Below, piece after piece: positions 1 through 64,000 of a stretch of 64,000 bases of DNA. The translations under genes were made by a program, and so were the position numbers. The DNA lies in assembly GCA_028826165.1 (NCBI GenBank), contig JAPDFW010000074.1, positions 1-64,000 of the forward strand, written 5' to 3'. Under the pieces are notes generated by a model. The model did no database searches, was not told where the DNA came from, and saw nothing but the letters and a program-made list of their open reading frames with translations. Source of the stretch: Anaeramoeba ignava BMAN. Taxonomy: Eukaryota; Protista; Anaeramoebae. The number at the start of each line of letters is the position of its first letter. The first letter of the stretch is position 1.

Positions 1-1779
1 GTTCAAGTAACAAAAAGATGAAGAAGATTGTGCTAAACTTATTAAAGAACATGGAGGAAAAATAGAAGATAAAATCACAAATGAAACCAAATACATTTTA
101 GTATCACATGGAGCAAATATATTGATAAGTGAAAATTTTAGAGAAACATATGAAGAAATATTAGTTTCTAAAAATTGGTTAGAAAGATGTTGTTTTTAAA
201 ACATTGATTTATAATCCTCAAGAGAATATTGTATTTTCAAACCTTTAAAAAGCTATTCCATTTGAATTTATGAAACAATTCCGAATATCTTTATCAGGAT
301 TTAAAAACAAATGAAAATTAAAAATAAATACATTATCAAACAACTTGGAGCAAAATTTACAGGAACATTATCAAGAAAAATACACATTTGATTTGCAGAG
401 AAGCTAAAGGGAATAAGTACAAAAAGCAATTTTATGGGGAATCAAAATTGTAAATGAAAATTGGCTTTGTTATATTGCAGAAAGTGGAGAATATTTAAAT
501 GAAAATGATTTTTATTTTTAATCAAGAAGAAAAAAATACAAATTTAAATACAAATACAAATACAAATATAAATACAAATTCAAATCAAAAACTGAAATTG
601 ATCTTTTGAATTAGATTCAACTCCTCAAAAATTCGAAATTTCAAACATTAGAATATTCTAAACCAAGAAATTCAATAAAATCAATAAATAGTGATTTTTA
701 GTTCACCTTTATATCGCAAAAAATAACAGATAGTAATTATTCAGAAAAGTAATTCTGATATAAGTTATAGTTTAGATACAGATGCATATAATTATGAAGT
801 TGATGAGTTTTTAGATGATGATACTCAAGAACAATTTATATTTTATATTCTTTCAAAAACCAAAAATAAACTCAGATTAAAAGAAATTGTTTCTTCAACA
901 TTGAATTCAGCATGTTGTGAAAGATTAATATCAGATGTTACTCATGTGATTTATTCAAAAGAAGATGAAGAAAGTGAAGAATATAAAGAAGCATTATCTT
1001 TGAAAAAGATTCTTGTTAAAGATGAAGATGTTTATGAATTTTTTGATGATCCAATTAAACTTACAAATTTTTTAAAATCAAATCGAAAAAATTCAAATGA
1101 AAAAACATCAAGTTATAAAAAATCACCAATATTAGTTAATTCAACAAATTTTGGAGGTTTAAAACAATTACAAACTCCAGAAAAATTTAAGCATGAATTA
1201 TCAAATGAAAATACACCATTATCAATTAAGAAAATAACAAATTCAAAAAATCCAAATTCAAAAAATCCAAATTCAAAAAATCCAAATTCAAAAAATCCAA
1301 ATTCATTTCAAACTATAATTTCACCTTGTAAAATTGTTTCACCAACAACAACATCTCCAAAAAATAATTTGGAAATTATTGATGTTTTATTTTCTAAACA
1401 AAAAAGTCCATCTCATAAAGTTAAAGAAAAATATTTAGAAAATTTAGAAAATTCAAAACAAAATCAATTTAGAAGATCAGATTTAAATATTTTTTCACAA
1501 TTTTATGATAATTCACAAGTTGAAAAAAATGATTTAAAAAAAACAGAATCAAAAGAAAAAAATGAAAATGAAAATGAAAATGAAAATGAAAATGATAATG
1601 AAAATGATGATGATGAACCAAATCCAATTGTTATTTGGGAAAATAGTAATCAAGAAAATGGAAAAAATATTCAAACTTTTTCTTCAAATGATAGTGATGT
1701 TGATTTATTTAAAATTAATGGAAGTGGATCAAAAACATTTATAGAAGCATATCATAAAATGAAAAATAAAAGATTTTAA
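1..1779 (+). CDS. 3' part of a multi-BRCT protein, TopBP1/Rad4(Cut5)-like; several apparent frameshifts in the first ~900 nt
   Basis: Reading across frameshifts gives BRCT-type segments (LIKEHGGKIED...VSKNWLERC; ISLSGF...IIKQLGAKFTGTLSR..THLIC..AKGNKY..WGIKIVNENWL). These run into ORF 901-1779 (DVTHVIYS, another degenerate BRCT, plus a low-complexity tail). The gene start lies outside the window. Confidence 0.6.
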
Positions 1780-1877
1780 AAAAAAAAGAAAATAAAATTA
1801 TTAAATAAAATTATAAATAAAAAATTTTTCATTTTTTTCATTTTTTCATTTTTTCATTTTTTCATTTTATTTTTTTT

Positions 1878-3355
1878 ATGTCAAAATCAAATTCAAAATC
1901 AAATTCAAATTCAATAGAAAATGAAGAATTTTTTTCTTTTGAATCAATTTCAAATGAAGATTCAAATTCAGATTCAAATTCAAATTCAAATTCAGATGAA
2001 AATTTAAATCAAAATCAAAATCAAAATCAATTATTACAAAGTACAATGTTTATCAGTCAAAATCAAAATGAAATAAAGAAACATTCAAAAAAACAAAAAG
2101 ATCCATTTTATCATTCAGATTCAGAAACAGAAACAGAAACAGAAACAGAAACAAATTCAAATTCAGATTCAAATTTAAATTTAAATGAAAATTCAATTTT
2201 TATAAAAAAACAAAATCAAGAATCAGAAGAATTATTAGATAGTATTTATCAAAAAGTTTTAAATAAAAATGAATTAACAAAAGAAGATATTAATGAAAAT
2301 TATGAATTATTTAATCAAGAAATTGAATCTCAAACAAAACAAATTGAAAGAGAAATTGAAGTATATAAAAAATTTTTAGATTCAACAATAGAAATAAATT
2401 CAGAAGAAAATGAAAATGAAAATCAAAATGAAAATGAAGATTTAATAAATTTTAATGATAATTTTTCAAATTCAAATCCAAATCCAAATCCAAATATAAA
2501 ACAAGAAATTGAAGAATTTAGAAAAGAACTTGAAAAAATACAAATTGAAAAAAACAAAATATTATCAAAAATTAAAAGAACAGAAGAAAAAAAGAAAGAA
2601 TATGATAAAATCAAAAAAATGTTTTGGGAAAATAATTTAGATTTTCAATATCAAAAAAAAATACAAGAAGATGAACTAGTTTCTTTAAAACATAAAATTG
2701 AAAATGCAAAAGAATCACTTTCAGAATTTGAAAATTTAAATATTTTTGATATTGTTTTTAAATTGAATTTTGATAATAAAATTGCAAGTATAAATGATTA
2801 TAGATTTGGGAAATTATCACAAAATGAAGTTAGTTGGCAAGAAATTAATACAGCTTGGGGATTAACAACATTATTTCTTTTTTCATTAGCTAAAAAATTA
2901 AATTATGAATTTATTAAGTAACTTTTTAAAAAAAAGCAAAAAAAGCAAAAAAAGCAAAAAAAAAAGTGGAACAAAAAAAATTTATTCTTTTTTTCTTTCA
3001 AAACAAAATTTATTTATTTAGTTATCAAATTATTCCTTTTGGAGAAAAATCTTATATTCAAAAACCACAAAAAAAAGAAATTAAACCTCTTTATAAAGTT
3101 GGATCTAGATTTGGGAAATCTAATCCTTTTGAAGAAGGAATGGTTTGGTTTATTGAATGTGTTGATGAATTAGGAAATTTTTTGAAAAAAAAAGATTCAA
3201 AATTTAAATTTGAATTTTTAATTAAAGGAAATTATATTGGAAATAAAACAATTAAAGATCATAAAAAATATGAAGAATGGACAAAAGCACTTAGTTATAT
3301 TTTAAAAAATTTACAACAAATTTCTAATTGGTATTCAAATTATAGAGAAATGTGA
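1878..3355 (+). CDS. ATG6: Beclin-1/Atg6/Vps30 (PI3K complex subunit), 2 exons
   Basis: Coiled coil followed by the APG6/BARA signature INDYRFGKLSQNEVSWQEINTAWG. A GT-AG intron at 2918-3021 joins to YQIIPFG...EEWTKALSYILKNL. Confidence 0.88.
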
Positions 3356-3374
3356 ACAAATCTTATAAAAAAAT

Positions 3375-3730
3375 TAAAATCAAATTATAAAGAAATTAAA
3401 TCAAATTAAAATTAAAATCAAAATCAAAATCAAAAATCAAAATCAAAATCAAATTCAAATAAAATTAAAATCAAAATCAAAATCAAAATCAAAATCAAAA
3501 TCAAAATCAAAATCAAAATTAAAATTAAAATTAAATTCAAAATCAAAATCAAAATTAAAATCAAAATCAAAATCAAAATCAAAATCAAAATCAATTTTCA
3601 TTTTAATTTTAAAATTAAATTCAAAATCAAAATCAAAATCAAAATTAAAATTAAAATTAAATTCAAAATCAAAATCAAAATCAAAATTAAAATTAAATTA
3701 AAATTAAAATCAATTTTCATTTTAATTTTA
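3375..3730. repeat. (AAAATC/AAAATT)n hexamer microsatellite
   Basis: Seen directly, just downstream of the Atg6 stop. Confidence 0.9.
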
Positions 3731-3738
3731 AAAAATAG

Positions 3739-3830
3739 ATAATTAAAGGATTGAGATGTTTAAAAGAAAATGAAATTATTCATAGATATTTAAAACCTAA
3801 AATTATTCTTCATTCAATTAAATTATTATT
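3739..3830 (+). pseudogene. Orphan protein-kinase catalytic-loop fragment
   Basis: After an AG at 3737-3738 the sequence reads IIKGLRCLKENEIIHRYLKPKIIL, matching kinase subdomain VIa/VIb (HRDLKPxNIL) with the catalytic D replaced by Y. No other kinase exons are nearby. Confidence 0.5.
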
Positions 3831-4185
3831 CAAAATTTAGATATATAATTAATTTATAAAAATATTTAAATTGGAAAATGGATTTTTATTTAATATATTT
3901 TCTTTAAATATTTATTTATGAAGATTAGATATAAAATTTATATTAAATTATTTATAAGAAATACACTTTTTTTGAATAAAATAATATCTAAAATTTAATA
4001 ATATAAATTTTTAAATTATAATTAAATGAATTATTTCTAAATATTATTTAAAAAATCTTTTTTGATTGATTTTTCCATTTTTTTCAAGTTAAAATAATTT
4101 TACCACACAAAAAAAAATCTTTTTGATTGATTTTTTCATTTTTTCAAGTTAAAATAATTTTACCACGCAAAAAAAAATCTTTTTA

Positions 4186-5580
4186 ATGAATTTTTCAGAA
4201 AAGATAATTATAATTATTTTGTTATTTAGTGCTATTGTTGTGTTATTTCAAAGTAATTTTATTTGGGAAAAAGAAAAAGAAATAAACCAAGAAATAGAAA
4301 TAAAAGAAAAAGAAAAAGAAAAAGAAAAAGAAAAAGAAAAAGAAAAAGAAATTGAAACAAATGGGAATGAAAATGAAACATTTAAACCGGCAATATTACT
4401 AACTGAGCTTTGGCAAGATCAAGTTGAAGATTTATCAACTAATTTAGTAACTTCATATATAACTGCAGATCAAGCAATTGCTCAATTTTCTAATTTTGCA
4501 AATTGGGCACTTAATAAACCACGTTCAGATTTAAAAATATCAAACGTTGAAGATCGTTTAAATTTAAATTGTCAAAAACAAGAAAAAAAAAATGTTAATA
4601 TGTTTGGAACAAATATTGAAGCAACAGGAAATCCAGAAGACCCAGTATTGTTTTATATTGAGGTTCCAAGGTTTGAATCTAATATCTATCATGCATTAGT
4701 TTTGGATTATTCAGCGAAAAAATTTTGGTGTGTAATGAATGAAGCTTTTTTCCAAAATCCGGCAAAAAATTATACAATTATGAGAAGACAAGATCATGAA
4801 GATTCAAGAGACTCATATATGGAAGAACTTTTGGATCGAGTCTCAACAACGAAATGGGATCCTAAAAACAAATACAGCAAGATTATTGAAGTGGTAGCGA
4901 AAAAGGAGTTTTTGGTTGAATGTTGGGAATTTAGACCAAATACTTTAGTTGATAATACAGTTATTAAAATTGCACAAAAAATTGTCACTTTTTTTCCGCA
5001 AAAGAACCGTTCCATTTGTGGCGAATCTGGATGTGTTCTTCTGCTTCAAAGATGCGATGGATCAAGATTACTCTCTGATTACAAAACTGGATCCTTTATC
5101 ACAATAGCATCTGAATTATTAAAACGAGGAATTCCTGTTGAAATTGCGAATTTTTGTTCAACATCCGCTGCAAATCAAATTCAAGCTCTTCAGAGAGCTT
5201 CTGTTTTTGTTGGAGTTCATGGATCTGGATTGACAAATATGATTTGGTTAAGACCTAATACAACCCTTATTGAAATATCACTGAATTTTGGTTGGTGTTG
5301 TTTTGTTCCAGTTCCTGAAATTTATAGAGAATCTGTTTCTAATCCAAATCCTCAACCTTGTACTGATAAGTGTATTAAATATATGAAAGCAGATCATTTT
5401 AATTTGGCAAAGAGGTTTAATATCAAATGGAGAGATTTTCATCCTTATTTTAGTACTCCTGTTTATAATGAAGGAGAAATTAATAGAAGAATGATTTTTG
5501 TTGATTCTGTTCTTCTTGCTGATCTTATTGAAGAAGAATATTATAAAAATCAAATCAAATTAAAATCAAATCAAAATTAA
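4186..5580 (+). CDS. Glycosyltransferase family 61 (DUF563)-like type II membrane protein
   Basis: N-terminal hydrophobic anchor, EK-rich stem, and the GT61 motif QIQALQRASVFVGVHGSGLTNMIWLRPNTTLIEI. Confidence 0.8.
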   Translation: MNFSEKIIIIILLFSAIVVLFQSNFIWEKEKEINQEIEIKEKEKEKEKEKEKEKEIETNGNENETFKPAILLTELWQDQVEDLSTNLVTSYITADQAIAQFSNFANWALNKPRSDLKISNVEDRLNLNCQKQEKKNVNMFGTNIEATGNPEDPVLFYIEVPRFESNIYHALVLDYSAKKFWCVMNEAFFQNPAKNYTIMRRQDHEDSRDSYMEELLDRVSTTKWDPKNKYSKIIEVVAKKEFLVECWEFRPNTLVDNTVIKIAQKIVTFFPQKNRSICGESGCVLLLQRCDGSRLLSDYKTGSFITIASELLKRGIPVEIANFCSTSAANQIQALQRASVFVGVHGSGLTNMIWLRPNTTLIEISLNFGWCCFVPVPEIYRESVSNPNPQPCTDKCIKYMKADHFNLAKRFNIKWRDFHPYFSTPVYNEGEINRRMIFVDSVLLADLIEEEYYKNQIKLKSNQN

Positions 5581-6520
5581 AATCAAAATCAAAATCAAAT
5601 TCAAATCAAAATTAAAATCAAAATTAAAATCAAAATTAAAATAAATTAAAATCAAAATCAAAAATCAAAATCAAAATCAAAATCAAAATCAAAATCAAAA
5701 TCAAAATCAAAATCAAAATTAAAATTAAAATCAAAATTAAAATTAAAATTAAAATTAAAATTAAAATTAAAAATTAAAATCAAAATCAAAATTAAAATCA
5801 AAATTAAAATCAATATCAAAATTAAAATCAAAATTAAAATTAAAATCAAAATCAAAATCAAAATCAAAATCAAAATCAAAATCAAAATCAAAATTAAAAT
5901 TAAAAATTAAAATCAAAATTAAAATCAAAATTAAAATAAAAATCAAAATTAAAATCAAAATCAAAATTAAAATCAAAATCAAATTTAAAATCAAAATCAA
6001 AATTAAAATCAAAATCAAAATCAAAATCAAAATTAAAATCAAAATTAAAATCAAAATTAAAATCAAAATCAAAATCAAAATTAAAATCAAAATGAAAATT
6101 AAAATCAAAATCAAAATCAAAATTAAAATCAAAATCAAAATCAAAATCAAAATCAAAATCAAAATCAAAATTAAAATCAAAAATTAAAATCAAAATTAAA
6201 ATTAAAATTAAAATCAAAATTAAAATCAAAATCAAAATCAAAATCAAAATCAAAATTAAAATCAAAATCAAAATCAAAATTAAAATTAAAATTAAAATTA
6301 AAATCAAAATCAAAATCAAAATTAAAATCAAAATTAAAATTAAAATCAAAATTAAAATCAAAATCAAAATCAAAATTAAAATCAAAATCAAAATCAAAAT
6401 CAAAATCAAAATTAAAATCAAAATTAAAATCAAATTAAAATCAAAATCAAAATTAAAATCAAAATAAAAATTAAAATCAAAATCAAAATTAAAATTAAAA
6501 TTAAAATCAAAATTTATTTT
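5545..6520. repeat. ~1 kb (AAAATC/AAAATT)n microsatellite between convergent genes
   Basis: Seen directly; it produces the spurious ILIL/FDFD ORFs. Confidence 0.95.
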
Positions 6521-6604
6521 CAAAATCGGATAAAAAATTAAAAATGTTTGAAAAAAATTTTTATTGTTTTTTTATTATTGAGAAAAGAAAAGAAAAGAAA
6601 AGAA

Positions 6605-7045
6605 TTAATTGTTTATGATTGCTAATAAATCTGATTGATAAAAAAGTAAGTAATCTTTACCGAAAGAATTTAATTGAATACCACCATAATCAGGAATTAA
6701 AACAGTATCACCTTTTTTAACAATCATTGGAATTCTTTTTCCTTCTTGATTAACTCTTCCATCACCAACACTACAAACTATTGCTTCTTGACTGTTTTTT
6801 ACCATTGAATCAGGTACATAAATTCCTGATTCGGTTTTTGATTGTGTTTCTTTTCTTTTTACTAAAACTCGATCAAATAATGGTTTAAATCCTTCTATAA
6901 TTTCATTTTGTTTCGTTGAAAAACTTTTAATTATATTTGTTGTTTGATTTGTTACTACTTTATATAATTTAAACTTGTATTTTTTTTTGTATTTTTAATT
7001 TTTAAATTTTATTTTCAAATTTTCTTTTATTTTTCTTTTTACCAT
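6605..7045 (-). CDS. CPN10: Chaperonin 10 (Cpn10/GroES) with an N-terminal organellar presequence; ATG-only first exon
   Basis: The body FKPLFDRVLV...TESGIYVPDS...VGDG...VKKGDTVL..YGG...DLLAII is GroES-like. ATG at 7045-7043, then intron GTAAAA...AAG (7042-6974), gives the in-frame N-terminus MFKLYKVVTNQTTNIIKSFSTKQNE. Confidence 0.85.
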
Positions 7046-7124
7046 TTCTTTTTCTTTTTATAATAAAAATTTTTGAAAAGAAAAAAATGAAAAAAAATAA
7101 AATTCAAAAAAAATATTTTTTCCG

Positions 7125-7490
7125 ATTTTAATTAAAATTAAAATTAAAATTAAAATTAAATTTAAAATTAAAATTAAAATTAAAATTAAAATCAAAATTA
7201 AAATCAAAATTAAAAATTAAAATTTAAATCAAAATTAAAAATTAAAATTAAAATTAAAATTAAAATTAAAATTAAAATTAAAATCAAAATTAAAATCAAA
7301 ATTAAAATTAAAATTAAAATTAAAATTAAAATTAAAATCAAAATTAAAATTAAAATTAAAATTAAAATCAAAATTAAAATTAAAATCAAAATTAAAATTA
7401 AAATTAAAATTTAAATTAAAATTAAAATTAAAATTTAAAATTAAAATTAAAATTAAAATTAAAATTAAAATTAAAATTAAAATCAAAAAT
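7125..7490. repeat. (AAAATT/AAAATC)n microsatellite
   Basis: Seen directly. Confidence 0.9.
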
Positions 7491-7758
7491 TGGAAATAGA
7501 TTTTGTTCTCTTTTGTTTTTGTTTTAATTTTTTAAATTGAAAAATGAAGAAAATTGAAAAAAAAGGAAAAGAAGAAAAAGAAAAAGAGTGGAATTTTTTT
7601 GATAAAGAATTTAAGTAAAAATTTGAATTTAAATTTGGATTTGAATTTGAATTTAAATTTGAATTTGAATTTGAATCTAATTTGAAAATAGAATTAATAA
7701 TCTTTTTTTTCTCTTGAATTTTGAATTTTGAATTTTGAATTGAATTTGGAATATTTAT

Positions 7759-9153
7759 TTAAAGTTCTTTTTCAGATTTTAAATCATATTCAATTTTTGA
7801 TTGATTTTGTGAATTATTTTGTTTTTGATTAAACAAATAAACTCTACCTTTATGTGAATAAATTTTTGGAGCACTAATTATTAAATAATTATCTGAAATT
7901 AAAACAGTAAATCCAAATAAATCATTTTGTTTCCCATTATTTGCAGTTAATATTTGGATTTGATTCCATTTATTTTCATTTTCATTTTTTTGGAAAATAT
8001 AAGCTTTGCCTTGTTCTTCATTATCTCCAACTTTTGCATAAGGAGCTCCAATTAAAAGAATATTACCATCTTTGGAAATTGAAATACTAAATCCAAGCCG
8101 ATCATTTTCTTTCCCATCATTTGAAGTTAAAATTTGGATTTGATTCCATTTATTTTGATTTTGATTTTTTTGGAAAATATAAACTTTTCCTTGTTCTTCA
8201 TTATCTCCAACTTTTGCATAAGGAGCTCCAATTAAAAGAATATTATCATCTTTGGAAATTGAAATACTCTCTCCAAACCAATCATTTTCTTTCCCATCAT
8301 TTGCAGTTAAAATTTGGATTTGATTCCATTTATTTTCATTTTCATTTTTTTGGAAAATATAAACTTTTCCTTGTTCTTCATTATCTCCAACTTTTGCATA
8401 AGGAGCTCCAATTAAAAGAATATTATCATCTTTGGAAATTGAAATACTAAATCCAAATAAATTATATTGTTTCCCATCATTTGCAGTTAAAATTTGGATT
8501 TTATTCCATTTATTTTCATTTTCATTTTTTTGGAAAATATAAACTTTTCCTTGTTCTTCATTATTCTCAAATATTGCATAAGGAGCTCCAATTAAAAGAA
8601 TATTATCATCTTTGGAAATTGAAATACTAAATCCAAATAAATCATTTTGTTTCCCATCATTTGCAGTTAAAATTTGGATTTGATTCCATTTATTTTCATT
8701 TTCATTTTTTTGGAAAATATAAACTTTTCCTTGTTCTTTATTATCTCCAACTTTTGCTCGAGGAGCTCCAATTAAAAGAATATTATCATCTTTGGAAATT
8801 GAAATACTCCATCCAAACCAATCATTTTGTTTCCAATCATTTGCAGTTAATATTTGGATTTGATTCCATTTATTTTCATTTTCATTTTTTTGGAAAATAT
8901 AAACTTTGCCTTGTTCTTCACTATTCTCAAATATTGCATCAGAAGCTCCAATTAAAAGAATATTCTCATCTTTGGAAATTGAAATACTAAATCCAAATAA
9001 ATCATTTTCTTTCCCATCATTTGCAGTTAACATTTGGATTTGATTCCATTTATTTTCATTTTGATTTTCATTTTTTTGAATTGAAAAAAGAAAAATTAAT
9101 AATAAAATTAATAAGAATTGAATAAAGAAAGTTGATTTTTGAATTGTTTTCAT
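7759..9153 (-). CDS. Secretory FG-GAP repeat beta-propeller protein, 7 repeats (copy 1)
   Basis: Start MKTIQK (ATG at 9153, shared with the paralogs), hydrophobic signal, 7 repeats of ~60 aa (LTANDG..ND.FG.SISIS..NILLIGAP...QGKVYIF), C-terminus KSEKEL. Confidence 0.85.
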   Translation of the reverse strand: MKTIQKSTFFIQFLLILLLIFLFSIQKNENQNENKWNQIQMLTANDGKENDLFGFSISISKDENILLIGASDAIFENSEEQGKVYIFQKNENENKWNQIQILTANDWKQNDWFGWSISISKDDNILLIGAPRAKVGDNKEQGKVYIFQKNENENKWNQIQILTANDGKQNDLFGFSISISKDDNILLIGAPYAIFENNEEQGKVYIFQKNENENKWNKIQILTANDGKQYNLFGFSISISKDDNILLIGAPYAKVGDNEEQGKVYIFQKNENENKWNQIQILTANDGKENDWFGESISISKDDNILLIGAPYAKVGDNEEQGKVYIFQKNQNQNKWNQIQILTSNDGKENDRLGFSISISKDGNILLIGAPYAKVGDNEEQGKAYIFQKNENENKWNQIQILTANNGKQNDLFGFTVLISDNYLIISAPKIYSHKGRVYLFNQKQNNSQNQSKIEYDLKSEKEL

Positions 9154-9530
9154 TTTGTTTTTAAATTTATTATTTTTATTATTATTATTAAAAAGAAAAA
9201 TGAAAAATGAAAAAATTTTTAAATTCAAAAAGAAAAATGAAAAAGGAAAAAGTGGAAAAGGAAAATTTAATCTTTTTATTTCTTTTTTTGTCTTTTGTTT
9301 TAATTTTTTAAAATGAAAAAAAATAGAAAAAGAAAAAAAAAGAAAAAGTGGAATCTTTTTGATAAAGAATTTAAGTAAAAATTTGAATTTGAATTTGAAT
9401 TTGAATTTGAATTTGAATTTGAATTTGAATTTGAATTTGAATTTGAATTTGAATTTGAATTTGAAAATGGAATTAATAATCTTTTTTTTCTCTTTAATTT
9501 TGAATATTGAATTTTGAATTGAAAAATTAT

Positions 9531-11869
9531 TTAAAGTTCTTTTTCAGATATTAAATCATATTCAATTTTTGATTGATTTTGTGAATTATTTTGTTTTTGA
9601 TTAAACAAATAAACTCTGCCTTTAAGTGAATTACTTATTGGAGCACTAATTACTAAATAATTATCTGAAATTAAAACAGTAAATCCAAATAAATCATCTT
9701 CTTCTCCATTATTTGAACTTAACATTTGGATTTGATTCCATTTATTTTGATTTTGATTTTTTTGGAAAATATAAACTTTGCCTTGTTTAATATTATTTTG
9801 AAAATCCAAAAGAATAGTTCCAATTAAAAGAATATTCCCATCTTTGGAAATTGAAATACTCTCTCCAAACCAACCATTTTCTTTCCCATCATTTGCAGTT
9901 AAAATTTGGATTTGATTCCATTTATTTTCATTTTCATTTTCATTTTCATTTTTTTGGAAAACATAAACTTTGCCTTGTTCTTTATTATTCCCAACTTTTG
10001 CACCAGAAGCTGAAATTAAAATAATATCCCCATCTTTGGAAATTGAAACACGAAATCCAAATAAATCATTTTCTTTCCCATCATTTGCAGTTAAAATTTG
10101 GATTTGATTCCATTTATTTTCATTTTGATTTTTTTGGAAAATATAAACTTTGCCTTGTTCTTCATTATCTCCAACTTTTGCATAAGGAGCTGAAATTAAA
10201 AAAATATTCTCATCATTGGGAATTGAAATACTCTCTCCAAAATGATCATTTTCTTTCCCATCATTTGCAGTTAATATTTGGATTTGATTCCATTTATTTT
10301 CATTTTGATTTTTTTGGAAAATATAAGCTTTGCCTTGTTTATAATTATCTCCAACTTTTGCATAAGGAGCTCCAATTAAAATAATATCCCCATCTTTGGA
10401 AATTGAAACACTATATCCAAAATGATCATTTTCTTTCCCATAATTTTCAGTTAATATTTGGATTTGATTCCATTTATTTTCATTTTCATTTTTTTGGAAA
10501 ATATAAGCTTTGCCTTGTTCTTCATTATCACCAACTTTTGCATAAGGAGATCCAATTAAAAGAATATTCTCATCATTGGAAATTGAAATACTCTGTCCAA
10601 ACCAATCATATTCTTTCCCATAATTTTCAGTTAATATTTGGATTTGATTCCATTTATTTTCATTTTGATTTTTATTTTCATTTTCATTTTGATTTTTTTG
10701 GAAAATATAAACTTTGCCTTGTTCAATATCGCTGTCAAAATTAAAAAAAGGAGCTCCAATTAAAAGAATATTCTCATCTTTGGAAATTAAAATACTAAAT
10801 CCAAAATGATCATTTTCTTTCCCATAATTTGCAGTTAAAATTTGGATTTTATTCCATTTATTTTCATTTTGATTTTTTTGGAAAATATAAACTTTGCCTT
10901 GTTCTTCATTATTCTCAACTTTTGCATAAGGAGCTCCAATTAAAAGAATATTATCATCTTTGGAAATTGAAATACTCAATCCAAAATGATCATTTTCTTT
11001 CCCATCATTTGCAGTTAACATTTGGATTTGATTCCATTTATTTTCATTTTGATTTTTATTTTTTTGGAAAATATAAACTTTTCCTTGTTTATAATTATCA
11101 CCAAATTTTGCACCAGGAGCTCCAATTAAAAGAATATTCTCATCATTGGAAATTGAAATACTCTCTCCAAAAAAATCATTTTGTTTCCCATCATTTGCAG
11201 TTAATATTTGGATTTGATTCCATTCATTTTCATTTTCATTTTTTTGGAAAATATAAACTTTGCCTTGATTATAATTATCACCAACTTTTGCAAGAGCTGA
11301 AATTAAAATAATATTCTCATCTTTGGAAATTGAAATACTCTCTCCAAAATGATCATTTTGTTTCCCATCATTTGCAGTTAACATTTGGATTTGATTCCAT
11401 TTATTTTGATTTTGATTTTGATTTTTTTGGAAAATATAAGCTTTTCCTTGTTCTTCATTATTCCCAACTTTTGCATAAGGAGCTCCAATTAAAAGAATAT
11501 TATCATCATTGGAAATTGAAATACTCAATCCAAAAAATCATTTTGTTTCCCATCATTTGCAGTTAAAATTTGGATTTGATTCCATTTATTTTCATTTTGA
11601 TTTTTTTGGAAAATATAAACTTTGCCTTGTTCTTCATTATCACCAACTTTTGCATAAGGAGCTCCAATTAAAAGAATATTCTCATCTTTGGAAATTGAAA
11701 TACTCACTCCAAAAAAATCATCTTCTTCTCCATAATTTGAAGTTAATATTTGGATTTGATTCCATTTATTTTCATTTTCATTTTCATTTTTTTGAATTGA
11801 AAAAAGAAAAATTAATAATAAAATTAATAAGAATTGAATAAAGAAAGTTGATTTTTGAATTGTTTTCAT
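9531..11869 (-). CDS. Secretory FG-GAP repeat protein, 12 repeats (copy 2); one frameshift near 11530
   Basis: ORFs 11525-11869 and 9531-11528 join across a T homopolymer (codons for D-F-F-G). Same repeat unit; C-terminus ISEKEL. Confidence 0.82.
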
Positions 11870-12253
11870 TTTGTTTTTAAATTTATTATTATTATTATTA
11901 TTTTAAAAAATTTTGAAAAGAAAAAAATGAAAAAAAAAATGAAAAAAAAATTTATTTTTTTAATTTTTTTAAATTTTGAAATAAAAGATTAAAAATGGAA
12001 AAAAAATTGGAAAAAAATGATAAAAAAAAGTGGAATCTTTTTATTTAAATTTTGTTCTCTTTTGTTTTAATTTTTAATTTTTTAAAATTGAAAAGAAAGA
12101 AAAAAGAAGAAAAAGTGGAATTTTTTTGATAAAGAATTTAAGTAAAAATTTGAATTTGAATTTAAATTTAAATTTGAAAATGGAATTAATAATCTTTTTT
12201 TTCTCTTTAATTTTAAATTGAATTTTAAATTGAATTTTGAATTGAATAATTAT

Positions 12254-13693
12254 TTAAAGTTCTTTTTCAGATTTTAAATCATATTCAATTTTTGATTGAT
12301 TTTGTGAATTATTTTGTTTTTGATTAAACAAATAAACTCTGCCTTTATGTGAATAACTTATTGGAGCACTAATTACTAAATAATTATCTGAAATTAAAAC
12401 AGTAAATCCAAATAAATCATCTTCTTCTCCGTTATTTGAACTTAACATTTGGATTTGATTCCATTGATTTTCATTTTGATTTTGATTTTGATTTTGATTT
12501 TCATTTTGATTTTTTTGGAAAATATAAGCTTTGCCTTGTTTAATATCGCTGTCAAAATTAAAAAGAGGAGCTCCAATTAAAAGAATATTACCATCTTTGG
12601 AAATTGAAACACTAAATCCAAAATGATCATTTTCTTTCCCATAATTTGCAGTTAAAATTTGGATTTGATTCCATTTATTTTCATTTTCATTTTGATTTTT
12701 TTGGAAAATATAAACTTTTCCTTGTTCTTTATTATCTCCAACTTTTGCTCGAGGAGCTCCAATTAAAAGAATATTCTCATCTTTGGAAATTGAAATACTC
12801 ACTCCAAAAAAATCATTTTCTTTCCCATCATTTGCAGTTAACATTTGGATTTGATTCCATTCATTTTCATTTTCATTTTGATTTTTTTGGAAAATATAAA
12901 CTTTTCCTTGTTCTTCATTATCTCCAACTTTTGCACCAGGAGCTCCAATTAAAAGAATATTCTCATCTTTGGAAATTGAAATACTCACTCCGAATCCATC
13001 ATATTGTTTCCCATCATTTGCAGTTAACATTTGGATTTGATTCCATTCATTTTCATTTTGATTTTTTTGGAAAATATAAACTTTTCCTTGTTCTTTATTA
13101 TCTCCAACTTTTGCACCAGGAGCTCCAATTAAAAGAATATTCTCATCTTTGGAAATTGAAATACTAAATCCAAAATAATCATTTTCTTTCCCATCATTTG
13201 CAGTTAAAATTTGGATTTGATTCCATTTATTTTCATTTTCATTTTTTTGGAAAATATAAACTTTTCCTTGTTCTTTATTATCACCAACTTTTGCATAAGG
13301 AGCTCCAATTAAAAGAATATTATTATCTTTGGAAATTGAAATACTAAATCCAAAATTATCATTTTCTTTCCCATCATTTGCAGTTAACATTTGGATTTGA
13401 TTCCATTCATTTTCATTTTGATTTTCATTTTGATTTTTTTGGAAAATATAAACTTTGCCTTGTTCTTCATTATCCTCAAATATTGGACCAGGAGCTCCAA
13501 TTAAAAGAATATTCTCATCTTTGGAAATTGAAATACTAAATCCAAAATGATCATTTTGTTTCCAATCATTTGCAGTTAACATTTGGATTTGATTCCATTT
13601 ATTTTCATTTTCATTTTTTTGAATTGAAAAAAGAAAAATTAATAATAAAATTAAGAATTGAATAAAGAAAGTTGATTTTTGAATTGTTTTCAT
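12254..13693 (-). CDS. Secretory FG-GAP repeat beta-propeller protein, 7 repeats (copy 3)
   Basis: Intact ORF with the same leader, repeats and KSEKEL terminus. Confidence 0.85.
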   Translation of the reverse strand: MKTIQKSTFFIQFLILLLIFLFSIQKNENENKWNQIQMLTANDWKQNDHFGFSISISKDENILLIGAPGPIFEDNEEQGKVYIFQKNQNENQNENEWNQIQMLTANDGKENDNFGFSISISKDNNILLIGAPYAKVGDNKEQGKVYIFQKNENENKWNQIQILTANDGKENDYFGFSISISKDENILLIGAPGAKVGDNKEQGKVYIFQKNQNENEWNQIQMLTANDGKQYDGFGVSISISKDENILLIGAPGAKVGDNEEQGKVYIFQKNQNENENEWNQIQMLTANDGKENDFFGVSISISKDENILLIGAPRAKVGDNKEQGKVYIFQKNQNENENKWNQIQILTANYGKENDHFGFSVSISKDGNILLIGAPLFNFDSDIKQGKAYIFQKNQNENQNQNQNQNENQWNQIQMLSSNNGEEDDLFGFTVLISDNYLVISAPISYSHKGRVYLFNQKQNNSQNQSKIEYDLKSEKEL

Positions 13694-14458
13694 TTTGTTT
13701 TTAAATTTATTATTATTATTTTTAAAAAAATTTGAAAAGAAAAAAATGAAAAAAAAAAAGGAAAAAAAAATTTATTTTTAAATTCAAAAAAAGGAAAAAA
13801 AAAAAGGAAAAAAAAAAGGAAAAAAGAAAAAGGAAAAAAAAAGTGGAATCTTTTTATTTAGATTTTGTTCTCTTTTGTTTTAATTTTTAATTTTTAATTT
13901 TTTAAAAAAAAAGAAAAAGAAAAAAAAAGAAAAAGTGGAATTTTTTTGATAAAGAATTTAAGTAAAAATTTGAATTTGGATTTGAATTTGAATTTAAATC
14001 TAATTTGGAAATGGAATTAATAATCTTTTTTTTCTCTTTAATTTTGAATTTTATTTTGAATTGAATTTTGAATATTTATTTAAAGAGATTAAATTTATAA
14101 ATAATTTCAAAAAAAAAAATTCTAAAATTTGTTTTCAATTCAATTCATTTTTTGGATTCATTTTTTGTAAATTTTGGAAATAAAATTTGAATGAAGAAAT
14201 AAAATAAAACAAATTTCAATTTAATTTGAAAAAGTAAATACAATTTATTATTGAAATTTTGTTTTTTAAAAAAATATAAAATTTTTCAAATTATTTTTAT
14301 TTAAAATAATAAATAAATAATTTTATTTAAATTAAAATAAATAATATTTCCAAATTATTTTTAAATTAAAACGATTAAAATTTAAAAAATAATTTAAATT
14401 AAATTTTTTCATTTTTTTTTTCATTTTTTCTTTTTTCTTTTTTAATAAAAAAACAAAA

Positions 14459-16465
14459 ATGGTATTAAATTAATTAACATTTTAACAATTAAATTTTATA
14501 ATTAAATTATTTTATAATTATTTTATAATTATTTTAGATTCGTTTTTTTTTGATTCAAAATAGACAAGGTCAAACTAGATTATCAAGATGGTATGTTCCT
14601 TATGAAGATGAAGAGAAAACTAAATTAACAACAGAAATTCATAAACTTGTTTCTCATAGAGAAGCAAAAGGTTTAACAAATTTTGCTGAAGTATTTATAA
14701 AATTAAAATTAAAATTAAAATTAAAATTAAAATTAAAATTAAAATTAAAATTAAAATTAAAATTAAAATTAAAATTAAAATTAAAATTAAAATTTAAAAT
14801 AAAATTAAAATTAAAATTAAAATTAAAATTAAAATTAAAATTAAAATTAATATTAAAATTAAAATTTAAATTAAAATTAAAATTAAAATTAAAATTAAAA
14901 TTAAAATTAAAATTAAAATTAAAATTAAAATTAAAAATTAAAATTAAAATTAAAATTAAAATTAAAATTAAAATTAAAATTAAAATTAAAATTAAAAATT
15001 AAAATTAAAATTAAAATTAAAATTAAAATTAAAATTAAAATTAAAATTAAAAATTAAAATTAAAATTAAAATTAAAATTAAAATTAAAAAATTAAAATTA
15101 AAATTAAAATTAAAATTAAAATTAAAATTAAAATTAAAATTAAAAATTAAAATAAAATTAAAATTAAAAATAAAAATTAAATTAAAATTAAAATTAAAAT
15201 CAAAAATCAAAAATTTAAATTAAAAATTTAAAAAATTAAATTAAAATTAAAATTAAAATTAAAATTAAAATTAAAAATTAAAATTAAAATTAAAATTAAA
15301 ATTAAAATTAAAATTAAAATTAAAATTAAAATTAAAATTAAAATTAAAATTAAAATTAAAATTAAAATTAAAATTAAAATTAAAATTAAAATTAAAATTA
15401 AAATTAAAATTAAAATTAAAATTCAAAATTAAAATTAAAATTAAAATTAAAATTAAAATTAAAATTAAACTAAAATTAAAATTAAAATTAAAATTAAAAT
15501 TAAAATTAAAATTAAAATTAAAATTAAAATTAAAATTAAAATTAAAATTAAAATTAAAATTAAAATTAAAATTAAAATTTAAAATTAAAATTAAAATTAA
15601 AATTAAAATTAAAATTAAAATTAAAAATTAAAATTAAAATTAAAATTAAAATTAAAATTAAAATTAAAATTAAAATTAAAATTAAAATTAAAATTAAAAT
15701 TAAAATTAAATTAAAATTTAAAATTAAAATTAAAATTAAAATTAAAAATTAAAATTTAAATTAAAATTAAAATTAAAATTTAAATTAAAATTAAAATTTA
15801 AATTAAAATTAAAATTAAAATTAAAATTAAAATTAAAATTCCAAATTAAAATTAAAATTAAAATTAAAATTAAAATTAAAATTAAAATTAAAATTAAAAT
15901 TAAAATTAAAATTAAAATTAAAATTAAAATTAAAATTAAAATTAAAATTAAAATTAAAATTAAAATTAAAATTAAAATTAAAATTAAAATTAAAATTAAA
16001 ATTAAAATTTAAAAAGTATCGAACATATAAAGTTATTTATAGAAGATATGCTGGATTATATTTTGTTATGTGTGTTGATACAACAGATAATGAACTTTCA
16101 ATATTGGAATCAATTCATTTATTTGTTGAGGTTAATTTCATTCCAAAAATTTAATTATTTATAAAAAAAAATTAATTAAAACTTTTTTATAAAAAAAAAG
16201 GTTTTAGATTCTTATTTTAAAGATGTTTGTGAACTTGATATAGTTTTTAATTTCTGGAAGGTAAATTAATTAGAATTTATTTAGAAGAACAAAGAAATAT
16301 TAACAAAAATATATTCATTTTGATTTTATTATTCATTTTCAATTAAAAAAAAACTTTTATTAGTGTTATACTGCAATGGATGAAATGTTTTTAACAGGTG
16401 AAATTCAAGAAACAAGTAGACAAGTTATTAGAGCAAGACTTGACCAATTAGACAAATTGGATTGA
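14459..16465 (+). CDS. AP2S1: AP-2 complex sigma subunit, 5 exons (14459-14461, 14538-14690, 16017-16130, 16201-16260, 16364-16465)
   Basis: Spliced product [20 protein letters not shown]...[21 protein letters not shown]...[42 protein letters not shown]... closely matches sigma2 adaptin. Confidence 0.9.
14691..16016. repeat. ~1.3 kb nearly pure (AAAATT)n microsatellite forming AP2S1 intron 2
   Basis: Seen directly, between GT at 14691 and AG at 16015-16016. Confidence 0.9.
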
Positions 16466-16683
16466 TTAACATCTTTATCTTATTAATAACATTTAAATCC
16501 CTTTTCCATTGAATTTAAAACTTTATCAAATCAAAAAATCAAAAAAATTTTACTTTAATTTTAATAATTCAATTATGTTCTTTTTTCTATTAAAAAATTT
16601 TCTTCTATTTTTCTTTCTTTTTTTTTGATAACGAAGAAAAAAGAAATTAATTTTCAAAATTAAAAAACAATTAAATTAAAAAA

Positions 16684-18403
16684 TCAATTCTTTCTTTTTG
16701 AAGGTTTTTCTAAATTTCCATCTCCTCCTCTTCTATAATTATATAAATATTTTTGTTGAATTTTCTTTTTTTCTTTTTCTTCTTCTTCTTCTTTTTCTTT
16801 TTCTTTTTGATTTTCAATTTGATTTTTGAATTGATTTTCCAAATTATCATTCTTATTTGATTTTGGAAATAGAAAATTATTCTCTTGAATACTATATTTT
16901 TCATCTTTAAGATAAGTAGTATCTTGATCAGTTAAATGAGTCCATTTTGATCTTCCTTTTTTCCCCATATTTTTAACTTGCAAAACTTTTGGAAGAAGTG
17001 ATTTATCAAAAATATCTCTTTCAGTTGGAGCTGAAATATCCCTTTGGATAATTGGATTATCTTCATCTTGGAAAAACACTCCTTTGTGGCGATAAACTTG
17101 AAGAAAAGCCCATTTTTGTTTTTCTTTTTGCTTTGCAAACTTTCCAATTTCCAATTTTTCATCTTCTTTTAATTTTTCTTCTTCATTCATTTTTCTTCTT
17201 CTTTTTATCTCTAATTGCTCTCTTTTATATGAAGTTTCCTCTTCTTTTTCTTTTTTGATTCTTAAAAGCTCGCGAATTTTCCATTTTTCTTTTTCTTCTT
17301 CTTGATTAAATAATTCATCTTTATCAATAAAAAAATTTTCTTGTTGATAATTTCCATTTTCATCTTCTCCTCCTTTTTTTTCTCTTAAATCTTCTGCTTC
17401 TAATAGTGATTCAACTTGCTTTTGAACTTCTATTTTTCTTTCATTTTCTCTTTCTTGTTTTCTTCTCAATTCTTCTTCTTCTTGTTTTTCTATTTCTTCT
17501 ATTGAAGGTTGTTGACGTTCTTCTTTTTTCTTAAAAATTGGTTTGAAATTTTTAAATAATGAATTTTTTTCATCATCAGAATCAGAATCAGAATCAGAAT
17601 CATAAGATATTATTTCATTTTCTGATTCTATTTTTTGTTCAAATTTGAATTCGAATTCCATTTTATTTTGATTATTTTTTTCTTCTTTTTCTTGCAAAAG
17701 AATATTTTCAATATCTATATCATCATTTTTATTTTTATTTTGATTTTCAATTTTATTTTTAAATTGATTTTGTTTTTGATTTTGATTTTGATTTTGATTT
17801 TGATTTTGATTTTGATTTTGATTTTGATTTTTAAATTGATTTTGATTTTGATTTTGATTTTGATTTTGATTTTCATTTTTAAATTGATTTTGATTTTGTT
17901 TGATTTTTAAATTGATTTTGATTTTCATTTTGATTTTGATTTTCATTTTGATTTTGATTTTCATTTTGATTTTCATTTTTAAATTGATTTTGATTTTTAT
18001 TTTGATTTTCATTTTTATTTTCAGGTTTTTTAATAATTGTTGCTTTATGTATTTTTCTTCCATGTTTTACTTCTGTTTTTTTTATATTCTCAACTTCAGA
18101 TCTTTTTATATTATCATCTTCATTTTGAATATTTATTTCATTTTGTTTTTTATTTTCTTCAATTTTTTTATTTTCTGAAGAAAATTTTTGAAGTCTAAGT
18201 AAACGTGAATCAATTTTTTTTAATTTTTCTTTTTCTTTTTCTTCTTCTTCTTTTATTAATTTTTTTTCATTAATTCTTTCTTGATTTATTTTTTCGGTTT
18301 TATTTCCTTGATTTTTTGATTCTTTTTGATTTGAATTTTGTGCAAAATCAGGTATTCTTCCTGCAAAATATCTTATTTTTTTAATTGGTTTATTTTTATT
18401 CAT
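16684..18403 (-). CDS. MFAP1: MFAP1/Spp381-like spliceosomal B-complex protein; one frameshift in the NQ repeat near 17900
   Basis: N-terminal [11 protein letters not shown]; C-terminal [24 protein letters not shown] and [27 protein letters not shown] are MFAP1 motifs. Confidence 0.85.
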
Positions 18404-18454
18404 TTTATTTATTTAACAACAAAAAATTGAAAAGAAAAAAAATGAAAAAATGAA

Positions 18455-19400
18455 ATAAGTTTAATTTAATATTTAATTTATAAATTAATTTAAAAATATA
18501 ATTTAATATTTAATTTTATTATTAAAATAATAATTTATTGTTTTAGATTTAAATATTTTATTATTTAAATATTTAACATATAAATATAAAAAATAAGAAT
18601 AGATTTAATTTAATATTTAATTTATAAAATTAATTTTAAAATATAATTTAATATTTAATTTTATTAAAATAATAATTTATTGTTTTAGATTTAAATATTT
18701 TATTATTTAAATATTTAACATATAAATATAAAAATAAGAATAAATTTAATTTAATATTTAATTTATAAATTAATTTAAAAATATAATTTAATATTTAAAA
18801 TTTTATTATTAAAATAATAATTTATTTTAAATTTAAATATTTTATTATTAAAATATTTTAATTAATTTTTTAAACAAAATGAAAATAGATTTGAATTAAA
18901 TATTAATTTGAAATTAATTTTTATTTTATATTTATAAATAAAATTAATTATTAGAAATATATTTTTATTAATTAATTTTTGATATTTAATTAATAAAATA
19001 TTTTAATTAATTTTTAAAAGAAAAATAGAAATAAATTTGAAATTAAATATTAATTTTAAATAAAATTAATTATTTATATTTTTTTATATTTATAAATAAA
19101 ATTAATTATTAGAAATATATTTTATTAATTAATTTTTGATATTTAATTAATAAAATATTTTAATTAATTTTTAAACAGAATGAGAATAGATTTAAATTTA
19201 ATATTAATTTGAAATTAATTTTTATTTTATATTTATAAATAAAATTAATTATTAGAAATATATTTTTATTAATTAATTTTTGATATTTAATTAATAAAAT
19301 ATTTTAAAAGAATGGAAATTTTGAAACAGAATTTGAAATAGATTTGAATTTTTAAAATTAATTATTAGAAAATTTTTATTAATTATTTTTATATTTATAA
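18455..19400. repeat. AT-only minisatellites (~145-nt unit at 18455-18850; a second ~150-nt unit at 18850-19400) between divergent MFAP1 and Rac
   Basis: Recurring blocks such as TTTAATTTAATATTTAATTTATAAATTAATTTAAAAATATAATTTAATATTT, and TTTATAAATAAAATTAATTATTAGAAATAT. Confidence 0.75.
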
Positions 19401-19606
19401 ATAAAATTAATACTAAAAATGGGATAAATAAATGGAAAAATTTAAATAAAAATAAAAAGAAATTTTTCGAATGAAAAAAATTTTAACAAAAATTTAAATT
19501 AAAAAATAAAATAAAAATAAAAAGAAAAATTTAATTAATTTTATTTTCATTCTTTTTCTTTTTAATAATTTTTAATTTTTAAATTTAAAAACAAAAAAAA
19601 ACAAAA

Positions 19607-20186
19607 ATGCAATCAATTAAATGTGTAGTTGTTGGAGATGGAGCAGTTGGTAAAAACATGTTTATTAATATCATATACAACAAATGCATTTCCAGGAGAA
19701 TATATACCAACAGTATTTGATAATTATTCAGCCAATGTAATGGTAGATGGAAAACCAATCAATTTAGGATTATGGGATACAGCAGGACAAGAAGATTACG
19801 ATAGATTAAGACCATTATCATATCCACAAACGGATGTATTTTTGATCTGTTTTTCATTGATTTCACCTTCTTCTTTTGAAAACGTTAGAGCTAAATGGGT
19901 TCCTGAAATTCATCATCATTGTTCTAATGTTCCTATGATTCTTGTTGGTACTAAGCTTGATTTGAGAGATGACCAAGATACTATCATGAAACTTGAAGAA
20001 AAAGGTTTATCTCCTATTAGTTATCAAGCTGGTATGGATATGGCTAAAGAAATTAAAGCGGTTAAATATTTGGAATGTTCTGCTTTGACTCAGAAAAATT
20101 TGAAAACTGTTTTTGATGAATCTATTCGTGCTGTTCTTTCTCCTGTTAAACCTGATAAACCAAAAAAGAAATGCTCTATTTTATAA
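19607..20186 (+). CDS. RAC1: Rac-family Rho GTPase (1-nt homopolymer frameshift near 19655)
   Basis: ATG at 19607 gives [16 protein letters not shown], continuing to [24 protein letters not shown]...[18 protein letters not shown]; polybasic tail and CSIL CaaX. Confidence 0.92.
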
Positions 20187-20329
20187 TTTTCTTTTTTTTT
20201 TTAAAAACAAAAAAAAAACAATTTTTAATAAAATATCTTGTTATTGAAAAATCAAAACAATTTTTTATTTTTTTATTTTTGGAATTCTTTTTTTTTTTTG
20301 TTCCACTTTTTTCTTTTTAAAAAACAAAT

Positions 20330-20900
20330 TTATTATTTAAAATATTTAACATAAAAATATAAAAAATGGAAATAGATTTAATTTAATATTTAATTTATAA
20401 ATTAATTTAAAAATATAATTTAATATTTAATTTTATTATTTAAAATAATAATTTAATGTTTTAAATTTAAATATTTTATTATTTAAAATATTTAACATAA
20501 AAATATAAAAATGGAAATAGATTTAATTTAATATTTAATTTATAAATTAATTTAAAAATATAATTTAATATTTAATTTTATTATTAAAATAATAATTTAA
20601 TGTTTTTTTAGATTTAAATATTTTATTATTTAAATATTTAACATAAAAATATAAAAATGAGAATAAGTTTAATTTAATATTCAATTTATAAATTAATTTA
20701 AAAATATAATTTAATATTTAATTTTATTATTAAAATAATAATTTAATGTTTTAGATTTAAATATTTTGTTATTTAAATATTTAACATATAAATATAAAAA
20801 ATAAGAATAGATTTAATTTAATATTTAATTTATAAATTAATTTAAAAATATAATTTAATATTTAGTTTTATTATTAAAATAATAATTTATTGTTTTATTT
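20330..20900. repeat. ~145-nt AT-only minisatellite, about 4 units, same family as 18455-18850
   Basis: The same unit sequence recurs. Confidence 0.8.
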
Positions 20901-20999
20901 TTAAATATTTTTTAATAATAAATATAAATTGATTTGGTTTTGTGATTTTTATTGTTTGAAGAAAGAAAGAAAGAAAGAAAGAAAATTAAAATAAGAAGC

Positions 21000-23900
21000 T
21001 TAAATCATTTCAATTCCTCCTGATTGTTGAAGCTCTTTTTCTTTTTTTTTGATTATACTTTTAATACTCTTTTTTTGTTTCTTCATCAAAACAACAACAA
21101 CAATAATTGCTGCAATAACAACAACTGGAATAACAATTCCCATAACAATTATTGGTGTTTTTGATGAACTAGCACTTGTTTGAGTTGGAATAGAAGGCAC
21201 GAGTGAGGTTGTTGAATTAATTCCTGAATATTCACTTCCAAGACAATTTTCATCAGCTGATGCAACAACCCAAATAGTATATTCTTCTTCTCCATTTAAT
21301 CCTGAGGCTGAATAAAAAGTTGTAGATTTGGGTAAACAGATAGAAACTATTCCATAACGAAATGAATATCTGGCCAATCCAGATGATAAAATCAATGCAT
21401 CCCAAGTGCAAACAAATCCATAATTTATTGAATAACAATTTAATGAAGTAATATTTCCTAATATCACTCTTGTTGAAGTTATTGAACTTGGCAATCCGAA
21501 ATATTGAGGTTCACAATCTGAATCTACACATCCTCGAATTGAAATATTATATTGAACATTCCCTGCTATTTCACTTAATGTTCCAATTACTTCATTTCCA
21601 CTTAAATCAAGAGATGTGAAATTTTGCCAATTTGTTCCATTATCAAGTGAAATTGAATAATTATTAGCATTTGATACTTTTGTGAAATTTAATTCAATTT
21701 CTTCAATTTTGGGAATTGTTTCATAAATTGTTGGAACTTCTAAATTAGAAGTTGTAATTGAAGTTGTTGAGTTAATTCCTGAATATTCACTTCCAAGACA
21801 ATTTTCATCAGCTGATGAATAAACTGAAATTTCATAATATTCTTCGGGAAGTAACAAGGAAATTGAAACACTTGTTGTTAAATTTGTTAAACAAATTGTA
21901 GTTGAATTGTAATTGAATGAATATGCTTGTAATCCAGATGATAAAACCAATGCATCCCAATTACATTCAAACCCAAAAGGTAATGCTGAACAATTTAATG
22001 AAGTAATATTTCCTAATATCACTCTTGTTGAAGTTATTGAACTTGGCAATCCGAAATATTGAGGTTCACAATCTGAATCTACACATCCTCGAATTGAAAT
22101 ATTATATTGAACATTCCCTGCTATTTCACTTAATGTTCCAATTACTTCATTTCCACTTAAATCAAGAGATGTGAAATTTTGCCAATTTGTTCCATTATCA
22201 AGTGAAATTGAATAATTATTAGCATTTGATACTTTTGTGAAATTAAATTCAATTTCTTCAATTTTGGGAATTGTTTCATAAATTGTTGGAGCAATTAAGT
22301 TCCCAGTTGTAATTGAAGTTGTTGTAATGTCTCCACAATTACCATTTGAAGGACATGCTGAAACATTGATTTGATATTCTTGATTTGGGAATTGAGCTTT
22401 GAAATGTTGATTTGTTGAATTTGATTGATAATTTCCTGAATCATCTTGAGAAATTGCTTGATAAGTAAAATTATAATAATCTGGGATTGAACAATTAATT
22501 GGTTGATCCCAACTACAATCAATATCTAATAAATTTGAAATTGAACATGAAAGATTTGGAACTTGGGCAAAAAGTATTGAAATTGATGATTCACAAACTT
22601 CTCCTTTATCATCTCCTTCGCACTCCAATGTTCTACATCCCCAAATTGAAATATTATAATCATATCCACAGTTTATATTCTCCAAAAGATATGAAAGTGA
22701 AGAATTATCAACTGAAAAGAAAGATATTGAATCAGGATCAGATTGATTAAAATAAGAAAGATTATAATGATCAAGATGAGCAACTCCTTCATCAACTTGT
22801 ACATTTGGATAATCCCAATTAGCATTAATTGAATAATCTGAAGGATTTGATAATTGGAAATCTTTTACAGAATCAATTCTTGTTGTTAAATTAATGGAAG
22901 AAGAAGGTTCACCACAGCTCATTGTTTCATTATAACAAGCTCGAATTTGAATTGAATAATATTCATTTCCAGTAATATTATCATAAATGGAAGAATTAAA
23001 TTGTTGATAATAAACATTCCCATCTTCAAGAATTGGAGAATCGATATCAATCCAATCATATCCATAATTAATTTGATATTTCAAAGTTGGAGGAATTTCA
23101 GTTTCATCCCAATAGCAATCAAATGATGAAAAAAAAGATGAGCAATTAAGAATATTAACTTGAGGAATGAGATAATGTTGATAAATAAATCCTTGTTCTC
23201 CATGTTGAGATCCAATAGCAGTAAAATTCTTATAAATTGAAACAGAATATCCAAAATCGGTAACAGAAGATTGAGTGAAAACTTGTACTTCATTCCAAAA
23301 TGTTCCATTATATCTGTAAATGAATCCTTGTTTTGTGTCAATAGCTCCAACAACAAGAGAATCATTATAAACTGAAAGACTCCATCCAAAACTTGAAGAT
23401 CCAGGTCCATTGATAATTTGTTCTTGATTCCAATATGTTTCATTGTATCTGTAAATATATGCTTGTTTTGGACCAGCAGCTCCAATAGCAAGTGCATTTC
23501 CATAAACTGAAACAGAATGACCAAACCAGGATAGTGCTACACTGAAACTTTGCTCTTCATTCCAAAATGTTCCATTATATCTATAAACAAATGCTTGACT
23601 TGTTTGATAAGTTCCTACAGCAATAACATCATCATAAACTGAAACACTCGATCCAAAATTTGTGACTGATTTCGTAATAATTTGTTCTTGATTCCAAAAT
23701 GTTCCATTATATCTATAAACAAATACTCGAGTGTCAGCATAAGTTCCAACAACAGTAACATTTTCATAAATTGAAACAAAATATCCAAATTGTCCAGCAA
23801 CTTGAGAGATCATTTGTTCTTCATTCCAATAAGTTCCATTATATCTGTAAACATCTACTTTATATGCATCCAATCGGTTTCCAATAACAAGAGCATCTTT

Positions 23901-24248
23901 ATAAACTGAAACACTCCATCCAAAATGAGTGCCTGGCTGATAGATATTTTGTTCCAGCTCAAAATTTGTTCCATTATATCTGTAAACAAATACTTGAGCT
24001 ACACCCTCAGCTCCAATAACAAGAACATCTTCATAAACTGAAACAGAGTTTCCAAAATATCCTGAACCTGAATAGTTGTTTATTAAACTCCAAAACCAGC
24101 CTTCGTCTGGAGTAGAATAATATCTTGTTGTTCCTATTTCTGCTTGTATTGTTGATATTAATGATGAAATGGATTTTGGTTGAGTTTGGATTGATTGAAT
24201 TAAGAAAATATTTATAATTAAGAAGAAAAAGAAAATATTTGATTTCAT
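21000..24248 (-). CDS. Type I membrane protein: FG-GAP-like beta-propeller, fibronectin-III-like repeats, TM helix, short basic tail
   Basis: Signal peptide; about 7 FG.SVSVY...IGA...YRYNGT.W repeats; FN3-like W...Y...Y.I.(I/V)R(A/G)C modules; TM IIVMGIVIPVVVIAAIIVVVVLM. Confidence 0.8.
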   Translation of the reverse strand: MKSNIFFFFLIINIFLIQSIQTQPKSISSLISTIQAEIGTTRYYSTPDEGWFWSLINNYSGSGYFGNSVSVYEDVLVIGAEGVAQVFVYRYNGTNFELEQNIYQPGTHFGWSVSVYKDALVIGNRLDAYKVDVYRYNGTYWNEEQMISQVAGQFGYFVSIYENVTVVGTYADTRVFVYRYNGTFWNQEQIITKSVTNFGSSVSVYDDVIAVGTYQTSQAFVYRYNGTFWNEEQSFSVALSWFGHSVSVYGNALAIGAAGPKQAYIYRYNETYWNQEQIINGPGSSSFGWSLSVYNDSLVVGAIDTKQGFIYRYNGTFWNEVQVFTQSSVTDFGYSVSIYKNFTAIGSQHGEQGFIYQHYLIPQVNILNCSSFFSSFDCYWDETEIPPTLKYQINYGYDWIDIDSPILEDGNVYYQQFNSSIYDNITGNEYYSIQIRACYNETMSCGEPSSSINLTTRIDSVKDFQLSNPSDYSINANWDYPNVQVDEGVAHLDHYNLSYFNQSDPDSISFFSVDNSSLSYLLENINCGYDYNISIWGCRTLECEGDDKGEVCESSISILFAQVPNLSCSISNLLDIDCSWDQPINCSIPDYYNFTYQAISQDDSGNYQSNSTNQHFKAQFPNQEYQINVSACPSNGNCGDITTTSITTGNLIAPTIYETIPKIEEIEFNFTKVSNANNYSISLDNGTNWQNFTSLDLSGNEVIGTLSEIAGNVQYNISIRGCVDSDCEPQYFGLPSSITSTRVILGNITSLNCSALPFGFECNWDALVLSSGLQAYSFNYNSTTICLTNLTTSVSISLLLPEEYYEISVYSSADENCLGSEYSGINSTTSITTSNLEVPTIYETIPKIEEIELNFTKVSNANNYSISLDNGTNWQNFTSLDLSGNEVIGTLSEIAGNVQYNISIRGCVDSDCEPQYFGLPSSITSTRVILGNITSLNCYSINYGFVCTWDALILSSGLARYSFRYGIVSICLPKSTTFYSASGLNGEEEYTIWVVASADENCLGSEYSGINSTTSLVPSIPTQTSASSSKTPIIVMGIVIPVVVIAAIIVVVVLMKKQKKSIKSIIKKKEKELQQSGGIEMI

Positions 24249-24839
24249 TTGCTTTTTTTAAAAGAAAAAAAAATTTATTTTTAGTTAATTCATTTTGTTT
24301 TAGGGGGCATAATTTAATAAATAATAAATAATAAAATTTTTCTTACTTTGGTTTTTGTGTTTTTGTGTTTTTTTGTTTTTTTTGGATTTGGTTCTTTTAA
24401 TAACCTAAAAAAGAATTAAAAAGAATTAAAAAGAATTAAAATTAGAAATAAGCAAAATTGATCAATTTTTGTTTTTCTTTATTTAAACTGAAAAATACTT
24501 TATTTATTTCAAAACAAAAAGATCCTAAAAAAAAAAAAAAAAAGAAAAAATGATCGATTTTTATTCTTTTTCAAACTTGATATTTTTCTTAATTTTTTTT
24601 GGTTGAATTAAATAAAAAAGAATAAACAAAACAAAAAATTTTTTTCTTTAATTAAAATTAAAAATAAAAAATAAAAATAAAAATCTTCTCTCATTTTTAA
24701 AAGCTTTGTGTTGTTTTATTTCTTCTTTTATTTCTTCTTTTAAAAATTCTTGTCATTTAAGTTTTTTTTATTTAATTAATCTTAATTCCCAAACTTGATC
24801 ATTTTTCTTAATTATTTTCTTTTTAAAAAAACAAATTTA

Positions 24840-25280
24840 TTATTAAAAATAATTTAATGTTTTAGATTTAAATATTTTAAAAATATAAAAATAAAAATAA
24901 TAACTTTTAATTTAATATTTAATTTATAAATTAATTTAAAAATATAATTTAATATTTAATTTTATTATTAAAATAATAATTTAATGTTTTAAATTTAAAT
25001 ATTTTATTATTTAAATATTTAACATAAAAATATAAAAAATAAGAATAAGTTTAATTTAATATTTAATTTATAAATTAATTTAAAAATATAATTTAATATT
25101 TAATTTTATTATTAAAATAATCATTTATTGTTTTAGATTTAAATATTTTATTATTTAAAATATTTAACATAAAAATATAAAAATAAGAATAGATTTAATT
25201 TAATATTTAATTTATAAATTAATTTAAAAAATATAATTTAAATATTTAGTTTCATGTTTTAAAATAATAATTTATTGTTT
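24840..25280. repeat. ~145-nt AT-only minisatellite, about 3 units, same family
   Basis: Same unit as 18455-18850 and 20330-20900. Confidence 0.75.
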
Positions 25281-25498
25281 TAATTTTGAAAAGAAAAGTA
25301 GGAATAAAATATTTTTAAATAAGAAATTTAAATGGAAATTAAATAATAATAAATAATAAATCAATTTCATTTAATATTTAATTTTATATTTAAATAATTT
25401 TATATTTTAATTTCATTTTGGGATTAATTTTAAGAAAAAAAATTTGTTCTTAATTTGAAAAATATTTTTCATTTTTTTAATCTTTTTTGAATTATTAA

Positions 25499-26625
25499 AT
25501 GGATCTTGATATACAAGCATTTGTAATTGATAATGGATCTGGTATGACAAAAATAGGATTTGCAGGAGATGATGCACCAAGAGCAATTTTCCCATCAATT
25601 GTTGAAAGACCAAGATATACAGGAATTATGATGGGAATGGACATGAGAATAAGTAAATATGTAGGAGAAGAAGCACAATCCAAAAGGGGAATATTAACAT
25701 TAAAATATCCAATAGAACGAGGAATAGTAACAAATTGGGATGATATGGAAAAATTATGGCATCATGCATTTTATAATGAAGTAAAAGTAGCACCTGAAGA
25801 ACATCCAATTTTATTAACTGAAGTTCCATTTAATCCAAAAAACAGAGAGAAAACAACTCAAATAATGTTTGAAACATTTAACATTCCAGCTTTTTATCTT
25901 GCAAATCAATCAGTTTTATCACTTTATGCTTCAGGAATATTAACAGGAATAGTTATTGAATCTGGTGATGGTGTTTCTCATATTGTCCCTATTTATGAAG
26001 GATATACTTTACCTCATGCAATTATGAGAATTGATTTGGCAGGAAGAGATTTGACTGATTATTTAATGAAAATTTTAACAGAAAGAGGATATTCATTTAC
26101 AACAAGTGCTGAAAGAGAAATTGTTAGAGATATCAAAGAAAAACTTTGTTATGTTGCTTTTGATTTTGATGAAGAAATGATCATTTCAAATAAATCTTCT
26201 TCTATTGAGAAAGATTATGAATTACCTGATGGACAAGTTATCACAATTGGAAATGAAAGATTTAGATGTCCAGAAGTTTTGTTTCAACCTTCTTTCTTTG
26301 GAATGGAGCAAAAGGTGTTCATCAAATAACTTATAATTCAATTCTAAAATGTGATAATGATATCAGAAAAGATCTTTATGCAAATATTGTTTTATCAGGT
26401 GGTTCAACAATGTTTCCTGGAATTGAAGAAAGAATTCAAAGAGAAATTAATCAATTAGCTCCTCCTGATATTAATGTTCGTGTTATTGATCCTCCTGAAA
26501 GAAAATATTCTGTTTGGATTGGAGGATCTATTTTGGCTTCTCTTTCTACTTTCCAAAATATGTGGATTTCAAAAGAAGAATATGAAGAATCTGGACCTTT
26601 AATTATTCATAGAAAATGTTTTTGA
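25499..26625 (+). CDS. ACT: Divergent actin paralog (1-nt frameshift near 26312)
   Basis: [60 protein letters not shown], then [12 protein letters not shown]...[14 protein letters not shown]...IIHRKCF in the adjacent frame. Confidence 0.9.
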
Positions 26626-26659
26626 AATCAAAAAATTTTTTCATTTTTTTCATTTCAAA

Positions 26660-27385
26660 ATGGAAAATTATTTAAATTTAGAAAAACTTTCAAATGATTT
26701 AAAAAATTTATTTCAAAATCAAAATCAAAATGAAAATCAAAATCAAAATGAAAGTTATTTTGATTTTCAAATAATTTGTGAACAAAATAAAACTTCATTT
26801 AAAACTCATAAATCAATTCTTTCATCAAGAAGTCAATATTTTAAATCTCTTTTTAATTCAAAAATGAAAGAATATCAAGAAAATAAATTAATTCTAAAAG
26901 ATGTTTCAAGTTCAATTCTATCTTCAATTTTGAATTATTTTTATTCAGGAAAAATTGAAATTAATTTAGAAAATGCAATTCAAATTTTAATTTTTTCATC
27001 AAAATATTTAATTGATGAATTAATTCAATTTTCATCAAATTTTATCAAAAAGAATTTACAATTTGAAACTATTATTGATATTCTTAAATTATCTGAATCA
27101 ATGAACTTAAATCAATTAACAGATTCTTGTTATAAATTTATTTCACAAAATTTTGAAGAATTTTCTAAAACTTCATTTTTTCTTGAACTTGAAGAAAATC
27201 ATTTAAATTCAATTTTATCAAATGATGAAATTCCAATAAATGAATTTGAACTTTTTCAAATGATCAAAAAAAAAAGAAATGCAAAATTATTTTGTGATTT
27301 TTTTTCTTTCTTAATTTGGATTTCAAAAAAAATGTTAAAACTGAATCAAATTTCTGATTATTTGTGTTGGGTTTGGAGAATTTGA
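26660..27385 (+). pseudogene. 3'-truncated duplicate of the BTB-BACK-TLDc gene at 35470
   Basis: Near-identical to 35470-36070 up to INEFELFQ (~27260), then runs into unrelated sequence (the 3' flank of the convergent gene). TLDc is absent. Confidence 0.7.
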
Positions 27386-27386
27386 T

Positions 27387-30300
27387 TTAATTCATTCTAA
27401 ATTGAGGATCATAAATTTCTTCATATAATTCATTCGCTAAATCTGCTAAATTTGGGTTTGATTGATTAAATTGAAAATAATCAATTGCTTTATCTAATTC
27501 TTTAATTGTTTCTTTTGTAATTTCAATTCCTTCTTGAATTTGATTTGAATAAACCCAATATTTCAAAATTTGGAATGCTTGATCACTTATTCCACTCAAA
27601 TCGGAAACTTTATTTGAGGTATCATTTGTTACTGTCAAAAACATGGATCTGAATAAATCACTTCTGGCTATCAAAATTAATTTATGGAATTTGATTTCTT
27701 CTGCATTTTTCTCAATAATGAAATCTTTGGTCGATTCATCATAATACATTTCTTCCATCGTTTCTCCTATTGATTCATATAAATTAAATTCGAATTGAAC
27801 TTCTTCTTTTAATTTTTGTGATTCAATTTTGATATTTCCGTAGATTAATTCAAATATTTGATTAGCTTCTTCAAAGGTTTTTTTTGAAATTAATTGTTTA
27901 AATTCTTCCATTTGACTCCCAATTCTGAAATAAACAATTAATTTATGTGCTTCAATCATTTCTCCATTAACTGTAGGAAAAGAAATATCACAAAATTCTT
28001 TCCTTCTGTAAAATTCAATTAGATCTTCTTCAAGACTTGAATAAAAAGATGAATAAAGAAACGAGGCTTCATTTCCACAATAAATATGGTAATTGGATAT
28101 ATCATATAATATTTCTGGAAGGTCAATATAAAATATTGTAAATTGAAATTTATTTAGTGTTTTTTTGATTGGATGCTTTACACTTTCTCCAAATCCGAGC
28201 AGCTTTCCATTTGTTGTTAATACTAATGTATGATATCGCCCCACTGAAATGGTATCAATATCATTATTTTCAAATAAGGGATATTTCAATTCAGTAAATT
28301 CTCTTGTAAGTTTTTTATTTTTTTGTCCAAGTCCATTGCACATATAATGGCCGCATGAATATAATTTTCTTTTTTGATTTTCATCTTCAATCAGCATAAT
28401 TGAATGAAATATCCCCATTTGAATATCAATTATTTTTCCTTTCGGGATATTTTTAACTTGTAATAGTTGTGTGATTTTTGATACTTCTCTTATTCCTAAT
28501 CCAAGTTGTCCGAAATCATTAGATCCACATGAAAACAATTCATGATTTAAAGTTGTAAGAAAAACCCCTTCTGAATTACTTCCTGAAAATATTTTAGAAA
28601 CATTTCTCATCATTAAAATGGGAATTGGTGTTTTTTTCAATTTGAAATAATCATATCCAAGTTGTCCAAATTGGTTTGAACCCATTCCAAGAGCATTTTC
28701 ATTTGAACTTAATAAATAAACAGAATCTTTTCCACAAACAATGTCTTTGATCATTCTATCATTTGAATCTTGAATTAGCGATGAAACATTACTAAATTTA
28801 TTTGGATTTGTGGATTTGATTTCTTTCCCTTTCACATATACATCGCCTTCCAAAGTTAAAATTGATTCGATATATCCTCCAACAGTGACTTTTTTGATTT
28901 CAATCCCTTTTTTAATTTCAATTTTTTGTATTTTTTCATTTTCATTTTCTCTTTTTGAATCTATCAACTTTGAATTTAATTGTTCAAATAATTCTCCATT
29001 TTGATAAAGGAAATTTTTGAAACGAGTTGAAGTATTGATTTGTTTAATTTGAAATTCATTTCGATTTTCATTTTCATTTTCATTTTCATTTTCATTTTGA
29101 GGTTGAGATTCAATTGGTTCCATTCTAATCTTTTGAAAAGGATTAAAAATGTTTGAAGGAAACATTGTGATATCAAATTGCCAAATATCATTTGGTTTTT
29201 CTTTTAATTTTTCTATTATTTTTTTTCAAAAAAAATTTCAAGTGATTAAGAGGTGATTTGATAGAAAAAAGATTTTTTTGGTTATATTTTGAATTTACCC
29301 TTTTTCAATTTTTTGATTCTTTCGATCCAAATATCAATTTTTGACGGAAAACTTGGAAGATCAAAAAATCGAGATTCGTATTGTTTCAGTTGTTCAATCG
29401 CCTCAAATCCTTTAGCTTTAATTAATTCAATTTGATTCTCTAGTGTTAATTTCAGTTTTTTTTTTCATCCCAAATTACTTCTCTTTGATTCTGTAATTTT
29501 TTATTTTTTTTTGAATTGATTACCATCTGAAAGACTAATATTCATTAGCGCTCGGAATCCAACCCTTTGGATTTGGATGGCACCTGGGAAATTATCCATT
29601 GATTTTATTATTGTTTCAATTCCTTTTTGTGTTCGAATTTCAATTTTCTTTTCTAAATTTTTTTTTGAAAGAAATCCTCATGATAATTCAATTTTCTTAT
29701 GTTTTTTGCTCGAAAAAAATCTTTTTACCTTCATGAGAAGAAGAATAATGAAATAAAGCTAAACATCCAGAACGTTGAATATCTTGATCAATTGGGAAAT
29801 TATTCATTGATTTGATAATAGTTTGAATTCCTTTTAATTTTCCAATTTCATCCCTATTTTCTGTTTTTATTTTGATTTTATTATTTATTACACAAAAAAA
29901 AAGGAAATTAAATCAAAATCAATTTTAAGTTTTGTTGAAATATAATTTTGAAATTTGAAATTTTGTTTTCATTAAAATTTACCTTCATTATAAACAGAAA
30001 TATTTGCTAAAGCTGAGCATCCATATTTTTGAATATCTTGATCGATTGGGAAATTATTCATTGATTTGATAATAATTTCAATTCCTTTTAATTTTACAGC
30101 TTCATTTACATTTCCTGATTTTATTTTGATTTTATTATTTATTACACAAAAAAAAAGGAAATTAAATCAAAATCAATTTTAAGTTTTGTTGAAATATAAT
30201 TTTGAGATTTGAAATTTTCTTTTCATTAAAATTTACCTTCATTATAAGCAGAAATGATCGCTAAAGTTAAACATCCATATTTTTGAATATCTTGATTAAT

Positions 30301-33300
30301 TGGGAAATTATTCATTGATTTGATAATAATTTCAATTCCTTTTAATTTTCCAATTTCATTTACATTTTCTGATTTATATTTTGATTTTATTATTTATTAC
30401 ACAAAAAAAAGGAAATTAAATCAAAATCAATTTTAAGTTTTTTTGAAATATAATTTTGAAATTTGAAATTTTCTTTTTATTAAAATTTACCTTCATTATG
30501 AGCAGAAATATTTGCTAAAGCTAAGCATCCAGAATGTTGAATATCTTGATTAATTGGGAAATTATTCATTAATTTGATAATAATTTCAATTCCTTTTAAT
30601 TTCCTAATTTCATTTTGATTTTCTGTTTTTATTTTTATTTTATTATTTATTACACAAAAAAAAGGAAATTAAATCAAAATCAATTTTAAGTTTTGTTGAA
30701 ATATAATTTTGAAATTTGAAATTTTCTTTTTATTAAAATTTACCTTCATTATTGTGAGCAATATTCCCTAAAGCTCCTGATCCATATTTTTGAATATCTT
30801 GATTAATTGGGAAATCATTCATTGATTTGATAATAATTTCAATCCCTTTTAATTTTCCAATTTCATTCGTATTTTCTGTTTTTATTTTGATTTTATTATT
30901 TATTACACAAAAAAAAAAGGAAATTAAATCAAAATCAATTTTAAGTTTTGTTGAAATATAATTTTGAAATTTGAAATTTTCTTTTCATTAAAATTTACCT
31001 TCATTATAAGCAGAAATGATCGCTAAAGTTAAACATCCATATTTTTGAATATCTTGATTAATTGAGAAATCATTCATTAATTTGATAATAATTTCAATTC
31101 CTTTTAATTTCCTAATTTCATTTTGATTTTCTGTTTTTATTTTGATTTTATTATTTATTACACAAAAAAAAGGAAATTAAATCAAAATAATTAGTTTTTT
31201 TGAAATGAAATTTTGAAATTTGAAATTTTGTTTTCATTAAAATTTACCTTCATTGTTGTCAGCAATATTTGCTAAAGCTAAGCATACATATTTTTGAATA
31301 TCTTGATTAATTGGGAAATTATTCATTAATTTGATAATAATTTCAATTCCTTTTAATTTCCTAATTTCATTTTGATTTTCTGTTTTTATTTTGATTTTAT
31401 TATTTATTACACAAAAAAAAGGAAATTAAATCAAAATTAATTAATTTTGAAATGAAATTTTGAAATTTGAAATTTTGTTTTCATTAAAATTTACCTTCAT
31501 TGTTGTGAGCAATATTTGCTAAAGCTGAACATCCAAAATGTTGAATATCTTGATCAATTGGGAAATTATTCATTGATTTAATAACAATTTCAATCCCTTT
31601 TAATTTCCTAATTTCATTTGCATTTTCTGATTTATTTTGATTTTATTATTTATTACACAAAAAAAAAAGGAAATTAAATCAAAATCAATTTTAAGTTTTG
31701 TTGAAATATAATTTTGAAATTTGAAATTTTGTTTTCATTAAAATTTACCTTCATTATAAGTAGAAATAATTGCTAAAGTTAAACATCCATATTTTTGAAT
31801 AATTTGATTAATTGGGAAATTATTCATTGATTTGATAATAGTTTGAATTCCTCTTAATTTTACAATTTCATTTACATTTTCTGATTTATTTTTATTTTAT
31901 TATTTATTACACAAAAAAAAGGAAATTAAATCAAAGTTAATTATTTTTGAAATGAAATTTTGAAATATGAAATTTTGTTTTCAATAAAATTTACCTTCAT
32001 TATGAGTAGAAATAATCGCTAAAGCTGAACATCCATTTTGTTGAATACCTTGATTGATTGGGAAATTATTCATTGATTTGATAATAATTTCAATCCCTCT
32101 TGATTTTACAGTTTCATTTACATTTTCTGTTTTTATTTTGATTTTATTATTTATTACACAAAAAAAAGGAAATTAAATCAAAGTTAATTATTTTTGAAAT
32201 GAAATTTTGAAATTTGAAATTTTGTTTTCATTAAAATTTACCTTTATTATGAGTAGAAGCAATCGCTAAAGTTAAACATCCATATTTTTGAATATCTTGA
32301 TTAATTGGAAAATCATTCATTGATTTGATAATAGTTTGAATTCCTTTTAATTTTCCAATTTCATTCCTATTTTCTGTTATTTTGATTTTATTATTTATTA
32401 CACAAAAAAAAGGAAATTAAATCAAAATTAATTAATTTTGAAATGAAATTTTGAAATCTTTTTATTATTGTTTTATTTTCAATAAAATTTACCTTCATTG
32501 TTGTCAGAAATATTCCCTAAAGCTAAACATCCATTTTGTTGGATATCTTGATTGATTGGGAAATCATTCATTGATTTAATAATAATTTCAATCCCTTTTA
32601 ATTTCCTAATCTCATTTTTATTTTCTGATTTATTTTGATTTTATTATTTATTACAAAAAAAAGGAAATTAAATCAAAGTTAATTAATTTTGAAATGAAAT
32701 TTTGAAATCTTTTTATTGTTTTATTTTCATTAAAATTTACCTTGATTATTATGAGCAATATTCCCTAAAGCTGAACATCCAAAATGTTGAATATCTTGAT
32801 TAATTGGGAAATCATTCATTAATTTGATAATAATTTCAATTCCTTTTAATTTCCTAATTTCGTTTACATTTTCTGATTTATTTTGATTTTATTATTTATT
32901 ACACAAAAAAAAGGAAATTAAATAAAAGTTAATTAATTTTGAAATATTTTTATTATTGTTTTATTTTCAATAAAATTTACCTTCATTGTTGTCAGAAATA
33001 TTCCCTAAAGCTGAACATCCATTTTGTTGAATACCTTGATTATTTGGGAAATTATTCATTGATTTAATAACAATTTCAATCCCTTTTAATTTCCTAATCT
33101 CATTTTTATTTTCTGATTTATTTTGATTTTATTATTTATTACAAAAAAAAAAGGAAATTAAATCAAAGTTAATTAATTTTGAAATGAAATTTTGAAATCT
33201 TTTTATTGTTTTGTTTTCAATAAAATTTACCTTGATTATTATGAGCAATATATCCTAAAGCTGAACATCCATTTTGTTGAATAGTGTGATTATTTGGGAA

Positions 33301-35406
33301 ATTATTCATTGATTTGATAATAACCCCAATCCCTTTTAATTTCCTAATCTCATTTTTATTTTCTGATTTATTTTGATTTTATTATTTATTACACAAAAAA
33401 AAGGAAATTAAATCAAAATTAATTAATTTTGAAATGAAATTTTGAAATCTTTTTATTATTGTTTTATTTTCAATAAAATTTACCTTGATTATTATGAGCA
33501 ATATTCCCTAAAGCTGAACATCCAAAATATTGAATAGTGTGATTATTTGGGAAATTAGTCATTGATTTGATAATAACCCCAATCCCTTTTAATTTCCTAA
33601 TCTCATTTTGATTTTCTGATTTATTTTGATTTTATTATTTATTACACAAAAAAAAAAGGAAATTAAATCAAAGTTAATTAATTTTGAAATGAAATTTTGA
33701 AATCTTTTTATTGTTTTGTTTTCAATAAAATTTACCTTGATTATTATGAGCAATATATCCTAAAGCTCCACATCCATTTTGTTGAATATCTTGATTATTT
33801 GAGAAATTATTCATTGATTTAATAACAATTTCAATCCCTTTTAATTTCCCTATTTCATTCGTATTTTCTGATTTATTTTGATTTTATTATTTATTACACA
33901 AAAAAAAAAGGAAATTAAATCAAAGTTAATTAATTTTGAAATGAAATTTTGAAATCTTTTTATTGTTTTGTTTTCAATAAAATTTACCTTGATTATTATG
34001 AGCAATATTCCCTAAAGCTGAACATCCAAAATATTGAATAGTGTGATTATTTGGGAAATTAGTCATTGATTTGATAATAACCCCAATCCCTTCTGATTTC
34101 CTAATCTCATTTTGATTTTCTGATTTATTTTGATTTTATTATTTATTACACAAAAAAAAAGGAAATTAAATAAAAGTTAATTATTTTTGAAATGAAATTT
34201 TGAAATCTTTTTATTGTTTTATTTTCATTAAAATTTACCTTGATTTGTAGATAGACGCCCTAAAGTTAAACATCCATTTTGTTGAATACCTTGATTGATT
34301 GGAAAATTAATCATTGATTTAATAATAACCCCAATCCCTTCTGATTTCCTAATCTCATTTTGATTTTCTGATTTTGTTTTTATTTTATTATTATTAGAAA
34401 CCAAAAAGGAAAAAGAACCAAAATTAATGGATTTTGAAATCTGGAATTTTGTTGTTTTGTTTTTCTCAATAAAATTTACCTTTATTATCTTGACAAATAT
34501 TTACTAAAGCTGCACATCCATTATGTTGAACAATTTGGTTAATTGGAAAATTAATCATTGATTTGATAATAACTTCAATCCCTTTTAATTTCCTAATCTC
34601 ATTTTGATTTTCTGATTTTGTTTTTATTTTTTATTATTAGAAACCAAAAAGGAAAAAGAACCAAAATTAATGGATTTTGAAATCTGGAATTTTGTTGTTT
34701 TGTTTTTCTCAATAAAATTTACCTTTATTATCTTGCGCAAAAACAGCTAAATTTGCACATCCAGTAAATTGTATATCTTGATTATTTGGAAAATTAACCA
34801 TTGATTTGATAATAACTTCAATCCCTTTTAATTTCCTAATCTCATTTTGATTTTCTGATTTTATTTTTATTTTTTATTATTGCAAACCAAAAAGGAAATA
34901 TATGTTTAATCTGTTTTCGAATTATTTTGAGAAGCAAAAAAATACTCTCGTTTCTGGCAATCATTCCTAAGGCGATAGATCCATTGAATTGAATCTTTGC
35001 ATTATTCGGGAAATTATTTATGGCAGAAATAATGGATTGAATCTCATCCGAATTGAATTGAAGAAGGGGTAATAATTCTGTTGATTTTGTTTGAAAAAGA
35101 ATTTAAATCCAAAAAAAAATATTTGTCACTATTACAAATTAATTTGGAAATTTACGTCCATTTTGGAAAAATTTGTTGTGTAATTCATCGATTGTTTCCT
35201 CAACTATTTCTTCTTCTTTTGGGGCAATTTTCAGGAGATTTATTAATTCTTTTATTTCAGAATTCACTATCAATTAAAAATTTCGTTCAAAAAGAAAAGC
35301 GTTAGAAAAAAATATTTTAATTTAAATAATTGTTGAATTTGATTTTGGGTTTACCTGGATTTTCTGAATTTAAAACAGAGAGAAGATGAGCTAAATCAAT
35401 ATTCAT
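27387..35406 (-). CDS. 27-exon armadillo-like repeat + RCC1 + BTB-BTB protein (~1,700 aa); one ARM-like repeat per exon
   Basis: Exons: 35406-35355 (MNIDLAHLLSVLNSENP), 35266-35156, 35077-34946; then 21 repeat exons from 34854-34723 down to 29860-29729; cap exon 29652-29524; linker exon 29439-29299; last exon 29212-27387, which continues into the RCC1 (GSNQFGQLG, GSNDFGQLG, SVGRYHTL) and BTB (FCDISF..EAHKLI; DFII..FHKLILIARSDLFRSMF) ORF. All introns are GT-AG and phase 1, and the frame stays open throughout. Confidence 0.85.
29729..34854 (-). repeat. 21 tandem ~250-bp units, each a 132-nt exon (one is 129 nt) plus a ~110-125-nt intron
   Basis: Donors AAG|GTAAATTT and acceptors (A/T)CAG|(A/G)AAAT recur about every 250 nt; exon boundaries were checked for every unit. 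Confidence 0.92.
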
Positions 35407-35469
35407 GTAGCTTTTTAATTCAAAAGCGAAAAAAATGAAAAAAAATTTTTTCATTTTTTTCATTTCAAA
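35407..35469. promoter_or_regulatory. 63-nt bidirectional promoter region with back-to-back TCATTT initiator-like motifs
   Basis: Divergent ATGs at 35406 (-) and 35470 (+). The spacer contains AAAAATGAAAAAAAATTTTTTCATTTTT, an imperfect palindrome of the motif found upstream of most genes here. Confidence 0.55.
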
Positions 35470-36914
35470 ATGGAAAATTATTCAAATTTAGAAAAACTTT
35501 CAAATGATTTAAAAAATTTATTTCAAAATCAAAATCAAAATGAAAATCAAAATGAAAATGAAAGTTATTTTGATTTTCAAATAATTTGTGAACAAAATAA
35601 AACTTCATTTAAAACTCATAAATCAATTCTTTCTTCAAGAAGTCAATATTTTAAATCTCTTTTTAAAACTAAAATGAAAGAATATCAAGAAAATAAATTA
35701 ATTCTAAAAGATGTTTCAAGTTCAATTCTATCTTCAATTTTGAATTATTTTTATTCAGGAAAAATTGAAATTAATTTAGAAAATGCAATTCAAATTTTAA
35801 TTTTTTCATCAAAATATTTAATTGATGAATTAATTCAATTTTCATCAAATTTTATCAAAAAGAATTTACAATTTGAAACTATTATTGATATTCTTAAATT
35901 ATCTGAATCAATGAACTTAAATCAATTATTAGATTCTTGTTATAAATTTATTTCACAAAATTTTGAAGAATTTTCTAAAACTTCATTTTTTCTTGAACTT
36001 GAAGAAAATCATTTAAATTCAATATTATCAAATGATGAAATTCCAATAAATGAATTTGAACTTTTTCAATCAATAATAAAATGGGGAAAATATAAATCAA
36101 ATATTAATCAAGAAATGAATAAAAAAGAAAAAGAAAAATTACAAAAACAAATTTCAAATATTATCAATAAAATCAGATTTATTCATTTTTCAGAACAAGA
36201 ATTTGAAGATATTTTGAAAGAAGATTTAATTCCAAAACAAATTTCAGAAAAATTAACTCAATTCCAAAAACTTCAAAAACAAAATGATGAAAAAGAATTA
36301 AATCAATTCATTGAAAAAGAAAATCAAAATTCATTAATTTTCAAAACAAGATTTAGATTAGATTCAGAAATTATACAAGAAAAAGAACATTCCAAGAAAT
36401 TAAAAGAATGGATAAATGATAATGAATTCTTTTCCAAAATGAAAAAAGGATATTCAGCAAAAGAGATGGATTTAATTGTAAAAAATGGCATGATAAAGTT
36501 GATAATAAAGGAAAAACATTAGTTATTATCAAAACCAAAGATAATTTTATTTTTGGAGGATTTACTCAAATTGGATGGATTTCAGGAAAAGATGGAGAAC
36601 ATATTGAAGATTCAAATGCATTTATTTTTTCATTAAGAAATGATAAGAATGATAGAAAACCAGAGAAATTTTTCATTAGAAAAGGGAAAGAAAAATATGC
36701 AATTCAATATTTTTCATCAATATGGGGTCCAGTTTTTGGAAAAAATGGACTTGATTTTTGTATTGGAATTAATTTACAACCTGGTGATGCAACTTTTGGT
36801 CGGAGTTACAATTTGCCTAAAGGAATTCATTATGATACAGATGAAGCTAAAAATTATTTGGCTGGTTCTCTTAGTGAATGGGTTGTTGATGAACTTGAGA
36901 CTTATTTTATTTAA
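35470..36914 (+). CDS. BTB-BACK-TLDc protein (1-nt frameshift near 36460)
   Basis: BTB (DFQIIC..FKTHKSILSSRSQYFKSLF) and BACK (NEFELFQSIIKW). After the frameshift, TLDc motifs follow (DGFNCKKWHDKVDNKGKTLVIIKT..IFGGFT...AFIFSL...GPVFG...VDELETYFI, stop at 36914). Confidence 0.85.
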
Positions 36915-37269
36915 TCCACTTTTTTTTTCAAAATTCATTTTTAAAATTTTTTATAATAAAGAAAAATCGAAAATGAAAATAGAAATTAATAATTAAATTT
37001 AAATTATTTTTTTAATTAGATAATTTAAGAAAAATTATTAAAATTTAATTATTATCTTTATTAAAATATTTCAACAAATTTTCAATTTAATTTTTATTTT
37101 CAATATATTTTATTATAATTAAAATTGTATTAATAAATAATCAAAAATATTAATTTAATAAATGAAAATATTATTTCATTTTAGAATAAAATAATTTTAA
37201 ATTAAATTATTATTAGATATTATTAAAATTAAATATATATTTTTATTAAAATATTTCAATTTTCTTTTC

Positions 37270-37965
37270 AAATTTATTAAATTATTGGGAATAATTTTAT
37301 ATTATTTTAAATAAAGAAATATTAATAAAATATATAAAATAAAATTAATTTTAAATTTAATTATTTAATATTCTTGATTTCATTTTTTAAATAAATTAAT
37401 TAAAATATTTTATTAATTTTATTAAATTATTGAGTATTATTTTATATTATTCTAAATAAAGAATTATTAATAAAATATATAAAATAAAATTAATTTTTAA
37501 TTTAATTATTTAATATTCTTAATTTAAATTTTTAAATAAATTAATTAAAATATTTTATTGATTTTATTAAATTATTGGGAATTATTTTATATTATTTTAA
37601 ATAAAGAATTATTAATAAAATATATAAAATAAAATTAATTTTTAATTTAATTATTTAATATTCTTAATTTAAATTTTTAAATAAATTAATTAAAATATTT
37701 TATTAATTTTATTAAATTATTGGGAATTATTTTATATTATTTTAAATAAAGAATTATTAATAAAATATATAAAATAAAATTAATTTTAAATTTAATTATT
37801 TAATATTCTTGATTTCATTTTTAAATAAATTAATTAAAATATTTTATTAATTTTATTAAATTATTGGGAATTATTTTATATTATTTTAAATAAAGAATTA
37901 TTAATAAAATATATAAAATAAAATTAATTTTTAATTTAATTATTTAATATTCTTGATTCCAATTT
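37270..37965. repeat. AT-rich minisatellite, ~145-nt unit, about 5 copies
   Basis: ATTAAATTATTGGGAATTATTTTATATTATTTTAAATAAAGAATTATTAATAAAATATATAAAATAAAATTAATTT recurs at regular spacing. Confidence 0.8.
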
Positions 37966-38020
37966 TTTAATTTTTTTCATTTTTCATTTTTCATTTTTTT
38001 TTTCTTTTTCTTTTTTTAAA

Positions 38021-40992
38021 ATGGAAAAATGGTTGATAGAACCTTTTGAAAAAATTGAATCATTTTGTCGTAATGCTAAAATAGAAAAACAAATTCGTGA
38101 ATCTTGTTTAGAAGCAAAAAGTAACGTTTCTTTTTTAATTTCTTTATTTATTTATTCAAAAATAAATTTTAATAATTTTTAATAAATTTTAATAAATTTT
38201 TTAGAACTTTTAAAAGAACATTTACAAAAGTAGCTCAAAAAAATCAATTTAAAAATATCTAAACTAAAAAATAAATTTTTTATTAATTTTATTTTTTATT
38301 AAAAAAAATTTTTTTTAAAGTTCAAATTCTTCAAAAGAATTATTAAAAAATTCATCAAATATTCTTTTTAAACCAACACATTTATCTTTAACTTCAAAAT
38401 TATCTAAATTTATTATTCCAAGTTTAGAAGTGATAAATGTATTCAATCAAATTTATTTCAAAATTATTTAAAAATTTAAACAAAAAAAAAAAACGTTTTT
38501 TAATTTTTTAATTTTTTTAGAAATTAATTGCTTATGGAATTTTTGATTGGAAAATGAAAGCAATAAATCAACCTGAAAATCGATTAATTGAGCAAATTAT
38601 TGAAGATATTATTTATTGTTCAACATTTTTTGATGATACAATTCATTTTTATGTTACTAAGGTTAATAATTAAAATTAAAATTCATTTATAAATTAAAAT
38701 TAAAATTAAAATTAAAATTAAAATTAAAATTAAAATTAAAATTAAAATTCATTTATAAAATTCATTTATAAAATTAAAATTAAAATTTATTTATAAAATT
38801 AAAATTAAAAATTTTTTTGATTTTCAAAAAATAGACACTTTTTGAAATTGGAATGAATAAAAGTGCTGAAATTTATGGAAGCAATTTATTGAAAATCATT
38901 AGAACTTTATTCCGTTTATACATGGAAACCAAAAATATTACAAATCAACAAACAACAGAATTTCTTTTATCTCAATTAGTTATCCACATCCTTTCAAAAG
39001 TGGAAAGTAAAGAAGTTCAAAATGAAATCAATCAAGAAAAAGAAAAGGAAAAAGAAAAAGAAAAAGAAAGAGAAAGAGAAACAAATATTTTTGAAAAACC
39101 TATTGAGGATGTTAAACAATTTTCAAGTTTTTTTGTTAATTCAATTATAAATAAAGTTTTAGAAGATAAAGAACAGAAATTTATCAAAGAAAAAGAAATT
39201 ATTATTCAAGATACAAAGTCTGAATTCACTCATTTAAATCGATATCAAGCAGATGTTCAAGGATTACTTTTTTCTATTTGTCAAGAATCTTTGAAAGAAA
39301 CTCCAAATTTTAAAGGGAAACAATTATCTTTAGATTTAATATATCAAATTATTGAAAAAAGTGGTGATATTTTAAGTAATTTAGAAGTATTTAAAAATGC
39401 TCTTAAAGAAAATGTTTGTGTTTCAATTATGAAAAATGGAGTATCTCCAGTTGTTGGAATTATTAGGAAATCTCATTTGATATTTTTATCTCTTTTTAAG
39501 AAATTTCGTTTTGATTTAAAAGTATATTTTAAATTTAAAAATCAAAATTAAAAATTTAAAATTTAAAATTTAAAAATTATTTATAGAACGAAATTGGAAT
39601 TATTCTTGATAATGTTTTTCTTAAAATATTGGAAAGTCCATTATCATCAGCAAAACAAAAAATTGAAATTCTTTCAACAATTCTTCAATTATTTCGTGAA
39701 CCACAAAATATTCTTGATATTTTTATCAATTACGATTGTGATGAAAAGGAAATTAATTCAAATATTTTTGAAAGATTAGTTAATGTGATATCAAAAATAT
39801 CTCAACAAAAAAGTATTGAAGGATCTGAAAATTACACAGCTCTTGTTGAATATACAAAAATAGGGAAAATTGCATTGAAAGTACTTGTTATTATGACAAG
39901 TTCAATTTTCAAATGGTGTTTTAATTTTAATTATGAAGAGAATCAATTAGAAACTGAAAATCCAAATCAAAATCAAAATCAAAATCCAAATCAAAATCAA
40001 AATCAAAATCAAAATCAAAATCAAAATCAAAATCAAATTGAAAATCAAAATATTTCTTATACAACAACAGAAGAAAAATCAGAAGAAAATGAAAATTCTA
40101 AAAGTTCTAATTCTCAATTATTAATGTCAAGAGAAAATTCATTTTCAAATTCTCAAAAAATTCAAATTCAGAAACCAGAAATTTTTGAGAAACGAAAAAA
40201 TATGAAAACCCAATTTTATGAAGGAGTAAAATTATTCAATATTGATTATAAAAAGGTATTTTAAAAAGAAATTAAAATTAAAATATAAAATTAAATATAA
40301 AATTATTTATAAAATTAAATATAAAATTAAATATAAAATTAAAATTAAATATAAAATTAAATATAAAATTCTTTTAATTAGGGAATCAAATATCTTCTTT
40401 CTACAAAACAATTAAAAAAAACTACTGAAAATTTTCTTCAATTTTTCCAAACAAAAGAACTTTCAAAAAAACAAATTGGAGAATTTTATGGGAAACCAGA
40501 TGAATTCAATGTATCAGTACTTGATGCATTTACTCAAGGACTTAATTTCCAAAATCAAGGATTTTATTCATCTCTTCGGAAATTTCTATCACATTTCCGA
40601 CTTCCAGGAGAATCACAACAAATTGAAAGAATCATGGATAAATTTGCAATTAAATTTCATCAAGATAATCCAAATATTTTTGCAAGTCCAGATTCAGTTT
40701 TTATTTTATCTTATAGTGTTATTATGCTTCATACAGATGCTCATAATCCAAGAATTAAAGACAAAATGACAAAAGAAGAATTTGTGAAAAATAATAGAAA
40801 AATTAATGCAGGTCAAGATTTGCCAAGGGAATTTTTGGAAGATCTTTATACAGAAGTTTTATCATCAGAAATGAGACTTGAAGGTGATAATGAAACTGAA
40901 AAAATGGGTATTTTATTTAATTTCCCTTGTTTATTTCAAACGAATATTTATATTCAGATTAATAAGTTTTAAATCGGAATTTTTTTAACAAG

Positions 40993-41023
<31 letters not shown>

Positions 41024-44000
41024 TAAAATAAAATCAATTATTTTGATTAGATAATGAATCTGTGATTGAAAAATCAAAGGAAGTTCTTCGAGAAAATAAG
41101 AATTGGTTAAATGATAGTTTATTTTATTCAGCAATTTATTTGGGACATGCTAAGTTGATGTTTCAAGTTTCATGGTTTTCACTTCTTGCTGCATTTTCAT
41201 CAATTATTTCAGAAACGGATGATTTTGATATCATCCTTTCTTGCTTTACTGGTCTTCGTATTTGTGTCCGAATTTCTGGATTATTGGATTTGGATATTGA
41301 AAGAGAAGCCTTTGTTAGTTCTTTAACAAATTTTACTTCTCTGAGCAATTTGGATCAAATGAAACCTTTAAATATTGAAGCAATTAAAATTTTACTTTCT
41401 CTTGCAAATACAGGTATTGAATTCAAATTCAATTTAAAAAATATTTAAATTCAAATTAAAAAATATTTAAAAAAATAGATGGAAATTATTTAAAAAATAG
41501 TTGGGGAAATGTTCTTAAATGTATTTCCCAATTGAATCATTTACATTTAATTTCAGAAACAAAATTTGCTAAAAATTCATTAAGTGAAAATAGTCTTTTA
41601 ATTGATACAACCCCAAAGTATCAAAGAAATATAAAACAAAATTAAAATTTAAATTAAAATTAAAATTTAAATTAAAATTAAAATTTATATTAAAATTAAA
41701 TTAAAATTAAATTAAATTAAATAAAATTTAAATAAAATTTAAATTAAATTAAATTAAATTAAAATAAAATTTAAATAAAAATTAAATTAAAATTAAATTA
41801 TAAATTAAATTAAATTAAATTAAAAAGAAATAAATCACAAATAAATCAAGATACAAATCACCTTGCAAATACTCAAGACAGACTTTTACTTCAACTTTCA
41901 AATTCACAACACATTTCATCAACAATTCCTCAAGACGAAATTGAAAGAGTATTTATTAACTCTGTTAATTTAAAAGTGGATGTTATGGTTGATTTTATTC
42001 GAAATCTTTGTTTAGTTTCTGAAAAAGAACTCACAAATTTTAAAATTCCAAGAACTTTTTCACACGAAAAAATCATTGAAGTGATTATTTATAATTTAAC
42101 AAGAATAAAAACATTGTGGACAGGAATTTGGAAGGATTTATCAAACCATTTTAAATTCATTTGCTGTTTCCAAGATAAATCAGTTAGTTTACTTGGAATC
42201 AACAATCTTCGATTATTAACAAATCAAATTTTATCAAAACATGCATTGAAACAACTATTTTTCCAAAGAGACATGATTGATTTATTTTATTACATCATTA
42301 AACACCAAAAAGATATTGAGATTCAACAGTATATTTTGCAGTCGATTTATCAAATTATTCTTGAAAAAAGCTTGATGATCAAAGCAGGATGGAAAAGTAT
42401 TTTCGAAATTCTGTCTTATATATCAAAACAAGGAAACAAAGACTTATTTCTTACATCGTTCAATATATTCCAATCGGCTTTGGATTGTCATGCCGAAATT
42501 GATGAGGAATCTTTTCCTTTTTCTATTAATTTATTGGCTTTATTTCTTGACAAACATCCAGACTTGGGAATTTCACCCAAAGCATTATATTGTGTTAAAA
42601 AGATTTCGAGTCAACTTTCTAAAAGACATTTCATTTCCCTGAATTCCAAGTTTGAAAAAGCGCAGGATGAAAATTCACAACTTGAAAATGAACATGAGCA
42701 AAAAAAGAAAAAATTCACTTCCGAGTTTGTTTATCGATTTTGGTTCCCAATTTTCGGGCTTCTCTCTCAATTAATATCCAACCCTTCAACAAGCATGCAA
42801 AACAGACAGCAAGCAGAAATTATGTTCTTTCATTTTCTCCATACAAACGGAGACAAATTCAACTCGGAAACTTGGGGAATCATTTTTAAATCAGTCATAC
42901 TTCCAATGTTTGATATTCTTAGAGTTGTGCAACAAAGTCAAGTATTTAATACTCTTTCAAATGAGCAACAAGAGTGGATTTCAACCACTTGCATTTCTTT
43001 GATTCAAGAATGCTTCAAACTTTTAGTTGGATTGTTTCCCAAAATATCATTTTTACTTAAAAATTTTTTTGAGATTATTCAAATGGCAATTATTCCTGAA
43101 TTCCAAGGTTTAATTAGTGTTAGTTTAACATATTTCAATGAATTTATTAAAAGAAGAGGATCAGAACTTAGTGAAGAAATGATGTTAATAATTATTCAAC
43201 AATTATCGAGATTATTTGAAGAAACATTACCAATAGAACTTTTAGAACAAAATTTAAATCAAAATCAAAATCAAAATTTAATTGAAAATGAAAATGAAAA
43301 TGAAAATTTAAATCAAATTATTCAAAAAATCAAAATTCATAATTTTGATGTTATTAACTTAAATCTTCAATTTGAAAATCTAAAAGAACAAAATGGAAAT
43401 CATTTCGAAAATTTATCAAAACATTTTGTCACTTTCTCTGTTAAAGATCTTTCGCATGAAATTATACAAGAAACAACACAAAAAGTATTACTTTCACAAC
43501 ATTTCAATTTGCAAAATGGAAAAATAGTAGAAACATCCAAAGAAATAACGGAAAAATACACAATTATTCGAAATAAATGCATTGCGCAATTGAATCTGAT
43601 CCAAATTGCACACACGATTGTTCTTGTTGCAGCGGACAAATTGCAGAAAAATCACTACCAATTACTTCTTGAAAATTTGCAAAACTCAAATATTTTTGCA
43701 AATAGTTTTAATCATAATTTAATTCTTCGATTTGAACTTTTCAAACAGTCATTTACTCAGCATCAATTACCAAATTTATTTAAACAAGAAGCAACAAGTA
43801 TTCATGCATTTCTTGAGATTTTATTCTTGATTCATAACTCAGGCAAAAATTGATGATTTAAATCCGTTGGATTTAATATTAAAAACAATTACTCAAGTTA
43901 TCAAAATATTTGTGAATAAAGTTTTGATTTGGAAATTGAAAATCAATAGAAATCAAGGATCATCATTACTAACAAAAGAGGAAATACGATTGATTGAAAG

Positions 44001-44208
44001 TTCTTATAAAAATCATATTGAAACTTATGAAGTTGTTATTGGATTTATTTTAGTTAAAATTTTAAATCTTCCTGAAGATCTCTTTCAAAGTTGGATTAAT
44101 TCAATTTATCCTTTATTGATTCAATTATCTAGAAGCAGTAATATTAATATTCAAGAAATGACAATGGAAATTCTTTTAAGAAGTTGGAAATCAAAAAATA
44201 AAGTTTAA
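38021..44208 (+). CDS. Large Sec7-domain ARF-GEF (BIG/Sec7 type), multi-exon; probable frameshift near 43850
   Basis: DCB-like N-terminus (KLIAYG), HUS motif FINYDCD, Sec7 motif FRLPGESQQIERIMDKFA and MLHTDAHNP..KMTKEEF, HDS regions (MFQVSW, KAGWKSIF, WFPI). Several GT-AG introns from ATG 38021, including a 25-nt micro-exon at 38205-38229. Confidence 0.88.
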
Positions 44209-44332
44209 AATTTAAAAACAAAAAAAAAATAAAAAAGATTTTTCAATTAAAATTTTTTTTCATTTTTTCATTTTTTCTCTTTTTTTATTATTTTTATTAT
44301 TATTATAATTTTTATCAATAAAAATAACAGAA

Positions 44333-47300
44333 ATGAATAATTATTATACTTGGATAAGTCCAGTTTGTTCTATGCTTCAAATTCGTTATGTTGGTAAACA
44401 GAAATTAAAAATATTTATAGATTTTCTTTTTCAAGAATTATCAAATTCTTTACTTCAACAAATACCAAATCGAAAGTAAATTAGAAAAACAAAAAACAAA
44501 TCAAAAAATTCAAAACAAAAAAAAAATTCTAATTTTCTTTTTGAATTTTTTCTCTCTTTTTTTTTTCAAAGTGATTTATCAAATTCAGATAAACATAAAA
44601 TTATAAAAACTTTATTATCATTCTTAAAAGAAATTGAAGATCCAAAAAGCAAATGGAATTCAATAAAAAATTCATTAACAATTAAAGAAACTTATGGATT
44701 AATTTTTTTTTGGATTGTTGATATTATTAGAAGTTATTCTGAAATTAATGAAAAAGAAAATGTTGATTTTATTGTTGATTCTTCTGTTGAAATTTTTCAA
44801 AAAATTTCCAATTTAATTATTTTTGTGAAACAAGAAATTTCTCATTTAATTCCTCAAGAAATTTTATTTGATATTTTCCAAGTCATTTCTAAATGTTCAT
44901 CTGGATTTTTATCTGAAAATGAAATTTTAAATATTCAAGAAATTATTGAAAAAAACGAAAACAAGAAAACATCTTCAACCTTTCATGTATAAATTAATTT
45001 TTTTGAATTTATTTTTTTTGAAATTTATTTTTTTTTGAAATTAATTTTTTTTTTAGAATCGATTTTCACATATTATTTCAGTATTTGAAAACCAGAAAAA
45101 TGATTTGACACAAAAAATATTGAAAGAAAAAATTGGAATGAATTCTCAAAACCCAAATCTTTTAAAAAATAAAGAAATTGAAAATAAACAAAAAAATGTT
45201 GATTCAAAATTGATTACTAAAAGAATACGAAATAAAAAAGTTAATTTTTTTGTTGAAAATCAAATTGAAAATCAAATTGAAAATGAAAATCAAATTGAAA
45301 ATCAAAATGAAAATCAAAATCAAAATCAAAATCAAAATAAAAATCTAAATCAAAATCAAAATCAAAATGAAAATGAAAATCAAAATCAAAATGAAAATCT
45401 AAATCTAAATCTAAATATAAATATAAATGAAGATGATTCATATTCAGAAAATGAAAAAGATTCATATTCAGAAAATCAAAAAGATTCATATTCAGAAAAT
45501 CAAAAAGATTCATATTCAGAAAATCAAAAAGATTTATATTCAGAAAATCAAAAAAATTTATATTCAGAAAATCAAAAAAATTTATATTCAGAAAATCAAA
45601 AAAATTTATATTCAGAAAATCAAAAAAATTTAAAAGTTAATCAAAAAGAACAAAATATAAACTCACCAACAGAACAAGAAGTTAATTATTTCCTTAATCC
45701 AAATAATATGGATCAAAATATCATTTCTCCAAGACAAAAAATTACTAGTCAATCTTTCAACATGAATTCAGGAGAATCAAAAACAAATTCTAAACTTCAT
45801 AAAAACGAAGTTTCTAGAAGTGAATATTTCAAAAAAGTGATTATTGAAGATAATCCATCATTAAATCAAGAAAATCTTGAAAATGAGGATGAAATGCAAA
45901 CAAAAATAAGAAAATCAGATAGCAAAGAAAATAACAACAAAGAATTTCGATGGAGTTTTGATGATTTATTAGATGAAAAAGAAATGGATGAAGATTTAAC
46001 ATTTTTTCCTAACAAAAGAGGAGTTGAATATAATGTCAATTATAATAATTTCACTAAAACTGGAGCACCTGATCCAAATAAATTTTTCAAATTTTATATC
46101 AAACTTGTAAATAACGACCGACTTTCTATCAGCACAATTCCATTAGAAACAACTGCACAAGCTTTGGTTGATTATTTTACAGAACATAAGGAGCTTTCTG
46201 GCAAGTATGGATTGTTTGCAGTTATTGATAGTGTTGAATTTTTTCGCAGAACAACATCGAAAAAAAACCTTGAGGAAATATCACGAAATTTTAAGGATTT
46301 AATTGTTGTTATTTATCGAGGATTTTTTATTCCTCCAGAGGATTTGATGGATAAATATTTAATCAATTACTCGTTTTTTTTGAAGGAAATTGTGGAAGAA
46401 ATTGATTTATTACTTCCACCGCTTGAAAATGAAAGAATTCCTTTAACTTCCAAAATTCCAATTTCAACTCAAGTATCAATTTGTGTTAAAAAATTAGCGA
46501 AAAAATATAAAGTTTCAACTTCTGATTTTGGATTGTTTTTAAGAGTGACTGAGAACCCATTTTCACAGGAGTTTCTCCAATCAAGTTATTGGTCAGCTTA
46601 TCAAAATAATCTTTGTTATGTTTCTTTTGATAAAGAAAAAAATGAAGCCAATTATGAAAGATTGGTTTGTTTCATGGAAATTACAGAAGCAAATAGTCAT
46701 TTTAAACAGAGTTAGTATTTTGAAAAAAAGCAATAAATTTGGTATTTGGCTTGATCCAAGATCGAAGAGAACAATACATTCATATGTGATTCCTTTAGTT
46801 GTAAGCAAAAAAGCAATATTAATTTTTAATTTCAAAATGAAATTTTTAATTTTTAATTTTAAAATGAATTTTTATTTTTTAGACTCAATACAATTTATAC
46901 CTCAAATTCCAACCAAAACCTTATGTGATCAATTTTGTAATCGAAAGCGAAACTGAGGATAAAATTCTTTATAAACAATTACTTGTTGATCCAACTGCAA
47001 AATGTGGAGATTTAGTTCAAGAAATTTCCACACATTATTTTTTAGCAAGAAACAATTTAATATATTTTTTATTCCAATTAAAATACATTCAAGATGAAGA
47101 AAAATATGAGAACCGAAACAAGAAGATTGAGATTACTGAGCTTATTTTATTAGAAAAAAACTCGAATTTGATGGAGCAAAATGTTGGACCAAATTCAACA
47201 CTTCGTCTTGTATTTTTTTTGAAGCAATCCAAATTGAATTTCACTGTTGGAATTGAAAATACAATTGATCTTGAACAATCTTCAGAAAATATTAATTTAT

Positions 47301-49531
47301 GGGCTGAAATGCTTCGATATCCTGCAAATTTTATATTACATACAGAAAAGGAAATTGAAAGTGAAAAGCAAAATTTCATTCGAGAATTGCAAATTCGAAA
47401 GCAATTCAAAAACGGATTGAAAAAGGAAAACAATATGAATATTTTCTTCAAATTTAGAGGAACAACTTTTAACAAGGCGATTGAAATGTTGACTTCGCCC
47501 AAAACACATTCACATTTTTTCATGAAAATGATTTTTTATTTACTTCCAACAATTTTGGATGATGAGGAAGTTTTCTTTTTGAAATTGAAGGAGAGATTTA
47601 TATTTCCAGATAATATTGATATTCCGATGGAAACGAAAGAAAATATCCAAAAATTAGTTGTTGAAATTCTTGTGAAATATTTGAAGTTCAAACACAAAAG
47701 AAATTTCACATTGAAAAAAAGTCAATATAATTTCGCATCTGATTTTGTTCGGAATTTTCTATTACTTCATTCAAAATCGCATTTCCGATCGCAAGGATGT
47801 TTGATTGAATTGCTTCTGTTGAAGTTTCGGCAGAGCCAATTGATTAATGATAATACAGAATTTAGACAATATGAAGATGGAGATGAAAATGAAAATGAAA
47901 TGGAAGATGATATTCAATCTCATTTTACTGCGAGTTTTTGTGAAGTTGATACAAGTGATGGTGATAATTCAATATCTGATGAAGAAGATGATGTTTTTTT
48001 ATCTAAATTTAATGATGATAATATAAACGATTCAAAGAACAAGATTAATAAGAATAAGAATAAGAATAAGAATAAGAATAAGAATAAGAAAAATCAACAA
48101 ATTAAAAATGATAAAAGTATTCAAACTGTAAAGAATCATCGAAATTTAAAAGGCATTCGGAATGTGAAAATAATTGAAAATAATAAAAATGAAGAAATTA
48201 AAAATGAAGAAATTAAAAATGATATTAAAAATGATGATATTAAAAATGAAGATATTAAAAATGAAGATATTAAAAATGAAGATATTAAAAATGATATTAA
48301 TTCAAATAATTCAAATAATCAAAATGATGATGATAGTGATGATAATGAAAATGATGAAGATGTTCAATTTGCTTTTTCCTTTTTTAAAAATTTAGGAAAT
48401 TCAAGAAAAATTCAAACAGTACAAGAAAATATCCAAAATGAATTAAAAAAAAATCGAAAAGAAAAAAAAAAAAAAGAAAAAGAAAAACAAAAAGAAAAAG
48501 AAAAAGAAAAAGAAAATAATAATAATAATGAAAAAGAAAAAGAAAAGAATCAAAATCAAAATCAAACTAAATATTCATCATTTGTTGATTTAATCATTAA
48601 TCAAATTGGATCAAACCAAAAGAAATTTGAAACAGGCAAAGTAATAAATAATTTGAATCAAGATTCATCAGTATCGAATCAAATATTTTTATCACTAAGA
48701 CAAATGCACCATCGATCCATTCTAAGCTTCAGCGCAGCAGAATTTGCGCGACAATTATCATTGATCACATTCAATCAATTTCGCAAAATTCAAATTCCAG
48801 AACTTTTTATTGGAATACAATCACAACAAAAAATATTCACAAATAACGCACCAAAAACTTTATCCCGAAATGTTCAAGCAATGATTGATGGATTTAATAA
48901 AATTGCGGATTGGGTTTCTTTGTCAATTTTGGAAGAAGAAAATTTGGAAGGAAGAATTAAATTGATTTGCAAATTTATTAAGATTGCTTCTTATTTGAAG
49001 GATTATCAAAATTATCATGATTTCATTGCGATTATTTCCGGATTGCAAAATAATTGTGTGTTTAGATTGGAAAAAACTTGGGCAAATGTTCCTGATAAAC
49101 CATTGCAACAATTTCGTTCACTTGATTCTTTTACTGCAGAAGGTCATTTTAAGAACTTGCGTCAAGCAGTTCGCGAAAAAGAACCAACTTTGATTCCCTA
49201 TTTGGGTGTTTATTTAGCAGATTTTACTTTTCTTGAAGAATTATCTGAAAAAATTGAAAATAATTTGATTAATTGGTCGAAAAAAAGACGTATTTTTGCT
49301 AGTTTGTTTCAAATTACTTGTTTCCAAAAAACAATGTATAGTTTTCCTTTTAATGAATACATTCATGATTTTATTATTTCCATTTCTCCTTCAATTAGAA
49401 ATGAAGATGATTTTTGGGATTTATCTTTAAAAATTGAACCAATGCCAAATCTAAATATAAATATAAATCCAAATCTAAATATAAATCAAAATCAAAATCA
49501 AATTGAAATTGAAATTGAAAATCAAAAATAA
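44333..49531 (+). CDS. RasGEF (REM + CDC25 domain) protein with a long N-terminal extension, multi-exon
   Basis: CDC25 motifs AEFARQLSLI, FNKIADWVSLSIL, NYHDFIAIISGL..RLEKTW, IPYLGVYLADFTF, NLINWSK. Upstream exons from ATG 44333 are joined by GT-AG introns (for example ~44476-44550 and 46801-46881). The exact 5' structure is uncertain. Confidence 0.75.
45430..45630 (+). repeat. 24-nt coding tandem repeat (D/N)(S/L)YSENQK, about 8 copies
   Basis: Seen directly in ORF 45105-46715. Confidence 0.85.
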
Positions 49532-49783
49532 TAAAAATAAAAATAAAAATAAAAATTTGAATTGAATTGAAAGAATTAAATTTTGTTTTTTAATTAACTT
49601 TGTTTTGAATTGAATTGAATTGAATTGAATTAAATTTAGTTTTTTTTTTTTGTTATTCTTTGATTGAATTTAAAAAAAAAAAAACTAAATTTAAAAAAAT
49701 CAAATTGAAAATCAAAAATCAATTTGATAAAATTGGAAAAGAAAAAAGAAGAAGAAAGAAATTTGAAAATAAGCTAAATAAGC

Positions 49784-50927
<1,144 letters not shown>

Positions 50928-51149
50928 TTAAAATTGTTTTTGTTTTTGTTTTTGTTTTTTAAAAAAGTAAAAAAGAAAAAAGAAATGAAAAAATAAAAAA
51001 ATTTTTTTTCTTTTTTAAATTAATTTTAATGATGATTCATTGTATTAAAAATGATAATAATGATTTATTATTGATTTTTAATTAAATTTTAATTAAATTA
51101 CAATTAAATTACAATTAAAATTAAATTATTTTTTTTTCCGATTTAAATT

Positions 51150-51450
51150 TTAATTAAATTTTAATTAGATTTTAATTAGATTTTAATTAGATTTTATTTA
51201 AATTTTAATTAGATTTTAATTAGATTTTAATTAGATTTTAATTAAATTTAAATTAGATTTTAATTAGATTTTAATTAAATTTTAATTAGATTTTAATTAG
51301 ATTTTAATTTAATTTTTTAAATTAGATTTTAATTAAATTTTAATTAGATTTTAATTAGATTTTAATTAAATTTAATTATATTTTAATTAGATTTTAATTA
51401 GATTTTTTAATTAAATTTTAATTAGATTTTAATTAGATTTTAATTAAATT
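51150..51450. repeat. 11-nt tandem repeat (AGATTTTAATT)n upstream of polyubiquitin; also at 58150-58410
   Basis: Seen directly. Confidence 0.8.
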
Positions 51451-51664
51451 ATTTTTTTTTCCGATTTAATTTTTTTTAAATTTAAATAATAAAAAAAATA
51501 ATTAATAACTTATAAAATCTAAAATAAAATTTAAAAGAAATAATAATAATAATATTATATTTGTTTTGATTATTTCCTTAAAAAGAAAAAAAATTGATTT
51601 ATTAAATTTTTTTGGAATTAATTAAAATAAAAAATATTCCAAAAAAAAAAGCAAATAAAAAGAG

Positions 51665-53085
51665 AAATTGAATTTGGAATTGATATTGAATTTGAAATTT
51701 AATATTGAATTTGAAATTGAAATTGAAATTGAATTTAATATTGATATTGAATTTGAAATTGAATTTAATATTGAATTTGAATTTGATATTGAATTTGATA
51801 TTGAATTTGATATTGAATTTGATATTTAATTTAATATTGAATTTGAAATTGAATTTGAAATTGAATTTGATATTGAAATTGAATTTGAATTTGAAATTTA
51901 ATTTAAAATTGAAATTAATATTGAAATTGATATTGAAATTGATATTGAATTTGATATTGAATTTAATATTAATATTTGAATTTGATATTGAATTTGATAT
52001 GAAATTTAATATTGAATTTAATATTGAATTTGATATTGAATTTGATATTGAATTTGATATTGAATTTGATATTGAATTTGATATTGAATTTGATATTGAA
52101 TTTAATATTGAATTTAATATTGAATTTGATATTGAATTTGATATTGAATTTGATATTGAATTTGATATTGAATTTGATATTGAATTTGAAATTGAATTTA
52201 ATATTGAAATTGATATTGAATTTGATATTGAATTTAATATTGAATTTAATATTGAAATTGATATTTAATTTGATATTGAATTTGATATTGAATTTAATAT
52301 TTAATTTAATATTGAATTTGATATTGAATTTAATATTTAATTTAATATTGAATTTGATATTGAATTTAATATTTAATTTAATATTGAATTTGAATTTGAA
52401 ATTGAATTTGATATTGAATTTAATATTTAATTTAATATTGAATTTGAATTTGAAATTGAATTTGATATTGAATTTAATATTTAATTTGATATTGAATTTG
52501 ATATTGAATTTAATATTGAATTTGATATTGAATTTGATATTGAATTTGAATTTAATTTAATATTGAATTTGAATTTGAAATTGAATTTGATATTGAATTT
52601 AATATTTAATTTAATATTGAATTTGAAATTGAATTTGATATTGAATTTAATATTTAATTTGATATTGAATTTAATATTGAATTTGATATTGAATTTGATA
52701 TTGAATTTGATATTGAATTTGATATTGAATTTGATATTGAATTTAATATTGAATTTGAAATTGAATTTGATATTGAATTTAATATTGAATTTAATATTGA
52801 ATTTGATATTGAATTTGATATTGAATTTAATATTGAATTTGATATTGAATTTAATATTGAATTTGAAATTGATATTGAATTTGAAATTGAATTTGATATT
52901 GAAATTGAAATTGAATTTGATATTGAATTTGATATTGAATTTAATATTGAATTTGATATTGAATTTGAAATTGAATTTGATATTGAATTTGATATTGAAT
53001 TTGAATTTGAATTTGATATTGAATTTGAAATTGAATTTGATATTGAATTTAATATTGAATTTGAAATTGAATTTGATATTGGATT
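51665..53085. repeat. ~1.4 kb (ATTGAATTTGAT)-type 12-mer/hexamer microsatellite
   Basis: Seen directly; it produces the LNLI/EFDI ORFs. Confidence 0.9.
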
Positions 53086-53091
53086 TCATAT

Positions 53092-53490
53092 TTAAAAAAT
53101 TCTGCAACAACTACAACATTTTTTGTCTGATTTTGATTTAACAACAGGATCAGGAATAAGAGGATCATCTATTTTATCATCTATTTGATTATCTTGTTTA
53201 TTATCTTGTTTATTATCTTGTTCATTATCTTGTTCATTATCTTGTTCATTATCTTGTTTATTATCTACTATAAATACATTTAAAATTGAACCATTTGTTA
53301 TTCCATATTCTTTTATTGTTTTATTGTTTTCAAGTTCAGTAGTATCAAGTAATAATTTTTGTTCATTTACTCCAAAATTTTTTTTTTGTTTTGAAATTAA
53401 TTGTTTAATTTTTTTTATTTTTTGATTTTCATTAATTTCAACTTCAATTTCTTCTCCAGTTAATGTATTTATTGTAATTTTAATAGACAT
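53092..53490 (-). CDS. Ubiquitin-like domain + acidic QDN(E/K) linker + CCSCCRIF CaaX tail
   Basis: MSIKITINTLTGEEIEVEI...EQKLL....LENNKTIKEYGITNGSILNVFIV aligns with the ubiquitin fold; no diGly; Cys cluster and CaaX. Confidence 0.82.
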   Translation of the reverse strand: MSIKITINTLTGEEIEVEINENQKIKKIKQLISKQKKNFGVNEQKLLLDTTELENNKTIKEYGITNGSILNVFIVDNKQDNEQDNEQDNEQDNKQDNKQDNQIDDKIDDPLIPDPVVKSKSDKKCCSCCRIF

Positions 53491-53725
53491 TTTTGTTTGT
53501 TTTTTGTTTATTTTTGTTTATTTTTGATTTTTGTTGGAATTGTTGTTTGTTAAAAAAGAAAAAAATGAAAAAAAATGAAAAAAGTTTTGTTTTGTTTTTT
53601 AATTTTGAAATTAAATTGAATTGTTAAAGTTTTTTTTTGTGTTATTGATTTGAATAAAAATATAAGAAAACAAAAGTAAAATTTTTTTTCCGAATTTTTT
53701 TTTTTGGAAAATGAATTTAATTAAT

Positions 53726-54045
53726 TTAAAGAATTATGCAACAACCACAACAACCTGAATCTTTCTCAATAAGAGGAAAGGTTTCATCTCCAAAATTTCG
53801 GTTTTTGTTATTTTGTGCTAGAACTACATTTAAAATTGAACCATCTGTTATTCCATATTCTTTTATTCTTTTATTGTTTTCAAGAGTTGTAGTTTCATTT
53901 TGTTTTGTTAATTTTTGATCTTTTATTGGGTAATTTTTTTTTTGTTTTGAAATTAATTGTTTAATTTTTTTTATTTTTTCATTTTCATTCACTTCAACTT
54001 TAATTTCTTTTCCATTAAATGTATTTATTGTAATTTTGATAAAGT
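53726..54045 (-). CDS. Ubiquitin-like domain + CCGCCIIL CaaX tail (start codon not resolved)
   Basis: The frame extends upstream of the ORF call as FIKITINTFNGKEIKVEVNENEK. No ATG is visible in this copy, possibly because of a consensus error. Confidence 0.7.
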
Positions 54046-54369
54046 TTTTTCTTTTTTTTGTTGTTTTTTGTTGGAATTGTTGTTTGAAAAAAAAGGAAAA
54101 ATGGAAAAAGGAAAAATTTATTCAATAAAAATAAAAAGGAAAAATTTAAATTTTAAAATTTTTTTTAAAACAATTTTTAATTCTTTTTAAAACAATTTAA
54201 AAGTTAATTCTTTTTAAAAACAATTTAAAAGTTTTTTTGTTAATTTTTTTGATAAAAATTAATTAAAAAAAAAAATTTTTTTTTAATTTAATTTTTTTGA
54301 TTTAATTGAGATTTAATTTAGATTTATATTTATATTTATATTTATATTTAGATTTTAATTTATAATTAA

Positions 54370-54800
54370 TTTATATTTATATTTATATTAAGATTTTTAG
54401 AATTTTTAGATTTCCAAATTTTAGATTTCGGTTTTTGATTTATTTTAGATTTAGATTTAGATTTACATTTTAAAATTTGAACCATTTGATTTATATCCAT
54501 ATTCTTTTTTTAGATTTTTATTTGATTTCAAGATTTAGATTTAGTTTCATTTTTGATTTATATTTAGATTTTATTTTGATTTTTTATTTGGGATTTAGAT
54601 TTTTTTGATTTTGAAATTAATTTGATTTAATTTTTATTTTAGATTTTCATTCAGATTTTCAATTTTAATTTATTTTTCCATTAAATGTATTTATTTTTAT
54701 ATTTGATTTAGATTTTTTTCTTTCCATTTTGTTTTTGTTTTTGGAATTTGTATTTGAAAAAGGAAAAATGGAAAAAGGAAAATTTTATTCAATTTATTTA
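54370..54800 (-). pseudogene. Degenerate ghost copy of the 53726 UBL-CaaX gene interleaved with TTTAGA repeats
   Basis: Landmarks of the neighbouring gene (AAAATTTGAACCAT, CCATATTCTTTT, TTTGAAATTAATT, TTTTCCATTAAATGTATTT, GGAAAAATGGAAAAAGGAAA) occur in the same order but are broken by TTTAGA units. Confidence 0.5.
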
Positions 54801-54959
54801 GATTTAAAAAGGAAAAATTTTATTTAATTTTTTTTAGATTTTTTAAAACAATTTAAAGATTTAGATTTTAATTTCTTTTGAGATTTAGATTTAATTTTTA
54901 TTGATAAAAATATTTTAAAAATATTTATATTTAAAATTTATATTTTAATTTAATTTTAT

Positions 54960-55604
54960 TTTTGATTTATATTTGATTTAGATTTATATTTATATTTAGA
55001 TTTTAGATTTATTTTATATTTAGATTTAGATTTATATTATTTTAGATTTAGATTTTAGATTTTATATTTAGATTTAGATTTAGATTTGATTTAGATTTGA
55101 TTTGATTTAGATTTATATTTAGATTTGAGATTTAGATTTAGATTTAGATTTATATTTAGATTTATATTTATATTTATATTTAGATTTTAGATTTAGATTT
55201 ATATTTATATTTAGATTTATATTTATATTTACTCTTTGATTTATATTTAGATTTAGATTTAGATTTAGATTTATATTTATATTTAGATTTATATTTAGAT
55301 TTAGATTTAGATTTAGATTTAGATTTAGATTTAGATTTAGATTTAGATTTAGATTTAGATTTATATTTAGATTTAGATTTAGATTTAGATTTATATTTAG
55401 ATTTAGATTTATATTTAGATTTAGATTTAGATTTAGATTTAGATTTAGATTTAGATTTAGATTTAGATTTAGATTTAGATTTAGATTTATATTTAGATTT
55501 ATATTTAGATTTATATTTATATTTATATTTAGATTTAGATTTAGATTTAGATTTAGATTTAGATTTAGATTTAGATTTATATTTAGATTTAGATTTAGAT
55601 TTAT
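54960..55604. repeat. (TTTAGA/TTTATA)n microsatellite
   Basis: Seen directly; it produces the KSKSKS ORF. Confidence 0.9.
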
Positions 55605-56003
55605 TTAAAAAATAATGCATCTTTTTTTCTTTGGTTTATTTTTTTTGTTTTTGTTTTTGTTTTTGTTATTCTTTGATTGATTTTGAGGATTTGATTTATT
55701 ATTTGTTTCATCCTTTTTTTCTTTTGTTTCATTTTTTGTTTCATTTTCTATTGGTGTTTCTGGTTCACTTGATTGTGGATCTACTATAAATATATTTAGA
55801 ATTGAATCATTTTTTATTCCATATTCTTTTATTGTTTTATTGTTTTCAAGTTTAACATCATCAAACATTAATTTTTGTTCATTTATTGGAATTTCTTTTT
55901 CTTTTGAAATTAATTGTTTAATTTCTTTTATTTTTTGATTTTCATTCATTTCAACTTTAATTTCTTCTCCAGTTAATGTATTTATTGTAATTTTAATAGA
56001 CAT
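55605..56003 (-). CDS. Ubiquitin-like domain + polybasic tail + CIIF CaaX
   Basis: UBL as in the paralogs; ends KNKKNKPKKKRCIIF. Confidence 0.85.
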   Translation of the reverse strand: MSIKITINTLTGEEIKVEMNENQKIKEIKQLISKEKEIPINEQKLMFDDVKLENNKTIKEYGIKNDSILNIFIVDPQSSEPETPIENETKNETKEKKDETNNKSNPQNQSKNNKNKNKNKKNKPKKKRCIIF

Positions 56004-56330
56004 TTTTCTTTGTTTCTTGTTGTTTTTGTTTTTGTTTTTGTTTTTGTTTTTGTTTTTTGAAAAATGAAAAAAAAAAAGGAAAAAAATGGAAAAATAAAAA
56101 TTTGAATTGAATTGAATTGAAAGAATTAAATTTTGTTTTTTAATTAAACTTTGTTTTGAATTGAATTGAATTGAATTAAATTTAGTTTTTTTTTTTTGTT
56201 ATTCTTTGATTGAACTTTAAAAAAAAAAAAACTAAATTTAAAAAAATCAAATTGAAAATCAAAAATCAATTTGATAAAATTGGAAAAGAAAAAGAAAGAA
56301 GAAAGAAATTTGAAAATAAGCTAAATAAGC

Positions 56331-57929
<1,599 letters not shown>

Positions 57930-58684
57930 TTAAAGTTGTTTTTGTTTTTGTTTTTGTTTTTTAAAAAGTAAAAAAGAAAAAAGAAATGAAAAAAATAAAA
58001 AAATTTTTTTTCTTTTTTAAATTAATTTTAATGATGATTCATTGTATTAAAAAAATGATAATAATGATTTATTATTGATTTTTTAATTAAATTTTAATTA
58101 AATTACAATTAAATTACAATTAAAATTAAATTATTTTTTTTTCCGATTTAAATTTTAATTAAATTATAATTAGATTATAATTAGATTTTAATTAGATTTT
58201 AATTAAATTTTAATTAAATTTTATTTAAATTTTAATTAGATTTTAATTAAATTATAATTAAATTATAATTAGATTTTAATTAGATTTTAATTAGATTTTA
58301 TTTAAATTTTAATTAAATTTTATTTAAATTTTAATTAGATTTTAATTAAATTTTAATTAAATTTTAATTAGATTTTAATTAAATTTTAATTAAATTTTAA
58401 TTAGATTTTAATTATTTTTTTTTCCGATTTAATTTTTTTAAATTTGAATAATAAAAAAAATAATTAATAACTTATAAAATCTAAAATAAAATTTAAAAGA
58501 AATAATAATAATATTATTATATTTGTTTTGATTATTTCCTTAAAAAGAAAAAAAATTGATTTATTAAATTTTTTTGGAATTAATTAAAATAAAAAATATT
58601 CCAAAAAAAAAAGCAAATAAAAAGAGAAATTGGATTTCATATTGGATTTGAAATTGAATTTGGATTTGATATTGAATTTAATAT

Positions 58685-59144
58685 TTAAAAAATTCTGCAA
58701 CAACCACAACATTTTTTGTCTGATTTTGATTTAGCAACATTATCATGCACAAGAGGAGAGGTTTCAGTAGGTTTTTTTTTGTTTTCTTCATCTTTTGTTT
58801 CATTTTTTGATTCATCTTTTGTTTCATCTTTTGATTCATCTTCTGTTTCATCTTCTGTTTCATCTTTTGTTTCATCTTTTGGTTCATTTTCTATTGGTGT
58901 TTTTGGTTCACTTGATTGTGCTACTATAAATATATTTAAAATTGAATCATCTTTTATTCCATATTCTTTTATTGTTTTATTGTTTTCAAGTACATTATTA
59001 TCAAGCACTAATTTTTGGTCTTTTATTGGAATTTCTTTTTCTTTTAAAATTAATTCTTTAATTTCTTGAATTTTTTGGTTTTCATTCACTTCAACTTCAA
59101 TTCCTTCTCCAGTTAATGTATTTAATTGTAATTTTAATAGACAT
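58685..59144 (-). CDS. Ubiquitin-like domain + acidic DETK linker + CCGCCRIF CaaX tail (1-nt insertion near 59124)
   Basis: ATG at 59144 gives MSIKIT; an extra base follows and the UBL continues in ORF 58685-59089. Confidence 0.8.
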
Positions 59145-59487
59145 TTTTCTTTTTTGTTTTTGTTTTTGTTGTTTCTTGTTTTTTGTTTTTTGAAAAATGA
59201 AAAAAAAAAGGAAAAAAAATGAAAAAAAAAATTTTGCTTTTTTCCTTTTTTTCCTTTTTTTCCTTTTTATTAATTTTTTAATTTGGGAAAAAATTTATTT
59301 AATAAAAATAATAAAATTAAATTGAATTTTATTTAAATTTCTTTTTTAAAACAATTTAAAAGTTAATTCTTTTGATTAATTTTTTTTATTGATAAAAAAT
59401 TAATTCAAAAAAAAAGGAAAAAATTTGAAATTGAATTTGAAATTGAATTTGAATTTGATATTGAATTTGATATTTAATTTGATTTAT

Positions 59488-59916
59488 TTAAATAATAATG
59501 CAACATGGATCATCTTTTGTTTCATCTTTTGTTTCATCTTTTGATTCATCATTTGATTCATTTTTTGATTCATCATTTGATTCATCTTTTGATTCATCAT
59601 TTGATTCATCTTTTGGTTCATTTCCTATTGGTGTTTTTGGTTCATCTTTTGGTTCATTTTCTATTGATGTTTCTGATTCACTTGATTGTGGATCTACGAA
59701 AAATACATCTAAAACTGAACCATTTTTTATTCCATATTCTTTTATTGTTTTATTGTTTTCAAGTTTAACATCATCAAACATTAATTTTTGTTCATTTATT
59801 GGAATTTCTTTTTCTTTTGAAATTAATTGTTTAATTTCTTTTATTTTTTGATTTTCATTCATTTCAACTTTAATTTCTTCTCCAGTTAATGTATTTATTG
59901 TAATTTTAATAGACAT
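59488..59916 (-). CDS. Ubiquitin-like domain + acidic DES(K/N) linker + CCIII CaaX tail
   Basis: The first ~65 aa are identical to the 55605 gene; the tail is different and ends DDPCCIII. Confidence 0.85.
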   Translation of the reverse strand: MSIKITINTLTGEEIKVEMNENQKIKEIKQLISKEKEIPINEQKLMFDDVKLENNKTIKEYGIKNGSVLDVFFVDPQSSESETSIENEPKDEPKTPIGNEPKDESNDESKDESNDESKNESNDESKDETKDETKDDPCCIII

Positions 59917-60228
59917 TTTTCTTTGTTTCTTGTTGTTTTTGTTTTTGTTTTTGTTTTTGTTTTTTGAAAAATGAAAAAAAAAAAGGAAAAAAATGGAAAA
60001 AAATAAAAATTTGAATTGAATTGAAAGAATTAAATTTTGTTTTTTAATTAACTTTGTTTTGAATTGAATTGAATTAAATTTAGTTTTTTTTTGTTGTTAT
60101 TCTTTGATTGAATTTTAAAAAAAAAAAAACTAAATTTAAAAAAATCAAATTGAAAATCAAAAATCAATTTGATAAAATTGGAAAAGAAAAAAGAAGAAGA
60201 AAGAAATTTGAAAATAAGCTAAATAAGC

Positions 60229-61600
<1,372 letters not shown>

Positions 61601-61819
61601 TTAAAATTGTTTTTGTTTTTGTTTTTGTTTTTAAAAAAAGTAAAAAAGAAAAAAATGAAAAAATAAAAAAAATTTTTTTTCTTTTTTAAATTAATTTTAA
61701 TGATGATTCATTGTATTAAAAAAATGATAATAATGATTTATTATTGATTTTTTAATTTTTCCGATTTTTATTTTTCATTTTTTTCTTTCTTTTTTCCTAT
61801 TAAAAAATATTATTATAAA

Positions 61820-62674
61820 ATGAAAAAATTAAATTTAAAAGAAAAACAAAACCTATTTGAAATAATAGAAGAAAATCTATTTGAAAAAGTTGTTGAAAAT
61901 TTTATTCAAGAATCACTTGAATTGCAAAATCAATATATCAAACAAGAACAAGTTTTTGAGGAAACACCAACAAATAAACAAACACGAAATATGAATGTGA
62001 GCAATTTCAACGAAAATTTATCAAGTCAAAAACTACAGAATAATTTAAAAAAAATGGAATTATTTTTACACAAAGAAAAAAAAAGCAAAAAAAATAACGG
62101 ACAAGAAAAAAAAAGACAAGAAAAAGAAAGACAAGAAAAAGAAAGATTAGAAAAAAAAGAAGAGTTTCTAATCAACTCAAAAATTGAGAATGAAGAAGTA
62201 AAAAAAGCACTTGAAAAAAGTATTTTGAAGGAAATAATATCGTCAAAAGAAACAAGTGTTCCCCCATTAAAAATCAAGGGAAAAAAAGGGAAAACAACAA
62301 AAAGTGCTTTTCACGAAATTCCAGAAAAAGAAGTAACACCTGAAATTATGCGCGACTTTAAGATTATCATGAACAGAAAAGCACTTGATCCAAAAAGATT
62401 TTATAAATCAAGTGATTATAAACATGATCAATTTCCAAAACGTTTTTATGTTGGAACTGTTTTGGATTCTCCTTTTGATTCTTCTTCTGATAGAATTCCC
62501 CGCCGCCAAAGAGCTCCTACTCTTGCTGAACAACTTCTTAAAGATAGAAATTTTAAACAGTTTTCTCAAAATAAAATGAAGGAAATTAACAAAAAATTAA
62601 AATCTGAACAATTTAGAAGAAATAAACAAAATAGAAACCAAAATCAAAGAAGAAAGAAAAGAAAAAATTTCTAA
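61820..62674 (+). CDS. FCF2: Fcf2/DNTTIP2-like pre-rRNA processing protein
   Basis: Fcf2 motif TPEIMRDFKIIMNRKALDPKRFYK...FPKRFYVGTVLDSPFD..RIPRRQR.PTLAEQLL. Confidence 0.85.
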   Translation: MKKLNLKEKQNLFEIIEENLFEKVVENFIQESLELQNQYIKQEQVFEETPTNKQTRNMNVSNFNENLSSQKLQNNLKKMELFLHKEKKSKKNNGQEKKRQEKERQEKERLEKKEEFLINSKIENEEVKKALEKSILKEIISSKETSVPPLKIKGKKGKTTKSAFHEIPEKEVTPEIMRDFKIIMNRKALDPKRFYKSSDYKHDQFPKRFYVGTVLDSPFDSSSDRIPRRQRAPTLAEQLLKDRNFKQFSQNKMKEINKKLKSEQFRRNKQNRNQNQRRKKRKNF

Positions 62675-62808
62675 ATAACAATATTAATCAAAACTTATTC
62701 GAATTTTTCATTTTTTTTTAATAGAAATTTTAATAGAAATTTAATAAATAAATTCAATAATCAAAATTAAATTAAAACTTATTTAAATTTTTCATATATT
62801 TTTATTAA

Positions 62809-63767
62809 TTAAATTTTTTGTAAAATATAAAGTCCATTTCTTAATTCAGGATAATGAATTTTTGTTTCACTTGTATCATAATGATGAACAACAATCTAAA
62901 AAAAGAAAAAGAAAAAGAAAAAGAAAATCGGAAAAATAAATATTTTTTTTAAAAATAATAAAAATAATAATAACAAACTCCTTCAGAAGAAATACTATCA
63001 ATTTCTGAATAACATTTCATTCCTTCTTTACCAATTTGAAGATAAATATGATCACCTTCTTTTAAATCAATTCCGTTATAATTCAAATTTTCACCATCAA
63101 AATGAACTTCAACTTGTTTTTCAAAAACATTTTTTTTTCCTTGATCTAAAACTTTCTTTCCTGCTTGAATAATATTTAAATCTTCAGCAATCTCAGTATC
63201 ATCAAGTCTTCCTTCAAGAAATACTTGAAATAATTTTAATTGAAATAATTTTAATTGAAATTAAAAAAAATTTGATTTTAATCGGAAAAAAATTATAAAT
63301 ATATTTATAAATATATTTACAATATTTATGTTGCTTTAATGAATCTGGTATCGTTTCTCGATTTTTTTTTAATGAATGCTCTTTTTATTTTTGATATTTT
63401 TTTTTCTCATTCAATTTCCAAATTGAAAAATAAACGGTTAAAAATTTTTAATTATAAATTTACGAATAATTTTATCATGAAGTAAATCTCTTTTTTTCTG
63501 GATTTTCTTCAGAAATTTTTGGTGTAATTTATTGCAATAAATATCAAATTCATTTTGCGCAACAATTTGTTCCCAATCAAAAACATTTTTTAAATTTTGA
63601 ACACATTCAAAAAAACTTTCTTGTGATTCTCGAATTTTTTGTTGATAAACTCGTTCTAATCTGTCCATTTCTTGTTGATATTTATCACTAATTGAATTAA
63701 TTAAAGCTTTTTCTTGTTCTTTTATATTTGGATTATTTGAATCAATTAAATCAGATAAATTTTTCAT
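62809..63767 (-). CDS. Sds3/BRMS1-like Sin3-HDAC complex subunit, multi-exon
   Basis: N-terminal coiled coil (ORF 63438-63767). Downstream exons read LDDTEIAEDLNII and VEVHFDGENLNYNG...GDHIYLQ...SISSE / IVVHHYDTSETKIHYPELRNGLYILQKI-stop, resembling the Sds3 C-terminal domain. Confidence 0.65.
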
Positions 63768-63861
63768 TTGAAGAAAAAAAAAATGAAAAAATGAAAAATG
63801 AAAAAAATTTATTTAAAAAAAAAGAAAAATTTATTAAAGATAAAAAATTTTGATTAGAAAA

Positions 63862-64000
63862 CTATTTCTTCTTCTTTACAAATTGTGAAATCTCTCTTTT
63901 AAATTGAATAAAACTTAATTGATCTGTTCGAATTAATTGGGATCTTGAAAACAATTCTCTTTTTTTTTTGGAAATGAAAGAAACTAAAGGAAAAAATTCT
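63862..64000 (-). CDS. 3' end of an unidentified gene continuing beyond the window
   Basis: Open frame RELFSRSQLIRTDQLSFIQFKREISQFVKKKK-stop. Confidence 0.35.
   Translation of the reverse strand, partial: EFFPLVSFISKKKRELFSRSQLIRTDQLSFIQFKREISQFVKKKK

Follow-up and report, generated by a model that had tools for sequence, protein, structure and literature searches.

Gene structure

The 64,000-nucleotide stretch of Anaeramoeba ignava DNA analysed here (the window) carries on its minus strand a gene in which an array of armadillo (ARM) repeats is spliced to an RCC1-BTB module, giving the order ARM(23)-RCC1-BTB. The splice model comprises 27 exons and encodes 1719 amino acids in an open frame with a single stop. 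Specifically, exon 1 (35355..35406; 52 nt) supplies the ATG and a phase-1 donor, exon 2 (35156..35266; 111 nt) encodes an N-terminal segment, and exon 3 (34946..35077; 132 nt) a divergent first ARM repeat or N-cap. These are followed by the array proper (29729..34854), whose 21 exons start at 34854, 34611, 34367, 34119, 33867, 33615, 33362, 33112, 32872, 32624, 32373, 32126, 31880, 31626, 31379, 31130, 30875, 30622, 30368, 30114 and 29860, each encoding one LRRK2/aardvark-type ARM repeat of 43-44 residues; the first-pass annotation of the sequence had described 21 ARM-like exons here. Exon 25 (29524..29652; 129 nt) encodes a divergent last ARM repeat and exon 26 (29299..29439) a C-cap or linker with a phase-1 donor into exon 27 (27387..29212), which holds an RCC1-like beta-propeller (about 28952-28176) and, at the C-terminus, a BTB region whose best Pfam match spans about 27737-27462. 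Exon 27 matches the Pfam families WD40_RLD (8.9e-33), RCC1 (3.6e-15) and BTB (7e-13) and is 69% identical to the paralog P0004, in which the order is likewise ARM-RCC1-BTB.

The array exons are strikingly uniform: 20 measure 132 nt and one 129 nt, all are phase 1, all 21 are flanked by AG and GT, and their spliced frame is free of stops; the GT-AG introns between them are 108-123 nt long and homogenised. Exact CT..AC joints in contigs of runs X3 and X4, which we take as transcript-derived solely on their GT-AG joints, cover 9 of the 26 introns. They comprise 35266-35355 and 35077-35156 in X3, the adjacent array-exon joints 29860-29983, 30875-30999, 32126-32242 and 32872-32981 in X3/X4, and 29652-29729 and 29439-29524 in both runs, together with the ARM-to-RCC1 joint 29212-29299 (side 99 nt), also in both. 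A stand-alone ARM gene ending at a stop at 29282 by intron read-through was considered and dropped, because the spliced contigs join 29299 to 29212. With the BTB match and this joint present in two runs, a BTB domain and a candidate substrate-binding domain, the ARM array, lie on one polypeptide. Five runs of A. ignava list no substitution in the array exons over the region, so nothing in them marks the array variants as assembly errors. NACHT, NB-ARC and ROC-COR domains were found neither in the 27-exon gene nor in the 38 of 76 flanking frames that were scanned.

Fold and residue variation

Profile matches to 4rv1 (E 2.7e-20) and LRRK2 (E 1.7e-8), along with weak Pfam ARM_LRRK2 matches in 21 of 23 single exons, identify the repeat. 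No public protein model of the exact window gene was found, and the fold is described here from an AlphaFold model of the paralog P0068, which stands in for it. In this model the ARM repeats (pLDDT 96-99) follow an H1-H2-H3 plan, with helix 3 at repeat positions 26-40, and the tandem three-helix units of about 42-44 residues build the alpha-solenoid of the armadillo class. The best structural match is 4rv1 (Z 34.0, rmsd 3.4, 402 residues aligned); the peptide-bound designed armadillo 6s9p also matches (Z 29.8, rmsd 4.4, 321 aligned), as do importin-alpha, Vac8 and beta-catenin. The Foldseek listing consists mostly of RCC1-domain matches.

The first-pass annotation placed the variation between repeats in the last helix. 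This holds for positions 30, 31, 34, 37, 38, 41 and 42 (in repeat 4, an example of the hypervariable face by per-site entropy, alignment to 4rv1 and site-wise omega, their codons fall within 33995..34033, minus strand), but not for the helix as a whole, in which positions 28, 29, 32, 33 and 36 are nearly invariant. Mean amino-acid heterozygosity is 0.22 over positions 11-25, 0.49 over positions 30-44 and 0.73 over the seven face positions; high variability across the array is also seen at position 27 and, in helix 1, at position 3. The periodicity of helix-3 variability has its maximum at 102 degrees, and aromatic residues make up 19.5% of the face versus 0.3% of the outer surface.

The seven positions form one face of helix 3 and align with those at which armadillo proteins bind peptides. 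In the alignment to the engineered ARM protein 4rv1, repeat positions 30, 31 and 34 correspond to armadillo positions 29, 30 and 33, in what we take to be the standard numbering. According to one study, these armadillo positions form a selected side-chain pocket (PMC11228518, excerpt). Together with the paralog fold, the alignment predicts that the variable face lines the concave groove, in keeping with the earlier proposal that groove-lining helix-3 residues vary. That proposal also invoked a conserved asparagine that binds the peptide backbone, presumably armadillo position 37. It is present in 11 of the 21 window repeats and 251 of 330 paralog repeats, whereas canonical peptide-binding armadillos (importin-alpha, dArmRP) carry it in every repeat; because 10 of the 21 repeats lack it, canonical extended-peptide binding may fail along parts of the array.

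Recombination and selection

The repeats are mosaics. All six composite words that the first-pass annotation had cited as recombined blocks occur in the array, and positions 30-38 spell 17 distinct words among 21 repeats. Repeats 15 and 18 have identical helices 1-2 and differ in helix 3, repeats 16 and 19 differ in helices 1-2 and share an identical helix 3, and repeats 4 and 5 have identical introns. PHI, one of the recombination tests proposed for exons and introns, was significant for both (p<=0.001), giving p=0.0001 for the exons and 0.0005-0.001 for the introns alone; PHI with a 100-site window was not significant (p=0.19), consistent with short tracts. One poorly aligned block may have inflated the intron value. 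Across the family, 228 of 350 exons have their nearest exon in their own array. High internal repeat identity is thereby joined to concerted evolution and recombination, as seen in both PHI and the segment discordance, and the gene conversion within the array that had been suspected is borne out. PHI and the codon models described below are our own implementations.

Nonsynonymous divergence on the face also far exceeds that of the introns. Between adjacent repeats, face pN is 0.365 versus an intron p of 0.051, although introns diverge more slowly than synonymous sites (0.45 in relative rate) and may for that reason understate the neutral rate. The first-pass annotation had named two outcomes that would count against it, namely variable positions in the core or on the outer surface and nonsynonymous variation at the level of the introns, and neither was observed. 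Family-wide, dN/dS exceeds 1 on the helix-3 face: face omega is above 1 in 30 of 30 arrays (some of them near-duplicates or halves of one gene), with 2dL>3.84 in 23, and under gene-conversion nulls it is above 1 in 7-15 of 30, with 1 of 360 significant. Median omega is 3.3-3.5 for the face, 0.6 for the outer surface, 0.4 for interleaved helix-3 positions and 0.2 for the core, and pooled site-wise omega over 27 paralog arrays reaches 2-4 at positions 3, 30, 31, 34, 37 and 41. The face class was chosen after the window's entropy had been seen, which makes the paralogs the only near-independent test. For the window gene by itself the evidence for positive selection is suggestive: face omega is 1.4-5.3 and significant in 5 of 8 fits, free-branch fits are significant in 2 of 4, and a site model without preset classes reaches significance on none of 3 trees (2dL 0.1-3.4).

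A family of arrays and a possible ubiquitin ligase

The array is one of dozens of similar arrays in A. ignava. The family survey covered 35 genome stretches, two of which (L034 and L036) gave no ARM matches. At 15 of the 33 ARM-bearing loci a same-strand BTB frame lies 26-1076 nt upstream, making BTB the commonest partner domain, and P0003, P0004, P0005, P0014 and P0068 have a BTB-ARM or ARM-RCC1-BTB architecture. A literature search found no paper on the Anaeramoeba armadillo-array family; subscription journals and genome-paper supplements, which may mention it, lay outside that search.

The organism has a Cullin-3 gene, L048, whose best match is human Cullin-3 (428 bits, versus 363 for Cullin-4B); P0082 is likewise a Cullin-3 of Anaeramoeba. 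The BTB region is predicted, with weak support, to bind Cullin-3: a model pairing the BTB region and the N-terminus of Cullin-3 scores 0.54 versus 0.00 for the best control, in a range where passes are often wrong (scores of 0.60 or below were given to 5 of 78 solved complexes and to all 4 passing mismatches). At least 48% of contacts agree between runs of this model, the partner has a pLDDT of 78 or more, and similar complexes have been solved.

The reading that we consider probable is that the gene encodes a diversifying arm by which a Cullin-3 ubiquitin ligase recognises its substrates, an ARM(23)-RCC1-BTB protein whose exons are homogenised and recombined while their helix-3 face diversifies. 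Unequal crossing-over and short-tract gene conversion between near-identical exon-intron units would generate new combinations of groove residues, and selection would retain new binding surfaces. Proteins bound by the array would then be ubiquitinated and degraded, with specificity arising from a paratope-like surface over neighbouring repeats rather than from a cipher of two residues per repeat. The putative driver is most likely conflict with foreign proteins, be it from symbionts, prey bacteria, viruses or selfish elements.

Alternative readings

The arrays might instead bind endogenous or signalling partners, for instance in self/non-self recognition between cells, symbiosome trafficking or sensor-kinase signalling, with BTB serving oligomerisation and no foreign protein being degraded. 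Apart from the weak Cullin-3 model, this reading draws on the occurrence of such arrays in proteins of kinase-SH3-RING and Ras-like type, as well as in clusters that have no effector frame nearby; because other members carry RING-kinase-SH3, Ras-like domains or apparently no partner domain, ubiquitination is not the family's sole output. It nevertheless appears unlikely given that BTB is the commonest partner, that RING, too, is a ubiquitin-ligase domain, and that repeated omega above 1 over many paralogs is the usual mark of conflict. Decidedly unlikely is the most far-reaching version of the ubiquitin-ligase reading, in which a germline library of hundreds of exon-encoded ARM modules with peptide-mappable pockets, nature's equivalent of designed armadillo libraries, is recombined into Cullin-3 adaptors that tag foreign proteins (from symbionts, prey or viruses) for destruction, and would amount to a programmable, antibody-like ubiquitin system inside a unicellular eukaryote.

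The first-pass annotation favoured a code loosely comparable to that of TALE or PPR repeats. Under such a code, every repeat would recognise a single unit of a linear ligand (a peptide residue pair or nucleotide) via a small, fixed set of residues. The architecture invites this view, with one repeat per exon, a constant scaffold and variable sites at pocket positions, and modular peptide binding is indeed a property of designed armadillo proteins (PMC11228518, excerpt). All eight dipeptides named for positions 30-31 were indeed found (KY in 7 repeats, QN in 6, YF and HF in 2 each, and FT, HN, HS and RS in 1 each), and KY recurs in 26 paralog repeats. The vocabulary is larger than the one listed there, with 6 states at positions 34-35, 8 at 37-38 and 12 at 40-43. 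Family-wide it is open: 350 repeats contain 71 dipeptides at positions 30-31, the four commonest of which account for 34% of repeats, and 282 six-residue combinations, 235 of them seen once; 6 of the 8 window dipeptides, including QN and YF, are missing from the 330 paralog repeats. The small vocabulary of the window array reflects shared ancestry within that one array. Rather than two specificity positions there are at least seven variable positions per repeat, and the pockets of designed armadillos are shared by adjacent repeats (PMC11228518, excerpt). Nor does net charge point to a nucleic-acid groove, being no higher on the face (+5.4%) than on the outer surface (+4.4%). A TALE/PPR-like code is thus unsupported and very improbable; what the gene and its family likely represent is a recognition repertoire that diversifies fast, not a fixed code of this kind.

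Relaxed constraint, under which the surface of a recently amplified repeat drifts neutrally and gene conversion mimics combinatorics without any selected function, would accommodate the partly non-significant tests on the window gene, the low intron rate relative to synonymous sites, and the 152 of 579 HMM matches rejected by the canonical-exon filter, some of them apparently frameshifted. We disfavour it and give it little chance. The outer surface, though equally exposed, evolves at an omega of about 0.6, and in 29 of 29 paralog arrays it varies less than the face; between adjacent repeats, face codon positions 1+2 differ at 0.41 and synonymous third positions at 0.09; and tryptophan accounts for 6.7% of the residues on the face although the genome is very AT-rich. 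Neutral-face simulations yield a heterozygosity of 0.26 versus the 0.62 observed and likewise miss the omega values, and for six face positions the observed 0.74 compares with at most 0.57 in 96 simulations that combined a neutral face with gene conversion.

Somatic or splice-level diversification of the Dscam or VLR type, with the exons as a pool of selectively used cassettes, is extremely improbable: skipping of any exon would stay in frame, since all are phase 1-1, and four joints in the listed contigs link non-adjacent exons, but none of the 21 exons is disrupted or out of frame. These four joints were set aside as mapping ambiguities, the identical exon ends being longer than the matched sides (66, 32 and 105 nt versus 31, 25 and 36 for three of them; for the fourth, repeats 1 and 6 are identical over unit columns 2-37 versus a side of 30); the contigs assessed are short and compatible with some skipping.

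Relation to known systems

Nematodes and plants have ubiquitin-ligase adaptors that evolve rapidly, as reportedly described by Thomas in 2006. Such F-box and MATH-BTB adaptors resemble the Anaeramoeba family in being expanded and under selection in the substrate-binding part, and are proposed to target foreign proteins (PMC8665587, excerpt). In Anaeramoeba, however, diversity comes from shuffled modular repeat exons inside a gene. The order of RCC1 plus BTB is also that of RCBTB/IBTK, which count, with ZYG11B/ZER1, plant ARIA and ARMC5, among the nearest known systems. ARMC5 is a tested CUL3 adaptor in which ARM is the substrate arm and BTB binds CUL3 (PMC9462479, excerpt). Unlike the present family, ARMC5, ZYG11B/ZER1, ARIA and IBTK/RCBTB are conserved genes of low copy number, whose repeats are divergent and whose substrates are fixed.

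The Ectocarpus ROCO LRR and NB-ARC-TPR genes likewise give each repeat its own exon, shuffle these exons, show diversifying selection at the ligand face and have a candidate role in defence, but join LRR/TPR to ROC-COR or NB-ARC where Anaeramoeba joins armadillo repeats to BTB/RCC1, and have scattered or inverted spare exons, of which none were seen in the window gene (PMC3341825, excerpt). Fungal NLRs with HET-E type WD40, TPR or ANK repeats share near-identical repeats, concerted evolution and selected concave-face sites; the Anaeramoeba gene differs in having ARM repeats, each with its own exon, and no NACHT/NB-ARC (PMC4986451, excerpt). The Tetrahymena LRR genes with 90-bp exons are a further large protist family of tandem one-repeat exons, all in one intron phase, which unequal crossing-over has expanded to thousands of genes, whereas dozens of arrays, with phase-1 ARM exons of 129/132 nt, are seen in Anaeramoeba (PMC6564038, excerpt). 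Designed armadillo repeat proteins also combine a constant scaffold with variable pocket positions (PMC11228518, excerpt). Unlike these, the Anaeramoeba arrays are natural, use a 43-44-residue LRRK2-type repeat in which the asparagine is not fixed, and are without a shown modular peptide code.

Anaeramoeba is a free-living, anaerobic, deep-branching amoeba that houses symbionts, and non-self recognition inside single-celled eukaryotes is a largely open field. In this organism dozens of armadillo arrays diversify at the positions that protein engineers randomise, and most often adjoin, or are fused to, a BTB domain, a putative Cullin-3 adaptor domain. Two known strategies, the shuffling of repeat exons and the rapid evolution of ubiquitin-ligase adaptors, would thereby be united in a new repeat class. 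As such, the family offers directly testable proteins, a set of armadillo pocket variants supplied by nature, along with a candidate pathway for defence or symbiont control.

The armadillo (ARM) array (34854-29729, minus strand) consists of 21 exons, which are 132 nt long except for one of 129 nt. Each encodes one repeat of 43-44 residues; all are in phase 1 with AG before and GT after, and introns of 108-123 nt separate them. The array belongs to a larger gene on the same strand, in which exons 1 (35406-35355), 2 (35266-35156) and 3 (35077-34946) lie upstream and exons 25 (29652-29524), 26 (29439-29299) and 27 (29212-27387) downstream, the long last exon encoding an RCC1-like propeller and a BTB region. 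The spliced frame of 27 exons comprises 1719 codons with a single stop. Contigs from X3 and X4, two sequencing runs of the same organism from two studies (library type not on record), contain exact CT..AC joints at 9 of the 26 predicted introns, among the matches listed, and one of these (29299 to 29212) links the array to the RCC1-BTB exon. Four joints between non-adjacent exons, considered as exon skipping, are accounted for by identical exon ends; the contigs, which are short and could miss either event, give no sign of exon skipping or somatic rearrangement. The paralog P0004, a public protein model, has the same domain order, an RCC1-BTB part that is 69% identical, and ARM repeats that are unlike one another, so that the window array looks recently re-expanded. 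On the opposite strand, the ARM gene has a BTB-BACK gene on either side (26603-27385 and 35419-36914, both plus). The two are near-identical, and in the assembly both look truncated or broken in frame; the one at 35419-36914 runs on, in another frame, into what we take to be a TLDc-like part.

The repeat finds its top matches in 'aardvark' proteins of A. ignava, and a 23-letter pattern from its constant part hits 338 genomic sites, the reversed pattern none. Searching the window and 35 further stretches of the genome with a repeat HMM gave 579 matches, of which 427 were kept as AG..GT phase-1 exons of 126-135 nt with a helix-3 anchor motif (which itself constrains positions 32-33). Runs of at least 6 such exons, with divergent caps removed, yielded 30 arrays, some of them near-duplicates or pieces of one gene, with 350 repeats, 20 of which are the window's.

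Among the window repeats, mean heterozygosity is 0.22 at the near-constant positions 11-25, 0.49 at positions 30-44 and highest (0.73) at seven positions on one side of helix 3 (30, 31, 34, 37, 38, 41 and 42), here called the face. The first-pass annotation described a real feature, every motif it quoted being present in the array, and interpreted it correctly in part. Variation does concentrate at positions 30-44, but positions 28, 29, 32, 33 and 36, interleaved with the variable sites, are almost fixed, and positions 3 and 27 vary as well. Across 29 paralog arrays the variability profile follows that of the window (Spearman 0.80), and in all 29 the face varies more than the outer surface does. 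Helix-3 variability has a period of 102 degrees, indicating that the variable sites form one helical face, and aromatic residues occupy 19.5% of this face versus 0.3% of the outer surface. The repeat profile aligns with the engineered armadillo 4rv1 and with LRRK2, by which the seven positions presumably correspond to armadillo residues 29, 30, 33, 36, 37, 40 and 41. The AlphaFold model of paralog P0068 consists of three-helix repeats (pLDDT 96-99) with helix 3 at repeat positions 26-40. Structural matches to this model include 4rv1 (Z 34.0, rmsd 3.4, 402 aligned) and the peptide-bound design 6s9p (Z 29.8), along with importin-alpha, Vac8 and beta-catenin. Armadillo residues 29, 30 and 33 are described as a selected side-chain pocket, with helix 3 contributing to adjacent pockets (PMC11228518). 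The variable face is predicted from the alignment and the paralog model to be the groove. The asparagine expected to be constant in each repeat is kept at position 38 in only 11 of 21 window repeats, and in 251 of 330 paralog repeats.

Between adjacent repeats, pN on the face (0.365) is far above both that on the outer surface (0.079) and the intron p-distance (0.051). In the six codons of the face from 30 to 41, the proportion of differences is 0.41 at first and second positions and 0.09 at synonymous third positions. In our own codon model, omega for the window face lies at 1.4-5.3 and reaches significance in 5 of 8 fits, and in 2 of 4 free-branch fits; for the window alone, a site model that sets no classes beforehand was non-significant on 3 trees. 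Because the fits are mixed and the class-free model is non-significant, positive selection on the window gene by itself is only suggestive. The paralogs provide a fairer test, since the face class was set after the window data were seen. Across the family, all 30 arrays have a face omega above 1 (2dL >3.84 in 23), with median omega of 3.3-3.5 for the face, 0.6 for the outer surface, 0.4 for interleaved helix-3 sites and 0.2 for the core. Forward simulations of a neutral face with gene conversion were significant in 0 of 96 cases at window settings and 1 of 360 for matched arrays, with omega >1 in 7-15 of 30 per round, and a true omega of 3 was detected in 19 of 24. Pooling 27 paralog arrays (the window and two arrays with degenerate dS excluded) gave single-position omega of 2-4 at 3, 30, 31, 34, 37 and 41 (2dL 25-172), marginal results at 27 and 40, and no excess over 1 at 38. 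These data demonstrate family-wide diversifying selection on one helix face.

The mosaicism that the first-pass annotation attributed to exchange within the array is likewise borne out. PHI on repeats 1-20 is significant for exons (p=0.0001) and for introns alone (p=0.0005-0.001), and non-significant at a 100-site window. Identity runs reach p<=0.01 in 35 of 190 repeat pairs. Mosaicism is also seen directly: repeats 15 and 18 are identical in helices 1-2 with different helix-3 nearest neighbours, the identity of 16 and 19 is limited to helix 3, and 4 and 5 share identical introns but carry 26 differences across the unit. Blocks of amino acids do recombine, though not freely: of six block pairs, four require additional steps whatever the tree, and four show fewer combinations than free shuffling (p<0.05). 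The array introns, whose acceptors are A-rich instead of pyrimidine-rich and whose subtypes are tied to position along the array, have diverged less than synonymous exon sites (relative rate 0.45), and they may serve as homology for exon exchange. As a second candidate for repeat diversification, tandem genes at 7759-13771 (minus strand) carry near-identical 60-residue, presumably FG-GAP-like repeats (180-nt period) in long intronless frames, their products apparently secreted or membrane-bound.

A specificity code like that of TALE or PPR repeats, proposed from the window's small vocabulary, does not hold on this evidence. The 350 repeats contain 71 dipeptides at positions 30-31, the top four making up 34%. 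Six face residues taken together give 282 combinations, of which 235 occur once only, and 6 of 8 window dipeptides appear in none of the 330 paralog repeats. A small local vocabulary is just what concerted evolution within one array produces. Nor does the face, being no more basic than the outer surface, point to the reading of nucleic acids.

A domain scan of 38 of 76 flanking frames placed a BTB frame ending 26-1076 nt upstream on the same strand at 15 of 33 ARM-bearing loci, RCC1 directly downstream at three and a Ras-like frame upstream at one, all as neighbouring frames. Public models show BTB-ARM (P0003 and the transcriptome-derived P0014), ARM-RCC1-BTB (P0004, P0005, P0068), RING-kinase-SH3-ARM (P0001, P0002) and ARM-Ras (P0042, P0044) architectures. 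A tandem cluster on contig C35 of the same genome (loci L035 and L027, G000:C35:140000-159999, minus strand) holds 80 ARM exon matches, which cap exons divide among roughly five genes or more; several exons appear frameshifted, and no BTB, RCC1 or Ras-like frame was seen between its arrays. In the metagenome proteins P0007 and P0013, from another eukaryote, BTB occurs together with ARM repeats whose variable sites are the same positions of helix 3, and the strategy is thus not confined to this amoeba. In public gene models the same RCC1-BTB module is also attached to arrays of LRRs, to an FG-GAP/fibronectin protein and to further domains (P0066, P0071, P0070, P0062-P0065), which suggests a wider mix-and-match adaptor system, although some of these models may be annotation fusions. 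Within the window, a 1085-aa surface protein (21000-24257, minus strand) with 44-residue (132-nt) repeats, fibronectin-like domains and a transmembrane segment resembles the N-terminal part of P0070 in layout, and 49784-61600 holds a polyubiquitin gene cluster interspersed with divergent ubiquitin-like proteins bearing cysteine-rich (CaaX-like) tails.

One exon per repeat is also described for LRR/TPR genes of Ectocarpus (PMC3341825) and LRR genes of Tetrahymena (PMC6564038), and concerted evolution for the WD/TPR/ANK repeats of fungal NLRs (PMC4986451); unlike NLR/ROCO systems, the Anaeramoeba ARM gene has no NLR or ROCO domain. ARMC5 (PMC9462479) has a similar architecture but is a conserved single gene. 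Searches of openly available papers on Anaeramoeba, armadillo evolution and BTB/ubiquitin repeats turned up no description of the family.

Modular exons, splicing to RCC1-BTB and mosaicism are directly evident in this gene. The genome also contains a Cullin-3 gene, the Cullin frame at locus L048 being 100% identical to an A. ignava protein. Complex prediction for the BTB region with Cullin-3 scored 0.54 versus 0.00 for the best of 3 controls (at least 48% of contacts shared, partner pLDDT at least 78), which the method rates as weak support, since its range of <=0.60 took in 5 of 78 solved complexes together with all 4 mismatches that passed. Complexes of this kind have already been solved. 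The BTB region is a predicted Cullin-3 binder. Crossing-over and short conversions between near-identical units would create new groove surfaces, selection would retain them, and captured proteins would then be ubiquitinated. Anaeramoeba amoebae are described as housing bacterial symbionts (10.64898/2026.04.11.717937), and nematode F-box adaptors as fast-evolving (PMC8665587). Given these symbionts and the nematode analogy, foreign proteins would be the likeliest driver of this diversification.

Follow-up and report, generated by a model that had tools for sequence, protein, structure and literature searches.

A predicted Anaeramoeba ignava gene with one armadillo repeat per exon, joined to an RCC1-BTB-BTB module of probable ubiquitin-ligase adaptor type

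The minus strand of the 64-kb window (the whole stretch of A. ignava DNA analyzed here) probably carries an intact predicted gene in which about 23 armadillo (ARM) repeats, each encoded by its own exon, are joined to a probable ubiquitin-ligase adaptor. Most differences among the repeats fall at the sites expected to grip a target, which suggests a fast-evolving recognition system, and the sequence is best read as coding for a cullin-ligase substrate receptor that has diversified at the DNA level over generations.

Results and Discussion

A script-built splice of the 27-exon model gave one open frame of 5,160 nt (1,719 aa) whose only stop is the terminal one, and all 26 introns are of the GT-AG type and lie in phase 1 (Table 1). 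The minus-strand array of 21 units described in an earlier interpretation of the letters alone (the sequence-only reading) was found as claimed, with 20 exons of 132 nt and a single 129-nt exon between positions 34854 and 29729 (-), all 21 being bounded by AG and GT and in phase 1 at both ends. The array introns measure 108–123 nt, their lengths are split over the three frames (7/6/7), and in-frame stops are present in 19 of the 20 array introns and in all but one of the remaining introns, so that the region is readable only when spliced. Since the array exons are 71–98% identical (mean 82%) and adjacent introns 93%, the description of the units as near-identical suits the introns better than the exons, and the repeat peptide quoted as an example is a composite matching no single repeat. 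Cap exons and a 141-nt linker do lead in frame into the RCC1-BTB part. That array and RCC1-BTB form one gene is supported by the open frame, by the linker exon and the start of the last exon (1,826 nt), which are conserved at five loci, and by the NCBI models P0002, P0006, P0124, and P0194, in which ARM repeats are joined to RCC1-BTB, in P0006 with equivalent junctions. Counted against the gene is its start codon, which lies only 63 nt from that of a divergent neighbor.

Table 1. Layout of the predicted gene within the 64-kb window.
Feature	Position	Strand	Remarks
Whole predicted gene: N-cap, ~23 ARM repeats, linker, RCC1 propeller, BTB1, BTB2	27387..35406	-	27 exons, 1,719 aa; flanking exon sizes as in paralogue
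Exon 1, 52 nt, start codon	35355..35406	-	homologue of equal length in L013
Exon 2, 111 nt, helical N-terminal segment	35156..35266	-	homologue of equal length in L013
Exon 3, 132 nt, divergent N-cap ARM repeat	34946..35077	-	homologue of equal length in L013
Exons 4-24, 21 exon+intron units of ~250 nt, one ARM repeat per exon	29729..34854	-	21 repeats carry 19 different groove signatures
5' ends of array exons 4-24	34854, 34611, 34367 (129 nt), 34119, 33867, 33615, 33362, 33112, 32872, 32624, 32373, 32126, 31880, 31626, 31379, 31130, 30875, 30622, 30368, 30114, 29860	-	
Exon 25, 129 nt, divergent C-cap ARM repeat	29524..29652	-	matching cap exon in L013 and L017
Exon 26, 141-nt linker, partial repeat and helix	29299..29439	-	same length (141 nt) in L013 and L017
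Exon 27, first part: seven-bladed RCC1-like propeller, first strand upstream of first ATG (29165)	28050..29212	-	
BTB1, degenerate	27747..28001	-	strands and helices in structure model; conserved in paralogues
BTB2, then a short helical C-terminal tail that may be a shortened 3-box; stop codon	27387..27737	-	Pfam BTB E 7e-13; matches BTB of KBTBD4 and KLHL26

Evidence on folds and homology was drawn from single exons, an alignment of the separate exons, and database paralogues, the joined 1,719-aa product being used only for the frame model. The structure model of paralogue P0002 contains three helices per 43–44 aa, with pLDDT mostly at 70–93, and its best Foldseek matches are designed peptide-binding ARM proteins, Vac8, and APC. 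The exon profile from the window matches LRRK2 ARM, Vac8, and ZYG11B; single array exons gave weak Pfam matches (E 0.004–0.15). Model, Foldseek matches, and profile agree on tandem three-helix repeats of ~42 aa in a solenoid, as is typical of armadillo proteins, and thus bear out the armadillo fold proposed earlier.

The locus does not stand alone but belongs to a very large family: at least seven ARM-RCC1-BTB genes of the array type and 676 strict motif matches of the repeat exon are found across the A. ignava genome. Paralogous loci were compared in 20 genome stretches, about 20 further loci lying outside this set, and 305 of the 319 exons called at other loci are of phase 1-1. The exon skeleton and the open frame are common to the paralogous loci L013 (18 exons; flanking exons sized alike, 52/111/132 ... 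129/141 nt) and L017. A comparison of repeat number, suggested by the sequence-only reading, revealed differences, with 22 repeat exons between equivalent flanking exons here, 13 in L013, 14 in L017, and at least 20 on C63. The database proteins found contain at most 8 close-type repeats compared with at least 20 in DNA; long arrays are apparently under-represented in public protein models, making the family easy to miss. No description of it was found in the literature searched, supplementary tables being partly covered, and no A. flamelloides protein was among the named matches of length-limited searches, which does not prove its absence.

In armadillo proteins, an asparagine in helix 3 holds the peptide backbone. 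At this position, Asn is present in 11 of the 21 array repeats and Ile, Tyr, Val, Arg, or His in the others. Variation is centered on the putative peptide-binding groove (entropy 1.92 versus 0.58 bits among the array repeats; 19 distinct groove signatures), and all eight groove positions are among the ten most variable ones across 16 loci. As estimates from IQ-TREE with branch lengths free per partition were unstable (several runs stuck at 1.000; groove dN/dS here 0.87), a shared-synonymous-rate model was written instead. It yielded a groove dN/dS of 2.47 versus 0.53 at this locus and values above 1 in 8/8 loci, though it does not include recombination, which inflates site-model tests. In 16/16 loci, groove pN was higher than the synonymous pS in the remainder of the exon. 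These values are signs of diversifying selection on the concave face, as in receptors of the ROCO-LRR type, yet they are model-dependent. A different explanation would be that the fused gene is real and its array a side effect of repeat turnover, the genome being prone to duplication, with unconstrained groove residues drifting and no arms race involved. Such drift would be in line with the dN/dS of 0.87, with the frameshifted exons occurring in some other arrays, and with general gene-family churn (~3,700 BTB candidates and hundreds of RCC1-BTB paralogues in A. ignava). Nevertheless, it appears unlikely in view of the pN excess in every locus, the frame left unbroken across 27 exons, and the conservation of exposed positions on the other repeat faces while the helix-3 groove positions vary.

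Four-gamete incompatibility increases with distance from 0.21 to 0.59 (permutation p 0.004), and there are hence signs that the repeats are mosaics generated by recombination. The exon recombination proposed in the sequence-only reading is thereby supported in part, since it visibly acts not only by moves of whole exons between positions but also inside exons. Splicing of family exons repeat by repeat is evident from the transcriptome-derived protein P0159; no transcript-derived ARM-RCC1-BTB protein was among the database matches of the length-limited searches. The difference between P0159 and P0271 was considered as a case of exon skipping and rejected, as it represents a two-locus chimera. 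It seems improbable that many isoforms per cell arise by skipping of symmetric exons or by somatic array rearrangement, so that one gene would supply a combinatorial repertoire. All array exons could be skipped in frame, splice variants are documented in the brown-algal ROCO genes (PMC11378527), and P0159 changes from one locus to another in mid-exon; this switch, however, lies within a stretch common to both loci, as an assembly chimera would give. Moreover, splice signals of the array are uniform and its introns short, a search for inverted repeats or specific pairing elements returned only chance-like AT-rich pairs (71–74%), and the array is free of inverted or dead spare exons, unlike in Ectocarpus (PMC3341825). 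Still less probable is a within-lifetime repertoire of modular ARM peptide readers, produced by exon skipping or recombination and wired to ubiquitin ligases against symbionts and parasites, that is, an adaptive-like intracellular immunity in a protist. In such a repertoire, each ARM repeat would read a short peptide step, as do designed armadillo binders.

The RCC1 propeller and the tandem BTB named earlier are supported by Pfam and the structure model, although the two BTB domains differ in this respect: BTB2 is recognized by Pfam on its own, whereas BTB1 was missed by Pfam and is backed by the structure model and the paralogues. Propeller and BTB domains follow each other in the order seen in RCC1-BTB CUL3 adaptors. 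In the alignment, BTB2 has T-N-D opposite the L-K-E of KBTBD4, at what we take to be the cullin-binding motif, which thus looks altered. Pfam gave no match to a BACK domain after BTB2 and no full one follows; helices at residues 588–606 of exon 27 could form a short 3-box according to the structure model. Fusions of the family repeat exon to BTB, RING-kinase, U-box, and small-GTPase modules occur as well, and the A. ignava genome contains eight cullin genes; the cullin genes and the BTB, RING, and U-box fusions count in favor of the ubiquitin-ligase reading, while some partners (small GTPase, coiled coil only) are not ubiquitin modules. We consider it very unlikely that the protein is a diversifying receptor acting apart from cullins, its BTB pair merely oligomerizing or scaffolding while it sequesters or signals. 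The altered motif, the degenerate BTB1, the lack of a BACK domain, and the kinase and GTPase fusions would fit this, but IBTK/Btb1, alike in its repeat-RCC1-BTB-BTB order, binds CUL3 via its BTBs (PMC4447969), and the independent RING, U-box, and BTB fusions all indicate ubiquitination. Least probable are two separate genes or a silent locus: the RCC1-BTB frame of 592 aa does have an ATG of its own (29165) and no database protein from the locus was found at 334–1,918 aa, but a start there would lose the first propeller strand, which is encoded upstream after an AG acceptor and conserved with it in four loci, the array lacks its own stop codon, and the gaps of 76–86 nt agree with the modal intron of the genome (76 nt).

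With a probability of roughly 60%, we favor one real gene for a diversifying cytosolic adaptor, in which recruitment of a cullin ubiquitin ligase most likely falls to the tandem BTB end. If expressed, its armadillo solenoid and RCC1 propeller would bind targets and expose them to ubiquitination. The array would grow, shrink, and reshuffle at the DNA level over generations, driven by unequal crossing-over and gene conversion between the 250-nt units, phase-1 symmetry leaving every product in frame, and selection would preserve the scaffold while favoring change at the helix-3 groove. The moving target might be a foreign or selfish protein, such as symbiont effectors or proteins of viruses or mobile elements. 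Anaeramoeba keeps bacterial symbionts in a dedicated symbiosome (PMC11550330), and how single-celled eukaryotes discriminate between partners and parasites is largely unknown. Hundreds of groove-variable repeat exons, joined time and again to ubiquitin-ligase modules, make the family a concrete candidate for this task that is testable with existing cultures and RNA data. Engineered modular armadillo binders may also be said to have a natural counterpart in this family.

In plant ARIA/ABAP1 and in U-box-ARM ligases, armadillo repeats are the substrate-binding part of a ubiquitin ligase. The same applies to the CUL3 adaptor ARMC5 (ARM and BTB; PMC9226510, PMC9462479), and all of these are without an RCC1 domain and not described as exon-per-repeat variable arrays. 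The CUL3 adaptors IBTK / S. pombe Btb1 and RCBTB1/2 (PMC4447969) share an N-terminal repeat solenoid, RCC1, and two BTB domains with the A. ignava gene, the comparison being one of architecture. IBTK is a conserved single gene whose BTBs lie apart from each other and which has two ankyrin repeats, a 3-box, and a long substrate-binding tail (PMC4447969), whereas the A. ignava genes form a multigene family with ~23 variable ARM repeats in place of the N-terminal ankyrin repeats of IBTK orthologues, adjacent BTBs, and a very short tail.

Judged by its sequence, the A. ignava array works like the ROCO-LRR type but is not a member of that class. The brown-algal ROCO-LRR and NB-ARC-TPR genes, proposed immune receptors (PMC3341825, PMC11378527), likewise have one repeat per symmetric exon (21/21 here), repeat numbers varying between paralogues, and positive selection on the concave ligand face. 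They combine LRR or TPR repeats with a GTPase or NTPase output, whereas LRR/TPR repeats with ROC-COR or NB-ARC are not present in this unicellular metamonad gene, which has ARM repeats with RCC1-BTB-BTB and a probable ubiquitin-ligase adaptor output, as well as short homogenized introns. Nematode F-box and MATH-BTB adaptors, as far as Thomas 2006 is represented in PMC12951971, are similarly cullin adaptors in large families that undergo birth and death; their substrate-binding parts evolve fast, and a role in innate immunity has been speculated. Their diversity arises from duplicated genes and point mutations, and not from an array of modular repeats within the gene.

Paralogues are automatically named "protein aardvark" in database entries. 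The name reflects a transfer by similarity. The architecture is different, and nothing points to a beta-catenin-like role; the type of repeat itself is like that of Dictyostelium Aardvark and LRRK2-type ARM (Pfam ARM_LRRK2).

Gene structure

A scan for AG...GT pairs enclosing an open frame recovered exactly 21 array exons, 132 nt long in 20 of 21 cases and 129 nt in the remaining one, and the GT-AG gene model joins them with six further exons into a frame of 1,719 aa whose sole stop is terminal. All 26 introns are GT-AG and in phase 1, and every one of them except one contains an in-frame stop. Two claims of the sequence-only reading thus hold, namely a minus-strand array of 21 phase-1 units and a 141-nt linker exon carrying the frame into RCC1-BTB without a stop, while its sample repeat peptide turned out to be a composite. 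Identity among array exons is 71-98% (mean 82%); array introns share 85% on average, a value that drops from 93% for adjacent units to 78% for those separated by 15 units.

Coordinates of the array gene and of other features in the window
Feature	Position	Strand	Basis or remark
Exon 1	35406-35355	-	GT-AG gene model
Exon 2	35266-35156	-	GT-AG gene model
Exon 3	35077-34946	-	GT-AG gene model
21 array exons	34854-29729	-	AG...GT open-frame scan
Exon after array	29652-29524	-	GT-AG gene model
Linker exon	29439-29299	-	GT-AG gene model
Last exon (exon 27)	29212-27387	-	GT-AG gene model
Direct duplication	26630-27275 and 35440-36081	+	646 nt, 97.7% identity
Tandem FG-GAP repeat genes and an FG-GAP + fibronectin-III gene	7759-13693 and 21000-24248	-	FG-GAP repeats in 180-nt intronless units
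Polyubiquitin genes	56331-57923 and 60284-61594	-	7 and 6 units

Comparison with paralogues argues strongly for a single array gene. The paralogous locus L013 begins at its 5' end with exons of 52, 111 and 132 nt, followed by 13 repeat exons, one exon of 141 nt and a long last exon, with GT-AG introns throughout and a frame open from end to end; in the paralogue L017 the frame is likewise open across 13 called repeat exons, the 141-nt linker and the last exon. Linker exon and last-exon start were found again at five loci. Conservation covers the stretch from the acceptor at 29212 to the first ATG (29165), which aligns to the beginning of stand-alone RCC1-BTB proteins and contains, at low confidence, a strand predicted by the structure model. 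The proposal that ARM array and RCC1-BTB part form one gene is strongly supported by these exon series and the conserved junction. ARM, RCC1 and BTB are also joined in the NCBI models P0002, P0006, P0124 and P0194, of which P0006 matches another locus (L002) exon by exon with equal linker junctions; these models are predictions as well, not independent transcripts.

The only transcript-derived family protein found, the EukProt entry P0159, is of the BTB-first type and spliced repeat by repeat. It passes mid-exon from contig C74 to contig C24, the switch lying within a stretch shared by two ARM loci (C74:233.7-234.2 kb and C24:230.4-230.9 kb). Most simply P0159 is an assembly chimera, the alternative being a real recombinant.

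What is duplicated on either side of the array gene is the 5' portion of a BTB-BACK gene, and the arrangement has the appearance of a recent insertion or segmental duplication. The 26.6-kb copy is truncated, with a frame extending to the array gene's stop codon, and the 35.5-kb copy continues; the divergent start codons of array gene and neighbour are 63 nt apart.

Domains and folds

Single-sequence structure prediction of the paralogue P0002 placed three helices in each repeat, residues 1-250 being modeled with good confidence, and the top structural matches of this model were designed armadillo proteins, Vac8 and APC. A profile of the window exons matched designed ARM proteins, LRRK2, Vac8 and ZYG11B. 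For exon 27, a model built with 107 homologues (mean pLDDT 78) shows a seven-bladed propeller that resembles HERC2, RPGR and RCC1, with two BTB-like units after it. These models and matches support both the armadillo-type repeats and the RCC1 plus BTB-BTB module recognized from sequence. BTB2 matched KBTBD4 (E 3e-6) and KLHL26 (E 2.5e-4); its T-N-D aligns with L-K-E of KBTBD4, which we take to be the cullin-contacting motif, and just short helices follow. Inspection of the product sequence revealed neither a signal peptide nor a membrane helix. The genome contains eight cullin genes, and CUL3 binding by the product is plausible by analogy to IBTK/Btb1 (PMC4447969).

Mosaicism and groove variation

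Inside the exon, four-gamete conflicts climb from 0.21 to 0.59 as distance grows (p 0.004). The 3' part is identical in repeats 16 and 19, whose 5' halves have different nearest counterparts, and repeats 15 and 18 have only the 5' half in common. Adjacent introns differ at 3.8% of sites and exons at 20% of synonymous sites, a comparison limited by the A+T-rich introns. Since the nearest relative of 21/21 window exons, among exons sampled, is another exon of the same locus, turnover here is local. Repeat number across paralogous loci, a check proposed earlier, differs (13 in L013). That symmetric exons recombine in frame agrees with the phase symmetry, mosaicism and differing repeat numbers, with the modification that recombination takes place inside exons too.

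Eight groove positions (26, 29, 30, 33, 36, 37, 40 and 41 in designed-armadillo numbering, register from exon profile matches) were considered, which we take to be the peptide-contact set of designed armadillo proteins. Because the window alignment was known before this set was chosen, the other loci serve as the blind test. Positions 29 and 33 have been named as peptide contacts (bioRxiv 10.64898/2026.03.18.712636). Entropy was 1.92 bits at groove positions vs 0.58 elsewhere in the repeat, and averaged within 16 loci the ten most variable positions include all eight. Distinct groove signatures numbered 19 in 21 window repeats and 244 in 271 exons.

With a shared synonymous rate, window dN/dS was 2.47 for the groove (vs 1, p 6e-6) and 0.53 for the rest, and groove values in eight loci were 1.4-11. 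Letting branch lengths vary freely in each partition brought the window groove value to 0.87, and tests of this kind can be inflated by recombination. A tree-free comparison points in the same direction as dN/dS, groove pN exceeding pS of both non-groove regions in 16/16 loci. Groove-focused variation is in keeping with the idea of a diversifying recognition solenoid; the dN/dS estimate depends on the model.

Proposed mechanism and function

Beside the observed structure, folds, family, groove-focused variation, mosaicism and differing repeat numbers stands a proposed mechanism. Misaligned units would undergo unequal crossovers and conversion, with tracts that end either in homogenised introns or within the 5' half of exons, which is conserved. 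Symmetric phases would hold every product in frame, and selection would preserve the scaffold and renew the groove. Probably the product acts as a substrate receptor with two sensors, the ARM groove and the RCC1 face, and would hand bound proteins to a cullin ligase. As the binding face changes fast, a moving, non-self target is suggested; symbiont, virus, mobile element or another source are candidates indistinguishable here, and a cytosolic receptor would encounter only proteins crossing the symbiosome membrane.

Exon skipping would be permitted by the frame, and nothing in the sequence points to it: splice signals in the window array are uniform and introns short, an inverted-repeat search found no specific pairing elements, and the array holds no spare or inverted exons. 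A repertoire generated within a lifetime is unlikely.

Relation to known systems

The array gene is a real feature. Its logic matches that of brown-algal ROCO-LRR and NB-ARC-TPR genes (PMC3341825, PMC11378527) and of expanded nematode ligase adaptors (PMC12951971), its domain order echoes IBTK/Btb1, and ARMC5 is a known ARM-BTB adaptor. The array gene belongs to none of these families. No published description of the Anaeramoeba family was found in the literature searched.

Family across the genome

A. ignava BMAN is an anaerobic amoeba (Metamonada) hosting sulfate-reducing bacterial symbionts. Its genome of 42,843,398 bases in 147 contigs, the smallest of three in Table S1 (PMC11550330), is 80.65% A+T with an intron length mode of 76 nt. 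Close protein matches of the array gene in the database search all came from this species, and no search run returned an ARM-RCC1-BTB protein outside it; many other eukaryotes also carry related ARM repeats, of lower identity.

A single array exon as query yielded 1,231 genome candidates, the best 150 of which spread over 28 contigs, and a 30-nt exon motif was matched 676 times, its reversed control 0 times. Across the 20 stretches that were read, 305/319 callable exons were phase 1-1, most having a length of 129 or 132 nt. The ARM-RCC1-BTB-BTB order is found in at least seven genes (window, two on C35, C63, C103, P0124, P0194); elsewhere ARM arrays sit behind BTB(-BACK) plus coiled coil, RING-kinase-SH3 or U-box, or are combined with a small GTPase. 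The genome holds ~3,700 BTB candidates and hundreds of stand-alone RCC1-BTB genes (697 matches). A quickly built tree from the RCC1-BTB part requires two changes of the ARM label, and the placement of P0194 among stand-alone proteins weakly hints at more than one fusion event.

The stand-alone RCC1-BTB-BTB family (P0010-P0120, ~590 aa) has conserved BTBs (mean entropy 0.29) and propellers with hypervariable positions about one blade apart, making it a candidate second, larger receptor family. Several tandem ARM-array genes with arrays far larger than the window's lie at C35:140-158 kb, ~65 consecutive repeat exons at C64:517-532 kb, and an inverted duplication with two coiled-coil + ARM-array genes, tail to tail, at C6:33.5-43.4 kb. 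In the ARM-RCC1-BTB paralogue at C63:192-204 kb the introns are long and irregular, several exons are frameshifted, and the NCBI model retains the last few exons only; either decay or an error in the nanopore assembly would account for this. Long open frames lacking introns (C108:136.7-137.4 kb, C126:689.5-690.0 kb) contain related ARM repeats and are possibly ancestral or retroposed forms. An ankyrin-array + BTB gene (L013:7625-9901, plus strand) comes immediately after the L013 paralogue.
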